Source: a bacterium (GTDB lineage: Bacteria; Patescibacteriota; Dojkabacteria; JAKAPS01; JAJZLI01). From it: 64,000 nucleotides of DNA. Numbering within the stretch: position 1 is the stretch's first letter; every line of letters starts with the position of its first letter. The notes beneath the pieces were generated by a model. That model worked only from the letters and a program-made list of their open reading frames with translations. It was not told the DNA's origin and did not search any database. The position numbers and the translations under genes are program-made. Positions 1-64,000 of the stretch are shown here, one piece after another. The stretch covers positions 4,722 through 68,721 of the forward strand of contig JAJZWL010000005.1 in assembly GCA_021846685.1 (NCBI GenBank). The letters run 5' to 3'.

Positions 1-2367
1 TGCAACTGGATCACCTACTTGAGTTCCTAGTTTTGTTACTGATTGAGGGTCTATTGCTTCCACAAAAGCTCCATTAAATTGTGCATGCCCACCAATTCTT
101 GTTGTTGAAAATAATTTATATGCAGCAGAATCCTTTGGTATAATAACTTGCCCATTTTGTTGGACATTAAATACGAAAGCTTTATTCTGAGTAGCTTTAC
201 TAGCCGTAACCCAAACCTGCATCTTTCCTTGCTCGATAAGTGTTTTTGTCGCAATAACTCTAGTATTTGTCATATTTGATATATTAAAAACAACATCTCC
301 TTTTGAATTATATCCTGTGTTAGATCCCCACTGTAAGCCTAATTCATTTCCAGTATCTTTCCCTGGGGCATTATTATTGTTAAACCAATGATTTCTTTGA
401 ACAGGAGTATTTCCGGCTCTTACTGCATTATGTATAGATGTTCCTCCTGAGTTAACATAAGCAGTTGTTTGTTTGGTATATATCCCTTCTTTTTTTAAAT
501 ATTGTATAGCACTCTTTGTAAGAGTTCCATTTTTGTTTAAAGGAACTTCCCGATATTGTTTCTCATTTACTAAAATTTCGGCAAAATGCCCTTTCGGATT
601 AATACGTATAGATGCATCATGCATATAAGTAGTCTTTTTTATTTTTACTTGATTCCATTTATTTAATAGTCCTTCTAGAAAATCTTGTTTTATAACTCCA
701 TGCCTAATTGCCTCTTCATGATTCTCCATAAATTCTCTTGCTACTCCTTGAGCAATACTACCTACTGCAAGCCCTGTAATTAGATTCCAAGCCATTTGTC
801 TTGCTATTCTTCCTGTTTTTATTCCTTTAAATATTGAATCTTTTTGAGCCATATCTTCCTCAATTGACCTAACTGCTTCTCCAGTTTTATCATTGAGTAA
901 TTTTTCCATATTAAGATCTCCATCTTTATTTCCCAATACTTCATTAATATATTCTGTATTATCAGTAGATATTAATTTAGACTGAACATACTTAACATAC
1001 CAATCGAGATCTGTAAATTCTTCTTGCATACTTTCTGGAGAAGAGAATAAAAATAAATCCATGGATCTATCTGCAGAGATTAATCTTCTTGCTCTATATT
1101 CTCCGATTATATTAACCATCCTATTAAAGGATTCTGGGTCAACCTCTTTATCTTTGAATTTATCAAATAATTCTGATAATTCTGATAAAGTATCTTTTAC
1201 AGGCATTAGCTCATATGCAGTTTTTTGTATTTGCTCTCTTCTTTTTCCTTCTATAGTATTTAATCTTCCAGAAGAAACATCTCTCATATGCATTTGCCTA
1301 TCTCTTTTTATTCTTTGTTTTTCTTTTCCTGTAGCAAGTAGAGAACTGGCCACAGCTGCAGCTCCAAAAGAACCTATTGTTGCGGCTTTTGAAGAAATAA
1401 CACTAAAAGCAACTCTTCCAATAACTGAGAAAGCACTAGCTACAACAGTCTCATTTACTAATTTCCCAGCAATCTTGCGATTTTTTATATTTTCCAATAA
1501 TCTATCTGTCTTACTGTATTCAACTCTTGTGACAGATAAATCTTTTGCTATACCTAAATTAATTACTATTAAATTTCTTATCTCTTCTACTGATTTTCCG
1601 TGTTCTATTAATAATTTTATTTGATCTATGTATTTATCTATATTATCTTCAAATTTTTCAAAATTTGCATGAGTGCCTCCTTTTAAGGAAGATGTTTCAA
1701 ATAATTCTGAAATTAATTGTCTTTTCTTATCTAAATATTCATCAGAAGCGATTTCTCCTGAAGATATCTTAAGAATAAGATCTCTAAGATCATTGGCACT
1801 TTTATTTTCTTTAGCAATGACAGTCTTTTCAATATCCTTTTCAGTTTTTATACTACCTGCTTCAAATCTATCTGCTGTTTTCCCGGCTGTAACTTTAAAC
1901 CTTTCTTCTTCTAACGCTTGTTTTTTATATTTTTGATATACAGTTCCTTCAAAGTATCCATATTTCCATATTTTTTTAAAAACTCCTGAAACTCCTTTAA
2001 GTTCATTTTTATTTGCAGTAAGTTTTTCTCTGGCCATATCATGGGCTCTTCTTTTTGTTTGGTCTGAAATATCTACAACATGTATGTTAATAGGATCTTC
2101 GGTGTTTGTTCCTTTATCTTTGTCTATTGAAACTAATGCAGTATTCGTAACAGGATCGATTGGTTCTATTTGCGTGCTATTTGATTTATCTTCTTTAGGA
2201 TTTGATGCATCTTCTGTATCTAAATTAGGATTAATAGCATCAGCTATAATCTCTTCAGCAGCCCTAATTACTTTAGCAGTTTCTGTTACGAATTCTGCCT
2301 CTCTAACTATTGCATCTATTTCTGCTTCAGAGGGAGATATGTTTAAAGTGTCGGGTACTGTACTCAT
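1..2367 (-). CDS. Large hypothetical protein, partial (3' end runs off the left edge of the window). It has an internal hydrophobic segment and a Gly/Asn/Thr-rich C-terminal region.
   Basis: Manual reverse-complement translation is stop-free from the ATG at 2367..2365 down to position 1; I checked the frame at 1-120 and around 2340-2370. The listed plus-strand ORFs 1061..1624, 1673..1936 and 2084..2389 are low-complexity antisense read-throughs of this gene. It is probably absent from the ORF track because it is truncated by the window edge. Confidence 0.55.
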   Translation of the reverse strand, partial: MSTVPDTLNISPSEAEIDAIVREAEFVTETAKVIRAAEEIIADAINPNLDTEDASNPKEDKSNSTQIEPIDPVTNTALVSIDKDKGTNTEDPINIHVVDISDQTKRRAHDMAREKLTANKNELKGVSGVFKKIWKYGYFEGTVYQKYKKQALEEERFKVTAGKTADRFEAGSIKTEKDIEKTVIAKENKSANDLRDLILKISSGEIASDEYLDKKRQLISELFETSSLKGGTHANFEKFEDNIDKYIDQIKLLIEHGKSVEEIRNLIVINLGIAKDLSVTRVEYSKTDRLLENIKNRKIAGKLVNETVVASAFSVIGRVAFSVISSKAATIGSFGAAAVASSLLATGKEKQRIKRDRQMHMRDVSSGRLNTIEGKRREQIQKTAYELMPVKDTLSELSELFDKFKDKEVDPESFNRMVNIIGEYRARRLISADRSMDLFLFSSPESMQEEFTDLDWYVKYVQSKLISTDNTEYINEVLGNKDGDLNMEKLLNDKTGEAVRSIEEDMAQKDSIFKGIKTGRIARQMAWNLITGLAVGSIAQGVAREFMENHEEAIRHGVIKQDFLEGLLNKWNQVKIKKTTYMHDASIRINPKGHFAEILVNEKQYREVPLNKNGTLTKSAIQYLKKEGIYTKQTTAYVNSGGTSIHNAVRAGNTPVQRNHWFNNNNAPGKDTGNELGLQWGSNTGYNSKGDVVFNISNMTNTRVIATKTLIEQGKMQVWVTASKATQNKAFVFNVQQNGQVIIPKDSAAYKLFSTTRIGGHAQFNGAFVEAIDPQSVTKLGTQVGDPVA

Positions 2368-2672
2368 ATGCTATTACTTAAATAAATAGTTCTAAAATTA
2401 ATCAAGACGTCACTTATTATTTGATCGATGTTTGCAATATTTTGAGATATAAATTTAACAAGCTCTTCATCTGTAGCATTTGTTTCAAATAAATTTTCAA
2501 ATTCATCCAATTTATCCTCAGGAAGTCTTTTTATAACTTCAGAATTAATAGCGTCTTCTATAAGATCATATAATTCATCTTTTATTCTCTTTATATATTC
2601 AGGCTTAGAGGTATCAAAACCTTTCTCTGCTATTAACTGATCTATAAAATTCTCTAAATTTGTTGCATTCAT
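2364..2672 (-). CDS. Hypothetical acidic protein, 102 aa.
   Basis: ORF track. Its TGA stop overlaps the ATG of the downstream gene in an ATGA arrangement at 2364-2367, which suggests translational coupling. Confidence 0.5.
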   Translation of the reverse strand: MNATNLENFIDQLIAEKGFDTSKPEYIKRIKDELYDLIEDAINSEVIKRLPEDKLDEFENLFETNATDEELVKFISQNIANIDQIISDVLINFRTIYLSNSI

Positions 2673-2816
2673 ATACTCTTAATACCTAATATAATCCTAT
2701 AATGTTTAATTATAAAATACCTTATAGTTTTTGTCAAATGTACTCTTGGGAAGTAGTTGGTGTCTGTAATAAATTAAATAATCCATATTTCTATGTTTTT
2801 TGATATAATAACATAC

Positions 2817-3899
2817 ATGAAAGGTTTAATAACAGCAGGAGGAAGAGGAACTAGGCTTAGACCTATTACCCATACAAAGAATAAACACCTTATTCCTGTA
2901 GCAGGAAAACCTATTATTGTATATGCAATTGAAACTCTAAAAGAGGCAGGTATTATAGATATAGGGATAACATATAATGCAGACTTAGATACATTACAGT
3001 CTTTTCTTAAGAATGGAGAAGATTTTGGAGTAAATCTTGTGTATATTCATCAAAAAGAACCTATTGGCTTGGCTGATTGTATAAGAGTGTCTAAAGATTT
3101 TTTAAAGGATGATAGCTTTGTCTTTTTTCTAGGAGACAATCTTCTGGCAGGTGGAATATTAAAATATAAAAAAATATTTGAAGAAAAAAAACCTCAAAGT
3201 CTGCTTCTTCTCTCGAAAGTTCAGGATCCACAAAGATTTGGAGTCCCTGAATTTGATAAAGCTGGGAAAATAGTTAAAATAGAAGAAAAACCAGAATCTC
3301 CAAAGTCTGATTTTGCTATAACTGGAATATATTTTTATGACAGTACTATCTTTAAAGCTTTTGAAGGAAAGAACCATATTGTTCCATCTGAAAGGGGAGA
3401 ACTAGAGATATCCGATGTACATCAATATTTAATTGATCACGGATATACTGTTTTAGGAGAGAATATTACAGGTTGGTGGAAAGATACAGGAAAACCAAAT
3501 GATCTTTTATTTGCAAATAGATTGATTTTAGAAAAACATACTGAATATTCTATATCTGAAAGTGCTTTTATAGATGATTTATCTTCAATTTCAGGAAATA
3601 TAAGTGTGGGGGATAATTCTAAAATTATTAACTCTATTATAAGAGGTCCTGTATATATAGGGAACAATACTATTATTGAAAATAGTTATATTGGGCCATT
3701 CACATCAATTGGAAACAATAATAGTCTGGTTCTATCTGAGATAGAACATTCACTTCTATTAGATAATATAAGCATATTTAACATTCAACAAAGGATAGAT
3801 GAAAGTATAATAGGGGATAACGTTATTATCTCAAAAAAAGAATCTAAACCTGCAGTATATAATCTTTATTTAGGGGATCATTCCATAATAAAAATCTAG
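2817..3899 (+). CDS. Sugar-1-phosphate nucleotidyltransferase, RmlA/GlmU-like, with a C-terminal left-handed beta-helix (hexapeptide repeat) domain.
   Basis: N-terminal G-x-G-T-R-L signature in LITAGGRGTRLRPIT. C-terminal I/V/L-G-x-x-x-x hexapeptide repeats (ISVGDNSKIINSIIRGPVYIGNNTIIENSYIGPF). The track start at 2793 adds 8 residues; the ATG at 2817 (MKGLITAGG) is more plausible. Confidence 0.8.
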   Translation: MKGLITAGGRGTRLRPITHTKNKHLIPVAGKPIIVYAIETLKEAGIIDIGITYNADLDTLQSFLKNGEDFGVNLVYIHQKEPIGLADCIRVSKDFLKDDSFVFFLGDNLLAGGILKYKKIFEEKKPQSLLLLSKVQDPQRFGVPEFDKAGKIVKIEEKPESPKSDFAITGIYFYDSTIFKAFEGKNHIVPSERGELEISDVHQYLIDHGYTVLGENITGWWKDTGKPNDLLFANRLILEKHTEYSISESAFIDDLSSISGNISVGDNSKIINSIIRGPVYIGNNTIIENSYIGPFTSIGNNNSLVLSEIEHSLLLDNISIFNIQQRIDESIIGDNVIISKKESKPAVYNLYLGDHSIIKI

Positions 3900-3958
3900 T
3901 TATTTTTATAAATATTATTGATGCAATCCCAGAGCTATATTGCAATCGCTAAATTAAG

Positions 3959-4005
3959 TCAAATTCTTCGGGTTGACCCGACAAATTAGATCAAATTCTT
4001 CGGGT
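3959..4005 (+). repeat. Two copies of a 15-bp direct repeat (tcaaattcttcgggt), with nearby short palindromes, between convergent genes.
   Basis: Direct repeats at 3959-3973 and 3991-4005. Nearby are TGCAAT..ATTGCA (3922-3946) and CGGGT-TG-ACCCG palindromes. Confidence 0.5.
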
Positions 4006-4027
4006 GGGATATTTTGTAAATCAGTTT

Positions 4028-4549
4028 TTAGCTACATGCAGCTATCGAAGTTGCTGTTATTTGAGATTGAGGAGAATTAAAACAATATGAATTCGTTAGT
4101 GCCCATTTATTATTTATATTTTTAAGATCATATTCTGTTGCATTTGTACCATTTGAATTAGTGACTTTTATTATTGAAATAGTAGGCAATTCTGTAATTA
4201 TAGAATATACAGGATTTATAAATGTTCCTTTTATTCTAGTTATTGGATTTAAAACTCCTTTGTTCTTAATATATTTTTCTGCTGTCTTTCTAAAACTAGA
4301 AGATAGAGGACATACTGAATTGGATATACATGTGTTGTAATTAGTTATTATGTATTTCATTACTGTAAGGGGAGACTGATTAGGAAAACTTACATTTTTA
4401 GGTATTTTAATCTGAGCATGTGTTTTAGATGATACAGCATTATTATGCGTCACAGTATTTTTATATTGATTATCTTTATATAAGAATACAAAAAGCAAAA
4501 CTATGATTACTACAAGTAATATTATTATTATATCTTTTTTGTCTTTCAT
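4028..4549 (-). CDS. Membrane-anchored hypothetical protein with an N-terminal TM helix.
   Basis: ORF track. The N-terminus IIIILLVVIIVLLFVFLY is hydrophobic. It lies 3 bp downstream of the S8 peptidase gene on the same strand. Confidence 0.45.
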   Translation of the reverse strand: MKDKKDIIIILLVVIIVLLFVFLYKDNQYKNTVTHNNAVSSKTHAQIKIPKNVSFPNQSPLTVMKYIITNYNTCISNSVCPLSSSFRKTAEKYIKNKGVLNPITRIKGTFINPVYSIITELPTISIIKVTNSNGTNATEYDLKNINNKWALTNSYCFNSPQSQITATSIAACS

Positions 4550-4551
4550 TA

Positions 4552-6687
4552 TTAATTCCCTGTTATTGATTGGGCTGAAGTTCCAAAAATACTTCCTTGA
4601 TATTGAGCATTTCCAAATGTATAAACTGCTCCATCTTGCTCTAGTATATAATACCCCGAATTATTAGAAGTAAGCAATAGTGATTTTGGCACATTAGAAG
4701 GTACTGAGCTTTTAGGAATGTTATACATAGATCCAGAAAACTGAGCATTCCCAAATGTATATACAGCTCCGTCTGCTGTAAGTAAATAATAACCTTGATT
4801 ATTCGGAGTTATTTGAAAGTCCACAGCTGTTTTTACAGGAGCGTTTGGAATATTATATACTGATCCAAAAAACTGAGCATTACCAAATGTATAAATAGCT
4901 CCATTTTGAGTTACTATGTAATAACCTCCTCCATTTGTTGTTATTGCAAGAGCTACAGGGGTTCTATTTGGAATCGCAGAAGAAGGAATGTTGTATAACG
5001 ATCCTGAAAATTTAGCATCTCCAAATGTATATATACCCCCGTCTGCAGTTAAAATATAATAACCTTTGTTATCAGGAGTAAGTACCATAGCTATGGCAGT
5101 TTTGACTGGGGGATTAGGGATATTATACATAGATCCAAAAAACTGAGCATTCCCAAATGTATATACAGATCCTGAAGAAGTTAAAATGTAATACCCTTGG
5201 TTGTTTGCAGTGTTTACTATATCTGTAACATGTCCATAATTTTGATTTATGGTATTTACTCCTCCGTAATTATTAAAATTACCCTCTGTAAACACTGTTC
5301 CATTTGAAGAGAGAATATTATATGCTTGTGCAGTTTGATTAAATGTAGTTGTTGAAAGGGCTTCAGAAGGAGATATATTTAACATGCTATTTATATTCAA
5401 TAATCCATATCCAAAATCTGTTGCACTTCCTATATTTGTGGAACTTTTCTCTAAAGCTTTATTTATGACATTTAAAGATTGTACTCCATACTTTGAATCA
5501 TATAGAGCTATGGCAGCAGTTACTTGTGGTGCCGAAAAAGATGTCCCTGCTGCATATTGATTAGAGATACTAGTGAAACTAGATACCGTTCCAGACCCAA
5601 ATCCTGTATAACTTTGTTGGTACACTAAAGGATTATTGTAGCCAACTGGAGCTACTAATGTTTGACAATTATTGTCAGAACTACATCCGTAATTTGAATA
5701 TGTAGTAAGGCTGTTTGTTGAATTTGTAGCCCCCACTGCTATAACTCCAGGATATCCTGCAGGATAGTCTAGGGTGGAAGTCCCATTATTACCAGATGAG
5801 GCTACTACTGCAATTCCATCAGAAATAGCTTGTTCAATTAGATTTTGCTCTTGTGAACTTGGAGTAGAACCTCCTATACTGAGATTAATAACATTAGCTC
5901 CATTGTTAATAGCCCATTGTATTCCCAAAAGTTCTGCTCCAAGAGGGATGCCATTAGAATTACCTATTTTAATAGGCATAATGCTTGTGTTAAATGCAAT
6001 TCCTGCAACTCCATATTTTTGAGATCCACTAGAGTCATTATTAGTACTAGAATTTATAACACTTGTAACAAAAGTTCCATGTCCCATACTGTCATAAGGA
6101 GAATATTCATTTACTGTCTGGTTATTATATACAGCCAGAGCATTATATGGATCTACTATATTAAGGTTAGATAATGCAGGAGCTTGAGCGTAAGTAGTTC
6201 CTGTCAAAGAATTTGTATAACTTTGATATTCTACTCCAGAATCTAGTACAGCTACTTTTATATTACTACTTCCTCCTAAAGATGCTGTAAATCCAGAATT
6301 ATCAACAACAGGAGCTTTAATATCAAATAGATTTTTTTGTAAATTTATATCTGTGTTATTAGGTAGAGAAGAGAAGTGCCTTACATAGTCAGGAGATACA
6401 TTCTTAACACTACTATTAGCAAGCAACTTTGTCATAAATATTTTATAAGTTTCTCCTTTAGGTTTTTTTACTATCTTTATATTATTGTTAACACTTACTA
6501 TATTAGAATTACCTAAATTAGAATTAGTTGTATCAACTATGGCAGAATTGGTAGAGTAACTTTTATTATAAGTAAGAGAGTTATATTCGGAATTTATATT
6601 ATTAGTTTTTATGACAGATGCATATATCTTGCCTACAGAGACTATAGATATTAGTAATATTATATTGAATAATAAGAATTTCTTCAT
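4552..6687 (-). CDS. Secreted subtilisin-like serine peptidase (S8) with six C-terminal ~42-aa repeats.
   Basis: N-terminal signal peptide. Catalytic triad motifs are present: D in VAVLDSGVEY, H in HGTFVTS, S in GTSFSAPQV. The C-terminal third is six tandem repeats of the form N-x-GYYILT-x-DG-x-VYTFG-x-AQF-x-GS-x-YNIP. Confidence 0.85.
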   Translation of the reverse strand: MKKFLLFNIILLISIVSVGKIYASVIKTNNINSEYNSLTYNKSYSTNSAIVDTTNSNLGNSNIVSVNNNIKIVKKPKGETYKIFMTKLLANSSVKNVSPDYVRHFSSLPNNTDINLQKNLFDIKAPVVDNSGFTASLGGSSNIKVAVLDSGVEYQSYTNSLTGTTYAQAPALSNLNIVDPYNALAVYNNQTVNEYSPYDSMGHGTFVTSVINSSTNNDSSGSQKYGVAGIAFNTSIMPIKIGNSNGIPLGAELLGIQWAINNGANVINLSIGGSTPSSQEQNLIEQAISDGIAVVASSGNNGTSTLDYPAGYPGVIAVGATNSTNSLTTYSNYGCSSDNNCQTLVAPVGYNNPLVYQQSYTGFGSGTVSSFTSISNQYAAGTSFSAPQVTAAIALYDSKYGVQSLNVINKALEKSSTNIGSATDFGYGLLNINSMLNISPSEALSTTTFNQTAQAYNILSSNGTVFTEGNFNNYGGVNTINQNYGHVTDIVNTANNQGYYILTSSGSVYTFGNAQFFGSMYNIPNPPVKTAIAMVLTPDNKGYYILTADGGIYTFGDAKFSGSLYNIPSSAIPNRTPVALAITTNGGGYYIVTQNGAIYTFGNAQFFGSVYNIPNAPVKTAVDFQITPNNQGYYLLTADGAVYTFGNAQFSGSMYNIPKSSVPSNVPKSLLLTSNNSGYYILEQDGAVYTFGNAQYQGSIFGTSAQSITGN

Positions 6688-6700
6688 AATGAAGTCTCGC

Positions 6701-8809
6701 TTAAGGAGCTAATGTTGCTCCTATGGTTTTATTAAATATTCCAATTGCAGTTCCATCATATACTGCATTTCCAAATGTATATATTCCTCCATCTGCTGTA
6801 GTAAGATAATAACCTTGGTTATTTGCTGTGACAGCGAAAGATACGGGTCTTGTATTTGGAGCTCCTTTTATATTATACATAGATCCGAAAAATTGAGCAT
6901 CTCCAAAAGTGTAAACTGCACCATCTTGAGTTGTTATATAATATCCATTTCCACTAGGGGTTAATGTGAAATTAACTGCATTTTTATTAGGAGCTGCAGG
7001 AATATTATATACTGATCCATGGAATTGAGCATTTCCAAATGTATAAACTGCACCATTTGCTGTCATTATGTAGTATCCTCCACCATTAGGAGTTACAGCA
7101 AATGCTAAAGGAGTTCTGTTTGGCATTGCAGAAGAAGGGATGTTATATAGTGATCCATGAAATTGAGCAGATCCAAATGTGTAAACACCTCCATCTGCCG
7201 TAAGTACATAGTACCCATTTCCATGTGGAGTAGTAGCAATTGCTACAGGAGTTCTTACTGGAGCATTCGGTATGTTATATACACTCCCGAAAAATTTAGC
7301 AGTACCAAATGTATATATCCCACTATCTTGAGTTAGTATGTAATAACCTGTATCACTTGGAAGTACTGCAAGCCCTACTGCATTATTATTTGGAGCACCA
7401 TTCATATATGACATATCTCCATAATAATTAGCATTTCCTAATGGTAATATTTTTCCATGAGAAGAAAGAATATAGTATGCACTATTATTTTTTGAAAAAA
7501 GAGAACTGCTAGTAAAATAACTATTTATAGCACTTGTAAGATTAGTTGATGGTTGTTCATATCCTAATGTCCAAATACTTACTCCTCTCAAATTTGAATT
7601 AAGTACTTGTGAATATACTAAACCTAAAGATGTAGCATTAGAATAATATCCCTCTCTTAATTGATCTCCAGATGCACAATTTGGAGGAGTATTATTTGAA
7701 GTGTAACAATATCCATACCATGGAGTTGAGCTCTGAGAATCCCAATGCTTTGTGTTTTGGTTCTTATATTTATCATTTGTTTGTCCATAAGGCTCATTTA
7801 TTCCAGTTCCTGAAACAGTAGGTGCATTTTGATTATCATTTGTAGTTTGATAATCGTTTCCATAGTAAGGAACTCCTAATATAATTTTATTAGGATTAAT
7901 TGCTGCTGCATAATCAAGGATAGTTCTTCTAACGTCATACCATAAAGGTCCTGCTCCATTATTATATCCAGTAAAAGGATTTACTGGCTCTGCTATTGAG
8001 GAAGAAGGAGTATAGTAATCATAAGCCATAACGTTTATAGCATCTGCTGCATTAGCAAGTGCTGGGGCATTATATAAAGATCCAGGCCAACGTACGGCTG
8101 ACGCCATAACATCTACTGATATGAAAGATCCTGGTATTGCTTGGTGCATTTGAGTAGTAAGATTGGATACAAGAGTTGTAAAATTATTAATAGTTGTGGT
8201 ATCTGGGGTTCCTTGAGAAGGTTGGTATTCAAAATCAATATTTACTCCTTGTAGGTTATATTTTTTTGTAATCGAAATTATATTATTAATAAAGTTTTGT
8301 GTATTTGTAGTACTATTTACAACACTTTGAATATCTGTCAAATTAAATATTTTAGCTGTAATAACAACTCTTACATTATTATTGTGAGCAGTATTTACCA
8401 TATTTACAAAAGCTGAGGATTGCAATCCTGTATATCCATTTCCACCTCCTGCATTTGTTCCAAAATTACCATTTCCATCTGATGTAATCCCAAAATAGTC
8501 AATAGTAGTTAAATTTTTATATGGATAATTTAAATATGCATTTGAAGTAAGATCCCAATATGGAGCAAACCCCATTACCTCTTTTTGTAATCCTTGAGGA
8601 CCATAACTTGCAAATGTCTTGTATGGATTAGGTTTAGTTGTTGCTTTTACAAAGGAGTAAGTTTTATTTGAATGTAAAGCGTTTAAATAACTATTTCCTT
8701 CATATGACCAAGATGGCGGTGTACTTGCTGCAAATATTTTTCCTGCTGTTAAAAAAAATATTACAAATAAAACAGGCAGAAGTATCTTAGTATTAATTTT
8801 TATAGTCAT
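6701..8809 (-). CDS. Secreted GH18-like glycoside hydrolase (chitinase or peptidoglycan hydrolase type) carrying the same six C-terminal repeats.
   Basis: Signal peptide. GH18-type motifs are present: VMGFAPYWD, LTTIDYFGI, the catalytic-like LQGVNIDFEY (the DxDxE region) and AINVMAYDY. The C-terminus has six copies of the GYY-x-LT-x-DGG-x-YTFG-x-AQF-x-GS-x-YNIP repeat shared with the adjacent S8 peptidase. Confidence 0.75.
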   Translation of the reverse strand: MTIKINTKILLPVLFVIFFLTAGKIFAASTPPSWSYEGNSYLNALHSNKTYSFVKATTKPNPYKTFASYGPQGLQKEVMGFAPYWDLTSNAYLNYPYKNLTTIDYFGITSDGNGNFGTNAGGGNGYTGLQSSAFVNMVNTAHNNNVRVVITAKIFNLTDIQSVVNSTTNTQNFINNIISITKKYNLQGVNIDFEYQPSQGTPDTTTINNFTTLVSNLTTQMHQAIPGSFISVDVMASAVRWPGSLYNAPALANAADAINVMAYDYYTPSSSIAEPVNPFTGYNNGAGPLWYDVRRTILDYAAAINPNKIILGVPYYGNDYQTTNDNQNAPTVSGTGINEPYGQTNDKYKNQNTKHWDSQSSTPWYGYCYTSNNTPPNCASGDQLREGYYSNATSLGLVYSQVLNSNLRGVSIWTLGYEQPSTNLTSAINSYFTSSSLFSKNNSAYYILSSHGKILPLGNANYYGDMSYMNGAPNNNAVGLAVLPSDTGYYILTQDSGIYTFGTAKFFGSVYNIPNAPVRTPVAIATTPHGNGYYVLTADGGVYTFGSAQFHGSLYNIPSSAMPNRTPLAFAVTPNGGGYYIMTANGAVYTFGNAQFHGSVYNIPAAPNKNAVNFTLTPSGNGYYITTQDGAVYTFGDAQFFGSMYNIKGAPNTRPVSFAVTANNQGYYLTTADGGIYTFGNAVYDGTAIGIFNKTIGATLAP

Positions 8810-9287
8810 AAGAGTATTTAATATATAAATTTCTTACTTACAATCTAACACAATATATATATACACACAATAGGGTAGGAAAGTTTCATATTATTTTTCT
8901 TAAGGGAATTTTTTACAAGCTTTTCAAAGTAATTTTTAATCTCTCTATGGTTTTAGAAATAAGATTCCATAATGTTGTATACTTATCTCATTATATAGAT
9001 TTATTTGTATAACTCGAATATCCAAACTTAAATAAAGATAGATATGTTAATTATAATAATATACTCTTGAATTACTATATTATAATTTCACTATAGACAT
9101 AAAAATAAGAAATTTTTCTTCCTTTTTTTTGTTGTATATATTGCATATGAATTCTTCTACATATAAATAATCGCTTTTTTCTTTTTTATAAAAAATCGAT
9201 CTTGTAAAGAATTGACTTATTCTTTTTCTGTTATTGAATTTATCTCAAAATCGAATGTATATTGAGTGACTATATTTTGCTTTATCT

Positions 9288-19639: not shown

Positions 19640-20170
19640 TATCTTCTTTGCAATATAGGTCATATGCTTAACTTTATCACCAACAGTATTGAATAGATTT
19701 TCTTTTAAATGGTGAGTGGTTAATGGATTCATAATAATTTCTATGATATACAAATCTTCTTTAGAGTTTAATTCAATGATAGATTTATCTTTAGAACATT
19801 CAGTGGTTATATCTAATAACTTATTAATATTTTCTCCCAGATGTTTGTCATCATAAGTTATCTCATCACCAAGTTTATCCCATTTTTGTCTATTAATTTA
19901 GATATATAAGAATTTCTTTTGTTAGTTTTTGTGACTATTGTAATCTCTTTTACAGTTTCTCATAATCTTACAGAATATTAGGAATGGTAAGTTTAGATAC
20001 AGGATAATTTCTTTATAATTTGCCATTAGCTTTGAAATCTGAATACATAGGTCCAGGCTTATTTTTTCCTGAAGCATCAAATGGTATGCAAAAATCATGG
20101 TCTCCAAACATAGCATATTTTATATGGTTCAATTGAATTTGATGACCTTCTTTTTGCGAAATTATTATAG
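19640..20170 (-). pseudogene. Fragmented remnants of one or more genes with no intact ORF.
   Basis: Manual translation of the minus strand gives protein-like stretches (..NRQKWDKLGDEITYDDKHLGENINKLLDITTECSKDKSIIELNSKEDLYIIEIIMNPLTTHHLKENLFNTVGDKVKH.. and ..AMFGDHDFCIPFDASGKNKPGPMYSDFKANGKL). Stops and missing start codons interrupt them. The track finds only a 64-aa ORF here. Confidence 0.3.
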
Positions 20171-20423
20171 TTGAATCTCCTTGAGTGATCTAAGGATTTA
20201 ATTGTTTTTATGCTTCTTTAATGCGATATCTTAATGGTTATGAACCCTTTTCATGTCAAAAAAAGTGTTCCTACTATATTATCTATTGGGAGTGATTCCA
20301 GTTCTTTACATTCTACTAATATTTTCTGATCATCTTTTTTAAATAAAAAATCTGAGTTTTGTTTGCATTTTTTTATATTCATTAAAATTCTTTTCGGCTA
20401 TTTCTGTTGCTAATTCATTGGGA

Positions 20424-20495
20424 ATAAAATTATTTTTTTGCATTACAGAATTTTATATACTTTGTATTATATCTTTTTTTTGGATGCTGTTGCGC
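20424..20495 (+). repeat. Copy 1 of an intergenic repeat of about 75 bp.
   Basis: About 90 percent identical to 21704..21780 (..tttttttgcattRcagaattttatatayttgtattatatctttttt..). A 32-bp partial third copy (tattatatctttttttagaggttattgcact) lies at 18871..18902. Confidence 0.6.
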
Positions 20496-20579
20496 TATGA
20501 TAGGTGCAAATTATTTTAATAGAAATTTAATATATCTGGGTTACGGTTAGTTTAAAATTTAGTTAATGTATAACTATAT

Positions 20580-20876
20580 ATGAAACAAATACTTTATAAA
20601 ATGAATGGTCAATTTATTGGTGTTAAATATAATGATAGATTTTATTCTTATGATGGAGTAAATATAGGTGTGTTTAAAGATAATGGTGAATTGTTTAATT
20701 TTGAAGGGGTATACATTGGAGAATTATTAGACAAAACAGATAGATTATTATTTAAGAAATCTCACTCAAATCATAGAGGGCCTCTTGTAGCTAAGTCCAT
20801 TAATCATCTTTCAATGAGTATTGTAAATATTACCAGAAGAACCATACCTATAGGATGTAAAGATGTACATTTTTGA
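20580..20876 (+). CDS. Hypothetical protein, 98 aa.
   Basis: ORF track only. Confidence 0.35.
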   Translation: MKQILYKMNGQFIGVKYNDRFYSYDGVNIGVFKDNGELFNFEGVYIGELLDKTDRLLFKKSHSNHRGPLVAKSINHLSMSIVNITRRTIPIGCKDVHF

Positions 20877-20935
20877 TAATTATAATTATTTTGAAATAAA
20901 AAATAGGGAATGACTGACTAAAGGAGGTGATCAAT

Positions 20936-21070
20936 ATGCAATGTCCAAAATGTAATAATGGAGAATTATCTAGAAAAGCAGGTTATGATGTATATCAATG
21001 TACTAATTGTGAAGAAGAAACAACTGGGGAAGAGATTAGAAACCTACAAAGAGAATTGATAGATGACTGA
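20936..21070 (+). CDS. Small zinc-ribbon protein of 44 aa (CPKC...CTNC).
   Basis: A perfect Shine-Dalgarno AAGGAGGTGAT at 20921-20931 precedes the ATG. Two CxxC pairs are present. Translation is MQCPKCNNGELSRKAGYDVYQCTNCEEETTGEEIRNLQRELIDD. Confidence 0.45.
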   Translation: MQCPKCNNGELSRKAGYDVYQCTNCEEETTGEEIRNLQRELIDD

Positions 21071-21130
21071 ATATAGGTAATTTTAAAACTGATACTATAT
21101 ATTCATTTATAGGTTCTGAGCTTAAAACTT

Positions 21131-21352
21131 CTACCATGAGGCTGCCAATGGAAGGAATATTGTGGTTATAGAGCTTTTAATTCGATATCCAATAGAAATG
21201 ATGAGATCTAAATTACAGTATAATTTTTTTTCATTACTGTCAGTTGTCAAGGATTCCTTTACAGCTGAATTTGGATTGAGTTCTCCATAATTAAAAACAT
21301 GTTTAATGTGTAGACTGATACTTTGTTTTGTTGTTTGGAAAAGCTCTGTCAA
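21131..21352 (-). pseudogene. Truncated fragment of a RhuM-family (virulence protein RhuM / DinD-like) gene.
   Basis: The 73-aa ORF contains TKQSISLHIKHVF-x-YGEL and YCNLDLIISIGYRIKS, matching the conserved N-terminal region of RhuM-family proteins, which are normally about 300 aa or longer. Confidence 0.5.
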
Positions 21353-21459
21353 AGTATTCTGTGTTAACCATACAGTCTCATTTTCAACACAAACATTTAT
21401 TTTAATTTTATCATTTTCTGTTTTGTAGATAATGATTTGTGATTGAGATTGTAATTTTT

Positions 21460-21672
21460 TTATGATATTTTTCTATAACTATAATGATCCTTTATATATT
21501 TTTGAAAAAAGCTTCCATATGAAGAAGTTATCATAAATTCTTCATAAAGATTCTGTGGAAGATTGTTGTATTTGTAAATATCTCCAGATAAAAATTTAAT
21601 CTCAAGGGTACACGATGTTATATCATATCCAATAGAATTAATTATTGTTGAATTTACATGTTGCCTAATCAT
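21460..21672 (-). CDS. KTSC-domain protein.
   Basis: IGYDITSCTLEIKFLSGDIYKYNNLPQNLYEEFMITSSYGSFFQKYIK fits the KTSC pattern (Y-x-x-x-x-x-L-x-I-x-F-x-x-G-x-x-Y-x-Y-x-x-V-P-x-x-x-Y-x-x-x-x-x-x-S-x-G-x-x-F). Confidence 0.6.
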   Translation of the reverse strand: MIRQHVNSTIINSIGYDITSCTLEIKFLSGDIYKYNNLPQNLYEEFMITSSYGSFFQKYIKDHYSYRKIS

Positions 21673-21703
21673 TTTGATTTTGATCTAGTAATTATCCTCA
21701 TTT

Positions 21704-21780
21704 GAAATAAAAATTTATTTTTTTGCATTGCAGAATTTTATATATTTTGTATTATATCTTTTTTAGAGGTTCTTGCACTT
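21704..21780 (+). repeat. Copy 2 of the same intergenic repeat.
   Basis: See copy 1. The two copies bracket about 1.2 kb containing the 98-aa ORF, the zinc-ribbon ORF, the RhuM fragment and the KTSC gene. Confidence 0.6.
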
Positions 21781-21816
21781 ATATATTACTCATTACATTA
21801 TCTATAGGAGCCAGTT

Positions 21817-22179
21817 TTATAGGTTTATTCTAAAAACTTTTTTATCTTTTAAATTTTCATTTATGTACGTACCTAATCCGAAACCTTGTTTTGCTAAAGA
21901 TTTCATTTTTTCAAAGTGTTCTATTCCTACATTAATAGAATCATATTTATATATCCCAGTTTTTTTAAATTGAATCAATATATAATCTGGATGGATATCA
22001 TATTCTAAGACACCAGAATCTCCATTTAAATTTGCATAGGTAATCATAATATTTACATTATTTAAGATCATATTGTATATCATATATATTAATTTTCCTA
22101 ATTTATCATTAATGTTATTTATAAGAATAAAGTTTATAGAACTCAGATGGTAGTTTGTCTGCAGGTGTAATATAATCAT
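21817..22179 (-). CDS. Hypothetical protein with a possible second, degenerate KTSC-like domain.
   Basis: IQFKKTGIYKYDSINVGIEHFEKMKSLAKQGFGLGTYINENL resembles the KTSC core. The match is weak. Confidence 0.4.
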   Translation of the reverse strand: MIILHLQTNYHLSSINFILINNINDKLGKLIYMIYNMILNNVNIMITYANLNGDSGVLEYDIHPDYILIQFKKTGIYKYDSINVGIEHFEKMKSLAKQGFGLGTYINENLKDKKVFRINL

Positions 22180-22219
22180 GGTATAGATACAGGATATATT
22201 TTAAAAAATTAATAAAGCA

Positions 22220-22969
22220 ATGTTTAATTTCCCATCAAGATTTTTTAAAAAATTAGATATATATCAACAGATACGTAATCATGAAGGTGTAAATAAGCAT
22301 AAGCATCTATGGCTATATGAGGCAGCATTCCTGCAAACTTCATATGGAGAAAATCATGGTCATATTAGTGGATTTTTAAACTTCAATACTTTTAAAGAAT
22401 GGATACTATATTCTTATTCAGGAAAAGATAATATCCCCAATGATGGAGAATTTTCACATATAGCAGGAAATCTTTTTGTAAAAGGATATATAGAGTCAAA
22501 ATCAATAGTAAGTATTAAGAAAAAAGATGTTTTTAAAACCAGTGAAAATATTGGTACAGTACATAATATAATTTCAGAAAAATCTTATCCTAGTACAAAT
22601 ATTAAAATTTTAAGTCACATTAAAGGAGATATTATTCCTACTGATAAGATTGAAGAAAGTAAATATGAATTCAGAGTAACCTTAGAAGGTTTAATTGTTG
22701 GCGAAGTTGTAGATGAAATAAATAATCACAACCTATTGATTAGATATTATAATAGATATAAATATTCTATGATCTTAGCTAGTATTTGGTTAGTGATTTT
22801 TTTTGGATTTATGAAGTTATTATTGCCAGTAGATCTTTATTATATAATAAATTTTAAAGTTTTATTTATAAAGAAAATATTTATTATTCCAATAATAATA
22901 TTTATTTTGTGGCCGCTATTTCTTTTCATATTAAAAACCATACGTTTATATTTAGAAAACAATTATTGA
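22220..22969 (+). CDS. Hypothetical protein with a C-terminal TM region.
   Basis: ORF track. The C-terminus is hydrophobic. Confidence 0.45.
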   Translation: MFNFPSRFFKKLDIYQQIRNHEGVNKHKHLWLYEAAFLQTSYGENHGHISGFLNFNTFKEWILYSYSGKDNIPNDGEFSHIAGNLFVKGYIESKSIVSIKKKDVFKTSENIGTVHNIISEKSYPSTNIKILSHIKGDIIPTDKIEESKYEFRVTLEGLIVGEVVDEINNHNLLIRYYNRYKYSMILASIWLVIFFGFMKLLLPVDLYYIINFKVLFIKKIFIIPIIIFILWPLFLFILKTIRLYLENNY

Positions 22970-24072
22970 TATAATTTTATATATTTCTTTTCAATAAATT
23001 GAAGGTTATACTTTTTACTCAATATTAAAGCACCTTTAGATATCTTATTGTAGAGGCTATCATCTTTAATTAATAATTCAATATTTTTAGCTATCAAATT
23101 AGGATTCTTGTATGCTATCAATATACAATTTTTATTATTTTCAAATATAGAAGTAGGAGTGTATTTACTTTTTGTTGTTATAACTGGTTTTCCATAAGAT
23201 ATAGCTTCAAGAAATGTTCCATTCCTTTCTGATACTCCATAATTGAAAGGGAGTATCACTGCAAAAGAAGTTGCTATTTTTTTTGCAATGTCCTTCCCGT
23301 TCTTTGGGTTATTTAATATTATATTACCCTCTAAATCTAAATTTTTAATTTTATCTATTATTTTTTTATGATAATTATTTGTTTCTGGATAAAGGTTTGT
23401 TAAAATATCTAGTTTAATTTCGATACGCCTATCTTTCAGTATCTTTATTGCATCTATTAAGTATTCTATTCCCTTTTTAGAATCAATAGTTCCTATATAG
23501 CAAAAATTGGCACCTTTGTTGATAGGGATTTTATAATAATTATTGGGGAATATATTTATAATACTAATCTTTTTATTAAATATTTCAAATTTCTTTAAAT
23601 ATTTAAAATCATTGGTATTTGTAACAATAATCTTATCAAAAAATGGAAGTACAGTTAAGTTTCTTATTCTAGCAATAGGATGTGCTTGAGAGAGTTCATG
23701 CTCTGTTATTATTTTTTGTATTTTCGGAAAATTCTTTTTTAATTTTAATCCTAATATAAAAGTATCAAATCTAAATTGATAGGCTAGAGTAGGATGTTGA
23801 AAATGAATTATATCTGGATTAATTTTCTTTATAATACCTATTACTTGATTAAAGGTTTTTATATTCCAATCTCTACTTACTCTATGTATTTTTACATTAT
23901 CTATATCCTGAAGATTCTCTATTTCTGATGTAATAACGTGTATATCTAATTTATTATTTTTATTTAATTTCTCTAGTAATCTATATGAATACATTCCTAC
24001 TCCACATATAGTAGGTGGAAGTGTTCCCGATATAAATACTATTTTTTTAGATTTTTTTTGTAATTCCATCAA
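22963..24072 (-). CDS. Family 1/4 (GT-B fold) glycosyltransferase.
   Basis: The architecture resembles GT4 enzymes, with a C-terminal NGTFLEAISYGKPVITT (E-x7-E-like region) and a Gly-rich N-terminus. Confidence 0.7.
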   Translation of the reverse strand: MMELQKKSKKIVFISGTLPPTICGVGMYSYRLLEKLNKNNKLDIHVITSEIENLQDIDNVKIHRVSRDWNIKTFNQVIGIIKKINPDIIHFQHPTLAYQFRFDTFILGLKLKKNFPKIQKIITEHELSQAHPIARIRNLTVLPFFDKIIVTNTNDFKYLKKFEIFNKKISIINIFPNNYYKIPINKGANFCYIGTIDSKKGIEYLIDAIKILKDRRIEIKLDILTNLYPETNNYHKKIIDKIKNLDLEGNIILNNPKNGKDIAKKIATSFAVILPFNYGVSERNGTFLEAISYGKPVITTKSKYTPTSIFENNKNCILIAYKNPNLIAKNIELLIKDDSLYNKISKGALILSKKYNLQFIEKKYIKLYQ

Positions 24073-24955
24073 AGAATCCTTTATATATAGCCGGTATTAA
24101 TTTTAAATCTTTCCCATTAATTATAGCAATTCCTAACCAAATAAACTGCTTTATTATTAAAAAATATAAAATTTGTGATAATAAATATCTTCTTTTTAAG
24201 TTTAGTCTTGTTGCCCAAAAAGAATTTCTAATCTGGAGGTAAAATGAGAAAGGGGAGTACTTTCTTGATGTTACACTTACCTTGTGCCATATAACAGATT
24301 TTGGTTCATATATAAGTTCTCCATGAATTTCCTTTAATCTTAATGAAAGATCTACATCTTCAGAATATGCAAAAAAACTATTATTAAACCCTTTTAGTTT
24401 TTCTATTGTATGTCTGGGTATAAATAAAGCACATCCTGTAAGATAATCATTATCAATATTTGTATCTTTTAAATATTGGGGACTATATATGTTTTTATGT
24501 TTTGTAGTACCAGTCCATTTGTTATAATATCCTCCCCCAAACCATATAATATCTTTCTTTCCTTTATAATTATAAAACAGTATTTGAGGTGCAATAATAA
24601 AATCTTTATTTTTATATTTTTCTGCTGTATTAAGCAGTGGTTTTATAAAAGTTTTATCTACTTCAGTATCATTATTGATTATAAGGAGATATTTATATTT
24701 CTTGTGATTAAGAAAATATTCGATTCCTTTATTAAACCCTCCAGTGAACCCATAGTTTTTATCTAACTCTATTTGCTTTGTGTTACTATATAAATTAATA
24801 TCTTTGTTGTGTAGTTTTTCTTTTTGATTTGATCCATTGTCTATTAAAAGAATATCAAAATCATCTGTACATTTATTCAAACTTTTTAATAGTTCTAATG
24901 TTACTTGTTTTTGGTTATAATTGACCGTAGTTATAAGTATTGTAGTAAAACCCAT
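24047..24955 (-). CDS. Family 2 glycosyltransferase.
   Basis: TILITTVNYNQKQVT...LLIDNGSN...DTE, with a C-terminal YSEDVDLSLRL motif typical of GT2. Confidence 0.8.
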   Translation of the reverse strand: MGFTTILITTVNYNQKQVTLELLKSLNKCTDDFDILLIDNGSNQKEKLHNKDINLYSNTKQIELDKNYGFTGGFNKGIEYFLNHKKYKYLLIINNDTEVDKTFIKPLLNTAEKYKNKDFIIAPQILFYNYKGKKDIIWFGGGYYNKWTGTTKHKNIYSPQYLKDTNIDNDYLTGCALFIPRHTIEKLKGFNNSFFAYSEDVDLSLRLKEIHGELIYEPKSVIWHKVSVTSRKYSPFSFYLQIRNSFWATRLNLKRRYLLSQILYFLIIKQFIWLGIAIINGKDLKLIPAIYKGFFDGITKKI

Positions 24956-25002
24956 GAACTTTATTATAGCATTTTATTATGAATTTTTTAGGTAGAAGTA
25001 TA

Positions 25003-25845
25003 ATGGATGATAGTATTGAATTAACAGTAATTATATTAAATTATAAAAATCCAGAATTAACATTAAAGTGTGTTGATTTATTAATGAGTGCATTAGATAA
25101 AGCTACAATTATAAGTGAAATTATAATTGTAGATAATTCTTCTGCAGAGAGTGAAAGTTTTTTTGAAAAACATTTATCTTTTGGTGCAGACAATATAGTT
25201 TTAATAAAAAATAAAAAGAATTTAGGCTTTGCGAAAGCCAATAATCAAGGGATGAAAATTGCAAGAGGGAAGTATATCCTACTTTTAAACAATGATGTTT
25301 TTATCAAAGATAGCAATGTTATCTCTAAGGGATTAAATTATTTAAAAAGCCATTCCAATGTTGGGATATGGAGCCCAGCTTTGGTTAACAAGGATGGTAT
25401 TATTCAAAAAACAACAGGAAAAATCCCTTCTCTTTTAGGATTAATAAATGAGTACTATTTTTTTAATATATTTGAGAAATATAAGAGATTCTTTAAAATA
25501 TCTAAAGTAGATACTATTATCGGGGCTTTTTGGCTAATCCCTTCAAGTATAATAAAAAAAGTAGGATTGTTAGATGAAGATTATTTCTTTACGTCAGAAG
25601 ACACAGATTACTGTAATAGAATTCATAAAGAGGGACTATCTATTATATATGATTCCTCAGTAAATGTTGTTCACTTAGGTGGGGCATCTCAAAATTGGAA
25701 ATGGTTAAATGATCCATATTTGCATATAGGTAGAGAATTATATTTTAAAAAAAACAAGAACGGGGTAACTTTTATTTTAGCTAGATATATAATTAGATCA
25801 GGTTTATATTACAGAAGATTAATTAGTCATATTAGACATAATTAG
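25003..25845 (+). CDS. Family 2 glycosyltransferase.
   Basis: LTVIILNYKNPELT...IIVDNSS...LNND...TSEDTDYCNRI. The track ORF starts at 24979; the ATG at 25003 is also possible. Confidence 0.8.
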   Translation: MDDSIELTVIILNYKNPELTLKCVDLLMSALDKATIISEIIIVDNSSAESESFFEKHLSFGADNIVLIKNKKNLGFAKANNQGMKIARGKYILLLNNDVFIKDSNVISKGLNYLKSHSNVGIWSPALVNKDGIIQKTTGKIPSLLGLINEYYFFNIFEKYKRFFKISKVDTIIGAFWLIPSSIIKKVGLLDEDYFFTSEDTDYCNRIHKEGLSIIYDSSVNVVHLGGASQNWKWLNDPYLHIGRELYFKKNKNGVTFILARYIIRSGLYYRRLISHIRHN

Positions 25846-25871
25846 TGTGAAATATATAGAGATAGCATGAT

Positions 25872-26723
25872 TTATAAGTCATATTTATCAATTATGTCGT
25901 TAGCAATATTATGATATTTTCTTACTACATCTGATTTATTGCCAACTTCTTCTAACTCTTTGAGTTTTATATATGTAGCAATTCTATAAAATCCCATCAT
26001 CAAAGATAAATAAAACCCTCTCCATCCGTCCTTGTATCCTTTTCTCCTTATAAATCTATTACCAAATTCTAGTGTGAAAAATTTAATAGCTTTAAATATT
26101 GAAGATTTCTCATTTTTTTCAAATTTCTGATTAGCTTCTATTGTAGTATATCTATTTAGTTTTTCTAAAAAATGATTGGTATTTATATAATTAAAATGTA
26201 CTATATAGTTATTTTTTTTATATGGAATTTTATATATTTTTGCATCTTTATTAACCGATATAATGTTATGTATTAATTTTGTAGTTTTTAACATTCCCTT
26301 TTTAAAAAATCTCTCATGATAATCTAATCCAGTGTTCCAGCCTGAGTAATGTATCTCTTCACCTAGAAGGTAATTTAAATATGGTATATCTATAATGTCA
26401 TACTCATCTTTTTTTGAAATTTTAATTAATTCTCTGCTCAATTCAATAGGTATTATTTCATCTGCATCAAGCATGATGATCCATTTTTTAGTAGCTTTTG
26501 ATAGTGCAAATTTTCTCGCTGGATCTGCAAAACCCAAATTTCTGTATAAATAAACTGTTGCTCCATATCTTTTTGCGATCTCTACTGTTTTATCTGTGCT
26601 ATGCATGTCTACTATTATAATCTCATCAACCCATTTATATACTGATCTTAAAGCATATTCTATGTTGTTTTCTTCATTATATGTATTGATTACACAAGAT
26701 ATATTGTTATTCTTCTTTATCAT
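25872..26723 (-). CDS. Family 2 glycosyltransferase.
   Basis: ISCVINTYNEENNIEYAL...IIVDMHSTDKT...MLDADE. Confidence 0.8.
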   Translation of the reverse strand: MIKKNNNISCVINTYNEENNIEYALRSVYKWVDEIIIVDMHSTDKTVEIAKRYGATVYLYRNLGFADPARKFALSKATKKWIIMLDADEIIPIELSRELIKISKKDEYDIIDIPYLNYLLGEEIHYSGWNTGLDYHERFFKKGMLKTTKLIHNIISVNKDAKIYKIPYKKNNYIVHFNYINTNHFLEKLNRYTTIEANQKFEKNEKSSIFKAIKFFTLEFGNRFIRRKGYKDGWRGFYLSLMMGFYRIATYIKLKELEEVGNKSDVVRKYHNIANDIIDKYDL

Positions 26724-27622
26724 AATTTTTTGTTAATATTGATTTTATTTAAGAGAATTTTATAATATTCTTTTATAATTCTTACCCGAGATACTTCATT
26801 AAGGTTCCCTTGTATTCTATATTTGGGGTCTTTAATCTTTAATAGTTCAAGAATTATTCTTAATATAATATGATATAATCGTTTTAATTTTATTATAATG
26901 TTATTTTTTTTATAAAAACTACCTTCATTGGGTTGGGAATAGGATGATTTTTTGTGATATGCAAAAAGCTTATTGGTGCATCTCATGTATGAGCCCACTC
27001 TTTCTTCAAATATTGCGGATATATGTGATAAAGGCCCTGTAGCAGATGATGCCATACATTTATATCTATAAATATCATAGTTAAAATCTTTTTTTCTTAT
27101 AAAAAAAATAGGATCACCAAAACCATAACAAAAATAAAACTTTTCATTCTCTTTTATAGAATCTTTTTTAGGGAAAAATTTCCATGATCTAGGTGCAGTA
27201 ACCATAACAGAACTATCTTTATTGAGAAGATCTATTGAGTCTTTGATCCAGTCTCCCTCTTTCAGTATTATATTATCTGGATCGAAATGACATAAAAATT
27301 TTGTTTTTGTTACAAATAGGGCAACATATAAGTGGTTTGAATAGTATGGTAATTTACCAAGTACGTCATAGTTTATTTTAAATTTTTTCAGAGCTTTATC
27401 TATATAATCTTCTACAAAATAAAAATTTGTAATAATACCTTTATCTTTTAACTCTAATACTTTTTTTCCTACTTTATCTCTATCATTAACATTATTTATT
27501 ATTATGTGTATTTGATCAAACTTATAATTAAATTTATTTTCAATATTCTCAAAAAAATCTTTCTGAAAAATATTTCTGTATGTTCTTTCAAATATATTAA
27601 CACTTAATGTGACTTTATTCAT
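26720..27622 (-). CDS. Hypothetical protein. Its position in a glycosyltransferase operon suggests a related function.
   Basis: ORF track. It overlaps the downstream GT2 gene by 4 bp. No motif was recognised. Confidence 0.45.
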   Translation of the reverse strand: MNKVTLSVNIFERTYRNIFQKDFFENIENKFNYKFDQIHIIINNVNDRDKVGKKVLELKDKGIITNFYFVEDYIDKALKKFKINYDVLGKLPYYSNHLYVALFVTKTKFLCHFDPDNIILKEGDWIKDSIDLLNKDSSVMVTAPRSWKFFPKKDSIKENEKFYFCYGFGDPIFFIRKKDFNYDIYRYKCMASSATGPLSHISAIFEERVGSYMRCTNKLFAYHKKSSYSQPNEGSFYKKNNIIIKLKRLYHIILRIILELLKIKDPKYRIQGNLNEVSRVRIIKEYYKILLNKININKKL

Positions 27623-27932
27623 ATTTTATCTAATGCTCCCATTTGATTTATAGTATTATATAATTGTTTGTAACAATTTGCCATTCTAGGATTTGTTGGA
27701 TCTAGTTCCCCTACACTTTTTGCAGCTTTTGCAAGTTTTATAAGGATATGAGCTCAGGGATAGTTTTAACTTGAAGTCCTCTGAAATTTGTGACAACACA
27801 ACCAATAGCACCTGGTAATCTTGATACATTAACTGATTAATATTAATTTAAATAAGAAGAAAGATTCAAACTAAAAGAAAAATTTTTTAACTTAGGTGGA
27901 GTATGCTCTCTATATAATATACAGTCACTTAA

Positions 27933-28241
27933 AGATATAGAGTACAAAAAGGAATATTTAGACGAAGTTTTAGATTATTATATAAAGGTTATTTTCCTGT
28001 TATTGAAATGGAATCTTTGATTTATCATAAAAGAAGTGCTACCACTGGATTTAAAAGTGATTTTTCTAGATATTATTATATAAGGAACAGCTTATTAACT
28101 ATTTATAAAAATTATACACTCTTTCTATTGATAAAATACTTGTCGTTCATCATAATTATGCAGATTGCTATGTCATTGATAGAAAGTGTACAACAATGTA
28201 GACTTTCTGTATGGATCAATTATTATTACAAAAAAGGATAA
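27933..28241 (+). pseudogene. C-terminal fragment of a GT2 glycosyltransferase, paralogous to the 24047..24955 gene.
   Basis: In-frame translation from the stop at 27930 reads ..GYFPVIEMESLIYHKRSATTGFKSDFSRYYYIRNSLLTIYKNY.., which aligns with IYEPKSVIWHKVSVTSRKYSPFSFYLQIRNSFWATRLN of the 24047 product. There is no N-terminal catalytic domain. The minus strand of 27650-27830 also gives short protein-like fragments. Confidence 0.5.
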
Positions 28242-28323
28242 TTTTTGATGTAAATTCTCTTGGGTATTATCTTGCTACATTAATAGTGTTTTTTGCAATC
28301 TCGTACTATAATATAGAATATAT

Positions 28324-29181
28324 ATGAATATAGGATTTTTCTATTTTACTAAATTTAAAAATTGGTACTTATATATTGGAAGTATAATCCTTTTTGCCTT
28401 TGTCTCTACAAGTATATGTTTTGAATATGCTACATATATATTTAATAGATACAATAATTCCGCACATAACATACCATCTCTTGTAATAAGCATAATCTTA
28501 CTTATATTTATAATAATCATATTGATGTTTATTACTGCTTATTACGCTATTGTTTTATTCATAAGGTCTTCTTATCTTGCTGTTAATAATAGATATAATG
28601 ATTTGAAATTTTTAGATAAAAATATGGTTGTTACTTTTTTCTTTTATCTTTTTGTATCACTAATATGCACTGTAGGAGTATATATAATATTAAGTGGATT
28701 CTCTATAATTTTTGATCCAATAGGATTAAGAATTCTAAGTGGATTTTTAAATTTCATTATAATTCTAGCATTTAGCTTGTTTATATCTTTTTATATATAT
28801 TTTACTAGCTTTATGTTCCAAGAGAAAATGGAAATGGAGGTATTTATTAAAGAATTATATGTATTTAAAAATAAGAATTTTTATATATATTCTATATTTT
28901 CATTTTTACTTATTATGGGTATAAATATGGTTATCTCTATTGTTATATTTTTTATCTATTTATTAATATTTTTGATCTCAATACATTCTAGTGTAAATGT
29001 ATATAATGTAGTCTCTGTTATATTCAGTCTTCCTAGTTTTCTTGTTATGTCTTTACTAGTAAGTCTTATGAGTATTACAGAACCATATATTTATACTTAT
29101 TTCGTATCGAAATTTTATTTGTCTTTATCTAATGAAACTGAGAAAAATATACCTATTATAAATCAAAATGGAGAACAATAA
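28324..29181 (+). CDS. Polytopic hypothetical membrane protein.
   Basis: ORF track. About 8 hydrophobic segments. Confidence 0.5.
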   Translation: MNIGFFYFTKFKNWYLYIGSIILFAFVSTSICFEYATYIFNRYNNSAHNIPSLVISIILLIFIIIILMFITAYYAIVLFIRSSYLAVNNRYNDLKFLDKNMVVTFFFYLFVSLICTVGVYIILSGFSIIFDPIGLRILSGFLNFIIILAFSLFISFYIYFTSFMFQEKMEMEVFIKELYVFKNKNFYIYSIFSFLLIMGINMVISIVIFFIYLLIFLISIHSSVNVYNVVSVIFSLPSFLVMSLLVSLMSITEPYIYTYFVSKFYLSLSNETEKNIPIINQNGEQ

Positions 29182-29407
29182 AGAGAACAACAATTCAAAC
29201 TCTATAGTATATGTATTTTTGATACTTTTATTCATATTTATTGTGGTCCTTTCAATAAATATATTTTCTGTCAAAATAAACTCTCAAAATATTAAAAAAG
29301 ATATAAATTATATTCGAACAAATATAAAGAAAAACCTGAATAAAAAAAAGAATACATATTTTTATAATAAATCGGTATTTAGAAATAAAACTTATATTCA
29401 AAATTAA
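29168..29407 (+). CDS. Small low-complexity protein with one TM segment; a doubtful gene.
   Basis: ORF track only. Asn/Lys-rich. Confidence 0.2.
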   Translation: MENNKENNNSNSIVYVFLILLFIFIVVLSINIFSVKINSQNIKKDINYIRTNIKKNLNKKKNTYFYNKSVFRNKTYIQN

Positions 29408-29489
29408 TTATATTTATTTTTTATTAACCAATTTTACTTTACTGTATGATTGAAGAGAGAATCATCTATATGCCTTTTCCCTATATTAT

Positions 29490-30425
29490 TTATTCTGTAC
29501 CTTTAGATAATTCTATTTGAGTTTTTATCCATTTAGAATTTGAATGATTTTTTATATTTTGTCTATAACTTTTAATTATTAAGTTTATTTCATCTAATGA
29601 ATTTAATAAAGTATCACCTTCAATTTTGGATTTTAATAAAGATTTATATCGTTTTAAAACTTTAAGATTTTCTTTGAATAATAATAATTTATTTTTATAG
29701 TCTTCTGGATCCATTTCTTTTTTATATTCTCCTGTATAAAATCCAAAGCATATAATGGTTTGTGCTCCCATTTTAATGATATCTTCTAATTTATCTTCTT
29801 CTGTATTATTATTTTTACTTACTATATAGTCCACAATACTAAATCCTGAATCTCTATTATATAGAATATTTGAAGGTTTATAGTCTACTGTAATATTTTT
29901 TTGATATGTCAATATAAGTAGATCTATAAAATCTTCTATTTGGCTGTCTGTTATATCCCTTATCTCTCTTAGATTCATTTTCCCAGAGTCTTTTCCATTA
30001 ATTAATTCACTAATAGTAATTCCTTCTGTGCAAGAGGCTGCAATTATTTGTTCTAAATGGGAAATACCTTTCCCACTCATTAAACTTGTAATATATGTAT
30101 TAATTATATCAGGAGAAGTAAATTTCCCAGTAGGGATTCTAACAGCAAACTGTCTTTCATCTAATTCTATTGCAAAGACTTCACAGGTTGATCCACTTCC
30201 TAAAAAATTAGGATGTTCTTTATGAGAATCACTCTTTTTTAATTCTTCTTGAAGTTTTTTTATTGCAGGAGTAAAAGCTGTATAATGTGCTAATAATTCT
30301 GCAAGTTCTTCCTTATCTATATCTATGTCAGTATCATCAATGTATTCAAGCAGATGTGTATTGCAGGGAGAACTAATTATTGTTTCAAATTCTAGAGATT
30401 CTGATACGGTTTCTATTCCTATCAT
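29490..30425 (-). CDS. Protein-kinase-like fold protein (atypical Ser/Thr kinase or pseudokinase).
   Basis: A glycine-loop-like LGSGSTCEVFAI is followed by AVR at the VAIK position. The catalytic-loop-like TVDYKPSNILYN fits D-x-K-x-x-N. A downstream IVDY sits at the DFG position. Confidence 0.45.
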   Translation of the reverse strand: MIGIETVSESLEFETIISSPCNTHLLEYIDDTDIDIDKEELAELLAHYTAFTPAIKKLQEELKKSDSHKEHPNFLGSGSTCEVFAIELDERQFAVRIPTGKFTSPDIINTYITSLMSGKGISHLEQIIAASCTEGITISELINGKDSGKMNLREIRDITDSQIEDFIDLLILTYQKNITVDYKPSNILYNRDSGFSIVDYIVSKNNNTEEDKLEDIIKMGAQTIICFGFYTGEYKKEMDPEDYKNKLLLFKENLKVLKRYKSLLKSKIEGDTLLNSLDEINLIIKSYRQNIKNHSNSKWIKTQIELSKGTE

Positions 30426-30428
30426 AAT

Positions 30429-30890
30429 TTATTTTGTTCTTTGATATTTATAATCCAATAACCTTCTAAATTCTAAAATAGTTGTAAACTCCGTTGAAAC
30501 TGTTTCTGTAGGGTTGTGAGGTGGAGTATCCCTTGAGTCTTGTTGAGGAGCAGTTCTTTCTAGTAATGTGATGGAATTGGGGATTCCTTTATGTATCATT
30601 AATAAGGATCTTACTTTATTCCGAACATAGGTTTCTATCGATAATTCATTACCATTTTGTTCCAGGGTTAGTATATCTTGAATATTAACTTCTATTAATT
30701 TCTGTTCTCGTACATAAATTCCTCTTTTTGGTTGAGATATAAATTTTTTACTTTTATCTTCTACTCCTTCTATTCGTAGAAATACAAAATCTTTTTTTTC
30801 AGATATAAGAAGTCCATTTATCTCAGGTTTAAGCACTGATAGTACTGTATTTAATTCTTCTATATTTTCTCCGTGATCTATTTCTGTCAT
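30429..30890 (-). CDS. Hypothetical protein, co-oriented with and 3 bp upstream of the kinase-like gene.
   Basis: ORF track. Confidence 0.45.
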   Translation of the reverse strand: MTEIDHGENIEELNTVLSVLKPEINGLLISEKKDFVFLRIEGVEDKSKKFISQPKRGIYVREQKLIEVNIQDILTLEQNGNELSIETYVRNKVRSLLMIHKGIPNSITLLERTAPQQDSRDTPPHNPTETVSTEFTTILEFRRLLDYKYQRTK

Positions 30891-31521
30891 ATGTTCTGTA
30901 TAAATTATTTTTATGAATAAATATCTAAACTTAAAATTATAAAAATAGAGCCTTATTTATTTCAAATTCCTATTTGTATATTATACCAGACTTATAGTAA
31001 ATATGAAATGTCTTGTTTATGTTCATATGTAGGTAATTTTAGAGGATTTTTGTATTTCAAGCTATATGTTATATAATTAAGTATTATATAAATATCTTAG
31101 TTTTTTAATTAAGTATTTTTAAGAATATTAAAGTCATTAAGTTGTCTCTTTCTAAACAAGTTTTTTAATTGTAATATATTTTTCTAAATATGATAAATAG
31201 TCAGAATGTTCAAGTCTATACAGTAGGGAATACAAAGAAGATTTATTCTTCATACGGTATATTAGGTTGTTTCTCTTGTCTTTTCTTTTTTCTTTTTATA
31301 ATCTTTATTTTTATACTTGGAATAATTTCCTTTATTCATATGCTTTAATGCTACTTTTGAATATTTATTTTTTATATTAATCGAATCTTAATAAATATAG
31401 TTTACATTATTAGATAATTTATTAAGATGACTTATACGAGCTGTTCTGATCTATAGTTATGAAAATAATGTGGGGAATGAGCACTTGTTGAAAAATAAGT
31501 AATTTATATAAGGATATATAA

Positions 31522-31749
31522 ATGAAAAATATTTTATCTTCTAAAATATTTATAGCGGTGTTAGCATTTATAGTGGGTGTTGCAGTTGGTTGGTTTCTTT
31601 GGTATTTGGTATATCCAAATTTACATACTAAGGGAAGGCAGGTATGGACAGGAACAGGAAGTGTAAGTAGTCCTCCCGTGAAAACTAAAACTTATACTAA
31701 TAGCAATAACAATACTTACTCACATCATTCAAGTTCATCATACTATTAA
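31522..31749 (+). CDS. Small membrane protein with an N-terminal TM helix and a Ser/Tyr-rich tail.
   Basis: ORF track. IFIAVLAFIVGVAVGWFLWYLV. Confidence 0.35.
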   Translation: MKNILSSKIFIAVLAFIVGVAVGWFLWYLVYPNLHTKGRQVWTGTGSVSSPPVKTKTYTNSNNNTYSHHSSSSYY

Positions 31750-31828
31750 TCTTTTAAAAAAATCTTTTTCTATCAATATTAAGTGTATTTTATTTAGTAA
31801 AATATTAAATGTATGATATATTCTTAAT

Positions 31829-32461
31829 ATGAATATATATTTTATTGCTAATCTTTTAGGTTTCGTAGCTGGATTCTTTGGTGTAGTCATGACTATTTTT
31901 CAGGCACAGAAGATTTATAAATCACATGATATTTCAGGAGTTAGTATAGATACGTGGATTGTTGTGAATTTAACTGCAATTACGTGGTTTTCGTTTGGTA
32001 TTTTGTTTAATGATCTGGCTCAAGTAATTTCTAATATAGGTGCATTTTTAGTAAGTTCATTTATTATATTTATGATAGTATACAGAGCTCCTGAACTTAA
32101 AAAATACATGTTAATTATTTTCATTCCACTTATTTATGGATTTATGTTTTTCATGACTGCTAAATTTGTAGGAATAAATAATTCATTAAATATATATGCT
32201 ATTTCTCTTGCTATTCTAATTGGATTACCTCAATTATTGAAAGCCTGGAAAATATCTATTAATGGTATTTCTGTAGCTTCATGGATTACTGTAATTGTAT
32301 ATTCTTTATTATGGATAATACATGCTGTTATTTTAAAAGAACCTTTAGTTATAGCTGCATCTATTATCAATATTTTCTTTGCAGTAGGGATTCTTTGCAT
32401 AATCTTTATTAAAACAAGAAAACTTAATTATATAGATTCTTCAATAAATATTACCAATTAG
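31829..32461 (+). CDS. PQ-loop / SWEET-like membrane protein with two PQ-loop repeats.
   Basis: The first half has FQAQKIYKSHDISGVSIDTWIVVNLTAITWFSFG and the second half has LPQLLKAWKISINGISVASWITVIVYSLLW. Both fit the PQ-loop pattern (Q/PQ-x-x-K-x-x-K/S-x-x-x-x-GIS-x-x-x-W). About 7 TM helices. Confidence 0.5.
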   Translation: MNIYFIANLLGFVAGFFGVVMTIFQAQKIYKSHDISGVSIDTWIVVNLTAITWFSFGILFNDLAQVISNIGAFLVSSFIIFMIVYRAPELKKYMLIIFIPLIYGFMFFMTAKFVGINNSLNIYAISLAILIGLPQLLKAWKISINGISVASWITVIVYSLLWIIHAVILKEPLVIAASIINIFFAVGILCIIFIKTRKLNYIDSSINITN

Positions 32462-32558
32462 TATTATGTTCTTGTTTAAAATAGTCTTTTTATTTAGAGT
32501 ATATACAAACCGCTTGACGCTAGGATTATAATGTAATATATATTTATTATCAAAACAC

Positions 32559-33122
32559 ATGAGTTCTGTTGAAGAATATAAAGCGGTTAGTGAGAAACAG
32601 AATATTCTAGATGAAAACTTTAGAGTAGATGTCCTTGGTGAAGAAAATTTCCTTAAGAAGAAAGATGATATAACTGTTGTTGTAAATAGTGAAGATGGGA
32701 ATTTGAATGATTCACTTGGAGATAGGGGAATAGACTGTTTTATGCAAACAAAAAATGAAATGGAGAGAGTTCTTTTTGTTGAGTATCAAGCAATGCATAT
32801 AGCCGAATTAATGCATCAACTTAGGTTAATCCATGCTTATGAATTACCTTCACTACATCCATGCTCTTCTTTTGTATCTCAAAAGAATCTCTTGCAACTT
32901 CCTAACGATGCAATGCCTGCAAGAAATGATGCAGAGCTAGAAGAGTATATAACTTCCTTAAAAGTATCTTTGAAAGAATATCGAGTCTATACTTTAGGAG
33001 AATGGGCTCCTCGTGATTTTGTGTACTCTCCTTCACAAGGATTTTTAATTATCCCTAATTTTAGATACCTTATACAAAGAGGGAGACCAATGATAAATGT
33101 TGTATCCAATATATTAAATTAA
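32559..33122 (+). CDS. Hypothetical protein.
   Basis: ORF track only. Confidence 0.4.
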   Translation: MSSVEEYKAVSEKQNILDENFRVDVLGEENFLKKKDDITVVVNSEDGNLNDSLGDRGIDCFMQTKNEMERVLFVEYQAMHIAELMHQLRLIHAYELPSLHPCSSFVSQKNLLQLPNDAMPARNDAELEEYITSLKVSLKEYRVYTLGEWAPRDFVYSPSQGFLIIPNFRYLIQRGRPMINVVSNILN

Positions 33123-33181
33123 TTAGTTAAAATTTTACACTATTAATAATCATTTCATTTGCCATTAATCTTTAAAGTATA

Positions 33182-33766
33182 TTGTGTTCAGATAATTTCA
33201 TTAAATATAGGATGCATAGATTTCAATATGATAAAAATGAAAGGTTAAAAATACAAAATCCAGTTCAAATACTTACTTCATTAGGTTTGAAAAAAGGTGA
33301 TGTATTAGTAGATATAGGTTCTAATAACGGTTTTTTTACTATTCCTGCTGCAGAAATAGTTGGTAAAACAGGGCAAGTCTATGCAGTTGATATAGATAAT
33401 ATTGCAATTACGGATCTACAAGAACGATTAAAAGATAAAGGTTTTTTTAATGTAGAGACTTTTATCTCTAGTGGGGAAGATTTTAGAAAAGATGATATTA
33501 ATGCAGATATAATTTTTCTAGGAACAGTACTTCATGATTTTCAAACTCCTTTTAAAGTTTTAGAAAATGCCTTTTTTATGCTTAAATCTGGTGGTAAATT
33601 AGTTAATTTTGATTGGAAAAAGAAAGAAACATTAATGGGTCCTCCTTTAGATATAAGATTTTCCGAAAAACAGGCAGAAGAAATGCTTAAAAAAGCTCAC
33701 TTTACAGATATAAAAACAGAAGATATCTCAGAGAATTTTTATCAAGTAACTGGATTCAAAGATTAA
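33182..33766 (+). CDS. Class I SAM-dependent methyltransferase.
   Basis: VLVDIGSNNGFFTIPAAEIVGKTGQVYAVDID gives motif I and the post-I acidic residue. IIFLGTVLHDF gives motif II. Confidence 0.75.
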   Translation: MCSDNFIKYRMHRFQYDKNERLKIQNPVQILTSLGLKKGDVLVDIGSNNGFFTIPAAEIVGKTGQVYAVDIDNIAITDLQERLKDKGFFNVETFISSGEDFRKDDINADIIFLGTVLHDFQTPFKVLENAFFMLKSGGKLVNFDWKKKETLMGPPLDIRFSEKQAEEMLKKAHFTDIKTEDISENFYQVTGFKD

Positions 33767-33767
33767 T

Positions 33768-34895
33768 TTATAAGGAGTTTATTAATTTAAAATAATCTTT
33801 ATATATGTTCTTATATAAATAGTTGTAACTAGTTTTTCTTGCATTTTTTGAATAATTTTCATAATTTTGGAATATTATATCAATAGAGTTTTCTATATTG
33901 GTAGTTTTTAAATCAGTTAATATTCCATTTTTATTATTTTCTATTAAATCCTTTGCAGCATTATCCTTTCCGTTAAAACATACAACTGGGAGTCCTATAT
34001 TCATTGCTTCTAAGGTTACTATAGAAAAACCTTCTCTAGAAGAGAGCATCATGAAAATTCTTGATTGTGCTATCTTTTTATATACATCTATTTCTTTTTT
34101 TACAAAACCTGCAAATTCAATATTTTTATTTTTATATTTTTCTTTATATCTCTCACTCTCTGGGCCACTTCCAATAATCAGTGTTTTTAAATTTTTATTT
34201 AGATATGAAAGGTTTAAAATTTTATCTATATTTTTAAAATCAATTATTCTTCCCGCATATACCAAGTCATATAATTTATGTTCTCTTTTAATCTTTATAT
34301 CCTCAATTCCGTTAGATATTACATAAACTTTTTTATTTGTTTTCTTCGCTATTCTTTTTTTTGTGAATTGACTTACAGATACTATATTCTCTGATAAATA
34401 TAATGCCAAGTTTTGAATTGTAAATCCAAGTATTCCTGTTAATTTCGAAGAATATTTTATCCAGTAATCTTTATCCCAGTATTCATGCCAAGTTATTATT
34501 ACTTTTGTTTTTCTTTTTATAGTAGTTATTAATTTTATAGAAAATATATGAAAAAAAGGATTGGCTGTCGCATCTATGATGTCATAGTCATTTTTTAGTA
34601 AAAAAAAGAATAGTGAAATTGCAAAATGTATACTTAATAATATTTTTCTTTTTCCTTTTTTATTATATATTTCAGAATAGTTATTTAAAGTATGATAGTA
34701 TATTTTATTTTTTTCAAATTCCTTCTCTAATCCTATTTTGTGCATTCCTATTACATGAACTTCAAAATCTTTCTTTAAATATTTAGAGAGAGCATATATT
34801 CTTTTTTCAGCTCCTCCTAGTTGATATGGATATATACAGTCATATATTAATGCAATCTTTTTCATTATATATATCATATCATATTGGTGTGACAT
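33768..34895 (-). CDS. Family 4 (GT-B) glycosyltransferase.
   Basis: REGFSIVTLEAMNIGLPVVCF is the E-x7-E motif. The N-terminal LGGAEKRIYAL is typical of GT4. The start may be the internal ATG ten codons downstream (MKKIALIY). Confidence 0.8.
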   Translation of the reverse strand: MSHQYDMIYIMKKIALIYDCIYPYQLGGAEKRIYALSKYLKKDFEVHVIGMHKIGLEKEFEKNKIYYHTLNNYSEIYNKKGKRKILLSIHFAISLFFFLLKNDYDIIDATANPFFHIFSIKLITTIKRKTKVIITWHEYWDKDYWIKYSSKLTGILGFTIQNLALYLSENIVSVSQFTKKRIAKKTNKKVYVISNGIEDIKIKREHKLYDLVYAGRIIDFKNIDKILNLSYLNKNLKTLIIGSGPESERYKEKYKNKNIEFAGFVKKEIDVYKKIAQSRIFMMLSSREGFSIVTLEAMNIGLPVVCFNGKDNAAKDLIENNKNGILTDLKTTNIENSIDIIFQNYENYSKNARKTSYNYLYKNIYKDYFKLINSL

Positions 34896-34975
34896 GCAGT
34901 AGTAAGCGATATTATTAGCTATTAATTTTGAAAATATGATATTAAGTATTATAATATGCGTTATTAATTAAAACT

Positions 34976-35707
34976 ATGACTAGCGCAGAATTGTTTTATA
35001 CACCAGAGTTTGATGTGAAATATGAGGCTTATTTACCCCATGTTTCTTTATATGAATATTCTAAAATCTTTTCTAGATATAGTCTTGGGCATAAAATACA
35101 GTGTTTAGAATCGCGAAGAGTTTCTGAACATTCAAATTCTCTTGATAGAGATCCAAATTCTTTTGCTTTAGATAATCAAGAATTTGGCGTATATGATGAA
35201 TCTACTTTTAATGATAGAGATTTTAGATATCGCAGAAAAATATCATCTTATCTTGAACATGAGGTGTCTAGGGAATTTATATTGGATGTTTCAGGATACA
35301 TGGCATCTTCCGATAAACCAGATGAAGCCATAGAAGATATATATGATGAGTTCATGTTAATTCATGATGAATTTCAAGGATTAGATGATTTAGATATTTT
35401 GGAATTCCTTTTGTTTTATAGGAATTATCGTAACCGCACTAATATTGAGGAAAAAATAGATTTATATTCTAGACAAAAAGGTGAAATGGGTAGCCTAATA
35501 ACAGATTCTATATTAAAGCATATTATTTTAGCTCAAGGATTGAGAACTATTAAAAATGATCAATTAATTAAAATTAAAGATGATATTGAAGGTTTAGCAG
35601 ATGTATACCCAACTACTCCTTTATATTTAATTTCTGCATTTGCAATATATGGAAAACATCCTTATTCCGAACTACCTTTATATTATGTAGTGGGAGGAAT
35701 AGATTAA
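34976..35707 (+). CDS. Hypothetical acidic protein.
   Basis: ORF track. Confidence 0.45.
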   Translation: MTSAELFYTPEFDVKYEAYLPHVSLYEYSKIFSRYSLGHKIQCLESRRVSEHSNSLDRDPNSFALDNQEFGVYDESTFNDRDFRYRRKISSYLEHEVSREFILDVSGYMASSDKPDEAIEDIYDEFMLIHDEFQGLDDLDILEFLLFYRNYRNRTNIEEKIDLYSRQKGEMGSLITDSILKHIILAQGLRTIKNDQLIKIKDDIEGLADVYPTTPLYLISAFAIYGKHPYSELPLYYVVGGID

Positions 35708-36390
35708 TTATTTGCAGTAAAACTTCCACTATCTATTGTTTTAGTATTTCCAGATGAATAATTTGTTATGGAGATTGTATATTCTCCTGACATTCCAGAT
35801 GAATTTGTCTCTTCTTGGTAATTTGGTTCGTAGTTAGCTTTTTCTCCTGTGAATATTAAGCAATAATTATTATTGATTTCTTTAGCACTGGTAATTACAC
35901 CATTAGATACATCAGTAGTTGTCTCTATATTTCCAATAGATCCTGTCATACTAGGGAAGGATATTCCATTTCCAGTCATAAAATTTTCACCAGTTACAGT
36001 GACAGAAGACTTGTTATTAGTATTTTGATTTTTAAATGCTGCTGCTATTTTAGGATTATTTCCTATGTCGACTACAACCGTTATCAAATTTCCATTTCCG
36101 TCAAGATAAACCTCTCCTGGGTGTAAGTTTTCAGGAATACCATTACTATTTTTCTCGCTTGTATTTACCAAATGTAAACTTTGGTTGTCGTTATTAGTTT
36201 TACCACCAGATTCTAATGAAGCTATAGTTGCCCCTGCACCTAATAATGCTAATGTAATAGCCAATCCTCTTACAACCTTTCCTCTTCGTGTTAGTCGAGA
36301 CTCTTTATGGTTATTTTCCTGAATTGATTTTAAAGCTTCGTCGTTATTCATAATTAACCCTATAATATTATATCTTATAGTTTTTGTCAA
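35704..36390 (-). CDS. Membrane-anchored or secreted hypothetical protein.
   Basis: An N-terminal TM/signal-like segment (VVRGLAITLALLGAGATIASL) followed by a Thr/Asn/Gly-rich ectodomain. Confidence 0.45.
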   Translation of the reverse strand: MTKTIRYNIIGLIMNNDEALKSIQENNHKESRLTRRGKVVRGLAITLALLGAGATIASLESGGKTNNDNQSLHLVNTSEKNSNGIPENLHPGEVYLDGNGNLITVVVDIGNNPKIAAAFKNQNTNNKSSVTVTGENFMTGNGISFPSMTGSIGNIETTTDVSNGVITSAKEINNNYCLIFTGEKANYEPNYQEETNSSGMSGEYTISITNYSSGNTKTIDSGSFTANN

Positions 36391-36478
36391 TAGGGATTGT
36401 TTGTGTTGGTTAAGATATGAAAAAAAAGCTATATTTCATATCTTATTCGAGTTAAGTGGTGTGATTTTTTTTGATATA

Positions 36479-37615
36479 TTATTTTTTAAGAGAGATAATT
36501 TTTGAAAAAAGACCTGCAAATATTGTCTGAGTCCCTAATATGAAGATGGTTACTCCTGAGATTATTCTTCCTGAACTTAGTAATGATCCAGTTTTAGTCT
36601 GTATCCAGATTATATATGCATCAATTAGTATTATGATACTAAGTAATATTAATATTAATCCTAAAATTAATATTTTATTCATATCTAATTTTTGAATAAA
36701 TTTTGTTACTCTGTCTTGTTGTATAAATTTTTCCATTAAAGAGTATTGTTTTGTTAAAAAACCAAATATTAAAATATTGTATCCTAATATAACTAATGTA
36801 GATGCAAGATAGAGTACATGGTAGTAGAATGTTCTTCCGAAAATTGTAAAGTGTCCAGGAGAAAGTAATATGAATATTATAATTCCTATTAGAAACAATA
36901 AAAACCCAGGATATATAAATGTAAAATTAGTACCTTGTGTTAATAAAAAAGAAAGATGTCTCCATCCATCTTTAAATGTAGATAGTTTTGCCTCAGAGCC
37001 CTTTCTTTTAGATAATGTTATTGGAACTTCTGATATTTTTAATTTCAATTTTGAAGATTTCACAACCATTTCAGATGCAAATTCCATACCTTCTGTTTGC
37101 ATATCTAATTTTTTATATGCTTCTTTTTTTATTCCTCTTATTCCACAATGAGCGTCTGATATACTTGTTCCATAAAAAATATTTAAAATGAAAGTAAGTA
37201 TAGGGGCACCAATCCTGTGAGATAAAGGAGAAGCTCCTTTTTCTATTTTGCCTTTTTTATATCTATCACCCATGACAAAGTCATAACCTGTTTTTAACTT
37301 TTTATATATTTTTTTTGATTCATAAAAATCATATGTGTCGTCAGCATCAGCCATAATTATATATTCTCCCTTAGCTTCTTTAAATCCTCTTTTAAGAGCA
37401 TTTCCATAACCTTTATGCAATTCTTTAAATACCTGTGCACCAGATTTTTTTGCTATATCAAAAGATTTATCCGTGGAATTATTATCAATAACTATAACCT
37501 CTCCCTTAATTTTTAAATCTTTTATGGCTTTTTTTGCTTTTTTAACACATATTGCTACAGTACTTTCTTCGTTGTAACAAGGCATTATTATTGAGAGTTC
37601 TATACTTGTCTTCAT
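36479..37615 (-). CDS. Polyprenol-phosphate glycosyltransferase (GtrB/ArnC/DPM1-like GT2) with a C-terminal TM domain.
   Basis: LSIIMPCYNEESTV...VIVIDNNSTDKS...IIMADADDTYD is the GT2 catalytic core. Four C-terminal TM helices are typical of GtrB/ArnC-like enzymes. Confidence 0.8.
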   Translation of the reverse strand: MKTSIELSIIMPCYNEESTVAICVKKAKKAIKDLKIKGEVIVIDNNSTDKSFDIAKKSGAQVFKELHKGYGNALKRGFKEAKGEYIIMADADDTYDFYESKKIYKKLKTGYDFVMGDRYKKGKIEKGASPLSHRIGAPILTFILNIFYGTSISDAHCGIRGIKKEAYKKLDMQTEGMEFASEMVVKSSKLKLKISEVPITLSKRKGSEAKLSTFKDGWRHLSFLLTQGTNFTFIYPGFLLFLIGIIIFILLSPGHFTIFGRTFYYHVLYLASTLVILGYNILIFGFLTKQYSLMEKFIQQDRVTKFIQKLDMNKILILGLILILLSIIILIDAYIIWIQTKTGSLLSSGRIISGVTIFILGTQTIFAGLFSKIISLKK

Positions 37616-37743
37616 ATTTTTGAGATTGTATCATATTTAGCTCATATTTATAAGATTTTTCACTCTTTATGGTATTTAATTAAAAAAAGTAGAGGAATTT
37701 ATAACATTTCTAATATATATATTAGATGTTATAATAAAACTCA

Positions 37744-38469
37744 ATGGCTAAACTACTATTTGCAGGTTCTGGAGAGTTTACTGATTCTATGAATGACATA
37801 GATAGCTATCTCTGTTCTAGTATAAATTTAACTAAAATTATGATTATCCCAACTGCGGCAGGTAAGGAAAAAGATTTTCATAAATGGATAGATAATGGTA
37901 TTTCTCATTTTAAAAAAATTGGAAAGGAGGCTTTCGGGGGGGATTTAATATCAAGAGAGGATTATTTTAAAGATGAATATATTGCTCTTCTTGATAAAAC
38001 TAATTTTATATATTTTTCAGGTGGAGATCCTGAATATTTATTATCTTGTATTGAAAACACTCCATTTTTAGAAAAACTTTTGAGTAAATTAAAAGAGAAA
38101 GATTTTATTCTAGCAGGATCCTCAGCAGGAGCTATGATTATGGGAAGTTATACTCCTGTTAATATTTTAAATAGAATATTCTCTTCGAATAAAAAGGGGG
38201 TCTTTATTAGAGAGGCATTAGATCTAGGTCATTTTATAGTGATTCCTCACTTTAATAAAATTCCTAAAATATTAGAATTAAAATATATAAGTGAAAGAAT
38301 AATAAATAGTTTACCCGATATAACTATTGTGGGAATAGATGAAGATACCGCTATATTAACTGAAAATAATACAGAATTTAAAGTGTTAGGAAAAGGGAGT
38401 GTCTATATTATTAATGGTAATGCAAAGATAATTTCATATAAAAATTATGAAATATTTAATATAAAATGA
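37744..38469 (+). CDS. Peptidase S51 family (dipeptidase E / cyanophycinase-like).
   Basis: IYFSGGDPEYLL and ILAGSSAGAMIMG correspond to the conserved GGN..LL and nucleophile-Ser (G-x-S-A-G-A) regions of PepE-type enzymes. Confidence 0.65.
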   Translation: MAKLLFAGSGEFTDSMNDIDSYLCSSINLTKIMIIPTAAGKEKDFHKWIDNGISHFKKIGKEAFGGDLISREDYFKDEYIALLDKTNFIYFSGGDPEYLLSCIENTPFLEKLLSKLKEKDFILAGSSAGAMIMGSYTPVNILNRIFSSNKKGVFIREALDLGHFIVIPHFNKIPKILELKYISERIINSLPDITIVGIDEDTAILTENNTEFKVLGKGSVYIINGNAKIISYKNYEIFNIK

Positions 38470-40463
38470 AAAAATATTTTTACATAAATCAATTCTTAAT
38501 TATTCTTCTGTATATATATCTTTTTATATTTCCATACAGTTATATCCCTTTTTTTATTATTTTACTATTGATATTAATTACATTTTTATATACCGATGGT
38601 AAAATTTTAAAAAAAATTATTAATTTATTTTTTAAATATACAGAGAGTATAAGGCGAACTTTTTTTGCTACTTTTATTCCAATTTTACTTTTTATTGCAT
38701 ATTCTTTCCATAATTTGCTATTGTTATTCTATTTGATATCTATTTTGATACTATTATTTTACTTATTTTTGTTTATAAAGTCATTATTTATTCTAAAAAA
38801 GATAAATTTAAAGTTATCGGCAACTAATTTGCCTCAGGAAAAAAATTTAGAAAGTATATTCTCTAAATTACCCCTCAATATATTATATGTATGTAGTAAA
38901 AAAGAGGTATTTCAAGAGATTCAAGTTAGTCATACTTTAAAAGATAATATAGTAGATATTGTACATATTAATTATCCAGATATAATGATTACTGAAGTTG
39001 AAAATACATCTAAAAAGAAATATAAAAAATATTTATTTATAGACTCATCTTTTGATTATTATGATAATATTATGCAGATTTTAAAGGATAATAAAGATAT
39101 TTCATTTAAATTTATTTTCAGAAATCCTTATAGATTTATGAATTTATCTTTAGTTTTATTAAAAATAGAATCCAATGATAAAAATCTTTTAAAAAGAATA
39201 AATACGTTATTTTCTGATAATCTACAAAAAGATCTAATATTTGATAATAAAAAATTATCAAAGGTATTTCATCCAATTGTCGACTCAGGGAATATAATTG
39301 ATGTAGTTGAATCAAGTTCCGAAATAAATGTACCCTTAAAAATATTAGATTCTAATAAAGGTGTATTAATGGGAATTAATCGTGGTAATAGAATTTATAT
39401 TTCACCTAAACATTTTTTATCACACAGTTATTTAATAGGAAAAACAGGGTCGGGTAAAAGTGTTTTTATGAGTAATATTATTATTCAAAATATAAAGAAA
39501 ATGAATCCATGTATTGTAATTGATCCTCATAATATTGCGGATATAATTTTGTCAAAATTGAATAAAAAAGATTTGAAGAATGTAGTTTTGGTCGATTTTT
39601 CTGATCTTAAATATTCTATTAATCCATTAGATTTAAGTAGTAGTAAAAATCCTTATCTTTTGATAGATAATACCGTATCTATATTTAAAGATCTTTATTC
39701 TGAATTTTGGGGTCCTCAAAGTGATGATATTTTAAGAAGAAGCCTGTCGGCGCTAATTTTTTCAGAAGAAGATTATTCTATTCTAGATTTAGAAGAATTT
39801 CTTACAGATGATCATTTTAGATTAAAAGTTCTTTTTTCTGTACATGATAGAGATACTTTAGATTATTTTGATAATATTTTTTCTAAATGGGATAATAGAT
39901 CTAGGTCAGAGAGAATCTCTCCTATTTTGAATAAAATAGGAAGACTAAAGTCTGATAAGTTTATATCACAATTTGTCTCTGGAAATAAAGATCTGCTAGA
40001 TTTAAAAACTCTTGTAAAAGAGGGCAAAAGTGTCATTTTTTCTGTATCAAAGAAGTTTGTAGGAGAAGAGAACTCTAAATTTTTAGGATCTCTTGTTATA
40101 AATCAAATTAGGAATGTTATTCTTCAAGAAGATATTAGCAGGCATATATACTTATATATAGACGAATTCCAGAATTTTATATCAGATAACTTCTTGTTTA
40201 TCTTTTCAGAATCAAGAAAATATAACTTATCAATATTTATAGCAAATCAATATATAGACCAAATAGATCAAAAGTACCTTTCTAGTATAATAGAGAATTG
40301 TTCTAATTTTTATGTAATGGATATAGGAGAAAATTCGAAGAAATATTTATCTCAAGTTCTAAAATTTGAGATACCTTCGAAAATATCTGAACATATTATT
40401 TATGCTAAAAATGGCAATAACCCTATCTATACAATTTATTCTTATGTTAAAAAGCATGGTTGA
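38466..40463 (+). CDS. Membrane-anchored FtsK/HerA/VirD4-superfamily P-loop ATPase, resembling a type IV coupling protein.
   Basis: An N-terminal block of about 120 aa with 3-4 TM helices. Walker A LIGKTGSGKS. Walker B IYLYIDEFQNF. About 665 aa, with TraG/VirD4-like architecture. Confidence 0.5.
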   Translation: MKKYFYINQFLIILLYIYLFIFPYSYIPFFIILLLILITFLYTDGKILKKIINLFFKYTESIRRTFFATFIPILLFIAYSFHNLLLLFYLISILILLFYLFLFIKSLFILKKINLKLSATNLPQEKNLESIFSKLPLNILYVCSKKEVFQEIQVSHTLKDNIVDIVHINYPDIMITEVENTSKKKYKKYLFIDSSFDYYDNIMQILKDNKDISFKFIFRNPYRFMNLSLVLLKIESNDKNLLKRINTLFSDNLQKDLIFDNKKLSKVFHPIVDSGNIIDVVESSSEINVPLKILDSNKGVLMGINRGNRIYISPKHFLSHSYLIGKTGSGKSVFMSNIIIQNIKKMNPCIVIDPHNIADIILSKLNKKDLKNVVLVDFSDLKYSINPLDLSSSKNPYLLIDNTVSIFKDLYSEFWGPQSDDILRRSLSALIFSEEDYSILDLEEFLTDDHFRLKVLFSVHDRDTLDYFDNIFSKWDNRSRSERISPILNKIGRLKSDKFISQFVSGNKDLLDLKTLVKEGKSVIFSVSKKFVGEENSKFLGSLVINQIRNVILQEDISRHIYLYIDEFQNFISDNFLFIFSESRKYNLSIFIANQYIDQIDQKYLSSIIENCSNFYVMDIGENSKKYLSQVLKFEIPSKISEHIIYAKNGNNPIYTIYSYVKKHG

Positions 40464-40905
40464 CAAGTTGATACTTACAATATATTCGAAAATAGACTTT
40501 TATCCAGAAGCAATAAGGATTAAATCAGATATTGAAAATTCAGGATATCTTTGTTTTTTGCCATTTGAAGAAGGGTATAATTCTCTGCTAGTAGGTAAAA
40601 ATGGGGATATTGATTATAAATTGTTATCTAAAATGAAAAATAAAAATAATTATTTAAAAAAAGAATTTGAATATATAAATTCTTCTCATGCTATTTTGCT
40701 TTTAAATTATAGTTGGAATAATATTGACGGATATATAGGCTCTAATATGTTTTTGCAAATTGGTATTGCATATATATTAAAAAAGAAAATATTTATACTA
40801 AATACTTTAAATGATTCTCAAATAGGATTAAAAAATGAAATAATGTTAATGAATCCTATTGTTCTTAAGGGAAATGTAAATAAAATAAAAAATTACCTGT
40901 TTTAG
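40457..40905 (+). CDS. Small hypothetical protein, possibly with a nucleoside 2-deoxyribosyltransferase-like (Rossmann/flavodoxin-like) fold.
   Basis: The internal ATG at 40457 overlaps the upstream stop (ATGGTTGA). The track ORF 40366..40905 would overlap the ATPase by about 100 bp. SHAILLLNYS..NIDGYIGSNMFLQIGIAYILKKKIFIL weakly resembles the NDT-family core. Confidence 0.3.
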
Positions 40906-40907
40906 TT

Positions 40908-41636
40908 ATGTATAGCAATATTAGTAATAAAGATTTAGAATTATTAACTTTTATAAATGAACATCCTTGCCTTTCAAGTCAGGATATAAGTCTTTTTTTC
41001 GATATTAAACTTTTTACGCTAAGAACTAGGCTAAGAGTTCTTTGTGAATATAAATTTATATCTTTTTTAACAGTGTCTAGTTTTAAGGGGTTTAAATATT
41101 ATTTTTCTACCAAAAAGGGCAATAAAATGATAATAAAAGCTTCTAATAAATTTAATAAATTTGATACTTCTGAAAAAAAGCTTTTTTTACGTCATATTAT
41201 TGAATCTAATGACTTTTTTATACATTTGAAGAAAATTTCATTAGATAATGGATATAATTTTTCAGATTGGGTATCGGATGTTAACACTGCCATACTATTT
41301 AAATATAATGGTTCTTCATATAAATTAATTCCAGATGGATACTGTATGTTTAAAGATATCAATATATATTTAGAGTTAGATAGATCTACTGAGTCATTTT
41401 TCAAGATATTAAGAAAAATAGAAGTATATTCTAATTTTTATCTTTCTATGGGATATAAAAAATATTTTTCTGAATTTCCTATGGTTATATTTATATTTCC
41501 TGATTTAAAAAGGGCTAAATTTATTCAAGATAAAGTAGAGGCTTATATAACGTTAAAAAAATATAAAGAGGAGCTAAATTTTTTCTATTTTTTTGATAAA
41601 TTAGACTTTTATAAAAATACTGAGAAATATTTATGA
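40908..41636 (+). CDS. Replication-relaxation family protein (putative plasmid or ICE relaxase/regulator with an N-terminal winged helix).
   Basis: The N-terminus LELLTFINEHPCLSSQDISLFF..LRTRLRVLCEYKFIS is winged-helix-like. The C-terminal LIPDGYCMFKD..IYLELDRSTES matches the PDa..ElDrGTE signature of the Replic_Relax family. Confidence 0.5.
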   Translation: MYSNISNKDLELLTFINEHPCLSSQDISLFFDIKLFTLRTRLRVLCEYKFISFLTVSSFKGFKYYFSTKKGNKMIIKASNKFNKFDTSEKKLFLRHIIESNDFFIHLKKISLDNGYNFSDWVSDVNTAILFKYNGSSYKLIPDGYCMFKDINIYLELDRSTESFFKILRKIEVYSNFYLSMGYKKYFSEFPMVIFIFPDLKRAKFIQDKVEAYITLKKYKEELNFFYFFDKLDFYKNTEKYL

Positions 41637-41648
41637 TATAATTTTATT

Positions 41649-42437
41649 ATGAATAAAGAGTATGTACTAATAACAGGAGCAACTAGCGGAATAGGGTATG
41701 AATTAATGCTTCTTTTTGCCAAAAATAAATATAATTTACTCTTAGTATCCAGAAACAAAGAAAAACTTAAAAATATAAAAACAAAAATTGAAAAAAAATA
41801 TAAAATCCATATTGAATATTTAGATATAGATCTATCAGAGTCTGATTCTGCAGAAAAAGTTTATTATTTTATTACAAACAATAAATTAAATATCTCAATA
41901 TTAATTAATAATTCGGGGTTCGGACTAAAAGGGAAATTTGAAGAGAATGATCTTCAAAAATATGAAGAAATGGTTAATCTTAATATTTTAACATTAACTA
42001 AATTGACCTATTTGGTACTTCAAGACATGAAAAAGAGAAAGAAAGGTAAAATTTTAAATCTTGCTTCAGTAGCTGCATTTCTTCCTGGTCCATATATGAG
42101 TGTTTATTTTGCTACGAAAGCGTATGTGCTTTCGTTCTCGGAGGCTTTGTTTTTTGAAAATTCTGCTGATAATATTACTATTACAGCTTTATGTCCTGGA
42201 TCTACTAAAACAAACTTTGCCTCAGTTGCAGGATTCAAAAGTAAAGATTCTTTTAATAAAAATGCAATGAGTGCTTCTCAAGTAGCTTTGATTGGATATA
42301 AAGGGTTAATGAAAGGAAAACGAGTTGTTATAGCAGGAGGGTTAAATAACTTTTCTGTATTTTTCATTAAATTTATTCCAAATCGATTAATTGGCAAAAT
42401 GATTCTCAGGTTTAATAATTCAAGTTCAGCTAATTAA
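41649..42437 (+). CDS. Short-chain dehydrogenase/reductase (SDR).
   Basis: The N-terminal ITGATSGIG is the NAD(P)-binding motif. NNSG and the catalytic YFATKAY (Y-x-x-x-K) are present. Confidence 0.85.
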   Translation: MNKEYVLITGATSGIGYELMLLFAKNKYNLLLVSRNKEKLKNIKTKIEKKYKIHIEYLDIDLSESDSAEKVYYFITNNKLNISILINNSGFGLKGKFEENDLQKYEEMVNLNILTLTKLTYLVLQDMKKRKKGKILNLASVAAFLPGPYMSVYFATKAYVLSFSEALFFENSADNITITALCPGSTKTNFASVAGFKSKDSFNKNAMSASQVALIGYKGLMKGKRVVIAGGLNNFSVFFIKFIPNRLIGKMILRFNNSSSAN

Positions 42438-42470
42438 ATCAGTTATAATCTAGTTTAGTATTATAAATTT

Positions 42471-43088
42471 TTAGAGTAATTTAGATTGCTCTTTGAAAAA
42501 AATTTTTACTTCATCCCAACTAACATTAGATATAAGATTGATTAAAGTATGATCATTGTCTGCCATTTCAAAAAAAGTTAAAGATTTTATGTAATGAAAC
42601 TGATTAATATCATTTTCACCAAATTTTTTTGAAAATATATTAAATAGATCTGTAATTTTATAGTAATTTTTCAAAATGAAATATAAATCATAAAAATCTT
42701 TTTTTAAACCTCTGCTACCAATTGCTATTATTTTCATAAGGGCAATATCTTTTATTGAAGCTAAATAAATATTATTATATATTTCCTTTTTATCTATAAG
42801 TGGATATTGATAAAGAAAAAAACTTATTTCACACTCATTGGAAAAACCTCGTAAACTTCCTTCTGTAATTGTAACTTTCTTTAATTTAAGCACTCTATTT
42901 AGCGATTTTAATAGCATATCACTATCAAATGTATTATGAGTAAAAAAATCTAAATCATAAGAGATTCTATGTCCAATTTGCAATGAGAGAGCTGTTCCAC
43001 CAGCAAGGTAAAAATTATTTATAGTTTTTATATCTTTTAGTAAGGCCAGAGCATTTTTTGCTCCGGTGTTGATTGTCTTGTCAAACAT
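42471..43088 (-). CDS. Nucleotidyltransferase toxin of the AbiEii/AbiGii (DUF1814) family.
   Basis: FYLAGGTALSLQIGHRISYDLDFFT matches the conserved GGTAL...R.S.DiDf core of AbiEii. Confidence 0.6.
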   Translation of the reverse strand: MFDKTINTGAKNALALLKDIKTINNFYLAGGTALSLQIGHRISYDLDFFTHNTFDSDMLLKSLNRVLKLKKVTITEGSLRGFSNECEISFFLYQYPLIDKKEIYNNIYLASIKDIALMKIIAIGSRGLKKDFYDLYFILKNYYKITDLFNIFSKKFGENDINQFHYIKSLTFFEMADNDHTLINLISNVSWDEVKIFFKEQSKLL

Positions 43089-43363
43089 GAAATAGGATTT
43101 GAAATATTAAAATAATTTTTAAAGAAGTATGCTGTGCGCCTACTTATTTCACTAGAATGAATAATAGTATCTATAATTTCTTTATCTGAAAATAATTTTT
43201 TAATTTCTTTAAAATCTTTTAAAGTTCCTTGGTCAAGTACTCGCCCTATTATATAATTTTTATCTTTATGGATGTCTAATTCTTTAAATTTAACATCATA
43301 AAAATATCGTTCAAATTCCTTAGGTATCATAGAATCATTATAGCAAACAGGCCAGTAATACAC
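43037..43363 (-). CDS. Putative cognate antitoxin/partner of the AbiEii-like gene.
   Basis: A 108-aa ORF immediately upstream that overlaps the toxin start by about 50 bp in the track annotation. No motif was recognised. Confidence 0.35.
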   Translation of the reverse strand: MYYWPVCYNDSMIPKEFERYFYDVKFKELDIHKDKNYIIGRVLDQGTLKDFKEIKKLFSDKEIIDTIIHSSEISRRTAYFFKNYFNISNPISCLTRQSTPEQKMLWPY

Positions 43364-43571
43364 AATTAACTATATTGTTGTTTTATATAACTTGAAACAC
43401 TGATTCTTGAAATATTAAGTTTTTTTATATATACTAGGTTTCTATGAAAAGAAAAAAAGGAAGAATAAAAGAGAAATTAAAAGCAAAAGAGCAAAGAATT
43501 TCTATTAATAAGAGAAAAAGAGCTAGGTTATTAGCTGCTGAAGAAAAAAAATAGATATTTTTAATCTGCGT

Positions 43572-44330
43572 CTATAATAGTCCCCATTTTTTAATGTAAT
43601 CAATATACCCTTTGTAAAGAAGTACTTTTCTTTTATATCCAAGTTTTTTTGTGGTTTGTCCATATAGGTGAGTAACTTTTGCTTCAGACAGAAAATAAGT
43701 GTTTATTCTATGTTTTTTCATTTTTCTGAAAAAATCCACATCATTAAAATATAAAGGAAATTGTTCATCAAAAAGTCCATATTTGTCTAAAACAGATTTT
43801 CTTATTAAGATACATGTAGCTTGAGGCTGATTAACTTCTCTTGAGTCATTATGATCCCAATAAGATAATTTATATTCACCAAAAATTTTTGATTTTTTAG
43901 TTAAATCAAAAAAACTTTTCATTACATTTATAAAAGTTGGAAAATTCCTACATGATTTTTGGATACTATTGTCTTTATTTAGTAATTGTGGTGCAGCTAT
44001 AGAGTATTTTTGATTATTATCTAAGAAAACTTTTAATTTTGTGATTGCATTATCTTTGACAATAGTATCAGATCCTAAAAGTAATATATATTTACCTTTT
44101 GAATGTAAGTATCCAATATTATTAGCTTTTGCAAAGTAGGTATTTTTTTTGTTTTGGATAACTTTTAAATTTTTATACTGAAGTTCTAATTTTTTAATTT
44201 TTATACTGTCATTAGAACTATTGTTAATAAGTATTATTTCATAGGTAAAATCTAGATTTTTAATACTTTCTATACACTTTTTTGTTAGATTATATGTATT
44301 CCAATTAACTATAATTATAGATAATTCCAT
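43572..44330 (-). CDS. Family 2 glycosyltransferase.
   Basis: LSIIIVNWNTYNLT...ILINNSSND...GSD...C-terminal FNDVDF. Confidence 0.8.
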   Translation of the reverse strand: MELSIIIVNWNTYNLTKKCIESIKNLDFTYEIILINNSSNDSIKIKKLELQYKNLKVIQNKKNTYFAKANNIGYLHSKGKYILLLGSDTIVKDNAITKLKVFLDNNQKYSIAAPQLLNKDNSIQKSCRNFPTFINVMKSFFDLTKKSKIFGEYKLSYWDHNDSREVNQPQATCILIRKSVLDKYGLFDEQFPLYFNDVDFFRKMKKHRINTYFLSEAKVTHLYGQTTKKLGYKRKVLLYKGYIDYIKKWGLL

Positions 44331-44333
44331 GAT

Positions 44334-45050
44334 TTATTTATAAATATGATTATATTTGTTTTTTAATTTATTAATTCTGTGAAAGTATTCAAATATATCT
44401 TTTATTGAAAGTTTTGAGGCTCCCAGAGTCCTATCTTTAAACTCAATAGGTATCTCTTTTATTTTTAAATTCTTTTTATAGAAATAATAGAGTATTTCTA
44501 CCTGGAAAAGATATCCATTAGATTTTATATTTCGAATTATTTCTTTATCAAAAACACTCGCTTTGATTATTTTAAATCCTGAAGTACAGTCATTGTAAGG
44601 GAGTTTTAATATTTTCTTTGTAAAAGCATTTCCGAATTTTGAATTCATTCTCCTAGAAAAGCTCCACTCCTTAGGTATACTTCCTCCTTCTGTGTACCTA
44701 GATCCAATCACTACATCATATTTGGAAGAATAGTTTATGAATTCTTTTAAATATTTAGGATCATGAGATAAATCTGCATCCATTTGAATAATATATTTTG
44801 CATGCATTTTCTCTATTGCATACAAAAATCCTCTTTTATAGGCATCTCCTAACCCTTTTTTGTCCCCTTCTATAAGATGGATATGGTTATTTCTTTTTTG
44901 AGCCTTTTTAATATAGTCTGCAGTTTTATCAGGAGATTTATCATCTACAAAAAGTATATCCACATCAAGTTTTGTTGCAAAAATCTTTTTTATAATTTTC
45001 TCTATATTGAGTCTTTCGTTATATGTAGGTATTATTATTACATATTTCAC
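44334..45050 (-). CDS. Polyprenol-phosphate glycosyltransferase (DPM1/GtrB-like soluble GT2).
   Basis: YVIIIPTYNERLNIEKII...ILFVDDKSPDKTADYI...IIQMDADLSHDPKYL is the classic Dpm1-like signature. Confidence 0.8.
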   Translation of the reverse strand: MKYVIIIPTYNERLNIEKIIKKIFATKLDVDILFVDDKSPDKTADYIKKAQKRNNHIHLIEGDKKGLGDAYKRGFLYAIEKMHAKYIIQMDADLSHDPKYLKEFINYSSKYDVVIGSRYTEGGSIPKEWSFSRRMNSKFGNAFTKKILKLPYNDCTSGFKIIKASVFDKEIIRNIKSNGYLFQVEILYYFYKKNLKIKEIPIEFKDRTLGASKLSIKDIFEYFHRINKLKNKYNHIYK

Positions 45051-45180
45051 TTTATTTAGGAGTATATAAGATAATAGAACATTATAGCATTTTTATATTA
45101 AAATTGATTAATTTTATGGATATATCGAAAGGCTTTTAGATTAAAAATTTTAATGTTATACTTTCAAAAAAAACATAATT

Positions 45181-46989
45181 ATGACAATAAAAAACTTTTT
45201 TAGTAGTATTCAGAAAAATAGTACATCCTTTTTTATAAAAAGACAAAATACTATAGTTTCAGCTGCCTTTATAATAATGGCTGTTACAGCAATTTCTAAG
45301 ATTTTAGGCCTTTTTAAATTAACACTATTGGCTAATATTTTTGGATTATCACGTAGTTTAGATATTTTTTATGCAGCAGATTCTATTCCTCAAATATTTT
45401 TTAATATATTAGTTTTAGGATCTTTTAATACTGCACTTATTCCTGTAATAGGGGAGTTGGTATTTAAAAAGAAAAGTGAGACTATGTGGAAAGTATTTAA
45501 TTCATTTTTAAATATATTTGCATTAATATTACTTGTAGTTGGTATATTAGGTATAATCTTTGCAAGAGAAGTAGCAGAATTATTTATTTATTTGGCAGCA
45601 GCATATAGATCTTCTACAATTCCAAACTTTAGACCTTCAGATATTACTTTAATATCTTCTTTAATGCAGATACTTTTTATATCTCCTATTATCCTGGGTA
45701 TTTCATTTATATTTAGCTCTTTATTGCAAGTATATAAAAGATTTCTAGTGACTCAGGTTGCTACTGTTCTATATAATTTAGGCTTCATAATAGGAATACT
45801 ATTTTTTACTCCATTTTTAGGAATCTATGGTCTTTGTTGGGGAATAGTATTAGGAAGTGTTCTTCATTTATTAGTTCAATTTCCAGTAGCAAAATATCTA
45901 GGATTTAGTTATAAAAGTGCAATTTTAGGTTTTAAGAATAAATATATAAAGGAACTATTTGTACTTTCTTTACCTAGATTTATAGGGATAGCTTTTTCTC
46001 AATTAGCATACTTTGTAGAATCTTTTATTGCTTTTGCTTTAGTTCCAGGATCTTTAACTGCATTTAATTGGGCTACTAGTTTGTATCTTTTTCCTGTAGC
46101 TGTAATAGGATGGAGTTTTGCGCAAGCATCTTTTCCTACCCTTGCCGAGGAGTCTTCTGCAAATATGTTAGAGACTTTCAAGAAAACTGTCTCGAAAACT
46201 GTAAATCAGACTTTATTTTTTGTTATTCCTATCTTTGTGGTCATCTTAATTTTAAGGCTTCCTATAGTTCGATTAATTTTAGGGCCAGGATCCAATAGTA
46301 AATTTGGATGGAATGATACAATATTAACATCTTGGATACTTTTATTTTTGTCTTTATCTATCATTGGTCAAGCGATTCTATCAATACTTATAAGAGCTTT
46401 TTATTCTTTAAAGGATACAAAAACTCCAGTTATTGTTGAAATATTGACTTTTATTTTAAATATAATATTAGCTTTATATTTTGTCCGAGTTTTTGGGAAT
46501 TTCCCTGTAATATCTCCTACTATTGGGAATATATTTAATATTAATAACTATATACATTTTAATAGTAAATTTACATGGAAAGCTATTGGTGGGTTAGGAT
46601 TTGCATCAGGGATAGCTGTTACACTAAATGTACTAGTATTAATATATCTTTTAGGTAAAAGGTTAAAAGGATTTTCTTTTAAAGAATTTTATCTTCCTGC
46701 TATAAAGAAACTTTCAAGTGGAGCTTTTATGTCGGTTGTAATGTATTTTGTATATAAGCTTTTGTCTACAATATTTAATACATCAAAAACTGTGGATGTT
46801 ATATTTCTATTTTTGATTACTATATATATAGGTTTATCGGCATATTTTATAGCAGCCTTCGTATTAAATGATTCTGATTTAGATCTTTTAACAAGAGGAG
46901 TATATGCTTTTAGAGATATTCTTTATGGTAAAAAATTAAAAGGTATATCAGGTGTTGATGACAGTATATCTAATTCCCCAGAGAGTTAA
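45181..46989 (+). CDS. murJ: MurJ/MviN-like MOP-superfamily flippase (lipid II or polysaccharide precursor).
   Basis: The N-terminal region KILGLFKLTLLANIFGLSRSLDIFYAADSIPQIFFNILVLGSFNTALIPV matches the conserved MurJ N-terminus (G..R...lA..fG.....DaF..A..iP..l......Ga...AfiP). About 14 TM helices. Confidence 0.7.
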   Translation: MTIKNFFSSIQKNSTSFFIKRQNTIVSAAFIIMAVTAISKILGLFKLTLLANIFGLSRSLDIFYAADSIPQIFFNILVLGSFNTALIPVIGELVFKKKSETMWKVFNSFLNIFALILLVVGILGIIFAREVAELFIYLAAAYRSSTIPNFRPSDITLISSLMQILFISPIILGISFIFSSLLQVYKRFLVTQVATVLYNLGFIIGILFFTPFLGIYGLCWGIVLGSVLHLLVQFPVAKYLGFSYKSAILGFKNKYIKELFVLSLPRFIGIAFSQLAYFVESFIAFALVPGSLTAFNWATSLYLFPVAVIGWSFAQASFPTLAEESSANMLETFKKTVSKTVNQTLFFVIPIFVVILILRLPIVRLILGPGSNSKFGWNDTILTSWILLFLSLSIIGQAILSILIRAFYSLKDTKTPVIVEILTFILNIILALYFVRVFGNFPVISPTIGNIFNINNYIHFNSKFTWKAIGGLGFASGIAVTLNVLVLIYLLGKRLKGFSFKEFYLPAIKKLSSGAFMSVVMYFVYKLLSTIFNTSKTVDVIFLFLITIYIGLSAYFIAAFVLNDSDLDLLTRGVYAFRDILYGKKLKGISGVDDSISNSPES

Positions 46990-47213
46990 GTATTGTACTT
47001 ATCTTGCATAATAAATTATCTTTCATTACTATATTTTTTGAATCTATACTATATATTGTATTGCTTATATTGTTAATATCAATATTAAATACTTGTAGTG
47101 CAATACATTCATAATTATATTTATTATAAACTTCCGAAACCTTACGATCAGGGTTTTAAGTGAGGAGTCTATAAATATAGTGCAAATGTAAAGTATTTGT
47201 CAGCAAAGGTTAT

Positions 47214-47242
47214 TGACAATTGCTTTATATCTCTGTTAATAT
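47214..47242 (+). promoter_or_regulatory. Sigma70-like promoter upstream of groES (TTGACA-17-TAATAT).
   Basis: Read directly from the sequence. No CIRCE-type inverted repeat (TTAGCACTC-N9-GAGTGCTAA) was seen in this region. Confidence 0.3.
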
Positions 47243-47298
47243 TACATTTGGCAAACAAATAATTATATTGCTAAATTTATTTTATCTATATTACAAAT

Positions 47299-47601
47299 AT
47301 GTCAAATACTTTAAAAATTAAACCTATTGGAGATAAGATCGTTGTAAAGCCAATTACAGAAGAAAATACAACAAAAACAGGAATAGTAATTCCTGATACA
47401 GTATCTAAAGAGTCTCCTCAACGAGGTGAAGTAGTTGCATTGGGAACTGGAAAAAGAAATCGTAAAGGAGATGTTATCCCTTTTGTAGTAAAATTAGGAG
47501 AGATAGTTTTGTTCAAGAAATATTCTCCAACAGAATTCAAATTAGATAATGAAGATTACTTAATAATGTCAGAAGATGATGTATTAGGAATTATTCAATA
47601 A
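47299..47601 (+). CDS. groES: Co-chaperonin GroES.
   Basis: A 100-aa protein with IKPIGDKIVVKP...GIVIPDT...GEVVALGTG, typical of GroES, located immediately upstream of groEL. Confidence 0.95.
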   Translation: MSNTLKIKPIGDKIVVKPITEENTTKTGIVIPDTVSKESPQRGEVVALGTGKRNRKGDVIPFVVKLGEIVLFKKYSPTEFKLDNEDYLIMSEDDVLGIIQ

Positions 47602-47631
47602 AATTAAATTTATTTTAGATATTAAAAAATT

Positions 47632-49293
47632 ATGGCAAAAAAAGTAATATTAAACGAAGAGGCAAGAGCAAAAATTAAAGTAGGTATAGATACACTTGCT
47701 AATTCTGTAAAAATAACATTAGGCCCAAAAGGTCGATTAGTAGCTATTGGAAAGAGTTATGGGTCTCCTCAGGTAACAAAAGATGGTGTTACTGTGGCAA
47801 AAGAAATTGAATTAGAAGATCCAATTGAAAATGTAGGAGCAGCATTGATTAAAGAAGCTGCAGTAAAGACAGCTGATCTTGCGGGAGATGGAACTACTAC
47901 AGCTACAATTTTAGCTCAAGCAATTATTGATGAAGGTGTAAAAAATGTTGCAGCAGGGACTAATCCTATGTCTATTAAAAGAGGAATAGATAAAGCAGTT
48001 GAATTAGTTGTTAAAAATTTAAAAGAACAAGCAAAATCTATTAAATCTACAGAAGAAATCATTCAAGTTGCAACAGTTTCAGCAAATAATGATAATGAAA
48101 TTGGAACTCTTATAGGGCAGGTTATGGAAAAAGTAGGTAAGGATGGAGTTATCACAGTTGAAGAATCTAGAACAATTGAAAATGAAATAGAATTCGTAGA
48201 AGGTATGAATTTTGATAGAGGTTATGTTTCTCCTTATTTTGTTACAGATACAGAAAGGCAAGAAGCTATTTTAGAAGATCCATATATTTTACTTGCTGAT
48301 GTTAAGATATCTGCTATTAAAGAATTATTACCTATTATTGAAAAAATAGTTCAATCGGGTAAAAAAGAGTTTTTGATTATTGCAGAAGACTTAGAAGGCG
48401 AAGCTTTAGCAACTTTAGTAGTTAATAAACTTAGAGGTATCATAAATGTTGCAGCTGTAAAAGCTCCAGGATTTGGAGATAGAAAGAAAGCAATGTTAGA
48501 AGATATAGCTATTCTTACAGGTGGTAATCTAATTTCTGAAGAAATTGGAAGAAAATTAGAAAATACTGAGATAGAAGATTTAGGAAAATGTAGAAGAGTT
48601 GTTATTACAAAAGATGATACTACTATTATAGATGGGGCAGGAACTAAGACTGTTATAGAAGATAGAGTTGCAAATCTAAGAAAACAGATAGAAGAAGTAA
48701 CTTCTGATTATGATAAAGAAAAATTACAAGAAAGAGTTGCTAAATTTGTAGGTGGAGTTGCAGTACTTAAAGTTGGGGCAGCTACAGAAGTAGAATTAAA
48801 AGAGAAAAAAGATAGAATAGAAGATGCATTAGCAGCAACTAGAGCTGCAGTAGAAGAAGGTATTGTCGCAGGAGGAGGAGTTGCCTTGGTAGATGCTAAG
48901 ATTTATTTAAATTCTGCTGAAGGAAAAAAAGGAATTGAGAAATTATCAGTAGATGAAAAAATTGGAGTAGATATCGTTAAAAGAGCATTACAAGCTCCTG
49001 CTATTCAAATAATTGATAATGCTGGAAATCCAGATGTTTCTGGACAAGCTTTAGTTAGTACCTCTGTTGGAAATGGCAAAGGATATAATGTATTTACTGG
49101 CGAGGATCAACTGGACATGATTAAAGCAGGAATTATAGATCCTGTTAAGGTTACTAGGCTTGCAATCGAGAATGCAGCTTCAGTTGCCTCAATGTATCTT
49201 ACAATAGATGCAGTAATTGTAGATCTTCCTCAACCTGAGAGCTCTCCAGCACCAGATATGGGTGGTATGGGAGGAATGGGTGGAATGATGTAA
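47632..49293 (+). CDS. groEL: Chaperonin GroEL.
   Basis: [15 protein letters not shown], the C-terminal [10 protein letters not shown] tail and the characteristic N-terminal [14 protein letters not shown] are all present. Confidence 0.97.
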
Positions 49294-49334
49294 AGGATCT
49301 ATATCTTGAAAAAACTGACCATATTTTATATAAT

Positions 49335-49354
49335 ACTGTCAGGGAACTGACAGT
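49335..49354 (+). terminator. Perfect 8-bp stem-loop (ACTGTCAG-GGAA-CTGACAGT) between groEL and the AAA ATPase gene.
   Basis: The inverted repeat is read directly. No strong U-tract follows, and it ends 3 nt before the ATG at 49358, so it may be regulatory rather than a terminator. Confidence 0.35.
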
Positions 49355-49357
49355 ATT

Positions 49358-50497
49358 ATGAAATATATAGATAGATTACTTTACAACAAAATACCTGAAT
49401 TGATAAAACCCAATAAGGTTCTCATTATATATGGACCAAGAAGAGTTGGTAAGACTTTTATTTTGAATAAATTCTTATCAGAGTATAAATATAAATATCT
49501 CTTTGTTACAGGAGATGATAGGGTTACACGTAGATTACTTGAAAATCAGAATTTAAGTGAAATAAAATCATTTATTGGGAATAATGATCTGTTTGTTATT
49601 GATGAAGCTCAGAAGGTTAAAAATATAGGAGAGATCTTAAAATTAATTGTTGATCAAATCCCCCAAATAAAAGTAATTGCGACAGGATCGTCTTCATTTG
49701 ATTTATCAAATAAAGTAGGAGAGCCTTTGACAGGGAGAAGTATCACTGAAGTATTATACCCAGTAAGTCAGATTGAGTTAAAAAATCAGATTTCATATCT
49801 TGAGACAGTATCATCTTTAGAAGAGAGATTAATTTATGGTTCATATCCAGAAGTAATAACTTTAGATACAATGGATTCTAAAAGATCTTATTTGATAGAA
49901 CTTACAGACTCCTATCTATTAAAAGATTTAATGGATTTAGAAAATACAAAAAGTTCTAATCTATTAATTGATTTATTGATATTAATTGCATTTCAGATAG
50001 GAAAAGAAGTTTCTCTTCAAGAACTAGGAAATCGGTTAAATATTAGTAAAAATACAGTTAGTAGATATTTATTCTTATTAGAAAAGGCTTTCGTAATAAT
50101 TAACATTAGGGGTTATAGTAGTAATCTTAGGAAGGAAGTAACACAAAATTCCAGATATTACTTTTATGACAATGGTATAAGGAATGCTCTAATTAGAAAT
50201 TTTAATCCAATATCACTAAGGGGTGATATTGGACAATTATGGGAAAATTTTCTTTTTATTGAACGTTTAAAAAAACAAGAATATCTTAATATATATTCGA
50301 ATAATTATTTTTGGAGAACATATGATAAAAAAGAAATTGATTTAGTAGAATCAAGAGAAGGAAAATTATTTGGATATGAATTTAAATATTCAAAATCTAC
50401 TATACCAACTGCAACATCAAAAGAATGGTTATCAACATATCCAAATAGTAGTCTAAATGTTGTAACGAAAGAAAACTATCTTGATTTTATAACATAA
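49358..50497 (+). CDS. AAA-family ATPase of the AAA_14/DUF4143 type.
   Basis: Walker A IIYGPRRVGKT. Walker B LFVIDEAQ. The C-terminal region is typical of the DUF4143 ATP-binding protein family. Confidence 0.7.
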   Translation: MKYIDRLLYNKIPELIKPNKVLIIYGPRRVGKTFILNKFLSEYKYKYLFVTGDDRVTRRLLENQNLSEIKSFIGNNDLFVIDEAQKVKNIGEILKLIVDQIPQIKVIATGSSSFDLSNKVGEPLTGRSITEVLYPVSQIELKNQISYLETVSSLEERLIYGSYPEVITLDTMDSKRSYLIELTDSYLLKDLMDLENTKSSNLLIDLLILIAFQIGKEVSLQELGNRLNISKNTVSRYLFLLEKAFVIINIRGYSSNLRKEVTQNSRYYFYDNGIRNALIRNFNPISLRGDIGQLWENFLFIERLKKQEYLNIYSNNYFWRTYDKKEIDLVESREGKLFGYEFKYSKSTIPTATSKEWLSTYPNSSLNVVTKENYLDFIT

Positions 50498-50510
50498 TAT
50501 TTAAATTTTC

Positions 50511-53225
50511 ATGGAGTTAAACGAGATTCAAAAACAAGCAGTATCAAATATATCTTCTCCTGTAATAGTTAAGGCAGGACCAGGAACCGGTAAAACTTTT
50601 TTGATTATAGAAAAGATCAAATATCTTATTTCTAAAGGTTTTATTGAAAATAATATTCTTGCAGTTACATTTTCTAAGAAAGCATCAGAAGAGATAAAAA
50701 ATAGACTTTCAGATACTCTTGGTCTTTTTAGTGAAGTTAATATAGAAACTTTTCACTCATTAGCTGAAAAGATATTAAGAGAGAACTATCAATATTTTAA
50801 TCTTAAAAAAGACTTTATAGTAATGGATAGAATGGAGAGTTTTGTTTTTTTATCAAATCGTATATTTGATTTTGATATTAATCTTTTACGTCCTCTTTCA
50901 AATCCAGATAAGGAAATAGATAAAATTTTAGAATTTTTCTCAAAACTTGAAGATGAATATATATCTCCACAAGAATTTATAGATTTTAAAAATAAGGATG
51001 AATATTCAACAGAATTAGCTTATTTATATAAAGAATTTTTTACATTAAAAATAAAAGAATCTAAATTAGAATTTAATGATCTTATATATCTTTCTTTAAA
51101 ACTGTTTGAAGACAAAAAAATACTTAAAAAATATCAAGATAAATTTAAATATCTCCTTGTAGATGAGTTTCAAGATACAAATTATATACAAAATCAATTT
51201 ATATTAAAATTAGCATCAAATATCACAGTAGTAGGGGATAAGAATCAGTCTATATACAAATTTAGAGGAGCATCTTTGTCAAACTTTAGTTCTTTTTCTA
51301 AAGCTTTTCCTAAAAATGTGGAATATGTATTAAGTGAAAATTACAGATCATATCAGAATATAGTGGATACAGCTTATTTGTTTATGGGGGAAGAATATAC
51401 CTTAAAATCTATTAAGGGGTTAAACAAAGATTCTATCAAAGTACTTAATTTCACTAAAAATATAGAAGAAATTAATTATATAAAGGATCAGATTTTAAAA
51501 CTACATGATGATGGTATAAATTTTTCTGATATTGCTATCCTTTTAAGATCAAATTCATACATCAATGACTTTGCTGAAGTTCTTATAGATTCTAATATCC
51601 CTATTTATTTAAGAGGATCTAGTACTTTTGAGATTTCTTCTGAATTTAAAGATTTGGCATCTGTTGTGTATTTTTCTGAAAATCCAAATGATAATATATC
51701 TTTTTTAAGAATACTTAATATGGAGTGTTTTAGTTTTTCTCAAGAAGAATTTATAGGTTTATCTGAATTTTTAAATACGAAATTTAGAACGAATTCATAT
51801 TATGAGGGATTATCTAAAATTATTGAGGGTAAAGGGGAGAATCTTGAACTAAGAACAGAGAAGATATTAAATTTTTATGCTATTTTGAAAAATCTGACAA
51901 ATCCAGAAGTGGATCTAATTGATAAATTAAATGATTTTTTAGATAAAAGTTTTTATTTTGAATTTTTACATAAAAAGAATGATTCACTGGTAAGACGTTC
52001 TAATTTAGATAAATTTATTGCAATTATAGAAAGACTTTCAGAAAATGGAGTTGAGTTTTTTTCAAAATATATAAGGAATATAAATAAGATCTCATCAATG
52101 GATGATAGTTTAGATCAAGATATAAATTTTGATAGTGTTACTATCTCTACTGTACATTCAGTAAAAGGTATGGAGTTTAAGTATGTATTTATGCCTTATT
52201 TAGTTAAAGATAGATTTCCTTTGAAAAATAGAGGAGGAAATATAGATATCCCTTCTTCGCTATTACATGAGTCTATTCCAGAAGAAGAACAATTCATCGA
52301 GGAAGAAAAAAGATTGTTTTTTGTGGCTTTAACACGCGCAAAAGATATGGTATATTTATCTTTTTCTAATATTTATGATGGAAATAAAAAAACAAAAGAT
52401 AAAAGTATATTTTTAGATATTATTAAAAATAAAATAGAAAAAGTAGAATCAAAAAGTGATATTAAAGTGAATAATATTCCATATTTTCTAATCCCTGATA
52501 ATTCTATTCCAAAAAAATATTCATATTCACAGTTAAATTTATTTAAAACATGTCCTTTACAGTACTATTATGAATATATTCTAAGGATAAAAAAACAACC
52601 TAAATTAGTATTTGAATATGGTAATGTTATACATGATACTTTGAAGCAATATTTTCAACGAGATAGGCAAGCCCAAAATATTGATCTTTTAGAGAATATT
52701 TATAAAATGCGATGGGAGAGAGCGAATCTTTCTGTATTTAGAAATGAAGGGCATATAGAAAGTTATAAGAAGAAAGGATTAGAGTCAATTAAGAATAATA
52801 TAGACCTTATAAAACCAATAGGTCTAAAAAATCTTTATGAGCTAAATGTAGATGTATCTTTAGATGGAAAATATCTTATTAATGGAAGACTAGATAGATT
52901 AGATTTTTTAGAAGATGGAGGTTTGTCAATTGTTGATTATAAAACAGGAAGTTCTACTAGTCAGGACACCAGTTCTTCAAATCTACAATTAGGGTTATAT
53001 TCTATATTAGTAAAAGAAAAATTCCCAAATGATATAAAGAATTTAAAACTTCTTTTTATAGATGAAGGAAAAGAGATAAATATAGATTATCAAAAGATTA
53101 ATATAGAAAAAGTAAAAGAGGAGATAATAGATTTAATAGAAAAGATAAGAGATTTAGAGGTAAAAGCCACACCTTCTTTTGCTTGTAATTACTGTGAATA
53201 TAGAAGTTTATGTTATAAAATGTAA
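50511..53225 (+). CDS. UvrD/PcrA-like superfamily 1 helicase fused to a C-terminal PD-(D/E)xK nuclease with a Cas4/AddB-like Cys cluster.
   Basis: N-terminal AGPGTGKT (Walker A) and VDEFQDTN (motif II). The C-terminus has CPLQYYYEY, RLDRLDF...IVDYKTG (D..D/ExK) and CNYCEYRSLC, consistent with an iron-sulfur RecB-family nuclease domain. Confidence 0.8.
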   Translation: MELNEIQKQAVSNISSPVIVKAGPGTGKTFLIIEKIKYLISKGFIENNILAVTFSKKASEEIKNRLSDTLGLFSEVNIETFHSLAEKILRENYQYFNLKKDFIVMDRMESFVFLSNRIFDFDINLLRPLSNPDKEIDKILEFFSKLEDEYISPQEFIDFKNKDEYSTELAYLYKEFFTLKIKESKLEFNDLIYLSLKLFEDKKILKKYQDKFKYLLVDEFQDTNYIQNQFILKLASNITVVGDKNQSIYKFRGASLSNFSSFSKAFPKNVEYVLSENYRSYQNIVDTAYLFMGEEYTLKSIKGLNKDSIKVLNFTKNIEEINYIKDQILKLHDDGINFSDIAILLRSNSYINDFAEVLIDSNIPIYLRGSSTFEISSEFKDLASVVYFSENPNDNISFLRILNMECFSFSQEEFIGLSEFLNTKFRTNSYYEGLSKIIEGKGENLELRTEKILNFYAILKNLTNPEVDLIDKLNDFLDKSFYFEFLHKKNDSLVRRSNLDKFIAIIERLSENGVEFFSKYIRNINKISSMDDSLDQDINFDSVTISTVHSVKGMEFKYVFMPYLVKDRFPLKNRGGNIDIPSSLLHESIPEEEQFIEEEKRLFFVALTRAKDMVYLSFSNIYDGNKKTKDKSIFLDIIKNKIEKVESKSDIKVNNIPYFLIPDNSIPKKYSYSQLNLFKTCPLQYYYEYILRIKKQPKLVFEYGNVIHDTLKQYFQRDRQAQNIDLLENIYKMRWERANLSVFRNEGHIESYKKKGLESIKNNIDLIKPIGLKNLYELNVDVSLDGKYLINGRLDRLDFLEDGGLSIVDYKTGSSTSQDTSSSNLQLGLYSILVKEKFPNDIKNLKLLFIDEGKEINIDYQKINIEKVKEEIIDLIEKIRDLEVKATPSFACNYCEYRSLCYKM

Positions 53226-53339
53226 GATATATGATATTATTTAGATTATTAAAAAAGTTTTTATTTGCCTTTCTTATTCTCTTATTTGTAGTTCCTTTTG
53301 TTATATCTAATAATCAAAAATCTATTGAAGTTCATGCTG

Positions 53340-53706
53340 CAACTTCATGAAACTATCTAATTAAAGATATAAGTAATTATTATGTGGCTAAGGAGAATGG
53401 ATCTCAATATTCTGGTAATAATTTCAATTATAAATTATAAGACTGGAAAATCACTGTCGTAAGATCCAATATTAAAAAATTTACAACTTTCAATATATGC
53501 AATGGTAGTAAAAGAAAAATTTGGAAAAGAAATTGATTCTTTAAACTTGCAATTTGTTGATGAAGGGGTTAATCTGAGTATGAATATAGAGAAATGAGAT
53601 ATTGATAAAAGTAGAGGAGAACTGATACAATTACTATCTTTGATGGACGAAGGTAAGATAATCGCAAATCCATCATATGTGTGTAATTTTTGTGATTATA
53701 TAAATT
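53340..53706 (+). pseudogene. Decayed partial duplicate of the 3' end of the upstream helicase-nuclease gene.
   Basis: Manual translation gives ..YKTGKSLS*DPILKNLQLSIYAMVVKEKFGKEIDSLNLQFVDEGVNLSMNIEK*DIDKSRGELIQLLSLMDEGKIIANPSYVCNFCDYINY.., which parallels IVDYKTGSS..NLQLGLYSILVKEKFPNDIKNLKLLFIDEGKEINIDYQK..IEKIRDLEVKATPSFACNYCEYRS of the intact gene. It has in-frame stops. Confidence 0.5.
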
Positions 53707-54813
53707 ATGTTACAAAGTATAAAAGGAAAAATATTATTAGGGTTAGCATTAATATCTTATGTGTTTGTTTTTTCAAATATATTCGTAGGTACTCCTGTAT
53801 ATGCAGCTAGTGGTACAATAAATATTTCTTGTGCGCAAATTAACGCAGCTTATAAGAATGCTAAATTTGATGGTCCATTATATAGTACAACTATTAATGG
53901 AGAAAAAATTAATTATGTAAATAATCGTAATGGTCATCCTAGTGGATCTTATCTTAAGCTTGGGTCTATTGATGGTAATGTAAATACTTCAACAAAAAAT
54001 AGCTTTTTAAGTCCAAAATTTATTTGTGTGTTTGGTAATAATGGATCGGGGAATACTTTAACAGTGTCTAGTAGTGCTACTATATATTTGTATCCCACAT
54101 ATGGATCATACAATAATAATTATAATTTTTATGCAATATATCCTAAAAATAATGTTTGCTCTGCTATTGCCAATGCTATTAAAAATAATAAAAAAACCGT
54201 TGATAATAATATACACATAACTAATAATGCATTTAATCTCCCTGCTAATGCTAATAAGATAGGCCAAATAATATATAAGAATGGAAGTGTTGTTGGTGGG
54301 TGTCCTATTGCGCAATCAGACGTTAACAATAGTGCTTTGCAAATTTATATAACACCTGTTAATCAAACAGAACCAGGCAATACCTATGGAGTATATTCTT
54401 CATCTTTAATTATACCACCACCACCTTCTCATGGAGGAGCATATTCAGCGCAAAAAGCATGTGTTGGTAGTGGAATTGGAGTTGGAGCAAGTCGGAATTG
54501 TCAAATTTGTGTAAGAAAAGGAATTAATAGTGGATATAATTATGTATATACAGATTTTGGATGTATAAATACATCTATTTCTGGAGTCATAAATTTTGTA
54601 TATAGATTATTTCTGGTAATAGCATTTATGATTGCACTGGCTGTTATTATATTTGCAGGGTACTTGATTATGGTATCTGGAGGAGATCCAGATCAGCTTA
54701 ATAGAGGAAAGAGTCTTCTTACTAAAGCTATAATAGGGTTACTTGTTATTGTATTTGCATATGTTATGCTTACTACAATAGGAACTATATTTGGAATTAA
54801 ATTTTTAGCATAA
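53707..54813 (+). CDS. Pilin-like paralog 1: signal peptide, a Cys-containing ectodomain of about 270 aa, and a C-terminal VirB2/TrbC-like double-helix module.
   Basis: The signal peptide ends ..GTPVYA-AS. The C-terminus FLVIAFMIALAVIIFAGYLIMVSGGDPDQLNRGKSLLTKAIIGLLVIVFAYVMLTTIGTIFG is the module shared by the six following genes. Confidence 0.6.
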   Translation: MLQSIKGKILLGLALISYVFVFSNIFVGTPVYAASGTINISCAQINAAYKNAKFDGPLYSTTINGEKINYVNNRNGHPSGSYLKLGSIDGNVNTSTKNSFLSPKFICVFGNNGSGNTLTVSSSATIYLYPTYGSYNNNYNFYAIYPKNNVCSAIANAIKNNKKTVDNNIHITNNAFNLPANANKIGQIIYKNGSVVGGCPIAQSDVNNSALQIYITPVNQTEPGNTYGVYSSSLIIPPPPSHGGAYSAQKACVGSGIGVGASRNCQICVRKGINSGYNYVYTDFGCINTSISGVINFVYRLFLVIAFMIALAVIIFAGYLIMVSGGDPDQLNRGKSLLTKAIIGLLVIVFAYVMLTTIGTIFGIKFLA

Positions 54814-54814
54814 A

Positions 54815-55150
54815 ATGAATAATATAAAATTTATAAAACCGATATTAGCTCAATGTACTGGAACTTCTTGTTCAGTATCAATTAATAGTCCTTTTGGTAA
54901 TATATTAAATTCTGGTAGTATATTCTCGTCATTATTTAATCTTTTCTATTTTGTTGTAGGGATAGTATTTATTGTTATTATTATCACATCAGGAATAAGA
55001 ATTATTGTATCTAATGGGAATAGAGAAAGAGTTGCAAAAGCTCAAACCACGTTGACGTATGCAGTAATAGGATTAGTATTGATAGTATTTGCAGGAATAA
55101 TAATTAAAATTTTATCTACTGCATTACCTTTATTTAATGGCCTTATATAA
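54815..55150 (+). CDS. Pilin-like paralog 2, 111 aa.
   Basis: A short N-terminal region followed by the shared module FVVGIVFIVIIITSGIRIIVSNGNRERVAKAQTTLTYAVIGLVLIVFAGIII. It starts 1 nt after the previous stop. Confidence 0.55.
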   Translation: MNNIKFIKPILAQCTGTSCSVSINSPFGNILNSGSIFSSLFNLFYFVVGIVFIVIIITSGIRIIVSNGNRERVAKAQTTLTYAVIGLVLIVFAGIIIKILSTALPLFNGLI

Positions 55151-55624
55151 ATGAAATATATAAAAATAAATTTATTCGCATTATTGATTTTAAGTATATT
55201 ATTTATTTTTTTAAATAATACACATGTATTTGCATCAAGCAATATTATTAAAAATAATACATATGAAAGATCTCAAATAATATATCCACAGACAGCATTA
55301 TTCGTTCCATCCAATGGTGGGGGACCTATTCCTCCTACTACTCTAAATAGCTCAGGTGTACAAAATCCATTAGTTGGTTCTTCCTTAAATAGTCCTTCAG
55401 GGATTGTTCCTTTTATCTTCAGTATAATATTACCAATACTTTATGGTATTGTTGGAGTTATTGTACTCGGTCTATTCTCTTATGCAGGATTTTTACTTAT
55501 GGTTTCTAATGGAGATACTAACAAGGTTGCTAAGGCTAAATCTGTATTGACTGGAGCTATTATAGGTGCTAGTATTATTTTACTAGCATATGTTATAAGT
55601 TTGGTATTAGTGCATACTGTATGA
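55151..55624 (+). CDS. Pilin-like paralog 3, 157 aa.
   Basis: Signal peptide (..THVFA-SSN) and a Pro/Ser-rich linker, then the module GVIVLGLFSYAGFLLMVSNGDTNKVAKAKSVLTGAIIGASIILLAYVISL. Confidence 0.6.
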   Translation: MKYIKINLFALLILSILFIFLNNTHVFASSNIIKNNTYERSQIIYPQTALFVPSNGGGPIPPTTLNSSGVQNPLVGSSLNSPSGIVPFIFSIILPILYGIVGVIVLGLFSYAGFLLMVSNGDTNKVAKAKSVLTGAIIGASIILLAYVISLVLVHTV

Positions 55625-56082
55625 AGATAAGAAGTCTTTTATTTATATTCCTTTTTTTGGCATCTTTTGCTATTTTTTTTCATGTTAATAATTATGCTCA
55701 AGCAACCGGAGCAAGTTCTTGTACAACATTCGGAGGAACACTAGTAAATGGTGTGTGTACTTTTACTCCAAAGACTAATATCCCAACAACTTGTTCTACT
55801 ATTGCAAGTTCAATTGGGAATATAATTGTATTACTATTTTCTGTTGCTGGATTGGCATTTTTTGTAATGTTAATTATAGCTGGAATTAAAATGACTACTG
55901 CAGGAGGGGATAAAGAAAAGATAGCTTCTGCTCAAACAGCTATTATTCATGCCATTTTAGGCATAGTTATTGTAGCTGCATCCTTTTTAATAGTAGAACT
56001 TATTTCTGGCTTATTAGGGGTAGGAGGGACACTTTTTACTGCAAATCCAATAAACTCTAATTGTACTATTAATTCAAAGTAA
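55621..56082 (+). CDS. Pilin-like paralog 4, 153 aa.
   Basis: ATGA overlap with the previous gene. Signal peptide (..NNYAQA), a Cys-containing mature N-terminus, then the module LAFFVMLIIAGIKMTTAGGDKEKIASAQTAIIHAILGIVIVAASFLIVELISGLLGVGG. Confidence 0.6.
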   Translation: MKIRSLLFIFLFLASFAIFFHVNNYAQATGASSCTTFGGTLVNGVCTFTPKTNIPTTCSTIASSIGNIIVLLFSVAGLAFFVMLIIAGIKMTTAGGDKEKIASAQTAIIHAILGIVIVAASFLIVELISGLLGVGGTLFTANPINSNCTINSK

Positions 56083-56088
56083 TTTATT

Positions 56089-56418
56089 ATGAATTTAAAT
56101 CATGCATCAACTCCACATTTATATGAATTAGTAGTTTATTTTGGCAAAATAATAGGTCTTTTGTATGATTTTGTTGCTGTAGTATTATTTATAATATTAA
56201 TCGTAAATGGCTTTAGATATTTATTTAGTGGTGTAAATCCAGAATTAAAGCAAAAGGCAAATAAAGGATTTATGTATGCAGTAATAGGTTTAGTTGTTAT
56301 AGTTTTGGCATATATAATAATAGCCTTTATTGGAAGCTTTGTTTCTAAATCTTTCACTACAGGATTTGTAAGTGGATCTGCATTGCAATTTAATTTACAA
56401 AATGTTGCCTCAAAGTAA
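56089..56418 (+). CDS. Pilin-like paralog 5, 109 aa, with no obvious signal peptide.
   Basis: The module VAVVLFIILIVNGFRYLFSGVNPELKQKANKGFMYAVIGLVVIVLAYIIIAFIGSF sits near the N-terminus, followed by a tail of about 30 aa. Confidence 0.5.
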   Translation: MNLNHASTPHLYELVVYFGKIIGLLYDFVAVVLFIILIVNGFRYLFSGVNPELKQKANKGFMYAVIGLVVIVLAYIIIAFIGSFVSKSFTTGFVSGSALQFNLQNVASK

Positions 56419-56448
56419 AAATCTTGACTAATTAACCCTATAATATAC

Positions 56449-56477
56449 TTGACTAATGCTTGTTTTTAAGGTATTAT
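56449..56477 (+). promoter_or_regulatory. Promoter-like TTGACT-17-TATTAT immediately upstream of pilin-like paralog 6.
   Basis: Read directly. The implied transcription start is within a few nt of the ATG at 56487, which would mean a leaderless or very short leader. Confidence 0.3.
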
Positions 56478-56486
56478 GAGACTATC

Positions 56487-56915
56487 ATGCGATTTAGTAA
56501 ATTTTTTGAAATTGTCTATATATTTATAGCACTATTTGTTTTAGGTGCTAGTCCAATTTTTGCATCTGCTGCGTATATCCCTTATCCTGTTTTGCATTCA
56601 ACTCTATCTACAAATCCTAATGGAGTTATTAATACTCTTTTTAGATTTGGGTTTATAGTCATAGGTTTGATATTTTTTTTAATTATCATAATAGCTGGTA
56701 TAGAATGGATGGTTGGATCTGGAGATGAAAAGAAAAGAGACAGTGCCAAATCTAGGCTGTCAAATGCCTTTATAGGTATTGTTATTGTAGCTGGATCATT
56801 TTTAATTGTTGAAATAGTAGGGTCTTTGTTTGGGATAAGTTCTATCTTTTCTAAGAATTTATTTACAAATAATTGTCCTTCTTCTTCTGTAGGAAGTATC
56901 TGTTTAAATAAATAG
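56487..56915 (+). CDS. Pilin-like paralog 6, about 142 aa from the ATG at 56487.
   Basis: The track ORF starts at a TTG at 56460; the ATG at 56487 (MRFSKFF..PIFA-SAAY signal peptide) is preferred. A TTGACT-17-TATTAT promoter-like sequence at 56449-56477 ends about 9 nt before this ATG. The mature N-terminus YIPYPVLHSTLSTNPNGVI is followed by the module IVIGLIFFLIIIIAGIEWMVGSGDEKKRDSAKSRLSNAFIGIVIVAGSFLIVEIVGSLFG and a two-Cys tail. Confidence 0.6.
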   Translation: MRFSKFFEIVYIFIALFVLGASPIFASAAYIPYPVLHSTLSTNPNGVINTLFRFGFIVIGLIFFLIIIIAGIEWMVGSGDEKKRDSAKSRLSNAFIGIVIVAGSFLIVEIVGSLFGISSIFSKNLFTNNCPSSSVGSICLNK

Positions 56916-56985
56916 TTGCATTCTTGTTAGATTTTATATATATTTTATAGTATAATAACAAGTTATATTAAGGAGGTGAGAATAA

Positions 56986-57420
56986 ATGAAAATAATAAAT
57001 AAGATTTCAGGTTTTATTTTAGCCTTAGGTGCGTTTGCATTATTTACAGTTCCTGTATTTGCTCAATCTTCATATATCCCTGGTGCAATCCAAAGTTCAA
57101 CATTGTCTACAAATCCTAATGGAATAATAACATTAGTAATTAATTTTATTTTTATAATAGTAGGATTAATTTTCTTTGTAATGTTAGTAATTGGAGGAGT
57201 TCAGTGGGTAACTGCTGGAAGTGCTGAGGACAAGAGAACAGAAGCTCAAGGTAGAATAGTAAATGCTATTATAGGAGTTGCAATAGTTGCAGGTTCTTAT
57301 TTGGTAGTTGAGATAGTATCTTCTCTATTAGGAATAGGTGGAATATTTGGTCAAAGTCTATTTTCCACAACAGCTTGTGCTAACGGAGGAACTGTTTGTT
57401 TGAATGGTTCTTTGAAATAA
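56986..57420 (+). CDS. Pilin-like paralog 7, 144 aa.
   Basis: A strong SD AAGGAGGTGAG lies 6 nt upstream. Signal peptide (..VPVFA-QSSY). The mature N-terminus YIPGAIQSSTLSTNPNGII is nearly identical to paralog 6. The module is IVGLIFFVMLVIGGVQWVTAGSAEDKRTEAQGRIVNAIIGVAIVAGSYLVVEIVSSLLGIGG, followed by a two-Cys tail. Confidence 0.65.
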   Translation: MKIINKISGFILALGAFALFTVPVFAQSSYIPGAIQSSTLSTNPNGIITLVINFIFIIVGLIFFVMLVIGGVQWVTAGSAEDKRTEAQGRIVNAIIGVAIVAGSYLVVEIVSSLLGIGGIFGQSLFSTTACANGGTVCLNGSLK

Positions 57421-57452
57421 TTTTGTTTTATAAAAATTTATATATCAAAAGT

Positions 57453-57483
57453 AAAGAAAGGAAGCTTAGTTGCTTCCTTTCTT
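57453..57483. terminator. Bidirectional rho-independent terminator between convergent genes.
   Basis: A perfect 12-bp stem AAGAAAGGAAGC / GCTTCCTTTCTT with a TTAGTT loop, flanked by A/T-rich runs on both sides. It lies between the stop of 56986..57420 (+) and the stop of hsp20 (-). Confidence 0.6.
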
Positions 57484-57492
57484 ATATTTATA

Positions 57493-57903
57493 TTATTTAA
57501 TAGAAATGCTTTTTGGCTTAGCCTGTTCTGATTTAGGAAGGGTTAAAGATAATACTCCATTTTTATATTCAGCATCAGCTTTATCACTCACTACGCTAGA
57601 TGGTAGTGTGATTGATCTTGCTATGCTTTGAGTTTTAATTTCTTTTTTATAGTATTTCTTCCCTTTATCTTCTTTTTCTTCATTTGCTTCAGCCTTTATA
57701 GTTAAATTATCTCCAACTACAGTTACAGTAAAATCTGATTTTTCAAATCCTGGAGCCTTCATTTTTACAACTACATTATCATTCTCTTCATAAATATCAA
57801 TTGATCCTGCTCCTGTTTGAAAAAAAGAATCTAAATCAAAATCATCTTCATCAAATACCCTAGGCATTCCCCAGTTGTATGGTGTCCATCTTGTTATTGC
57901 CAT
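57493..57903 (-). CDS. Small heat-shock protein of the Hsp20 / alpha-crystallin family.
   Basis: It has an alpha-crystallin domain (..IDIYEENDNVVVKMKAPGFEKSDFTVTVVGDNLTIKAE..YKNGVLSLTLPK). The predicted start MAITRW is preceded by an AGGAGGTGAAAA SD on the minus strand. Confidence 0.85.
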   Translation of the reverse strand: MAITRWTPYNWGMPRVFDEDDFDLDSFFQTGAGSIDIYEENDNVVVKMKAPGFEKSDFTVTVVGDNLTIKAEANEEKEDKGKKYYKKEIKTQSIARSITLPSSVVSDKADAEYKNGVLSLTLPKSEQAKPKSISIK

Positions 57904-58003
57904 AATTTTTTCACCTCCTTTATTATCACTCTAATGTTAACTCTGATAATATTTTACAATGACTCTTTTTATTTGTCAAGACTTGTTTGCTATAATGTAA
58001 TGC

Positions 58004-59134
58004 ATGGATGATATTACTTTTATACATACCGCAGATATACACTTAGGGAGGAAATTTAATTATCTAAAAGATAAGGCTGGGGATGCTAGAGAGCATCTTT
58101 TTGAGGTATTGAAAAAAATATCTGATCTTGCTATAGAGAAAAAAGTAAAATTTATAATAATTGCAGGAGATCTTTTTGATTCTACAAATCCTGATTTATA
58201 TTCTGTTGGGAAGTTTTTAAATTTTGTATCTGTTTTGGCTGGTCAAAAAATTAGAGTAGTGGTTCTCCCTGGAACTCATGACTATTTATCTGAAAATGGA
58301 ATATATTCTAATAAGAATCTTTTTAATGCATATAAAAATTTATTTATCTTTAATGATCCTATTATTCGTAGTGTTACTTTCGAAGATTTATCTGTAACTT
58401 TATATGCATATCCTCCTGTAGCCAATAAGATGGATAAATCACCTATATCTGGATTTAATATGGATGATGATGTCTCTTTGTATAGAATTATAATAGCTCA
58501 TGGGTCGGTTCAAATCCCAGGGAAATCAGACCCTAAAGATAGTCCAATTACTTTTGAAGAGATTGAAAGCTCAAAAGCCTCATATATAGCATTAGGACAT
58601 TGGCATCAAAATTTAGATTTTACAAGAAAAGTGCCTTGTTTTTATAGTGGTTCTCCTGAATTAATTGATATTGATCAGAGTGAATCGGGATTTGTTATGT
58701 ATGGTGACCTTAGTAAAGGTATATATGAGAGTATAAAGGTTGGAGATAGATATTTTGATGAATTAAGTATTCCTCTTTCAAATATACATACTCCAGAACA
58801 GTTAGTGGAAAAAATTATATCAAATGCTAATTTAAACCTTATTAGAAAAGTTGTCTTAATAGGAAAGAAGCCTAAAGAAATTGTTGGTATTAATTTTGAT
58901 ATTTTAAAAAAAGAGCTTTCTGCTAATTTTTATTTTTTAATAATTGAAGATAAGTCTGAATTCAGTATTGATAAATCAATAGATTATGAGTTATTGTCTC
59001 CTATTGAAAAAAGTTATATATCTAATTTAAAAGATTTAATAGAGAAAACTCAAGATAATAAAGAGAAAGAGATGTATACTGAGGCATTAGAAATTGGATA
59101 TGCATTATTAAATGGGAGAAATGATATATTATGA
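58004..59134 (+). CDS. sbcD: SbcD/Mre11-family DNA repair exonuclease (calcineurin-like phosphoesterase).
   Basis: Metallophosphoesterase motifs are present: FIHTADIHLG, IIAGDLFD, LPGTHD, GHWH. Confidence 0.8.
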   Translation: MDDITFIHTADIHLGRKFNYLKDKAGDAREHLFEVLKKISDLAIEKKVKFIIIAGDLFDSTNPDLYSVGKFLNFVSVLAGQKIRVVVLPGTHDYLSENGIYSNKNLFNAYKNLFIFNDPIIRSVTFEDLSVTLYAYPPVANKMDKSPISGFNMDDDVSLYRIIIAHGSVQIPGKSDPKDSPITFEEIESSKASYIALGHWHQNLDFTRKVPCFYSGSPELIDIDQSESGFVMYGDLSKGIYESIKVGDRYFDELSIPLSNIHTPEQLVEKIISNANLNLIRKVVLIGKKPKEIVGINFDILKKELSANFYFLIIEDKSEFSIDKSIDYELLSPIEKSYISNLKDLIEKTQDNKEKEMYTEALEIGYALLNGRNDIL

Positions 59135-61191
59135 AGATTAAAAAAATTACAGTATATAATTTCAGGCAAATTGAGAAAAAAGAATATTCTTTTAAAGATG
59201 GAATTAACGTTGTATCTGGGCCAAATGAATCTGGGAAAACAACTCTTTTTCATATTATTCTTTCAGTTTTATTTGATAACCCAAAGAAAATCAGGAAATC
59301 CCTTTTAGATACATATAGACCATGGAATAAAGATATATATCCTGTAATAGATGCTGTTTTGGAGAAGGATAATGTTGAATATAATATACATAAGGATTTT
59401 AATACTAAAAAAATAACTCTTAATGGTGAGAATTTAGAAAATTTTGATAAATTTAGTCTTGATTTTATGGGTTTAGATATAAATGTATTTAAAAAACTTT
59501 CTTGTGTATATCAAAATCAAATATCTGCAATTGAAGAAGATTCGAAAGCATTAGAAAAATCAGTATTAGATATAGTATCTTCAACTACCACAACAGGTCT
59601 AAATGTATTAGATGCAATATCAAAAGTATCTAAAAAGCTTCAAAATATGAAGTTGGGAGTAGATAGAATATCTAAGAATATTGGTATTATTAAATCTTTA
59701 GAGATTGATATAACTAATTTAGAGGAAAAACTAAAAATATTAAAAGAAGATTTTTCTTCTCATTCAACTCAAGTATCTGAGTTAGAAAAAATGAAAAAGG
59801 AAAAAGAAGATTTAGATAAAAAATTTAATGAAAATAAAATCTTTATAGATAATGTTAAAAAATCAAAAGAATTAGACACTTCGTTAAAGGAAATTACCAG
59901 TAAAATGAAAGATATAGATCTTAAAATTAATAGACTTAATAAGCTATATTCAGACTTAGATAGGGTTAAAAAAGAATTCTCTTTAAAAGAATTTGAAAAT
60001 ATGAATCTAATGCAAAATGAAATTCTAAATTTGAGAAATAGTATAGAATTAAGAGAGAAGGACTTAAAAGACGTATCTAGTAAGAAAGAGGAGATTGATA
60101 AAATGGGGTTAAAACCTATTAGAAAAAACTCAGCTATTGTATATATTGTGAGTATTATATTATTTGCAGGCACTATTGTGACAGCATTTTTTGGATACTA
60201 TCTTGTAGTATCTATTTTTATAGATATAATTTTTATTGGATTGTATCTTAGGTTTGTTGATTATAATAGATTAGAAAATTTTGAAAATCCAGCAATAGAC
60301 AGTGTTACTCAAATAGATAATGAGATAAAAGGATATAAAACTACTCTTTCAGGTATTTTGAACTCTTTTGGAGTTTCATCTATAGATGATTTTTTCAGAA
60401 AAAAAACTAGCTTCCTCTCTTCAAAAGAAGAATTATTGAAAATTGAATCTACTATTAAAGGTATTTTAGGTAAAGATACTCTTGATACTTTAGAAGGTCA
60501 GATATCTGAGTTATCTGTACAAAAAAGGGATTTAAACACTGAGCTTACTGATGAATTGAAAGATTCTATATCAATTGATCCAATTTTATTAAATAGAAAG
60601 AGGATAGAAAATGAGGAATTAGATCTAGATTTATTTTCTTTGAATGAAGAGATAATTTCTTTGGAATCTAGAATTTCTGATACTAGTGTATCAAATGAAG
60701 ATATTGAGCAATTAGAAATTAACATTAAAAGTAAAAAAGAGGAGAAAGAATTTTATATAAGAAGAATGAAAATATTAGAAATTGTTGAAAAAAATCTTAA
60801 AATTGCTAAGGATAGCACTATTGAAAATATTTCTGTGGATTTAAACAAATTAGGGAGTGAGTGGATTAGTAAGATTACTGAAGGTAAATATACTAAATTA
60901 GATATAGTTAACAATGAAAAGATAAGTGTATTAGATCCTAGTATAAATAAATTTTTAAGTGCAGAAGATTTTCTTTCAACAGGATTAATGGATCAGATTT
61001 ATTTGTTATCAAGGCTTTCGATTTTACATATTGTGTTAAATAATAAATCGACTATAATGATGTTTGATGATCCATTTATTAATTTTGATAAAGAAAGGTT
61101 AGATAAGACAATTGATCTTCTAAAGTATTTTTCCAAAACTAATCAAATATTCTTGTTTACATGTCATAATTTTTTTTCTGATTTGATATGA
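59131..61191 (+). CDS. sbcC: SbcC/Rad50-like SMC-type ATPase with a central transmembrane hairpin.
   Basis: N-terminal Walker A VSGPNESGKTT. A long coiled coil. C-terminal signature/Walker B/D-loop region (..LSTGLMDQIYLLSRLSIL..IMMFDDPFINFD). ATGA overlap with sbcD. The central segment AIVYIVSIILFAGTIVTAFFGYYLVVSIFIDIIFIGLYL is about 40 hydrophobic residues where a CxxC zinc hook would be expected. Confidence 0.7.
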   Translation: MKIKKITVYNFRQIEKKEYSFKDGINVVSGPNESGKTTLFHIILSVLFDNPKKIRKSLLDTYRPWNKDIYPVIDAVLEKDNVEYNIHKDFNTKKITLNGENLENFDKFSLDFMGLDINVFKKLSCVYQNQISAIEEDSKALEKSVLDIVSSTTTTGLNVLDAISKVSKKLQNMKLGVDRISKNIGIIKSLEIDITNLEEKLKILKEDFSSHSTQVSELEKMKKEKEDLDKKFNENKIFIDNVKKSKELDTSLKEITSKMKDIDLKINRLNKLYSDLDRVKKEFSLKEFENMNLMQNEILNLRNSIELREKDLKDVSSKKEEIDKMGLKPIRKNSAIVYIVSIILFAGTIVTAFFGYYLVVSIFIDIIFIGLYLRFVDYNRLENFENPAIDSVTQIDNEIKGYKTTLSGILNSFGVSSIDDFFRKKTSFLSSKEELLKIESTIKGILGKDTLDTLEGQISELSVQKRDLNTELTDELKDSISIDPILLNRKRIENEELDLDLFSLNEEIISLESRISDTSVSNEDIEQLEINIKSKKEEKEFYIRRMKILEIVEKNLKIAKDSTIENISVDLNKLGSEWISKITEGKYTKLDIVNNEKISVLDPSINKFLSAEDFLSTGLMDQIYLLSRLSILHIVLNNKSTIMMFDDPFINFDKERLDKTIDLLKYFSKTNQIFLFTCHNFFSDLI

Positions 61192-63038
61192 TTATATTAA
61201 AGAGATTTTATATTTATATACTTTTGTTTTTTGTATTTTTACTAATTTCTGCAAAGATTTTATTAGCGCAGAGTGTAAGTACTGTTAATGGGTATAATTC
61301 TCAAATAAATCAAGATAATCAAAAAATACAGCAATTGCAACAACAGGAGACTGCCTTAAAAAACTCAATGAATTCTCAAATTTCAAATAAGAATAGTATT
61401 TTATCTAATTTATATAATATTAATTCTAATATATATACTTATGAGAATAATATAGGGAAGATAAGGACATTAATAGCCAACTTAGATTCATTAAATATAA
61501 AAAATCAACAAAAAGTTAAAAAAGATATTAAGATAAAAAATAAAATAGAAAATTCTATATATATTAATTTACAGATAAATCCGTTGTACTATATTATTTC
61601 TTCTGCAGATTTTAATAAAGCTATTGTGAATATATATCTTAATTTATCTCAATTTTCTTCATATAAGTCAAAAATATTAGCCATTAATAAGGAGATAAAT
61701 AGTATAAATGTTAATCTTTCAAAACAAAAAAACTTTGAATCTCAACTTGTTGTAGAAGAAAATAGTCTTAAGCCAATACAAGAAAGTTTATATTCAAAGT
61801 TAAATAGTACTAATAATGCAATAAATAATACTAATAATTCAATAAATCAAGTTGGCGGGAAAATATCTTCATTACAGCAAGATATTCAAAAATTAAATAA
61901 TTTGGAAGCTTTAGCACAAGCAAAAGCTTCTTCTCAGAATAATGCAGCTCCACCTCCAGAAGTTAATAATCCTAAGCCAGCATCTTCTGCCAATACTAGT
62001 CCGAATACTTTCCAATTTACTTCATATGGCTTCGGTAATCCTATGGGAATGTCTCAATATGGGATGTTAGGTATGGCTCAAAAAGGATATAATTATTCTC
62101 AAATTGCTACTAATTATTATCAAGGGAGCTCTTTATCTACTATATCTAATTTAGATAATACAACAGTAAATGTCCCAGGTTATGGTAATATGACATTACA
62201 GCATTATTTGGCAGGAATAGGGGAAGTCATTAATTCTTGGCCAAAACAAGCAATTGAAGCTCAAATAGTAATATCAAGAAGTTATGTCTTGTTTTACTTA
62301 GATCATTGTTCTGACTATAGTTCTTGTACACCTACAATGCCAACCTCAACAAATATTCCATCCACTGGGCCTTCTTTTCAACAGTATGATGGAGGAACTG
62401 CTAAGATGAGTGCTGTTGTAGCCACTGAAAATCAGGTATTAACATATAATGGATCATTAATAAATGCATTTTTTTCTTCTTCAAATGGAGGTTATGAAGA
62501 CAGTATAGGTACAGTGGAATGTGTTTTATGGAATAATTGTAATTATAATTCTTTTTTGTCAAATTATCTTAAGGGGAAAGTAGATCAGTTTGATACTCCT
62601 AGTATAGATCCTAATTATCAATATACTAATCCTCCTATGAATACTATTCAGCTTATTAATATTGTGAATACAGCACAAGCTTTATGTGCTGGAGTAAGTT
62701 CATGTTACTTATTTAATAATAATAATGGATCTTCTTCTTTTGATAATGCTTATTCTACAGACAATAGTAATACTAATAGTAATAACTCAACAAATGATAC
62801 ATTTACCAATATTAATAAATTCCTTACATCAAATGGTATATCTCCTATAAATTCAATAACTAATTTTTCAATATCTACAATGGGACAAATGCCTTATAAA
62901 ATAAACGTAAAAAGTCTTCATCACAATATAACTATTAATGCTGGAGTTTTTTGGTTAGCATTTCTATTAGTATCTCCTAACTATTCAAATTTTAATGATG
63001 ATTTAGTAGGATTTAGATACACAGTTAGTATACAATGA
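61188..63038 (+). CDS. SpoIID/LytB-domain protein with an N-terminal signal/TM segment and a long Gln/Asn-rich coiled coil.
   Basis: The C-terminal region HYLAGIGEVINSWPKQAIEAQIVISRSYVLFYL...ENQVLTYNGSLINAFFSSSNGGYEDS matches the SpoIID core (..vp.sWp.EAlKAQAV.ARtYal....q.l.y.g..i.a.fhsssGG.Te). ATGA overlap with the sbcC-like gene. Confidence 0.65.
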   Translation: MIILKRFYIYILLFFVFLLISAKILLAQSVSTVNGYNSQINQDNQKIQQLQQQETALKNSMNSQISNKNSILSNLYNINSNIYTYENNIGKIRTLIANLDSLNIKNQQKVKKDIKIKNKIENSIYINLQINPLYYIISSADFNKAIVNIYLNLSQFSSYKSKILAINKEINSINVNLSKQKNFESQLVVEENSLKPIQESLYSKLNSTNNAINNTNNSINQVGGKISSLQQDIQKLNNLEALAQAKASSQNNAAPPPEVNNPKPASSANTSPNTFQFTSYGFGNPMGMSQYGMLGMAQKGYNYSQIATNYYQGSSLSTISNLDNTTVNVPGYGNMTLQHYLAGIGEVINSWPKQAIEAQIVISRSYVLFYLDHCSDYSSCTPTMPTSTNIPSTGPSFQQYDGGTAKMSAVVATENQVLTYNGSLINAFFSSSNGGYEDSIGTVECVLWNNCNYNSFLSNYLKGKVDQFDTPSIDPNYQYTNPPMNTIQLINIVNTAQALCAGVSSCYLFNNNNGSSSFDNAYSTDNSNTNSNNSTNDTFTNINKFLTSNGISPINSITNFSISTMGQMPYKINVKSLHHNITINAGVFWLAFLLVSPNYSNFNDDLVGFRYTVSIQ

Positions 63039-63080
63039 TATATGTAATTGATTTCTTAAATATGTTATTATTCTATTTAC

Positions 63081-64000
63081 AATGAAGCTTGATGTTAGTA
63101 TAAGTAATTATATACCTAAAAATAATAGCAAAAAAAACTTTTCACATGTTTATATGCATGTACCAGAAAGTGAGGAATTATTAGAGGTAAGAGGAAAATT
63201 GTTTTCTGCTATTAATGTTACTAGTAAAGAAGATATTGAGCTTGTAGATATAATTAATGAATTCTTAGATGATCTAGAAGCAGAATATTTTTCTGATGAA
63301 GTTTCCAGTATTGTTAATATATTAGATAAATCAATTACAGATGCATATGAAAGATTATCAAAAAAAATAGTTGAATTGAATCTTACTTCAAATGTAGATT
63401 TTAATGTAGGATGCTTTGTACTCTGGGGTGATATAGCATATATGGCAAGAATCGGGAATTCTAGTATTTGCCTATACAGAGAATCAAAATTAATGAATCT
63501 GTCTGAACATCTTCTTGCAGTAGGAACTAGTATTGTATCTACTGCAAGTGGTTATGCAAAAGATGGAGATGTTTTTTTACTTTCTACTTCAAATATAAGT
63601 CGTGAGTTATCAGATAATCAAATAAAAGAAATTTGTGAAAAAAATCAAGAAGATATTAATAAATTAGATTTAGGAGATAAGAATATATCTTTTCTGTCCA
63701 TGAAAATTGAGGCTACAGGGAATGAAGTGGTAGATGAAGTGTTAAAAGAAGATACTCTTGAAGAAACCATCAATAATAGTGAATCAATCACTAATAATAA
63801 TAATGATGAAGAGGTATTAGATGAAAAAAATATAAAACAAGAGACTCCTCATATGGCTGAAGATGTATTAGAAGAGGATGTTGTTAATAATCATGTAGAG
63901 GAAAAAGGAACTTTTATAAAAAATTCTCTTAATGACTTTGATCTTAAGGGGAATACAAAAAAAGCATATTCGTATATAATAGATACAACAAAAGATGCTT
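63081..64000 (+). CDS. Partial ORF (3' end beyond the window), possibly with a PP2C/SpoIIE-like phosphatase domain.
   Basis: Open frame from the ATG at 63081 to the window end. ..FVLWGDIAYMARIGNSSICLYRESKLMNLSEHLL..AKDGDVFLLSTSNI loosely resembles PP2C motifs (vGDSR.y..r...l..lT.DH and ..gD.lLLcSDGl). Confidence 0.3.

Follow-up and report, generated by a model that had tools for sequence, protein, structure and literature searches.

Two adjoining genes of a Patescibacteria lineage, one encoding a subtilisin-like (S8) protease and the other a GH18 hydrolase, end in the same kind of C-terminal module, which is built of six tandem repeats and predicted to fold into a six-bladed beta-propeller. 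The sharing of this module is a case of ordinary domain shuffling, and the propeller involved is both widespread and uncurated. With moderate confidence, we explain the whole as a pair of secreted hydrolases held on the cell envelope by a propeller that serves as binding module. The result for the window (the entire 64-kb stretch of DNA analysed) is itself modest: an old accessory domain, common to two enzymes, that evolves independently in each.

Two hydrolases with putative signal peptides and a repeated C-terminal module

The two open reading frames, adjacent as the original prediction had noted, lie on the minus strand (Table 1). Both have clear catalytic domains in Pfam: Glyco_hydro_18 in the first (E 2e-32) and Peptidase_S8 in the second (E 2e-36). 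The GH18 domain aligns to an insect chitinase (6jm7, ChtIV, E 2e-15) and to chitotriosidase. Its active-site motif is LQGVNIDFEY, in which Q-G-V-N-I-D-F-E keeps the catalytic Glu and the adjacent Asp (D-x-E); in the alignment, the first two Asp of the DxxDxDxE motif are Gln and Asn. This enzyme is probably active, with chitin, peptidoglycan, or a glycan of the organism itself as candidate substrates. The Asp/His/Ser triad of the protease is intact and in the subtilisin order (VAVLDSG, GHGT, GTSFS), and its motifs align to D32, H64, and S221 of the subtilisin-type 1mee (E 3e-26). On these sequence criteria, the triad and the domain match, the protein is a member of peptidase family S8. Judged by eye, both N-termini are typical of Sec signal peptides and end in GKIYA/S or GKIFA/AS; that of the GH18 protein reads as a basic N-terminus, a hydrophobic core, and an A-x-A-like end. 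Both enzymes are presumably secreted.

Table 1. Features of the GH18–S8 gene pair and its immediate neighbours (window coordinates).
Feature	Position	Strand	Source
GH18 hydrolase gene, predicted C-terminal propeller module, 702 aa; first gene of the pair	6701..8809	-	ORF
Putative GH18 signal peptide, aa 1-27, MTIKINTKILLPVLFVIFFLTAGKIFA	8729..8809	-	read from translation
GH18 catalytic TIM-barrel domain, aa 123-417	7559..8443	-	Pfam
Predicted GH18 propeller module, aa 433-702	6704..7513	-	repeat map, AF2 model ma12c808924a0
S8 (subtilisin-like) protease gene, predicted C-terminal propeller module, 711 aa	4552..6687	-	ORF
Putative S8 signal peptide, aa 1-23, MKKFLLFNIILLISIVSVGKIYA	6619..6687	-	read from translation
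S8 catalytic domain, aa 141-428	5404..6267	-	Pfam
Predicted S8 propeller module, aa 444-711	4555..5358	-	repeat map, AF2 model m8137ea5d8009
Small downstream gene, 173 aa, N-terminal membrane anchor	4028..4549	-	ORF
Upstream gene, predicted secreted 451-aa protein	9288..10643	-	ORF

The consensus given earlier for the repeat, N-x-GYYILT-x-DG-x-VYTFG-x-AQF-x-GS-x-YNIP-x-x-P-V-x-x-A, is correct for six repeats in each protein. They start at aa 455, 498, 542, 588, 632, and 678 of the S8 protein and at aa 444, 488, 532, 578, 622, and 666 of the GH18 protein. Three details of the original prediction need amendment. The period, put at about 42 aa, is 43-46 aa in both window proteins (42 aa is the modal period across the wider family), and the description of the copies as very similar was overstated: repeats 2-5 within a gene are 52-68% identical. 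Repeat 1, moreover, is degenerate in each protein, with 22-45% identity to any other repeat. At the DNA level, TRF detected a repeat at one place only, and a six-frame motif scan of the 64-kb window found no further copies of the motif. The module used alone as query retrieved relatives at E down to 1e-123, so the repeat is not a chance similarity.

The modules are predicted to be six-bladed propellers

A six-bladed propeller had been among the folds originally proposed for the repeats, with structure prediction as the check. We modelled both modules with AF2, and both were confidently predicted as compact propellers (pLDDT 89.5 and pTM 0.89 for S8, model m8137ea5d8009; pLDDT 89.3 and pTM 0.87 for GH18, model ma12c808924a0). 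DSSP assigns 18 strands to each model, in six groups of three, and the ring of six blades is presumably closed. The Foldseek matches in the PDB and BFVD are all beta-propellers, with probability 1.00, and the RCC1-like domain of HERC2 comes third in the fold-search ranking.

The nearest known relatives of the modules are RCC1-like domains, and they are distant. A single-sequence phmmer search finds the RCC1-like domain of RPGR at E 1.8e-6. The whole-protein scores against Pfam RCC1_2 are 33.7 bits for S8 and 20.1 bits for GH18 (cut-off 22), and no single repeat exceeds the threshold of that model. The family profile matches HERC2 and HERC1 at E 0.017-0.04 (0.017 for HERC2), with a comparable, chance-level match to the C-terminal domain of GyrA. 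For WD40_RLD the score is 28-33 bits, below its cut-off of 150. RCC1-like domains (RCC1, RPGR, HERC1, HERC2; PF00415, PF13540) are likewise beta-propellers of tandem repeats, and share with the window repeats a hydrophobic strand followed by x-D/N-G-x and then V-Y/F-x-F/W-G. However, they have seven four-stranded blades of about 51-68 aa, whereas the window and family modules have six of 42-46 aa and the window models show three DSSP strands per blade. They are also intracellular regulators of GTPases or ubiquitin ligases, whereas the window module would be an extracellular accessory of hydrolases. A canonical RCC1-like domain (RCC1/WD40_RLD) is excluded by the six repeats of 43-46 aa with three strands each.

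Another structural parallel is offered by BLIP-II (beta-lactamase inhibitor protein II), a secreted bacterial propeller of the RCC1/BLIP-II lineage (PMC6121496; PMC9218822) whose blades have only three antiparallel strands (PMC6121496). Three strands per blade are common to BLIP-II and the window modules, with a short irregular fourth strand possible in the models. The BLIP-II of Streptomyces exfoliatus differs in being a stand-alone protein of 28 kDa with seven blades, whereas the window modules have six repeats and are fused to enzymes. It was absent from the PDB sequence matches at E<=10 and from the top 50 Foldseek matches. The window domain would be a closed, six-bladed RCC1/BLIP-II-type propeller whose compact blades measure 44-46 aa and contain three regular strands apiece.

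The two modules do not evolve in concert

The original prediction had read the similarity of the modules as a sign of domain shuffling or of gene conversion between neighbours. A recent duplication, or conversion still going on between the two genes, would suit their adjacency on one strand and the repeat-by-repeat collinearity of the modules, yet we regard it as extremely improbable. Over their whole length, the modules have 58% identity in protein and 72% in DNA; at third codon positions the identity is only 49%, and no exact DNA word longer than 28 nt is shared. With the modules of the three genomes that have the pair, bootstrapping recovers an S8 clade in 198 of 200 replicates, a GH18 clade in 177 of 200, and a pairing of the S8 and GH18 modules of one genome in none (0/200). 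Gene conversion between neighbours was rejected on this basis: the modules group by gene, never by genome, and there is no concerted evolution of the two. Both would derive from one old duplication or transfer of the whole module, followed by independent evolution.

A very large family of accessory propellers

The propeller family is very large and has never been characterised. It comprises 15,775 cluster representatives, the majority actinobacterial, at E<=1e-3; at E<=1e-30 there are 3,004. Neither Pfam nor NCBIfam has a model for it as a separate family, and none of its members has a solved structure. Of the best 80 genome loci, nearly all belong to Acidimicrobiales or other Actinomycetota, often with several loci per genome. 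The six-repeat unit described for the window is standard across the family: it accounts for 209 of the 380 arrays found in 320 family proteins, and larger arrays have 12 or 18 repeats. The module is C-terminal in about 50 of the 80 genome loci and N-terminal in about 28, and 60 Pfam families were found among the 76 top matches. This bears out the shuffling part of the original proposal, the module being a mobile accessory domain on many different secreted enzymes. It had also been suggested that the module would be merely routine if it turned out to be a ubiquitous and known cell-wall-binding repeat. The repeat does prove ubiquitous, but not a known wall-binding one. Neither Pfam nor NCBIfam lists it as a family in its own right, and it goes unmentioned in a review of wall-binding modules from 2019 (PMC6403190).

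Peptidoglycan is the target of many of the fusion partners. By our own count, 18 of the 42 matches with an annotated partner carry M23, VanY, YkuD, PG_binding_1, Amidase_2, CHAP, or Glucosaminidase domains, and among 67 actinobacterial ORFs we found NlpC/P60 in five, SpoIID in four, Amidase_3 in three, and CHAP and Beta-lactamase2 in two each. These counts are descriptive, as wall hydrolases are common in actinobacterial secretomes anyway. Partners unrelated to the wall are also numerous (lipase, phosphoesterase, Kelch, PQQ, Ig-like, and CAP domains). On YkuD proteins, PG_binding_1 and the propeller occur together. One phage protein, encoded in a tail gene region, bears two six-repeat sets; its "GH25" label has no confirmation in Pfam. 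The module is present in only 1 of 50,697 phage records, which is unusually few for a general wall-binding domain.

Candidate ligands of the propeller

A role in surface or substrate binding is what we best infer for the module. In the mechanism that we favour, each enzyme would be a competent hydrolase, exported by the Sec route, and its six C-terminal repeats would form a non-catalytic domain drawn from a family of portable modules that sit at one end or the other of many unrelated secreted proteins. The propeller would bind multivalently, each blade offering at most one site, and hold the enzyme on a repetitive envelope polymer such as peptidoglycan or a wall-associated glycan. This polymer may be on the producer's own surface or on that of a neighbouring or host cell. 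That the module binds the envelope or retains enzymes there is suggested, indirectly, by the wall-acting fusion partners and by the two copies in the phage tail-region protein. Established wall-binding modules (LysM, SH3b, PG_binding_1, SLH, CWB/ChW repeats, SPOR) are used alike, being non-catalytic, often repetitive, and placed, as the propeller is, at either end of secreted amidases, peptidases, glycosidases, and transpeptidases. Their folds and sequences are nevertheless unrelated to the propeller, for which wall binding is presumed, and Pfam models of LysM, SH3b, PG_binding, SLH, CW_binding, ChW, and SPOR gave no match to either protein at E<=1. Against envelope binding stand the many partners without a wall connection, the single phage record, and the fact that the best-characterised structural analogue, BLIP-II, binds a protein and not a glycan (PMC6121496).

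The GH18 partner raises the alternative that the propeller binds carbohydrate, namely chitin or oligomers of GlcNAc, and that the pair scavenges chitin and protein from the environment (fungal or arthropod debris) with no role at bacterial envelopes. Among solved structures, the GH18 domain is closest to true chitinases, and a chitinase with a protease is a common combination for degrading debris. Propeller lectins that bind GlcNAc exist. Beta-propeller lectins, among them tachylectin-like ones and multivalent ones of fungi or bacteria, suggest a possible mode of action for the modules, in which a sugar site on every blade would allow multivalent binding of repetitive glycans. No sequence match or specific structural match links the modules to propeller lectins, and Pereira and Lupas place tachylectin-like propellers in a group apart from RCC1/BLIP-II (PMC9218822). 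We consider chitin scavenging unlikely. GH18 is a rare partner, found in 1 of the 76 top matches, which is the orthologue of the window's own gene; wall amidases and peptidases, to which chitin binding would be of no benefit, are far more frequent; and the pair lies within a locus for polysaccharide synthesis and export, not for sugar uptake.

The propeller might also have no ligand at all and be an inert spacer, or a folding or solubility domain for secreted enzymes. Its strongly conserved positions are mostly Gly and core aromatics, which look structural. Yet a domain of about 260 aa has long been kept on many unrelated enzymes, at either end, and is doubled in the phage protein, and we hold this explanation to be very unlikely.

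If the propeller does bind the wall, it would be a new and very abundant entry among the few bacterial wall-targeting modules, would help to annotate thousands of "hypothetical" actinobacterial secreted proteins, and would bear on lysin engineering and on phage host recognition. A broader and tentative idea, which we find somewhat doubtful, is that the GYW/DGG repeat of 42-46 aa defines an unrecognised major class of envelope-binding modules, six-bladed propellers with three strands per blade, with which Actinomycetota, at least one of their phages, and a small clade of Patescibacteria would tether secreted hydrolases to the wall. The Patescibacteria would perhaps have acquired it from GC-rich (actinobacterial) donors and might anchor a protease and a glycosidase with it on the envelope of the host or on their own. 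For Patescibacteria, wall binding by the propeller would mean a conserved, surface-tethered pair of enzymes in a glycan locus, for remodelling their own envelope or attacking a host.

The pair is conserved in a surface-polysaccharide locus

The window comes from an uncultured CPR bacterium of a Patescibacteria lineage; Patescibacteria are typically host-dependent. The GH18–S8 pair is conserved in this lineage within a locus for the synthesis and export of surface polysaccharide. The order GH18 then S8 is kept in three genomes, with orthologues at the equivalent position in two other assemblies (85% and 62% identical for GH18, 76% and 57% for S8), and the neighbours include GT2 and GT1 glycosyltransferases, epimerases, and a Wzm/Wzt exporter. 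The S8 gene starts 13 nt past the GH18 stop codon, and the two are probably co-transcribed. A coordinated function of protease and glycosidase, as originally suggested, is in keeping with the conservation of the pairing.

The gene for the 451-aa protein lies on the same strand, 478 nt upstream of the GH18 gene. Its product has the GK-x-FA signal-peptide end seen in the two enzymes; searches of Pfam, NCBIfam, PHROGs, and PDB sequences gave no match to it. Its counterpart in genome B shares 93% identity and occupies the equivalent position; that in genome A shares 64% and lies elsewhere within the locus. This conserved neighbour is relevant to a further alternative, in which the propeller binds protein in the manner of BLIP-II or RCC1-like domains, docking on an S-layer or other surface protein (possibly the 451-aa product) or regulating or inhibiting an enzyme. 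The closest analogues, namely the RCC1-like domains of RPGR and HERC2 and BLIP-II, whose ligand is a class A beta-lactamase (PMC6121496), are all protein binders; beta-lactamase-like domains are among the fusion partners; and the 451-aa protein is better conserved between two genomes (93%) than the enzymes are (76% and 85%). We nevertheless judge protein binding improbable. A ubiquitous polymer as ligand more easily explains a large, promiscuous family found in distant phyla and in a phage protein, six near-equivalent blades suggest multivalent contact with a repetitive ligand, and the 451-aa gene does not adjoin the pair in genome A.

Downstream, the gene for the 173-aa protein starts 2 nt past the S8 stop codon and is probably co-transcribed. 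Its product has no known domain and no significant match in Pfam or NCBIfam; a homologue, 62% identical, occupies the equivalent position in L128 and L129.

A repeat module shared by two adjacent secreted enzymes

The S8 protease and the GH18 hydrolase are encoded side by side, and open reading frames, Pfam searches, and a motif scan confirm that each ends in exactly six tandem repeats, as had been proposed from the sequence. The scan found no further copy of the repeat in any frame elsewhere within the 64-kb window. Both translations begin with a hydrophobic, signal-peptide-like N-terminus ending in GKIFA/AS or GKIYA/S. The Asp/His/Ser triad of the S8 domain is intact in an alignment to subtilisin. 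The GH18 domain, whose nearest solved relatives are true chitinases, keeps the catalytic D-x-E, with the motif QGVNIDFE where DGxDxDxE is expected. Only 13 nt separate GH18 from S8, and 2 nt lie between the stop codon of S8 and the gene of a 173-aa membrane-anchored protein; these short junctions suggest that the three genes form a single transcript. In DNA this rich in AT, a scan for promoters and terminators gave no usable signal (38 promoter-like sites vs 43 expected by chance).

Features discussed in the text, with coordinates on the window unless another sequence is given
Feature	Coordinates	Strand	Description
173-aa protein	4028..4549	-	N-terminal membrane anchor; without known domain
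S8 protease gene	4552..6687	-	ORF, 711 aa; Peptidase_S8 at aa 141-428 (Pfam, E 2e-36)
GH18 hydrolase gene	6701..8809	-	ORF, 702 aa; Glyco_hydro_18 at aa 123-417 (Pfam, E 2e-32)
Secreted 451-aa protein	9288..10643	-	Same GK-x-FA signal-peptide end as both enzymes
PIN-domain protein	13150..13575	+	
TraD-like coupling-protein homologue	38466..40463	+	Weak, E 6.5e-12
UvrD/PcrA-type helicase	50511..53225	+	904 aa; C-terminal Cas4-like nuclease (TIGR00372, E 1.5e-16); AddA-like
SbcD- and SbcC/Rad50-like genes	58004..61191		Downstream of the helicase
S8 orthologue of genome A	L127 8410..10503		
Phage protein QBQ74878.1	L126 992..4906 (MK557849.1)		1,304 aa; directly after minor tail protein

The module was copied once, long ago

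The original prediction gave an accurate consensus for the repeat, and described very similar copies of about 42 aa, arisen by domain shuffling or gene conversion between neighbours. The periods measured in the window are 43-46 aa, repeat 1 is degenerate in both proteins, and the similarity is more modest than was claimed: repeats 2-5 are 52-68% identical within one gene, and the whole S8 and GH18 modules share 58% identity in protein and 72% in DNA. TRF finds a single repeat pair in the DNA, of 138 nt (76% identity). The modules are collinear, and the best match of a repeat is mostly its positional counterpart in the other protein (45% identity for repeat 1, 78% for repeat 3, 70% for repeat 4, and 61% for repeat 5). 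This position-by-position matching indicates that the six-repeat block was copied once as a whole, with no separate amplification in each gene. The copy is old: third codon positions are only 49% identical between the modules, which share no exact DNA word longer than 28 nt.

By exact look-ups, the closest homologues were traced to two further assemblies with this pair of genes, GCA_027459825.1 (genome A) and GCA_027425055.1 (genome B), plus an ENA contig alongside the latter. Identity to the window proteins is 76% (B) and 57% (A) for S8, and 85% (B) and 62% (A) for GH18. With the complete S8 protein as the query, a metagenome scan returned only generic subtilases, at 38% identity or less and without synteny. 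The six modules from the three genomes were placed in a neighbour-joining tree rooted with P0114, a family member of the GC-rich type. A clade of the three S8 modules has a bootstrap support of 198/200 and that of the three GH18 modules 177/200, whereas pairing of the S8 and GH18 modules of one genome never occurs (0/200). Since modules cluster by gene and never by genome, we reject both conversion and concerted evolution of the neighbouring genes. Together with the old sequence divergence, this makes it extremely improbable that a recent duplication or gene conversion created the shared module. The shared module is a product of domain shuffling, as an old event, and both fusions are older than the split of these lineages and have passed down stably since. 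The propeller of the S8 orthologue in genome A is more diverged than the others: it shares 51-52% identity with either of the remaining S8 modules, and has only five motif-matching repeats, with irregular periods (44, 47, 42, 42).

A predicted compact six-bladed propeller

We modelled each module with AlphaFold2, using a 75-sequence alignment. The models are of high confidence (pLDDT 89.5 and pTM 0.89 for S8; pLDDT 89.3 and pTM 0.87 for GH18) and agree in having 18 strands that form six triplets, with loops of about 18 residues between triplets. Foldseek searches of the PDB and BFVD returned beta-propellers only, WD40 or RCC1-like (HERC2), with TM-scores of at most 0.63 and 8-19% identity, which indicates that there is no close relative, solved or viral. 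A repeat-HMM count over 320 family proteins identified 380 arrays with a modal period of 42 aa, of which 209 have six repeats, 61 have five, 4 have 12, and 1 has 18. The five-repeat arrays usually reflect a degenerate first blade, as in the window, and the counts support a closed six-bladed ring. The propeller first proposed from the repeat number is thus supported by the models, the structural matches, and the six-repeat norm of the family.

Sequence comparisons give RCC1-type matches of mixed strength. A single module matches the RCC1-like domain of RPGR (E 1.8e-6), and Pfam RCC1_2 scores 33.7 bits on the whole S8 protein and 20.1 bits on the GH18 protein (cut-off 22), with all individual repeats below threshold. 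The family profile has no match among PDB sequences at E<=0.01; at E<=10 it gives marginal matches (E 0.02-0.04) to HERC2, HERC1, and the GyrA C-terminal domain. The beta-pinwheel fold that the last of these would imply is unlikely, as GyrA/ParC domains are absent from the top Foldseek hits. Among propellers, the RCC1/BLIP-II lineage is recognised as a group of mainly bacterial members (PMC9218822), and BLIP-II itself is a seven-bladed propeller with three-stranded blades (PMC6121496). The window modules also have three strands per blade, but six repeats instead of seven blades, and BLIP-II is not recovered from them by sequence. The description that fits best is that of a compact six-bladed variant inside the RCC1/BLIP-II superfamily and outside both named families, which serves as an extracellular accessory module.

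A large and uncurated family

An exhaustive HMMER search over 1.84 billion cluster representatives retrieved 15,775 proteins at E<=1e-3, of which 10,765 remain at E<=1e-10 and 3,004 at E<=1e-30, with the consensus GYWLVAsDGGVFxFGDAxFxGSxGGxxLNxPIVGmAxTPxGxGYW. Among species-representative genomes, the best 80 of at least 600 loci are nearly all from Acidimicrobiales or other Actinomycetota, often several per genome, with one Thermoplasmata and one Chloroflexia MAG; all 80 are merely 32-41% identical to the window module. An amino acid composition of the AT-rich type is found in only 9 of 251 retrieved members, including the orthologues of the window proteins, Kelch-propeller fusions (P0106, P0001), and a protein with an N-terminal module (P0108).

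The repeat has no model in Pfam or in NCBIfam: RCC1_2 or WD40_RLD reaches E 1e-5 in only 5 of 76 top hits, and NCBIfam gives no match on the repeat of eight actinobacterial members. Literature searches on the repeat, PF13540, and propeller-type wall-binding domains found no description of the family, and RCC1 and propeller domains go unmentioned in a 2019 review on hydrolases of the cell wall and the modules with which they bind (PMC6403190). The module is ubiquitous, yet uncharacterised and uncurated. Spurious Ribosomal_L24e (PF01246) matches fall on the repeat (P0017, P0023, P0026, P0051, and others), sometimes followed by the JGI label "ribosomal protein L24E"; this naming looks like a systematic mis-annotation of secreted family members.

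Fusion partners and possible function

The partners are highly varied (60 Pfam families in 76 proteins). In the 80 genome loci, the module is C-terminal in about 50 and directly behind the signal peptide in about 28. Wall-acting domains appear to stand out among identifiable partners: of the 42 hits whose partner is annotated, 18 carry M23, VanY, YkuD, PG_binding_1, Amidase_2, CHAP, or Glucosaminidase (a manual raw count), and 67 actinobacterial ORFs include NlpC/P60 (5), SpoIID (4), Amidase_3 (3), CHAP (2), and Beta-lactamase2 (2), also as raw counts. Further partners are proteases (S8, trypsin, A4, kumamolisin), glycosidases (GH16, GH18, GH43), CAP, lipase, and Ig-like domains. One of 50,697 phage records carries the module. 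Its protein, QBQ74878.1, has two six-repeat propeller sets (about aa 455-700 and 985-1240) and shows weak similarity to a PHROG "tail protein" family. Pfam gives no hit anywhere in it, so the depositor's label "glycoside hydrolase family 25" looks unsupported and does not count as evidence of an endolysin.

This pattern of varied partners, with wall-acting ones prominent and a copy in a phage tail region, suggests that the propeller could be a portable module binding a cell-envelope polymer, although many fusion partners have no relation to the wall. A role in targeting or anchoring is somewhat favoured. The best-known analogues of the propeller bind proteins, and protein binding is an unlikely but credible alternative; chitin as the ligand is equally doubtful, and an inert spacer is less probable still. 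A C-terminal sorting signal is ruled out, as the module spans about 260 aa and also occurs N-terminally and in tandem. If the family proves to be wall-binding, it would be a new class of wall-binding domain, of greater significance than the window alone.

Genomic context of the gene pair

The GH18-S8 pair is common to all three genomes, always amid GT2 and GT1 glycosyltransferases. The window and genome B share the full order of a divergent GT2 gene, a secreted protein of 440-451 aa, GH18, S8, and a protein of 173-176 aa. Genomes A and B have Wzm/Wzt exporter genes close by, A also has sugar-nucleotide epimerase genes, and the window has a nucleotidyl-transferase gene. This setting fits enzymes that would act on, or be retained by, a surface glycan, of the producer's own envelope or of a host's. 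MurJ and SpoIID are also encoded in the window, which suggests that the organism makes peptidoglycan. The 451-aa protein has no match in Pfam, NCBIfam, PHROGs, or PDB sequences, and is better conserved (93% in B, 64% in A) than the enzymes (76-85% and 57-62%); this protein could sit on the cell surface or function alongside the two enzymes. The 173-aa protein has a 62% identical homologue, likewise placed, in two loci, L128 and L129, and might serve the protease as a cognate partner, an anchor, or an inhibitor.

The window GroEL shares 74% identity with the GroEL of a "Patescibacteria group bacterium" and 62% with that of Candidatus Dojkabacteria. GC content ranges from 22 to 33%, with 30-33% over positions 1..10000, which include the two genes, vs 22-29% over most of the window. 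The raised GC may be a mere effect of the Gly/Ala-rich repeats; with the mainly actinobacterial module family, it also makes horizontal acquisition a possibility. Elsewhere, the window encodes an AddA-like helicase-nuclease followed by SbcD- and SbcC/Rad50-like genes. The TraD-like and PIN-domain genes may be remnants of mobile elements or toxin-antitoxin systems in this glycan-rich region.

Follow-up and report, generated by a model that had tools for sequence, protein, structure and literature searches.

CloDF13 encodes its own T4CP adjoining its relaxase. The Replic_Relax family (PF13814) constitutes the MOBC superfamily of relaxases (PMC5357655, PMC12857230) and has been assigned to the PD-(D/E)XK fold, a role in transcriptional regulation having once been predicted for it from HTH fusions (PMC3424549). 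In Patescibacteria (CPR), the T4SS is derived from MPF-FATA, T4CPs are usually encoded well away from virB4, and arrays of pilin genes are common; Quinonero-Coronel et al. 2025 counted 58 MOBC hits, and 39 relaxases in the vicinity of a t4cp (PMC12102498). It has been argued that this T4SS is not used in conjugation and that a t4cp was non-essential in one cultivated species, both of which count against the reading favoured below; exaptation of t4cp has also been suggested (PMC12102498). The gonococcal genetic island (GGI) provides a precedent for a T4SS that exports DNA of the chromosome instead of transferring a plasmid (PMC6736028).

The window examined here, the whole 64-kb stretch of DNA analysed, comes from a Patescibacteria lineage. 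All seven ORFs predicted in the block at 37744–43363 were present, as were GT2 glycosyltransferase genes, assigned with Pfam, on either side (36479–37615 and 43572–44330). The five plus-strand genes encode an S51 peptidase, a VirD4-like ATPase, an NDT-like protein, a Replic_Relax protein and a short-chain dehydrogenase/reductase (SDR), overlap or lie no more than 12 nt apart and form a single tightly packed operon. The S51 stop and ATPase start overlap by 4 nt and the ATPase gene overlaps the small ORF by 8 nt, taking 40456 as its start, while 2 nt separate the small ORF from the Replic_Relax gene and 12 nt the latter from the SDR gene. The start/stop overlaps are kept among the relatives' loci. 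Pfam bore out the predicted VirD4/T4CP-like membrane ATPase, Replic_Relax and AbiEii families. An integrase, a tRNA or an Rfam match was found nowhere in the window, the first as originally noted, and a search for repeats flanking the block found none.

The ATPase (38466–40463, plus strand; 665 aa) is anchored by a hydrophobic N-terminus of ∼110 aa with hydrophobic segments at 4–50 and 66–114, and has five helices there in the model. Next come an alpha/beta domain (∼112–265) and the P-loop domain, the latter with an all-alpha insertion at ∼396–520. Profile searches gave TraG-D_C (5.1e-7, 30.1 bits, cutoff 22) and DUF87 (4.6e-6, 27.3 bits, cutoff 23.2) above gathering score and FtsK_SpoIIIE below it. 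The T4CP-specific models TrwB_AAD_bind and T4SS-DNA_transf were under threshold on the window protein, which counts against a coupling role; homologues carry both of these and TraG-D_C. From CPR proteins to the T4CPs of plasmids, there is no change in Walker A (G325–S332), Walker B (D566/E567), E582/R584/K585 or Q595. An AF2 model (pLDDT 84) was compared by Foldseek, giving target-TM values of 0.62–0.68 over the whole chain for TrwB, 0.68–0.71 for the VirB4 C-terminal domain and 0.39–0.51 for HerA. The best E-value belonged to HerA, a further point against the favoured reading. The modelled fold appears closest to TrwB and VirB4, and the fold search does not separate VirD4 from VirB4, which likewise counts against that reading.

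Directly 3' of the ATPase gene in every locus compared is the Replic_Relax gene (40908–41636, plus strand; 242 aa), whose predicted assignment to PF13814 was upheld (7.3e-15, 56 bits, cutoff 25.3). Residues H96, Y133, P142, D143, E156, R159 and K170 are invariant in four CPR and three Firmicutes-plasmid members. Weak wHTH matches over residues 3–112 point to a probable layout of an N-terminal winged helix and a nuclease core. Relatives from Bacillus phages are annotated as ‘replication initiation by nicking’; that family members carry annotations as phage or plasmid replication initiators, and were once predicted to be regulators, counts against the favoured reading. Beside the pair, none of the lineages examined showed an oriT-like conserved non-coding sequence, a hairpin or a set of direct repeats, which also weighs against it. 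The best plasmid matches of the ATPase were in Bacillus (L010) and Staphylococcus (L011), each followed directly by Replic_Relax and then by conjugal-transfer genes, and in B. mycoides (L009, NZ_CP128138.1) an FtsK/SpoIIIE-type ATPase gene overlaps a Replic_Relax gene. A conjugation-derived pair is thus supported, the same two genes heading conjugal-transfer operons on Firmicutes plasmids in the same order, and the pair here is homologous to the head of those operons.

Three further genes make up the operon. The first (37744–38469, plus strand) encodes a cyanophycinase/PepE-like Peptidase_S51 (PF03575, 2.5e-16) which scored 86.6 bits against the TIGR02069 cyanophycinase model, under its cutoff of 126.6. 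It lies 5' of the ATPase gene in L001/L013, L014, L015/L004 and L020, is split into two ORFs in L002 and is missing from L016 and L017/L005. The last (41649–42437, plus strand) encodes the SDR (adh_short, 2.3e-42), 75% identical to its L001 orthologue, which occurs in the same subclade as S51, is missing from L016/L017 and more likely belongs with the neighbouring glycan/envelope genes than with DNA transfer. We know of no role for S51 or SDR proteins in DNA transfer, and this also counts against the favoured reading. The predicted small overlapping ORF exists (40456–40905, plus strand), but homology with relatives places its start most likely at 40456, giving 149 aa, and not at 40366. Its NDT-like label is undetectable in the window protein itself and holds by transitive homology, because 30 of 52 family members match PF05014; for this survey 625 representative relatives were gathered and the 52 members examined for PF05014 and for the Glu column. 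Within the family, Maf, NUDIX and MazG each occur once as fusion partners. Glu occupies the column in 50/52 members, but the ATPase-linked orthologues have Q101 (window), D (L001 and L020) or N (L014), so that this is predicted to be an NDT-fold protein without the family's usual nucleophile Glu. The gene is accessory and restricted to one subclade, being missing from L016 and L017, and a single-sequence AF2 model (pLDDT 38) was unusable.

Downstream of the operon, blastn against L001 delimited a species-specific insertion of 982 bp (42421–43402) with the toxin-antitoxin pair. This is the sole true indel inside the block, in which true insertion is limited to this ∼1-kb cassette. It was inserted separately, in this species only, with the SDR gene on one side and, on the other, a conserved small ORF for a highly basic 36-aa product (43447–43557, plus strand). 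L001 and L020 have nothing in this slot, which in L004 is filled by PIN_3, a 109-aa gene and HAD. An AbiE-like pair had been predicted, and the AbiEii-type nucleotidyltransferase toxin (42471–43088, minus strand; PF08843, 5e-15, 56.5 bits, cutoff 22.5) with an upstream partner stands, matching ten PADLOC AbiEii models (best 4.8e-10) and known as this exact protein only from this same context. The partner is a presumed antitoxin of family DUF6922 (43037–43363, minus strand; PF21956, 3.4e-12, 46.1 bits, cutoff 27), not AbiEi. Its gene, which probably starts at an ATG at 43330, runs 52 nt past the start of the toxin gene, and the protein had no PADLOC match and no plasmid relative. The pair resembles AbiE type IV toxin-antitoxin/abortive infection systems in having an AbiEii toxin with a small overlapping upstream gene and in varying in presence between close relatives, and differs in that DUF6922 replaces the AbiEi wHTH antitoxin. 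The neighbourhood takes up other small cassettes: an AAA_14/PDC-S01 gene lies at 49.4–50.4 kb, and L004 and L020 have toxin-antitoxin variants.

The basic ORF is conserved across the clade 3' of the module, being called as 36–38 aa in L001, L018 and L020 and 33 aa in L005, and has its own conserved promoter, TTGAAA-N17-TATACT (43407–43435). About 10 kb downstream, the predicted pilin-like array proved real, with seven VirB2-like T4SS_pilin genes (53707–57420, plus strand), 7/7 of which matched PF18895 (E 1.2e-4 to 1.7e-10). VirB4, VirB6 and VirB3 were found neither in the window nor within ±10 kb of the relatives' loci, so the cognate channel is assumed, another point against the favoured reading.

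The original prediction took the block for a 5.6-kb island inserted into the glycan locus, perhaps a decayed integrative element. A mobilisable or integrative element, or a recent remnant of one, would account for relaxase-family and T4CP-like genes, which are hallmark mobilisation genes, beside a toxin-antitoxin pair in a neighbourhood acquiring small cassettes. However, relatives have these genes in the same position and the five-gene core is free of indels, and for this reason the island reading fails. Of the five related genomes at species level, three have the full operon at this place, next to GT2-GT2-MurJ-GroES/EL. The order S51, ATPase, small ORF, Replic_Relax, SDR was found there in L001/L013, L020, L014 and L015/L004 (ATPase identity to the window 65%, 67% and, for the last two, 45–46%), and the ATPase and Replic_Relax genes alone in L016 and L017/L005 (37–38%); the pair is thus present in 5/5 GTDB species found. 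Collinearity with L001 at the DNA level is clean, window 37727–42420 corresponding to L001 9254–13958 and 43403–46984 to 13956–17533, and besides L001 three further species-level lineages hold the core in that position. Percentage identities fall in the same order for the ATPase (65/45/46/37/38), Replic_Relax (65/52/53/45/44) and MurJ (88/79/79/71/70), and dS between the window and L001 is that of the flanks (ATPase 1.19, Replic_Relax 1.17, MurJ 1.12). GC, GC3 and codon usage are native with no compositional anomaly, no copy of the block was found on viral contigs, and att repeats are lacking as are an integrase and tRNA. The exact AbiEii, moreover, is limited to this context. An inserted element is therefore very improbable. 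Most of the block is a chromosomal operon, old and stably inherited in the lineage; the block is not one element, and S51 and SDR are not demonstrably mobile-element cargo.

Three other explanations concern function. A HerA-type ATPase scaffold might activate a PD-(D/E)XK nuclease against invading DNA, as in DUF4297-HerA or Sir2-HerA. The HerA E-values, with defence complexes 8xaw and 8zir among the matches, weak PADLOC matches (mad8, 2.8e-11, and HerA P-loop regions), the PD-(D/E)XK family of the partner (PMC3424549), the nucleotide-related protein between the two and the nearby toxin-antitoxin cassettes and candidate defence gene (PDC-S01) could all be so explained. However, the HerA alignments have rmsd of 12–15 Å and target-TM well short of TrwB and VirB4, the PADLOC HerA matches span only ∼40 residues round the P-loop, and none of the Replic_Relax, NDT-like, S51 and SDR proteins gave a PADLOC match. 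Strict positional conservation and vertical descent are unusual for defence systems, and a membrane-anchored ATPase with TraG-D_C, in a pair whose closest plasmid relatives head conjugal-transfer operons, leaves this only a small chance. There is a minor but real chance that the pair acts on the cell's own DNA without export, in nick-initiated replication, repair or segregation of the chromosome or an undetected episome, or that Replic_Relax is mainly a wHTH regulator and the ATPase exapted for a non-DNA substrate. The annotation of the phage relatives, the HTH fusions (PMC3424549), possible t4cp exaptation (PMC12102498) and the lack of an oriT beside the pair and of VirB3/VirB4/VirB6 nearby are in keeping with this. 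Invariance of the nuclease residues over deep divergence nevertheless speaks against a solely regulatory role, the two genes are ordered and tightly coupled as in conjugation operons, and the ATPase retains TraG-D_C and its anchor. Lastly, the five genes may be mere neighbours in a compact genome, with the pair decaying: S51, NDT-like and SDR genes vary in presence from one subclade to another, L002 has a split S51, the NDT-like protein lacks its Glu and dN/dS of the pair is ∼3x that of MurJ. Yet these values (ATPase 0.21–0.32, Replic_Relax 0.20–0.43) are well below 1, so that both genes are under purifying selection, six lineages, at 37–67% identity, retain full-length ORFs whose catalytic motifs are intact, and the start/stop overlaps are conserved. 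The chance of there being no functional unit is slight.

We favour, with moderate confidence, a conserved core consisting of the ATPase/Replic_Relax pair, chromosomally fixed, vertically inherited and of conjugative ancestry. On sequence grounds it would be a DNA-processing/coupling module, possibly serving the Patescibacteria T4SS and embedded, in one subclade, in an operon with the S51 peptidase, NDT-fold protein and SDR. Replic_Relax would bind DNA through its winged helix and nick it with the D143/E156/K170 site. The membrane-anchored ATPase, presumably hexameric, would interact with the relaxase, take over the nucleoprotein substrate and feed it into the MPF-FATA-derived secretion apparatus of the lineage, with VirB4 and VirB6 encoded elsewhere in the genome and the VirB2-like pilins supplied by the array. 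The fallback originally offered, in which the pair serves that array, is viable, and the array may be the ATPase's functional partner.

The pairs on Bacillus and Staphylococcus plasmids (NZ_CP076533.1, NZ_CP065798.1) are of the same families, in the same order and with tight or overlapping coupling, and share the Walker motifs and P-D...E-x-[DE]-R...K nuclease core. They differ in that identity is only 18–24%, the plasmid ATPases have 850–900 aa and a different N-terminal region, and their genes lie on replicons and precede conjugal-transfer genes, whereas the pair here is chromosomal, lineage-fixed and followed by SDR and glycan genes. Compared through their family and published descriptions, the MOBC relaxases pAD1 TraX and CloDF13 MobC also belong to PF13814 (PMC5357655), with an active site of PD-(D/E)XK type and an N-terminal winged helix (PMC12857230). 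As here, CloDF13 has a T4CP gene of its own by the relaxase gene. A difference is that neither an oriT nor a direct-repeat binding site or nic site could be identified here. For how the pair might work, the GGI of Neisseria gonorrhoeae, with its chromosomal, non-canonical TraI relaxase and TraD T4CP (PMC6736028), is an analogy only: it has a MOBH relaxase and a diderm host and is a horizontally acquired island with a complete adjoining T4SS. The Patescibacteria T4SS sets are likewise chromosomal, of MPF-FATA (monoderm) ancestry, with a T4CP far from virB4 and a multi-gene VirB2-like pilin array (PMC12102498). This clade's assemblies were not found among the examined rows of the table in that study, which regards relaxases as rare MGE genes of recent acquisition, whereas the pair here is syntenic and co-diverging across the clade.

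Profile searches of the block at 37744-43363 found all of the open reading frames named in the original prediction and upheld their domain calls, and the glycosyltransferases said to flank the block were borne out as GT2 genes on both sides. On the + strand lie a Peptidase_S51 gene (37744-38469, domain profile), the gene for a 665-aa ATPase (38466-40463) with TraG-D_C and DUF87 matches above the Pfam thresholds, a small NDT-like ORF of 149 aa whose start at 40456 was placed by homology to relatives, a Replic_Relax gene (40908-41636) and an SDR gene (41649-42437, domain profile). On the - strand are an AbiEii gene (42471-43088) and a gene for a DUF6922 protein (43037-43363, domain profile). The five + strand genes overlap or lie no more than 12 nt apart and thus look like one operon; the small ORF and the end of the ATPase gene share 8 nt, an overlap found unchanged in the relatives. 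The S51 and SDR genes would be passengers in this operon; for the SDR, a link to the polyprenol/glycan genes around it is more plausible. The window, with a GC content of ∼27%, bears the marks typical of a Patescibacteria (CPR) genome, and the homologues of the block proteins all came from that group. No tRNA or Rfam match was found in the 64-kb window.

An extended -10 element (TGTTATAAT) at ∼37722-37733 ends 9-11 nt ahead of the S51 start codon, and the same spacing occurs upstream of 9270 in L001, a related locus on another contig. This short distance in both genomes suggests that the leader is very short or absent. Promoter-like matches in the window numbered 59 as compared with 49 ± 8 in shuffles, i.e. 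not above shuffles, and each of four terminator-like matches fell inside a gene. In the related locus L002 (JGI 3300033990) the S51 gene, 6323-7056, is broken into two ORFs; L002 otherwise equals L001 over the DNA compared save for one nucleotide difference in a GT2 gene. The split reflects a frameshift in a population variant or else a misassembly.

The block had been taken for a mobile-element-like island inserted into the glycan locus, and this hypothesis is refuted by just what the original prediction had named as counting against it, the same genes at the same place in relatives. Orthologues of the ATPase, 67, 65, 45-46 and 37-38% identical, were found on long chromosomal contigs of up to 335 kb, and when one genome was scanned for each GTDB species, five species had the Replic_Relax orthologue. 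When the window proteins were mapped on all of the related loci, the order S51-ATPase-small ORF-Replic_Relax-SDR followed by GT2-GT2-MurJ-GroES-GroEL was seen in L001/L013, L014, L015/L004 and L020. L016 and L017/L005, the two lineages that diverge most, have only the ATPase and Replic_Relax genes, still overlapping and still upstream of GT2-GT2...MurJ; in L016 two other genes, without assigned family, stand in place of S51, NDT-like gene and SDR, which are limited to one subclade. The Replic_Relax gene is directly downstream of the ATPase gene in every lineage found, and this pair is the unit that every lineage keeps. Nucleotide alignment shows window 37727-42420 to be collinear with L001 9254-13958; collinearity resumes with window 43403-46984 at L001 13956. 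The core pair is at the same site in all relatives found, and the one polymorphic piece is a 982-bp toxin-antitoxin cassette.

The block has also diverged together with its flank. Identities of 65/45/46/37/38% for the ATPase and 65/52/53/45/44% for Replic_Relax fall in the same order as those of MurJ (88/79/79/71/70%), and dS to L001, which is near saturation, was 1.17-1.19 inside the block and 1.12 for MurJ. The composition is native: gene GC z-scores of -1.4 to +0.1, GC3 z-scores of -0.1 to +1.6 and the codon distance are all within the window range. The original prediction had seen no integrase, and indeed no integrase or other recombinase was found in the block or in the 64-kb window. A search for repeats flanking the block gave only short, roughly 70-80% AT-rich chance matches, and scans with a pattern for the Replic_Relax clade drew no match among viral or JGI metagenome contigs. 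An integrative mobilisable or conjugative element was considered and rejected, given that integrase, tRNA target, repeats, atypical composition and core polymorphism are all missing.

The sole indel within the block, 42421-43402, carries the AbiEii and DUF6922 genes and was inserted between the SDR stop and the promoter of a 36-aa basic ORF. L001 and L020 have nothing in this slot, and L004 has a PIN-type pair and a HAD gene there (PIN_3 gene and 109-aa gene, 14044-15716). The exact AbiEii protein was found only in this same context. The pair had been called AbiE-like, and this stands for the toxin, which matches PF08843 (56.5 bits, cutoff 22.5) and the PADLOC AbiEii models, but not for its partner: no AbiEi winged-helix-turn-helix antitoxin was found upstream of AbiEii, the gene there encoding a DUF6922 protein that has no AbiEi or PADLOC match and no match in the plasmids searched. 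The toxin is common to this cassette and AbiE type IV systems; the upstream partner differs, being DUF6922 here and not AbiEi. In itself the cassette is ordinary.

Differing cassettes occupy differing intergenic slots of the neighbourhood in different relatives, making it a hot spot of toxin-antitoxin turnover. A different AbiE-type pair in L020, a 211-aa gene with a 510-aa AbiEii-domain protein (8136-10293), is placed between GT2 and MurJ, and a BrnT/CopG pair is at 112-658 in L005. An AAA_14/DUF4143 ATPase gene at 49358-50497 matches the PADLOC candidate defence family PDC-S01 (4e-145) and constitutes a ∼1-kb indel (∼49377-50383) between GroEL and an AddA-like helicase, where L001 has only a 78-aa ORF. 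These toxin-antitoxin and defence cassettes are the real variable units of the neighbourhood. The 36-aa very basic ORF (MKRKKGRIKEKLKAKEQR...) at 43447-43557 on the + strand is conserved, and its promoter, TTGAAA-N17-TATACT at 43407-43435, is kept in the window, L001 and L014; in L017/L005 and L020, too, a similar basic ORF of 33-38 aa lies downstream of the ATPase/Replic_Relax pair. The block's left border shows a local rearrangement. Two convergent, overlapping hypothetical genes (243 aa and 228 aa) are at window 34976-36390, upstream of GT2_TM, and their homologues sit between GT2_TM and S51 in L001 (6811-8306) and L015 (L004 6432-7854).

The ATPase had been predicted to be a membrane-anchored FtsK/VirD4-type protein. 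Hydrophobic segments at 4-50 and 66-114 supply the anchor. An AF2 model built from 55 sequences was confident (pLDDT 84) and comprised membrane helices at 2-107, an alpha/beta domain at 112-265 and a P-loop domain into which an all-alpha segment is inserted at 396-520; the N-terminal region is clade-specific. All 55 homologues, and the T4CPs of Firmicutes plasmids as well, keep Walker A (GKTGSGKS, 325-332), Walker B (D566/E567), E582/R584/K585 and Q595 without change. Foldseek placed the model in the HerA/VirB4/VirD4 superfamily. TrwB aligned from end to end (target-TM 0.62-0.68, rmsd ∼5.5 Å); for the C-terminal domain of VirB4 the TM was 0.68-0.71. HerA had the best E-value yet superposed poorly (TM 0.39-0.51, rmsd 12-15 Å), and FtsK was absent from the best 50 matches, so that assignment to FtsK proper or to HerA repair is not supported. 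Among profiles, TraG-D_C scored 30.1 bits (cutoff 22), TrwB_AAD_bind 14.8 bits (below 20.5) and TIGR03743 TraD 44.7 bits (far below 366), and Pfam gave no T4SS-DNA_transf match on the window ATPase; PF10412 and PF02534 are borne by more distant homologues. Matches in a PDB search with the clade profile were limited to the P-loop. VirD4-like is preferred to VirB4-like on account of the membrane anchor, TraG-D_C, the gene context and the T4CP domains found in the more distant homologues.

The second member of the pair, 40908-41636, was confirmed as a Replic_Relax protein, PF13814 scoring 56.0 bits (cutoff 25.3) over 183 of the 191 profile positions; the L016 orthologue scored 59.8 bits. PF13814 has been placed in the PD-(D/E)XK fold (PMC3424549) and corresponds in Pfam to the MOBC relaxase superfamily (PMC5357655, Table 1). 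In pAD1 TraX, the prototype of that superfamily, a winged helix at the N-terminus is combined with an active site like that of restriction endonucleases (PMC12857230). Residues 3-112 gave only weak MarR/TFE/PadR-type matches in the PDB (E 0.05-2) for a winged helix. CPR members and members from Bacillus and Staphylococcus plasmids all share H96, Y133, P142-D143, E156, R159 and K170, and all have D or E at position 158. Word-indexed homologue searches with Replic_Relax and the small ORF reached close relatives only. Estimates of dN/dS were 0.21-0.32 for the ATPase, 0.20-0.43 for Replic_Relax and 0.07-0.16 for MurJ, ratios that are rough because dS of the diverged pairs is near saturation (0.9-2.5); they indicate that both genes of the pair are under purifying selection. 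L001, L002, L003 and L013 come from one strain, their DNA being identical, and so cannot serve such tests. No conserved non-coding element, hairpin or set of direct repeats resembling an oriT was seen in or beside the module in six lineages, and cross-lineage comparison of intergenic regions found nothing conserved except promoters. An oriT, if present, may be intragenic or diverged.

An exhaustive search placed the small ORF in a family with about 625 representative clusters. Its 'NDT-like' label holds by transitive homology, since 30 of 52 sampled family members match Nuc_deoxyrib_tr (PF05014; best 7.6e-8), but not by direct match: PF05014 did not match the window protein even at E up to 10, and the L001 orthologue gave E 0.15. 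Fusions to Maf, NUDIX and MazG were seen in single family members each. The window protein has Q101 at a near-invariant Glu column (E in 50 of 52 members) that we take to be the NDT/DNPH1 nucleophile, and its ATPase-linked orthologues elsewhere have D or N there. Given this replacement, the protein is probably non-catalytic. A single-sequence AF2 model was unusable (pLDDT 38.5) and a PDB search with the clade profile found nothing.

When plasmids were searched by tblastn using only the ATPase, the best matches were ATPases of Bacillus and Staphylococcus plasmids (about 23% identity, E 4e-11 to 3e-6), each followed directly by a 'replication-relaxation family protein' gene and then by 'conjugal transfer protein' genes; on B. 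mycoides plasmids the Replic_Relax gene is overlapped by an FtsK/SpoIIIE-type ATPase gene. These contexts indicate that the pair in this order is a recurrent module heading monoderm conjugation operons, which fits the descent of the Patescibacteria T4SS from the monoderm MPF-FATA class (PMC12102498). Two such plasmids, from Bacillus (NZ_CP076533.1) and Staphylococcus (NZ_CP065798.1), carry a T4CP-like ATPase, Replic_Relax and conjugal-transfer genes yet are typed 'non-mobilizable' by MOB-suite, which suggests that standard mobility typing misses Replic_Relax relaxase candidates.

Patescibacteria T4CPs are mostly encoded far from virB4, and arrays of VirB2-like pilins are common (PMC12102498). 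The window has seven consecutive T4SS_pilin (VirB2-like, PF18895) genes at 53707-57420, an array of the type described as essential in a cultivated Saccharibacterium; the first encodes a 368-aa protein with the PF18895 domain C-terminal. The array is bracketed by DNA-end-processing genes, an AddA-like UvrD helicase-PD-(D/E)XK nuclease (50511-53225) and an SbcCD-like Metallophos and SMC_N pair (58004-61191). RCC1-type repeats occur in two large secreted-type proteins, an S8 subtilase and a GH18 chitinase-like hydrolase (window 4552-8809, L005 1650-5913), which are conserved as a pair in relatives and have moved beside the ATPase region in the L005/L017 lineage.

The best-supported mechanism for the pair is one of nicking and coupling, whose steps beyond gene content we infer: Replic_Relax would bind and nick DNA, and the membrane-anchored ATPase, as a hexamer, would couple the nicked substrate to a T4SS. 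Against this stand the lack of any oriT-like element found, the absence of virB4 and virB6 from the window and from ±10 kb around the relatives' loci, the view that the Patescibacteria T4SS is not conjugative and the dispensability of t4cp in one species (PMC12102498). A rival reading is a defence system made of a HerA-type ATPase and a PD-(D/E)XK nuclease. PADLOC lends this weak support through HerA matches of the ATPase local to the P-loop and a match to mad8 (2.8e-11), but its nuclease partner has no PADLOC match, and the membrane anchor and strict synteny speak against it. Alternatively, the pair may be active on the cell's own DNA, in replication or regulation (PMC3424549). That the two genes are mere relics is difficult to reconcile with their intact motifs and with dN/dS well below 1.

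Returning to nicking and coupling, a joint reading would make the pair, vertically inherited and fixed on the chromosome in this clade, the 'missing relaxase' module of the Patescibacteria T4SS, acting in export or exchange of chromosomal DNA, with the NDT-fold pseudoenzyme as a new relaxosome accessory factor. Taken as a whole this reading is unlikely. If true, the piliated T4SS of these epibionts would handle not only proteins but chromosomal DNA too, in the manner of Hfr-like transfer or of DNA secretion by gonococci. The Patescibacteria T4SS is widespread, and essential in one species; the pair offers concrete proteins for tests of DNA nicking and export. The retention of the pair at one chromosomal site across a clade, under purifying selection, indicates that at least some lineages keep a putative DNA-processing partner as a resident gene and not as cargo of a mobile element. 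For annotation, the hallmarks of a relaxase and a T4CP together with a toxin-antitoxin pair do not equate to a mobile island.

A mobilisation module of T4CP and MOBC/Replic_Relax is of a kind already known, and the window resembles described Patescibacteria T4SS gene sets in having a VirB2-like pilin array (PMC12102498). In that 2025 survey of Patescibacteria, orphan T4CPs numbered in the thousands and relaxases were nearly absent; its 58 MOBC homologues, and the 39 relaxases of all classes near t4cp, were interpreted as acquired mobile elements (PMC12102498). In contrast to those MOBC cases, what is added here is a well-documented pair that is resident, syntenic and co-diverging across the clade, with a clade-specific ATPase N-terminus and a probable NDT-fold pseudoenzyme encoded between the two genes.

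What the first reader, a model, noticed from the sequence alone, without database searches (positions are those of the whole stretch)
53707..57420. Array of seven VirB2/TrbC-like pilin paralogs with hypervariable N-terminal ectodomains
Seven consecutive same-strand genes, several coupled by 1-4 nt spacing or overlap, encode proteins of 109-368 aa that share one C-terminal module. The module is a hydrophobic helix ending in a small-residue turn (AGIEWMVGSGD, GGVQWVTAGSAED, AGIKMTTAGGD, YLIMVSGGD). A short charged loop follows (K/R-x-x-A-K/Q). Then comes a Gly/Ala/Ile/Val-rich helix (AIIGxxIVxxSxLxVEIxxxLLG). In length and pattern this matches mature VirB2/TrbC conjugative pilins; compare the Agrobacterium VirB2 core ..GIVAIGISWMFGRASLGLVAGVVGGIVIMFGASFLG. 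Five of the seven have Sec-type signal peptides. The region between signal peptide and module ranges from almost nothing to a Cys-containing domain of about 270 aa. Paralogs 6 and 7 share a near-identical mature N-terminus (YIP....STLSTNPNG) and a two-Cys tail. This looks like a diversified cassette of T4SS-type pilin subunits carrying different tip or adhesin domains. A VirD4-like ATPase and a relaxase-like gene lie 13 kb away in the same window, but no VirB4/B6/B11 is seen here.
Basis: partly seen in the sequence, partly recalled or inferred. Interest (0 to 1): 0.85.

Follow-up and report, generated by a model that had tools for sequence, protein, structure and literature searches.

The report
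Seven-gene VirB2-like pilin array, Patescibacteria
This is a real cluster of seven divergent type IV secretion "pilin" genes of a kind already described in ultrasmall Patescibacteria, so it is a well-preserved example of a known and still functionally unsolved feature, not a new one.

Summary
Seven same-strand genes (53707-57420) share a C-terminal two-helix membrane hairpin. Six of the seven pass Pfam's own threshold for PF18895 (T4SS_pilin); the third falls just below it. The match to classical TrbC/VirB2 (PF04956) is sub-threshold.

The kind is already published. Arrays of 2-11 VirB2-like pilin genes were catalogued in Patescibacteria (441 arrays; PMC12102498). One such array is essential in Southlakia epibionticum (PMC10633639). 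They were first noted in 2018 (bioRxiv 10.1101/258137).

What this locus adds:
- The array sits in a housekeeping context (AddA, the pilins, HSP20, SbcDC). That context, with 6-7 pilin genes, is conserved in 8 related loci (4 with seven genes, 4 with six). Each gene is orthologous by position in the three seven-gene species tested.
- The last gene (p7) is the best conserved and carries one of only two full Shine-Dalgarno sites among 46 window genes, so it is the likely major subunit.
- The ectodomains of p1 and p3 are hypervariable (7-21% identity between orthologues, against 58-86% for the hairpin). Gene p1 looks mosaic, with a pseudogene footprint of imported DNA just upstream.
- All cysteines lie in segments predicted to be outside the cell.

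No VirB4 or VirB6 gene lies within reach of the window. Whether a pilus is made is unproven. Novelty: new member of a known kind. Interest is about 0.3.

The parts
53707..54813 (+). p1: pilin paralogue, 368 aa. Signal peptide 1-33, Cys-rich ectodomain of about 255 aa (8 Cys), hairpin module 289-368.
   Evidence: PF18895 36 bits over residues 289-357. Orthologues keep C42, C252, C265, C268, C286 and the motif Y-x-YTDFGC-[IV]-N-T-S, while the middle of the ectodomain is hypervariable. Homologues cover only 33-45% of the query, so the first ~200 aa are unique.
54815..55150 (+). p2: pilin paralogue, 111 aa. Truncated leader, conserved C-x4-C plus SPFG motif, hairpin module 33-111.
   Evidence: PF18895 38.3 bits. 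Starts 1 nt after the p1 stop. Same-position orthologues in L011, L013 and L015.
55151..55624 (+). p3: pilin paralogue, 157 aa. Signal peptide, short Pro/Gly/Ser-rich ectodomain, hairpin module 81-157.
   Evidence: PF18895 22.5 bits, below threshold, but 96 bits to the local module HMM. Orthologues are 141-252 aa and strain variant L003 has a 256-aa form with a Cys domain. Ectodomain identity between orthologues is 7-21%.
55621..56082 (+). p4: pilin paralogue, 153 aa. Signal peptide, 3-Cys N-terminal segment, hairpin, C-terminal tail with 1 Cys.
   Evidence: PF18895 36.2 bits. Its start overlaps the p3 stop as ATGA. Cys at 34, 46, 58 and 148, conserved in orthologues. Between the window and strain L003, 7 of 9 amino-acid changes fall in residues 27-51 and none in the module.
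56089..56418 (+). p5: pilin paralogue, 109 aa. No signal peptide and no Cys; hairpin 14-90 plus a 19-aa tail.
   Evidence: PF18895 36.8 bits. Positional orthologues in three species.
56487..56915 (+). p6: pilin paralogue, 142 aa from ATG 56487. Signal peptide, YIP..STLSTNPNG N-terminus, hairpin, two-Cys tail.
   Evidence: PF18895 41.3 bits and TrbC PF04956 21.7 bits, sub-threshold. 47% identical to p7. Promoter-like TTGACT-17-TATTAT at 56449-56477. More distant relatives have six genes, with one gene where this lineage has p6 and p7; a later duplication is an inference, not tested.
56986..57420 (+). p7: pilin paralogue, 144 aa; candidate major subunit. Signal peptide 1-27, hairpin 45-117, two-Cys tail.
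   Evidence: PF18895 40.5 bits. AF2 model has helices 44-76 and 81-114 at pLDDT 80-88. It is the most conserved position, with module identity 77-86% between species and no amino-acid change against strain L003. A full Shine-Dalgarno AAGGAGGTG lies at 56970-56978, one of only two in 46 window genes, and is also seen before the last pilin gene in L013, L015, L021 and L025.
57454..57483 (.). Bidirectional terminator-like hairpin closing the array, shared with the convergent HSP20 gene.
   Evidence: 12-bp stem with 5 GC pairs, followed by a T-rich tail on both strands.
53231..53720 (+). Recombination footprint upstream of p1. It holds an orphan signal-peptide ORF (53231-53350) and a pseudogene copy of an AddA C-terminus (53430-53720, two in-frame stops) that runs into the p1 start.
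   Evidence: The translation parallels the end of the resident AddA. The remnant is 59% identical to the AddA C-terminus of the more distant relative L021 but only 41% to the resident AddA. The p1 signal peptide is also L021-like (score 77 against 25-35 for close relatives), whereas the p1 module is closest to L011 and L013.

Best explanation
The locus is a chromosomal array of seven anciently diverged paralogues of the Patescibacteria VirB2-like pilin family (Pfam PF18895).

Proposed mechanism, with the status of each step:
1. Membrane insertion (inferred from sequence). Each product is inserted into the cytoplasmic membrane as a helical hairpin with both ends outside and the K/R-rich loop inside. 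Five use a cleavable Sec signal peptide; p2 and p5 probably use their first helix.
2. Outside segments (inferred from sequence). The N-terminal and C-terminal outside segments are stabilised by disulfides.
3. Assembly (inferred from homology and from published genetics in Saccharibacteria). The organism's monoderm-type T4SS, encoded elsewhere in the genome, takes these subunits out of the membrane. It builds them into a surface filament or conduit used in contact with a host bacterium.
4. Division of labour (inferred here). p7 is the abundant major subunit: it has its own promoter region, a rare perfect Shine-Dalgarno site and the highest conservation. p1-p5 form a translationally coupled operon without Shine-Dalgarno sites and are low-abundance minor subunits. 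p1 and p3 carry large, fast-evolving, Cys-rich ectodomains that would act as the exposed host-binding parts. These ectodomains are renewed by recombination with DNA from related lineages.
For: Family.
- PF18895 hits for all seven, six above the gathering score. 23 of 23 related proteins hit PF18895 and 3 hit TrbC.
- The family is large: 85,577 cluster representatives at E<=1e-3.

Topology.
- Two hydrophobic helices flank a 17-residue loop with 2-5 K/R.
- The AF2 hairpin has pLDDT 80-88.
- All Cys lie in segments predicted to be outside, in even numbers: 8, 2, 0, 4, 0, 2, 2.

Link to a T4SS.
- In the Collierbacteria relative L027, a nine-gene array lies within 8 kb of a PrgI/VirB3-like gene and a CagE_TrbE_VirB (VirB4) gene.
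- In the literature, pilin genes lie near virB4 in 1,135 of 1,948 assemblies and 441 arrays were described (PMC12102498). The pilin series inside the S. epibionticum T4SS cluster is essential (PMC10633639).

Non-redundant paralogues.
- Each window gene best matches the same-position gene in L013 and L015 (7 of 7) and in L011 (6 of 7).
- The synteny MurJ-GroES-GroEL-AddA-[6-7 pilins]-HSP20-SbcD-SbcC-SpoIID-..-SmpB-T4CP is kept down to about 73% GroEL identity.

Major versus minor subunits: Shine-Dalgarno survey and its conservation, gene coupling and per-region conservation.

Ectodomain turnover: p1 and p3 ectodomains are 7-21% identical between orthologues against 58-86% for the module. Supporting observations are the long p3 in strain L003, the clustered substitutions in the p4 ectodomain, and the AddA remnant with a mosaic p1.
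Against: - No VirB4, VirB3 or VirB6 gene was found from about 7.5 kb before the window to about 12 kb after it. The two nearby ATPases are coupling-protein-like, not VirB4-like.
- Similarity to experimentally characterised VirB2 is not significant. Fold searches are uninformative for a hairpin.
- No T4SS pilus has been seen in any Patescibacterium, and monoderm T4SSs normally lack pili (PMC12857230, PMC10633639).
- Expression levels are inferred only from sequence signals. The Shine-Dalgarno site before the last gene is absent in L011.
- The p1 ectodomain could not be modelled (pLDDT about 33), so an adhesin fold is not shown.
Confidence: 0.6

Rival explanations
1. The seven hairpin proteins are not pilus subunits. 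They co-assemble as fixed, non-interchangeable parts of a membrane-embedded hetero-oligomer, a stalk or channel collar of the monoderm T4SS, and never form an extended filament.
For: - Strict positional orthology of seven distinct paralogues over a wide evolutionary span.
- Natural single polypeptides carry 4-17 tandem modules joined by short linkers (P0025, P0026, P0027, P0030, P0036). This shows that modules work side by side.
- Gram-positive-type T4SSs lack pili and none has been observed in Patescibacteria (PMC12857230).
Against: - The terminal gene has expression signals unlike the others, which suggests unequal stoichiometry typical of a major and minor subunit filament.
- Large variable ectodomains and cleaved signal peptides fit surface display.
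- Fused modules could also polymerise, because the N and C termini of VirB2-type pilins lie next to each other.
Confidence: 0.25
2. The paralogues are interchangeable alternative pilins. They are kept for antigenic or host-range variation, as proposed for the VirB2 paralogues of Bartonella and Anaplasma, and are used one at a time or in shifting mixtures.
For: - Low identity between paralogues, 18-47%.
- Strain-level ectodomain differences and recombination footprints.
- This is the reading offered in PMC12102498.
Against: - Each position is separately conserved across species, with its own length class, Cys pattern and leader type. That argues for specialised roles rather than redundancy.
- There are no long identical DNA tracts that would indicate recent gene conversion.
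- Genes p1-p5 are translationally coupled and so co-expressed.
Confidence: 0.1
3. The proteins are small two-helix membrane proteins unrelated to type IV secretion, and the Pfam name is misleading.
For: - The PF18895 annotation rests on remote similarity, not on experiment.
- No T4SS core gene is adjacent here.
Against: - Independent sub-threshold hits all point to conjugation pilin-like families: TrbC/VirB2 and the Mycoplasma ICE pilin-like NF045849.
- The array lies next to PrgI and VirB4 in L027 and in over a thousand assemblies (PMC12102498).
- The pilin series within the S. epibionticum T4SS cluster is essential (PMC10633639).
Confidence: 0.05

Closest known systems
Patescibacteria VirB2-like pilin arrays. 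Sources: Quinonero-Coronel et al. 2025, PMC12102498; the essential pilin series SEML1_0006-0019 region of Southlakia epibionticum, Wang et al. 2023, PMC10633639; the signal-peptide protein array of TM7x, McLean et al., bioRxiv 10.1101/258137.
   Same: - Same Pfam family (PF18895).
- Tandem same-strand genes; the count of 7 falls within the published range of 2-11.
- Low identity within the array: 18-47% here, against an average of 25% and a maximum of 54% published.
- Signal peptides and a Patescibacteria host.
   Different: - This array is not in a T4SS cluster. It sits between DNA-repair and chaperone genes, and no VirB4 gene was found from about 7.5 kb before the window to about 12 kb after it.
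- Not found in the three sources I read: gene-by-gene positional orthology, a distinct major-subunit candidate, ectodomains of 50-255 aa fused to two positions, and a recombination footprint.
Agrobacterium VirB2 (T-pilin; PDB 8cue, 8exh) and RP4 TrbC (Pfam PF04956).
   Same: - Signal peptide followed by two hydrophobic helices joined by a short basic loop, with termini on the outside.
- The hhalign alignment is in register around G-I/V-x-W-M/V.
- p6 and two orthologues give sub-threshold PF04956 hits.
   Different: - Scores lie below the PF04956 gathering threshold and the hhalign probability is 2.4%.
- The host is monoderm.
- There is no evidence of head-to-tail cyclisation. Instead there are Cys pairs in the tails, and in p4 a Cys pattern that could staple the N-terminal segment to the C-terminal tail.
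- Some members carry large N-terminal domains unknown in classical VirB2.
Multiple VirB2 paralogues of Anaplasma and Bartonella T4SSs.
   Same: Tandem amplification and divergence of VirB2-type genes in a host-dependent bacterium. PMC12102498 cites them as the analogy.
   Different: Those paralogues are thought to be variants for immune evasion. Here each paralogue is separately conserved by position across species, which points to division of labour.
Type IV pilus (T4P) major and minor pilin sets. This is a functional analogy only.
   Same: One abundant subunit plus a co-transcribed set of low-abundance subunits, some carrying extra domains that form the adhesive tip.
   Different: The protein fold and assembly machine are unrelated. 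T4P pilins have a single N-terminal helix plus a globular head, need a prepilin peptidase and use a PilB-type ATPase.

Membership tests
Pfam PF18895 T4SS_pilin | Score at or above the curated gathering threshold (26.6 bits). | tested here: met
   p1 36.0, p2 38.3, p4 36.2, p5 36.8, p6 41.3 and p7 40.5 bits. p3 scores 22.5 bits, below threshold, but is clearly homologous through the local module HMM at 96 bits. 23 of 23 related proteins match at E<=0.01.
Pfam PF18895 T4SS_pilin | Architecture: an optional signal peptide followed by two hydrophobic helices separated by a short charged loop. | tested here: met
   Hydropathy segments and loop composition. AF2 helices 44-76 and 81-114 in p7.
Patescibacteria VirB2 array (sensu PMC12102498) | Two or more pilin genes in tandem, or separated by one non-pilin gene. 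| tested here: met
   Seven contiguous genes.
Patescibacteria VirB2 array (sensu PMC12102498) | High divergence within the array (published average 25%, maximum 54% identity). | tested here: met
   Pairwise local identity of 18-47%.
Patescibacteria VirB2 array (sensu PMC12102498) | The host genome belongs to Patescibacteria and also encodes VirB4. | tested here: inconclusive
   The lineage is supported only by homologue record titles: 'Patescibacteria group bacterium' and 'Candidatus Collierbacteria'. Cluster look-ups gave no names. VirB4 was not found from about 7.5 kb before the window to about 12 kb after it.
TrbC/VirB2 pilin (Pfam PF04956) | Score at or above the gathering threshold (27.9 bits). 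| tested here: not met
   Best in the window is p6 at 21.7 bits (E 2.4e-4); p5 scores 12.1 bits. Three of 23 relatives match at E<=0.01, best 2.8e-6.
TrbC/VirB2 pilin (Pfam PF04956) | Significant sequence or profile similarity to structurally solved pilins (VirB2, TraA). | tested here: not met
   The profile search against PDB gave 0 hits at E<=10. hhalign against VirB2 gave probability 2.4% and against F TraA gave nothing.
TrbC/VirB2 pilin (Pfam PF04956) | A fold match that singles out conjugative pilins. | tested here: inconclusive
TrbC/VirB2 pilin (Pfam PF04956) | Encoded together with T4SS core genes (VirB3, VirB4, VirB6). | tested here: not met
   Not met for this locus. It is met in the distant relative L027, where PrgI and CagE_TrbE_VirB lie within 8 kb.
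TrbC/VirB2 pilin (Pfam PF04956) | Polymerises into an extracellular pilus in a VirB4-dependent way. | not testable with these tools
   This needs microscopy, biochemistry or genetics. It is unproven for any Patescibacterium (PMC12857230).

The most novel reading that the evidence does not exclude
The seven paralogues are obligatory, non-redundant parts of one heteromeric T4SS surface filament in a monoderm. p7 is the major pilin. The minor pilins p1 and p3 are VirB2 hairpins fused directly to disulfide-rich host-binding ectodomains. They would replace the missing VirB5- or PrgB-type adhesins, and their specificity would be re-tooled by importing ectodomain DNA from other lineages. The naturally fused multi-module 'poly-pilins' elsewhere in the family would be the covalent version of the same heteromer.
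Probability: 0.3. Interest if true: 0.6.

Novelty: new member of a known kind. Interest (0 to 1): 0.3.

Why it matters
Patescibacteria make up a large share of bacterial diversity. They appear to live attached to host bacteria, and their T4SS, including its pilin series, is essential in the one species tested. What that T4SS builds and transports is unknown.

This locus does not reveal a new system. It does give a clean comparative case: the same 6-7 genes in the same order in 8 related loci. That case argues for a division of labour among the pilin paralogues rather than simple redundancy. It nominates a major subunit and two candidate host-recognition subunits, and it shows how their exposed parts turn over. 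All of these are testable in the genetically tractable Saccharibacteria.

Tried and rejected
- A profile search of PDB sequences with the p7 alignment gave no hit. hhalign against Agrobacterium VirB2 and F TraA was not significant. The VirB2 sequence was recalled from memory and checked against PDB 8cue. The TraA sequence was recalled from memory and not checked.
- The AF2 model of p1 has mean pLDDT 45 and about 33 in the ectodomain, so no fold search was attempted and no adhesin fold can be claimed.
It was repeated with the p7-centred alignment.
- The look-up of the first window protein was not on record. Cluster look-ups gave no organism names.
- I considered whether the 665-aa or the 810-aa ATPase is VirB4. 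Both look like coupling proteins of the TraD/TrwB type, so this was rejected.
- I considered alternative genetic codes because of the in-frame TGA codons upstream of p1. This was rejected, because long ORFs throughout the window are intact under table 11 and the segment is a degraded duplicate.
- I considered recent gene conversion among the paralogues. Shared DNA is only 60-85% identical over about 50 nt in the helix-2 region.
- The tRNA and Rfam scans of the window were empty.

Full report
**1. Observation**

The seven + strand ORFs exist as described. Their sizes are 368, 111, 157, 153, 109, 142 (151 from an upstream TTG) and 144 aa. The gaps between them are 1, 0, -4, 6, 68 and 70 nt. A MAFFT alignment of the seven shows one shared C-terminal module: a hydrophobic helix, a small-residue turn, a K/R-rich loop of about 17 residues, and a Gly/Ala/Ile/Val-rich helix. 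Five proteins have classical signal peptides. p2 has a truncated leader and p5 has none. An HMM built from the module finds exactly these seven genes in the 64-kb window, so the cluster is not a chance run of hydrophobic ORFs.

**2. Family**

- Against Pfam, all seven hit PF18895 (T4SS_pilin). Six score 36-41 bits, above the 26.6-bit gathering score. p3 scores 22.5 bits.
- TrbC/VirB2 (PF04956) is hit only below threshold (p6 21.7 bits).
- NCBIfam gives sub-threshold hits to the Mycoplasma ICE 'pilin-like conjugal transfer protein' NF045849.
- Across four species, 23 of 23 proteins hit PF18895 and 3 hit TrbC, best E 2.8e-6.
- A full HMMER scan of 1.84 billion cluster representatives with the seven-paralogue profile finds 85,577 at E<=1e-3 and 18,567 at E<=1e-10. 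This is a very large family.
- One p1 homologue is named 'pilin [Patescibacteria group bacterium]' by NCBI.

**3. What is already known**

- PMC12102498 searched 3,035 Patescibacteria genomes with PF18895 and PF04956. It reports 441 arrays of 2-11 pilin genes in 383 assemblies, with mean identity of 25% within an array (maximum 54%). The arrays are most abundant in Microgenomatia and Saccharimonadia. The authors compare them to the VirB2 paralogues of Bartonella and Anaplasma.
- PMC10633639 shows that the pilin series inside the S. epibionticum T4SS cluster is essential.
- The first mention is an array of 4-6 small signal-peptide proteins related to VirB2 in TM7x (bioRxiv 10.1101/258137).

The finding is therefore a member of a published kind.

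**4. Context**

- The window is about 26% G+C with no tRNA or Rfam hit, and it is chromosomal.
- The gene order is glycosyltransferases, MurJ, GroES/GroEL, an AAA_14 ATPase, an AddA-like helicase-nuclease, the array, a convergent HSP20, SbcD, SbcC and SpoIID.
- The 665-aa ATPase at 38466-40463 and an 810-aa ATPase about 9 kb downstream of the array (outside the window; L007 14960-17392) are both coupling-protein-like. They carry TraG-D_C and TrwB_AAD_bind domains, give sub-threshold TIGR03743 TraD hits and match TrwB 1e9r at E 9e-5. They are not VirB4.
- No VirB4, VirB3 or VirB6 gene lies from about 7.5 kb before to about 12 kb after the window.
- PMC12102498 notes that T4CP homologues are mostly far from virB4. 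It also notes that in Microgenomatia only 22.6% of VirB3 homologues lie near virB4, so some dispersal of T4SS genes is not unusual there.
- In the most distant relative recovered (Candidatus Collierbacteria, L027), a 2+7 pilin array is followed within 8 kb by a PrgI-family gene and a CagE_TrbE_VirB gene. This supports the functional link to a T4SS.

**5. Comparative anatomy (added here)**

- Exact copies of the locus occur in several metagenomes and in GCA_021843725.1.
- The same synteny with 6-7 pilin genes occurs in 8 related loci: seven genes in L011, L013, L015 and L018, and six in L020, L021, L022 and L025 (L019 is a second copy of the L011 lineage). The last pilin in these relatives is 54-76% identical to p7. 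The synteny holds down to about 73% GroEL identity.
- Each window gene best matches the same-position gene in L013 and L015 (7 of 7) and in L011 (6 of 7). The paralogues therefore predate these species and are individually maintained.
- More distant relatives have six genes, with one gene where this lineage has p6 and p7. Together with their 47% identity, this suggests that the p6/p7 pair arose by a later duplication; this was not tested.
- Region by region, the hairpin is 58-86% identical between orthologues. The p1 and p3 ectodomains are only 7-21% identical and differ greatly in length (368/281/253/254 aa and 157/252/242/141 aa). The short N-termini of p4, p6 and p7 are 39-65% identical. 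p7 is the best conserved overall.
- p1 orthologues keep five Cys and a Y-x-YTDFGC-[IV]-N-T-S motif next to helix 1.
- All Cys of the seven proteins lie in segments predicted to be outside the cell, in even numbers. p4 has three in its N-terminal segment and one in its C-terminal tail, all conserved. This would tie the two ends together. That is an inference, reminiscent of the cyclised T-pilin.

**6. Expression signals**

- In this genome Shine-Dalgarno sites are nearly absent. Of 46 genes examined, only p7 and the neighbouring HSP20 have a full AAGGAGGTG.
- The motif recurs before the last pilin gene in L013, L015, L021 and L025, but not in L011.
- p6 has a TTGACT-17-TATTAT box.
- p1-p5 are translationally coupled.
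- A terminator-like hairpin closes the array.

I infer that p7 is the major product and p1-p5 are minor ones. No expression data were available.

**7. Turnover of the exposed parts**

- The 480 nt between AddA and p1 hold an orphan signal-peptide ORF and a degraded copy of an AddA C-terminus with two in-frame stops.
- That remnant is closer to the AddA of the more distant lineage L021 (59%) than to the resident AddA (41%). The p1 leader is also L021-like, whereas the p1 hairpin is closest to the near relatives. Gene p1 therefore looks mosaic, consistent with import of a new 5' part by recombination.
- In a strain variant (L003/L006), p3 has a 256-aa form with a Cys domain, and on contig L003 it follows AddA directly. 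The changes in p4 cluster in residues 27-51, and p7 is unchanged.
- The L003 junction rests on a contig end and needs confirmation.

**8. Structure**

- AF2 gives p7 a hairpin (helices 44-76 and 81-114, pLDDT 80-88) with low-confidence tails.
- Sequence or profile links to solved pilins are absent or insignificant.
- The p1 ectodomain could not be modelled.

**9. Interpretation**

- Best supported: a set of VirB2-like T4SS subunits with a division of labour (p7 major; p1-p5 minor; p1 and p3 as variable exposed parts). They would be assembled by a T4SS encoded elsewhere.
- The main rival is a membrane-embedded heteromer rather than a filament. It is favoured by the positional orthology and by natural fusion proteins with 4-17 tandem modules.
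- Simple antigenic-variation redundancy fits the data less well.
- An origin unrelated to T4SS is unlikely.

**10. Verdict**

This is a new member of a known kind. Interest is modest (0.3). It lies in the comparative clues about subunit roles, not in the existence of the array.

Noticed in passing
window 53231-53720: An orphan 39-aa signal-peptide ORF and a degraded duplicate of an AddA C-terminus (two in-frame stops) lie between the intact AddA gene and p1. The remnant and the p1 leader resemble the more distant lineage L021 more than the resident genes.
   Followed up: partly
window, all genes; SD sites at 56970-56978 (+) and 57912-57920 (-): Shine-Dalgarno sites are almost absent in this genome, and many genes have a TATAAT-like box just before the start codon. 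Only p7 and the divergent HSP20 gene carry a perfect AAGGAGGTG.
   Followed up: partly
proteins P0025 (1775 aa, 17 modules), P0026, P0027, P0028, P0030, P0036 from the representative search: The family includes single polypeptides made of 4-17 tandem pilin hairpin modules joined by short linkers ('poly-pilins'). I did not see these mentioned in the papers read.
   Followed up: partly
L003 1-2740 and L006 (JGI metagenomes), against window 55100-57500: Strain variant of the same species. p3 is a 256-aa form with a Cys-containing ectodomain and follows AddA directly on contig L003 (p1 and p2 absent there). p4 differs by a 2-aa indel and by substitutions clustered in its ectodomain. p6 is intact but was missed by the public gene call.
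   Followed up: partly
L007 14960-17392 (about 9 kb downstream of the array, just outside the window): An 810-aa coupling-protein-like ATPase (DUF8128 on record in the pre-computed Pfam hits; DUF87, TrwB_AAD_bind and TraG-D_C in my own scan) is a conserved neighbour in every related locus that reaches that far. It always follows SmpB, with a small 69-95-aa ORF called between them in four of the loci.
   Followed up: partly
window 38466-43088: A second coupling-protein-like ATPase (665 aa), a Replic_Relax protein and an AbiEii toxin gene lie together in a stretch of about 23% G+C. This may be the remnant of an integrated mobile element.
   Followed up: no
L027 4747-19839 (Candidatus Collierbacteria): Nine pilin genes (2+7, split by two polyprenyl synthase genes) are followed by three large proteins without Pfam hits (938, 597 and 760 aa). 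After these come a PrgI-family gene and a VirB4-like gene.
   Followed up: partly
window 1-2672 and L028 4028-7407: A 1024-aa protein with no Pfam match runs off the start of the window on the minus strand, next to a DUF5663 gene (2364-2672).
   Followed up: no
window 10700-37700: A long run of glycosyltransferase genes (GT2, GT4), a methyltransferase-GT fusion and membrane proteins suggests a large cell-surface glycan locus. A PIN-domain toxin gene (13150-13575), preceded by a small ORF with a faint PrlF-antitoxin hit, is embedded in it.
   Followed up: no
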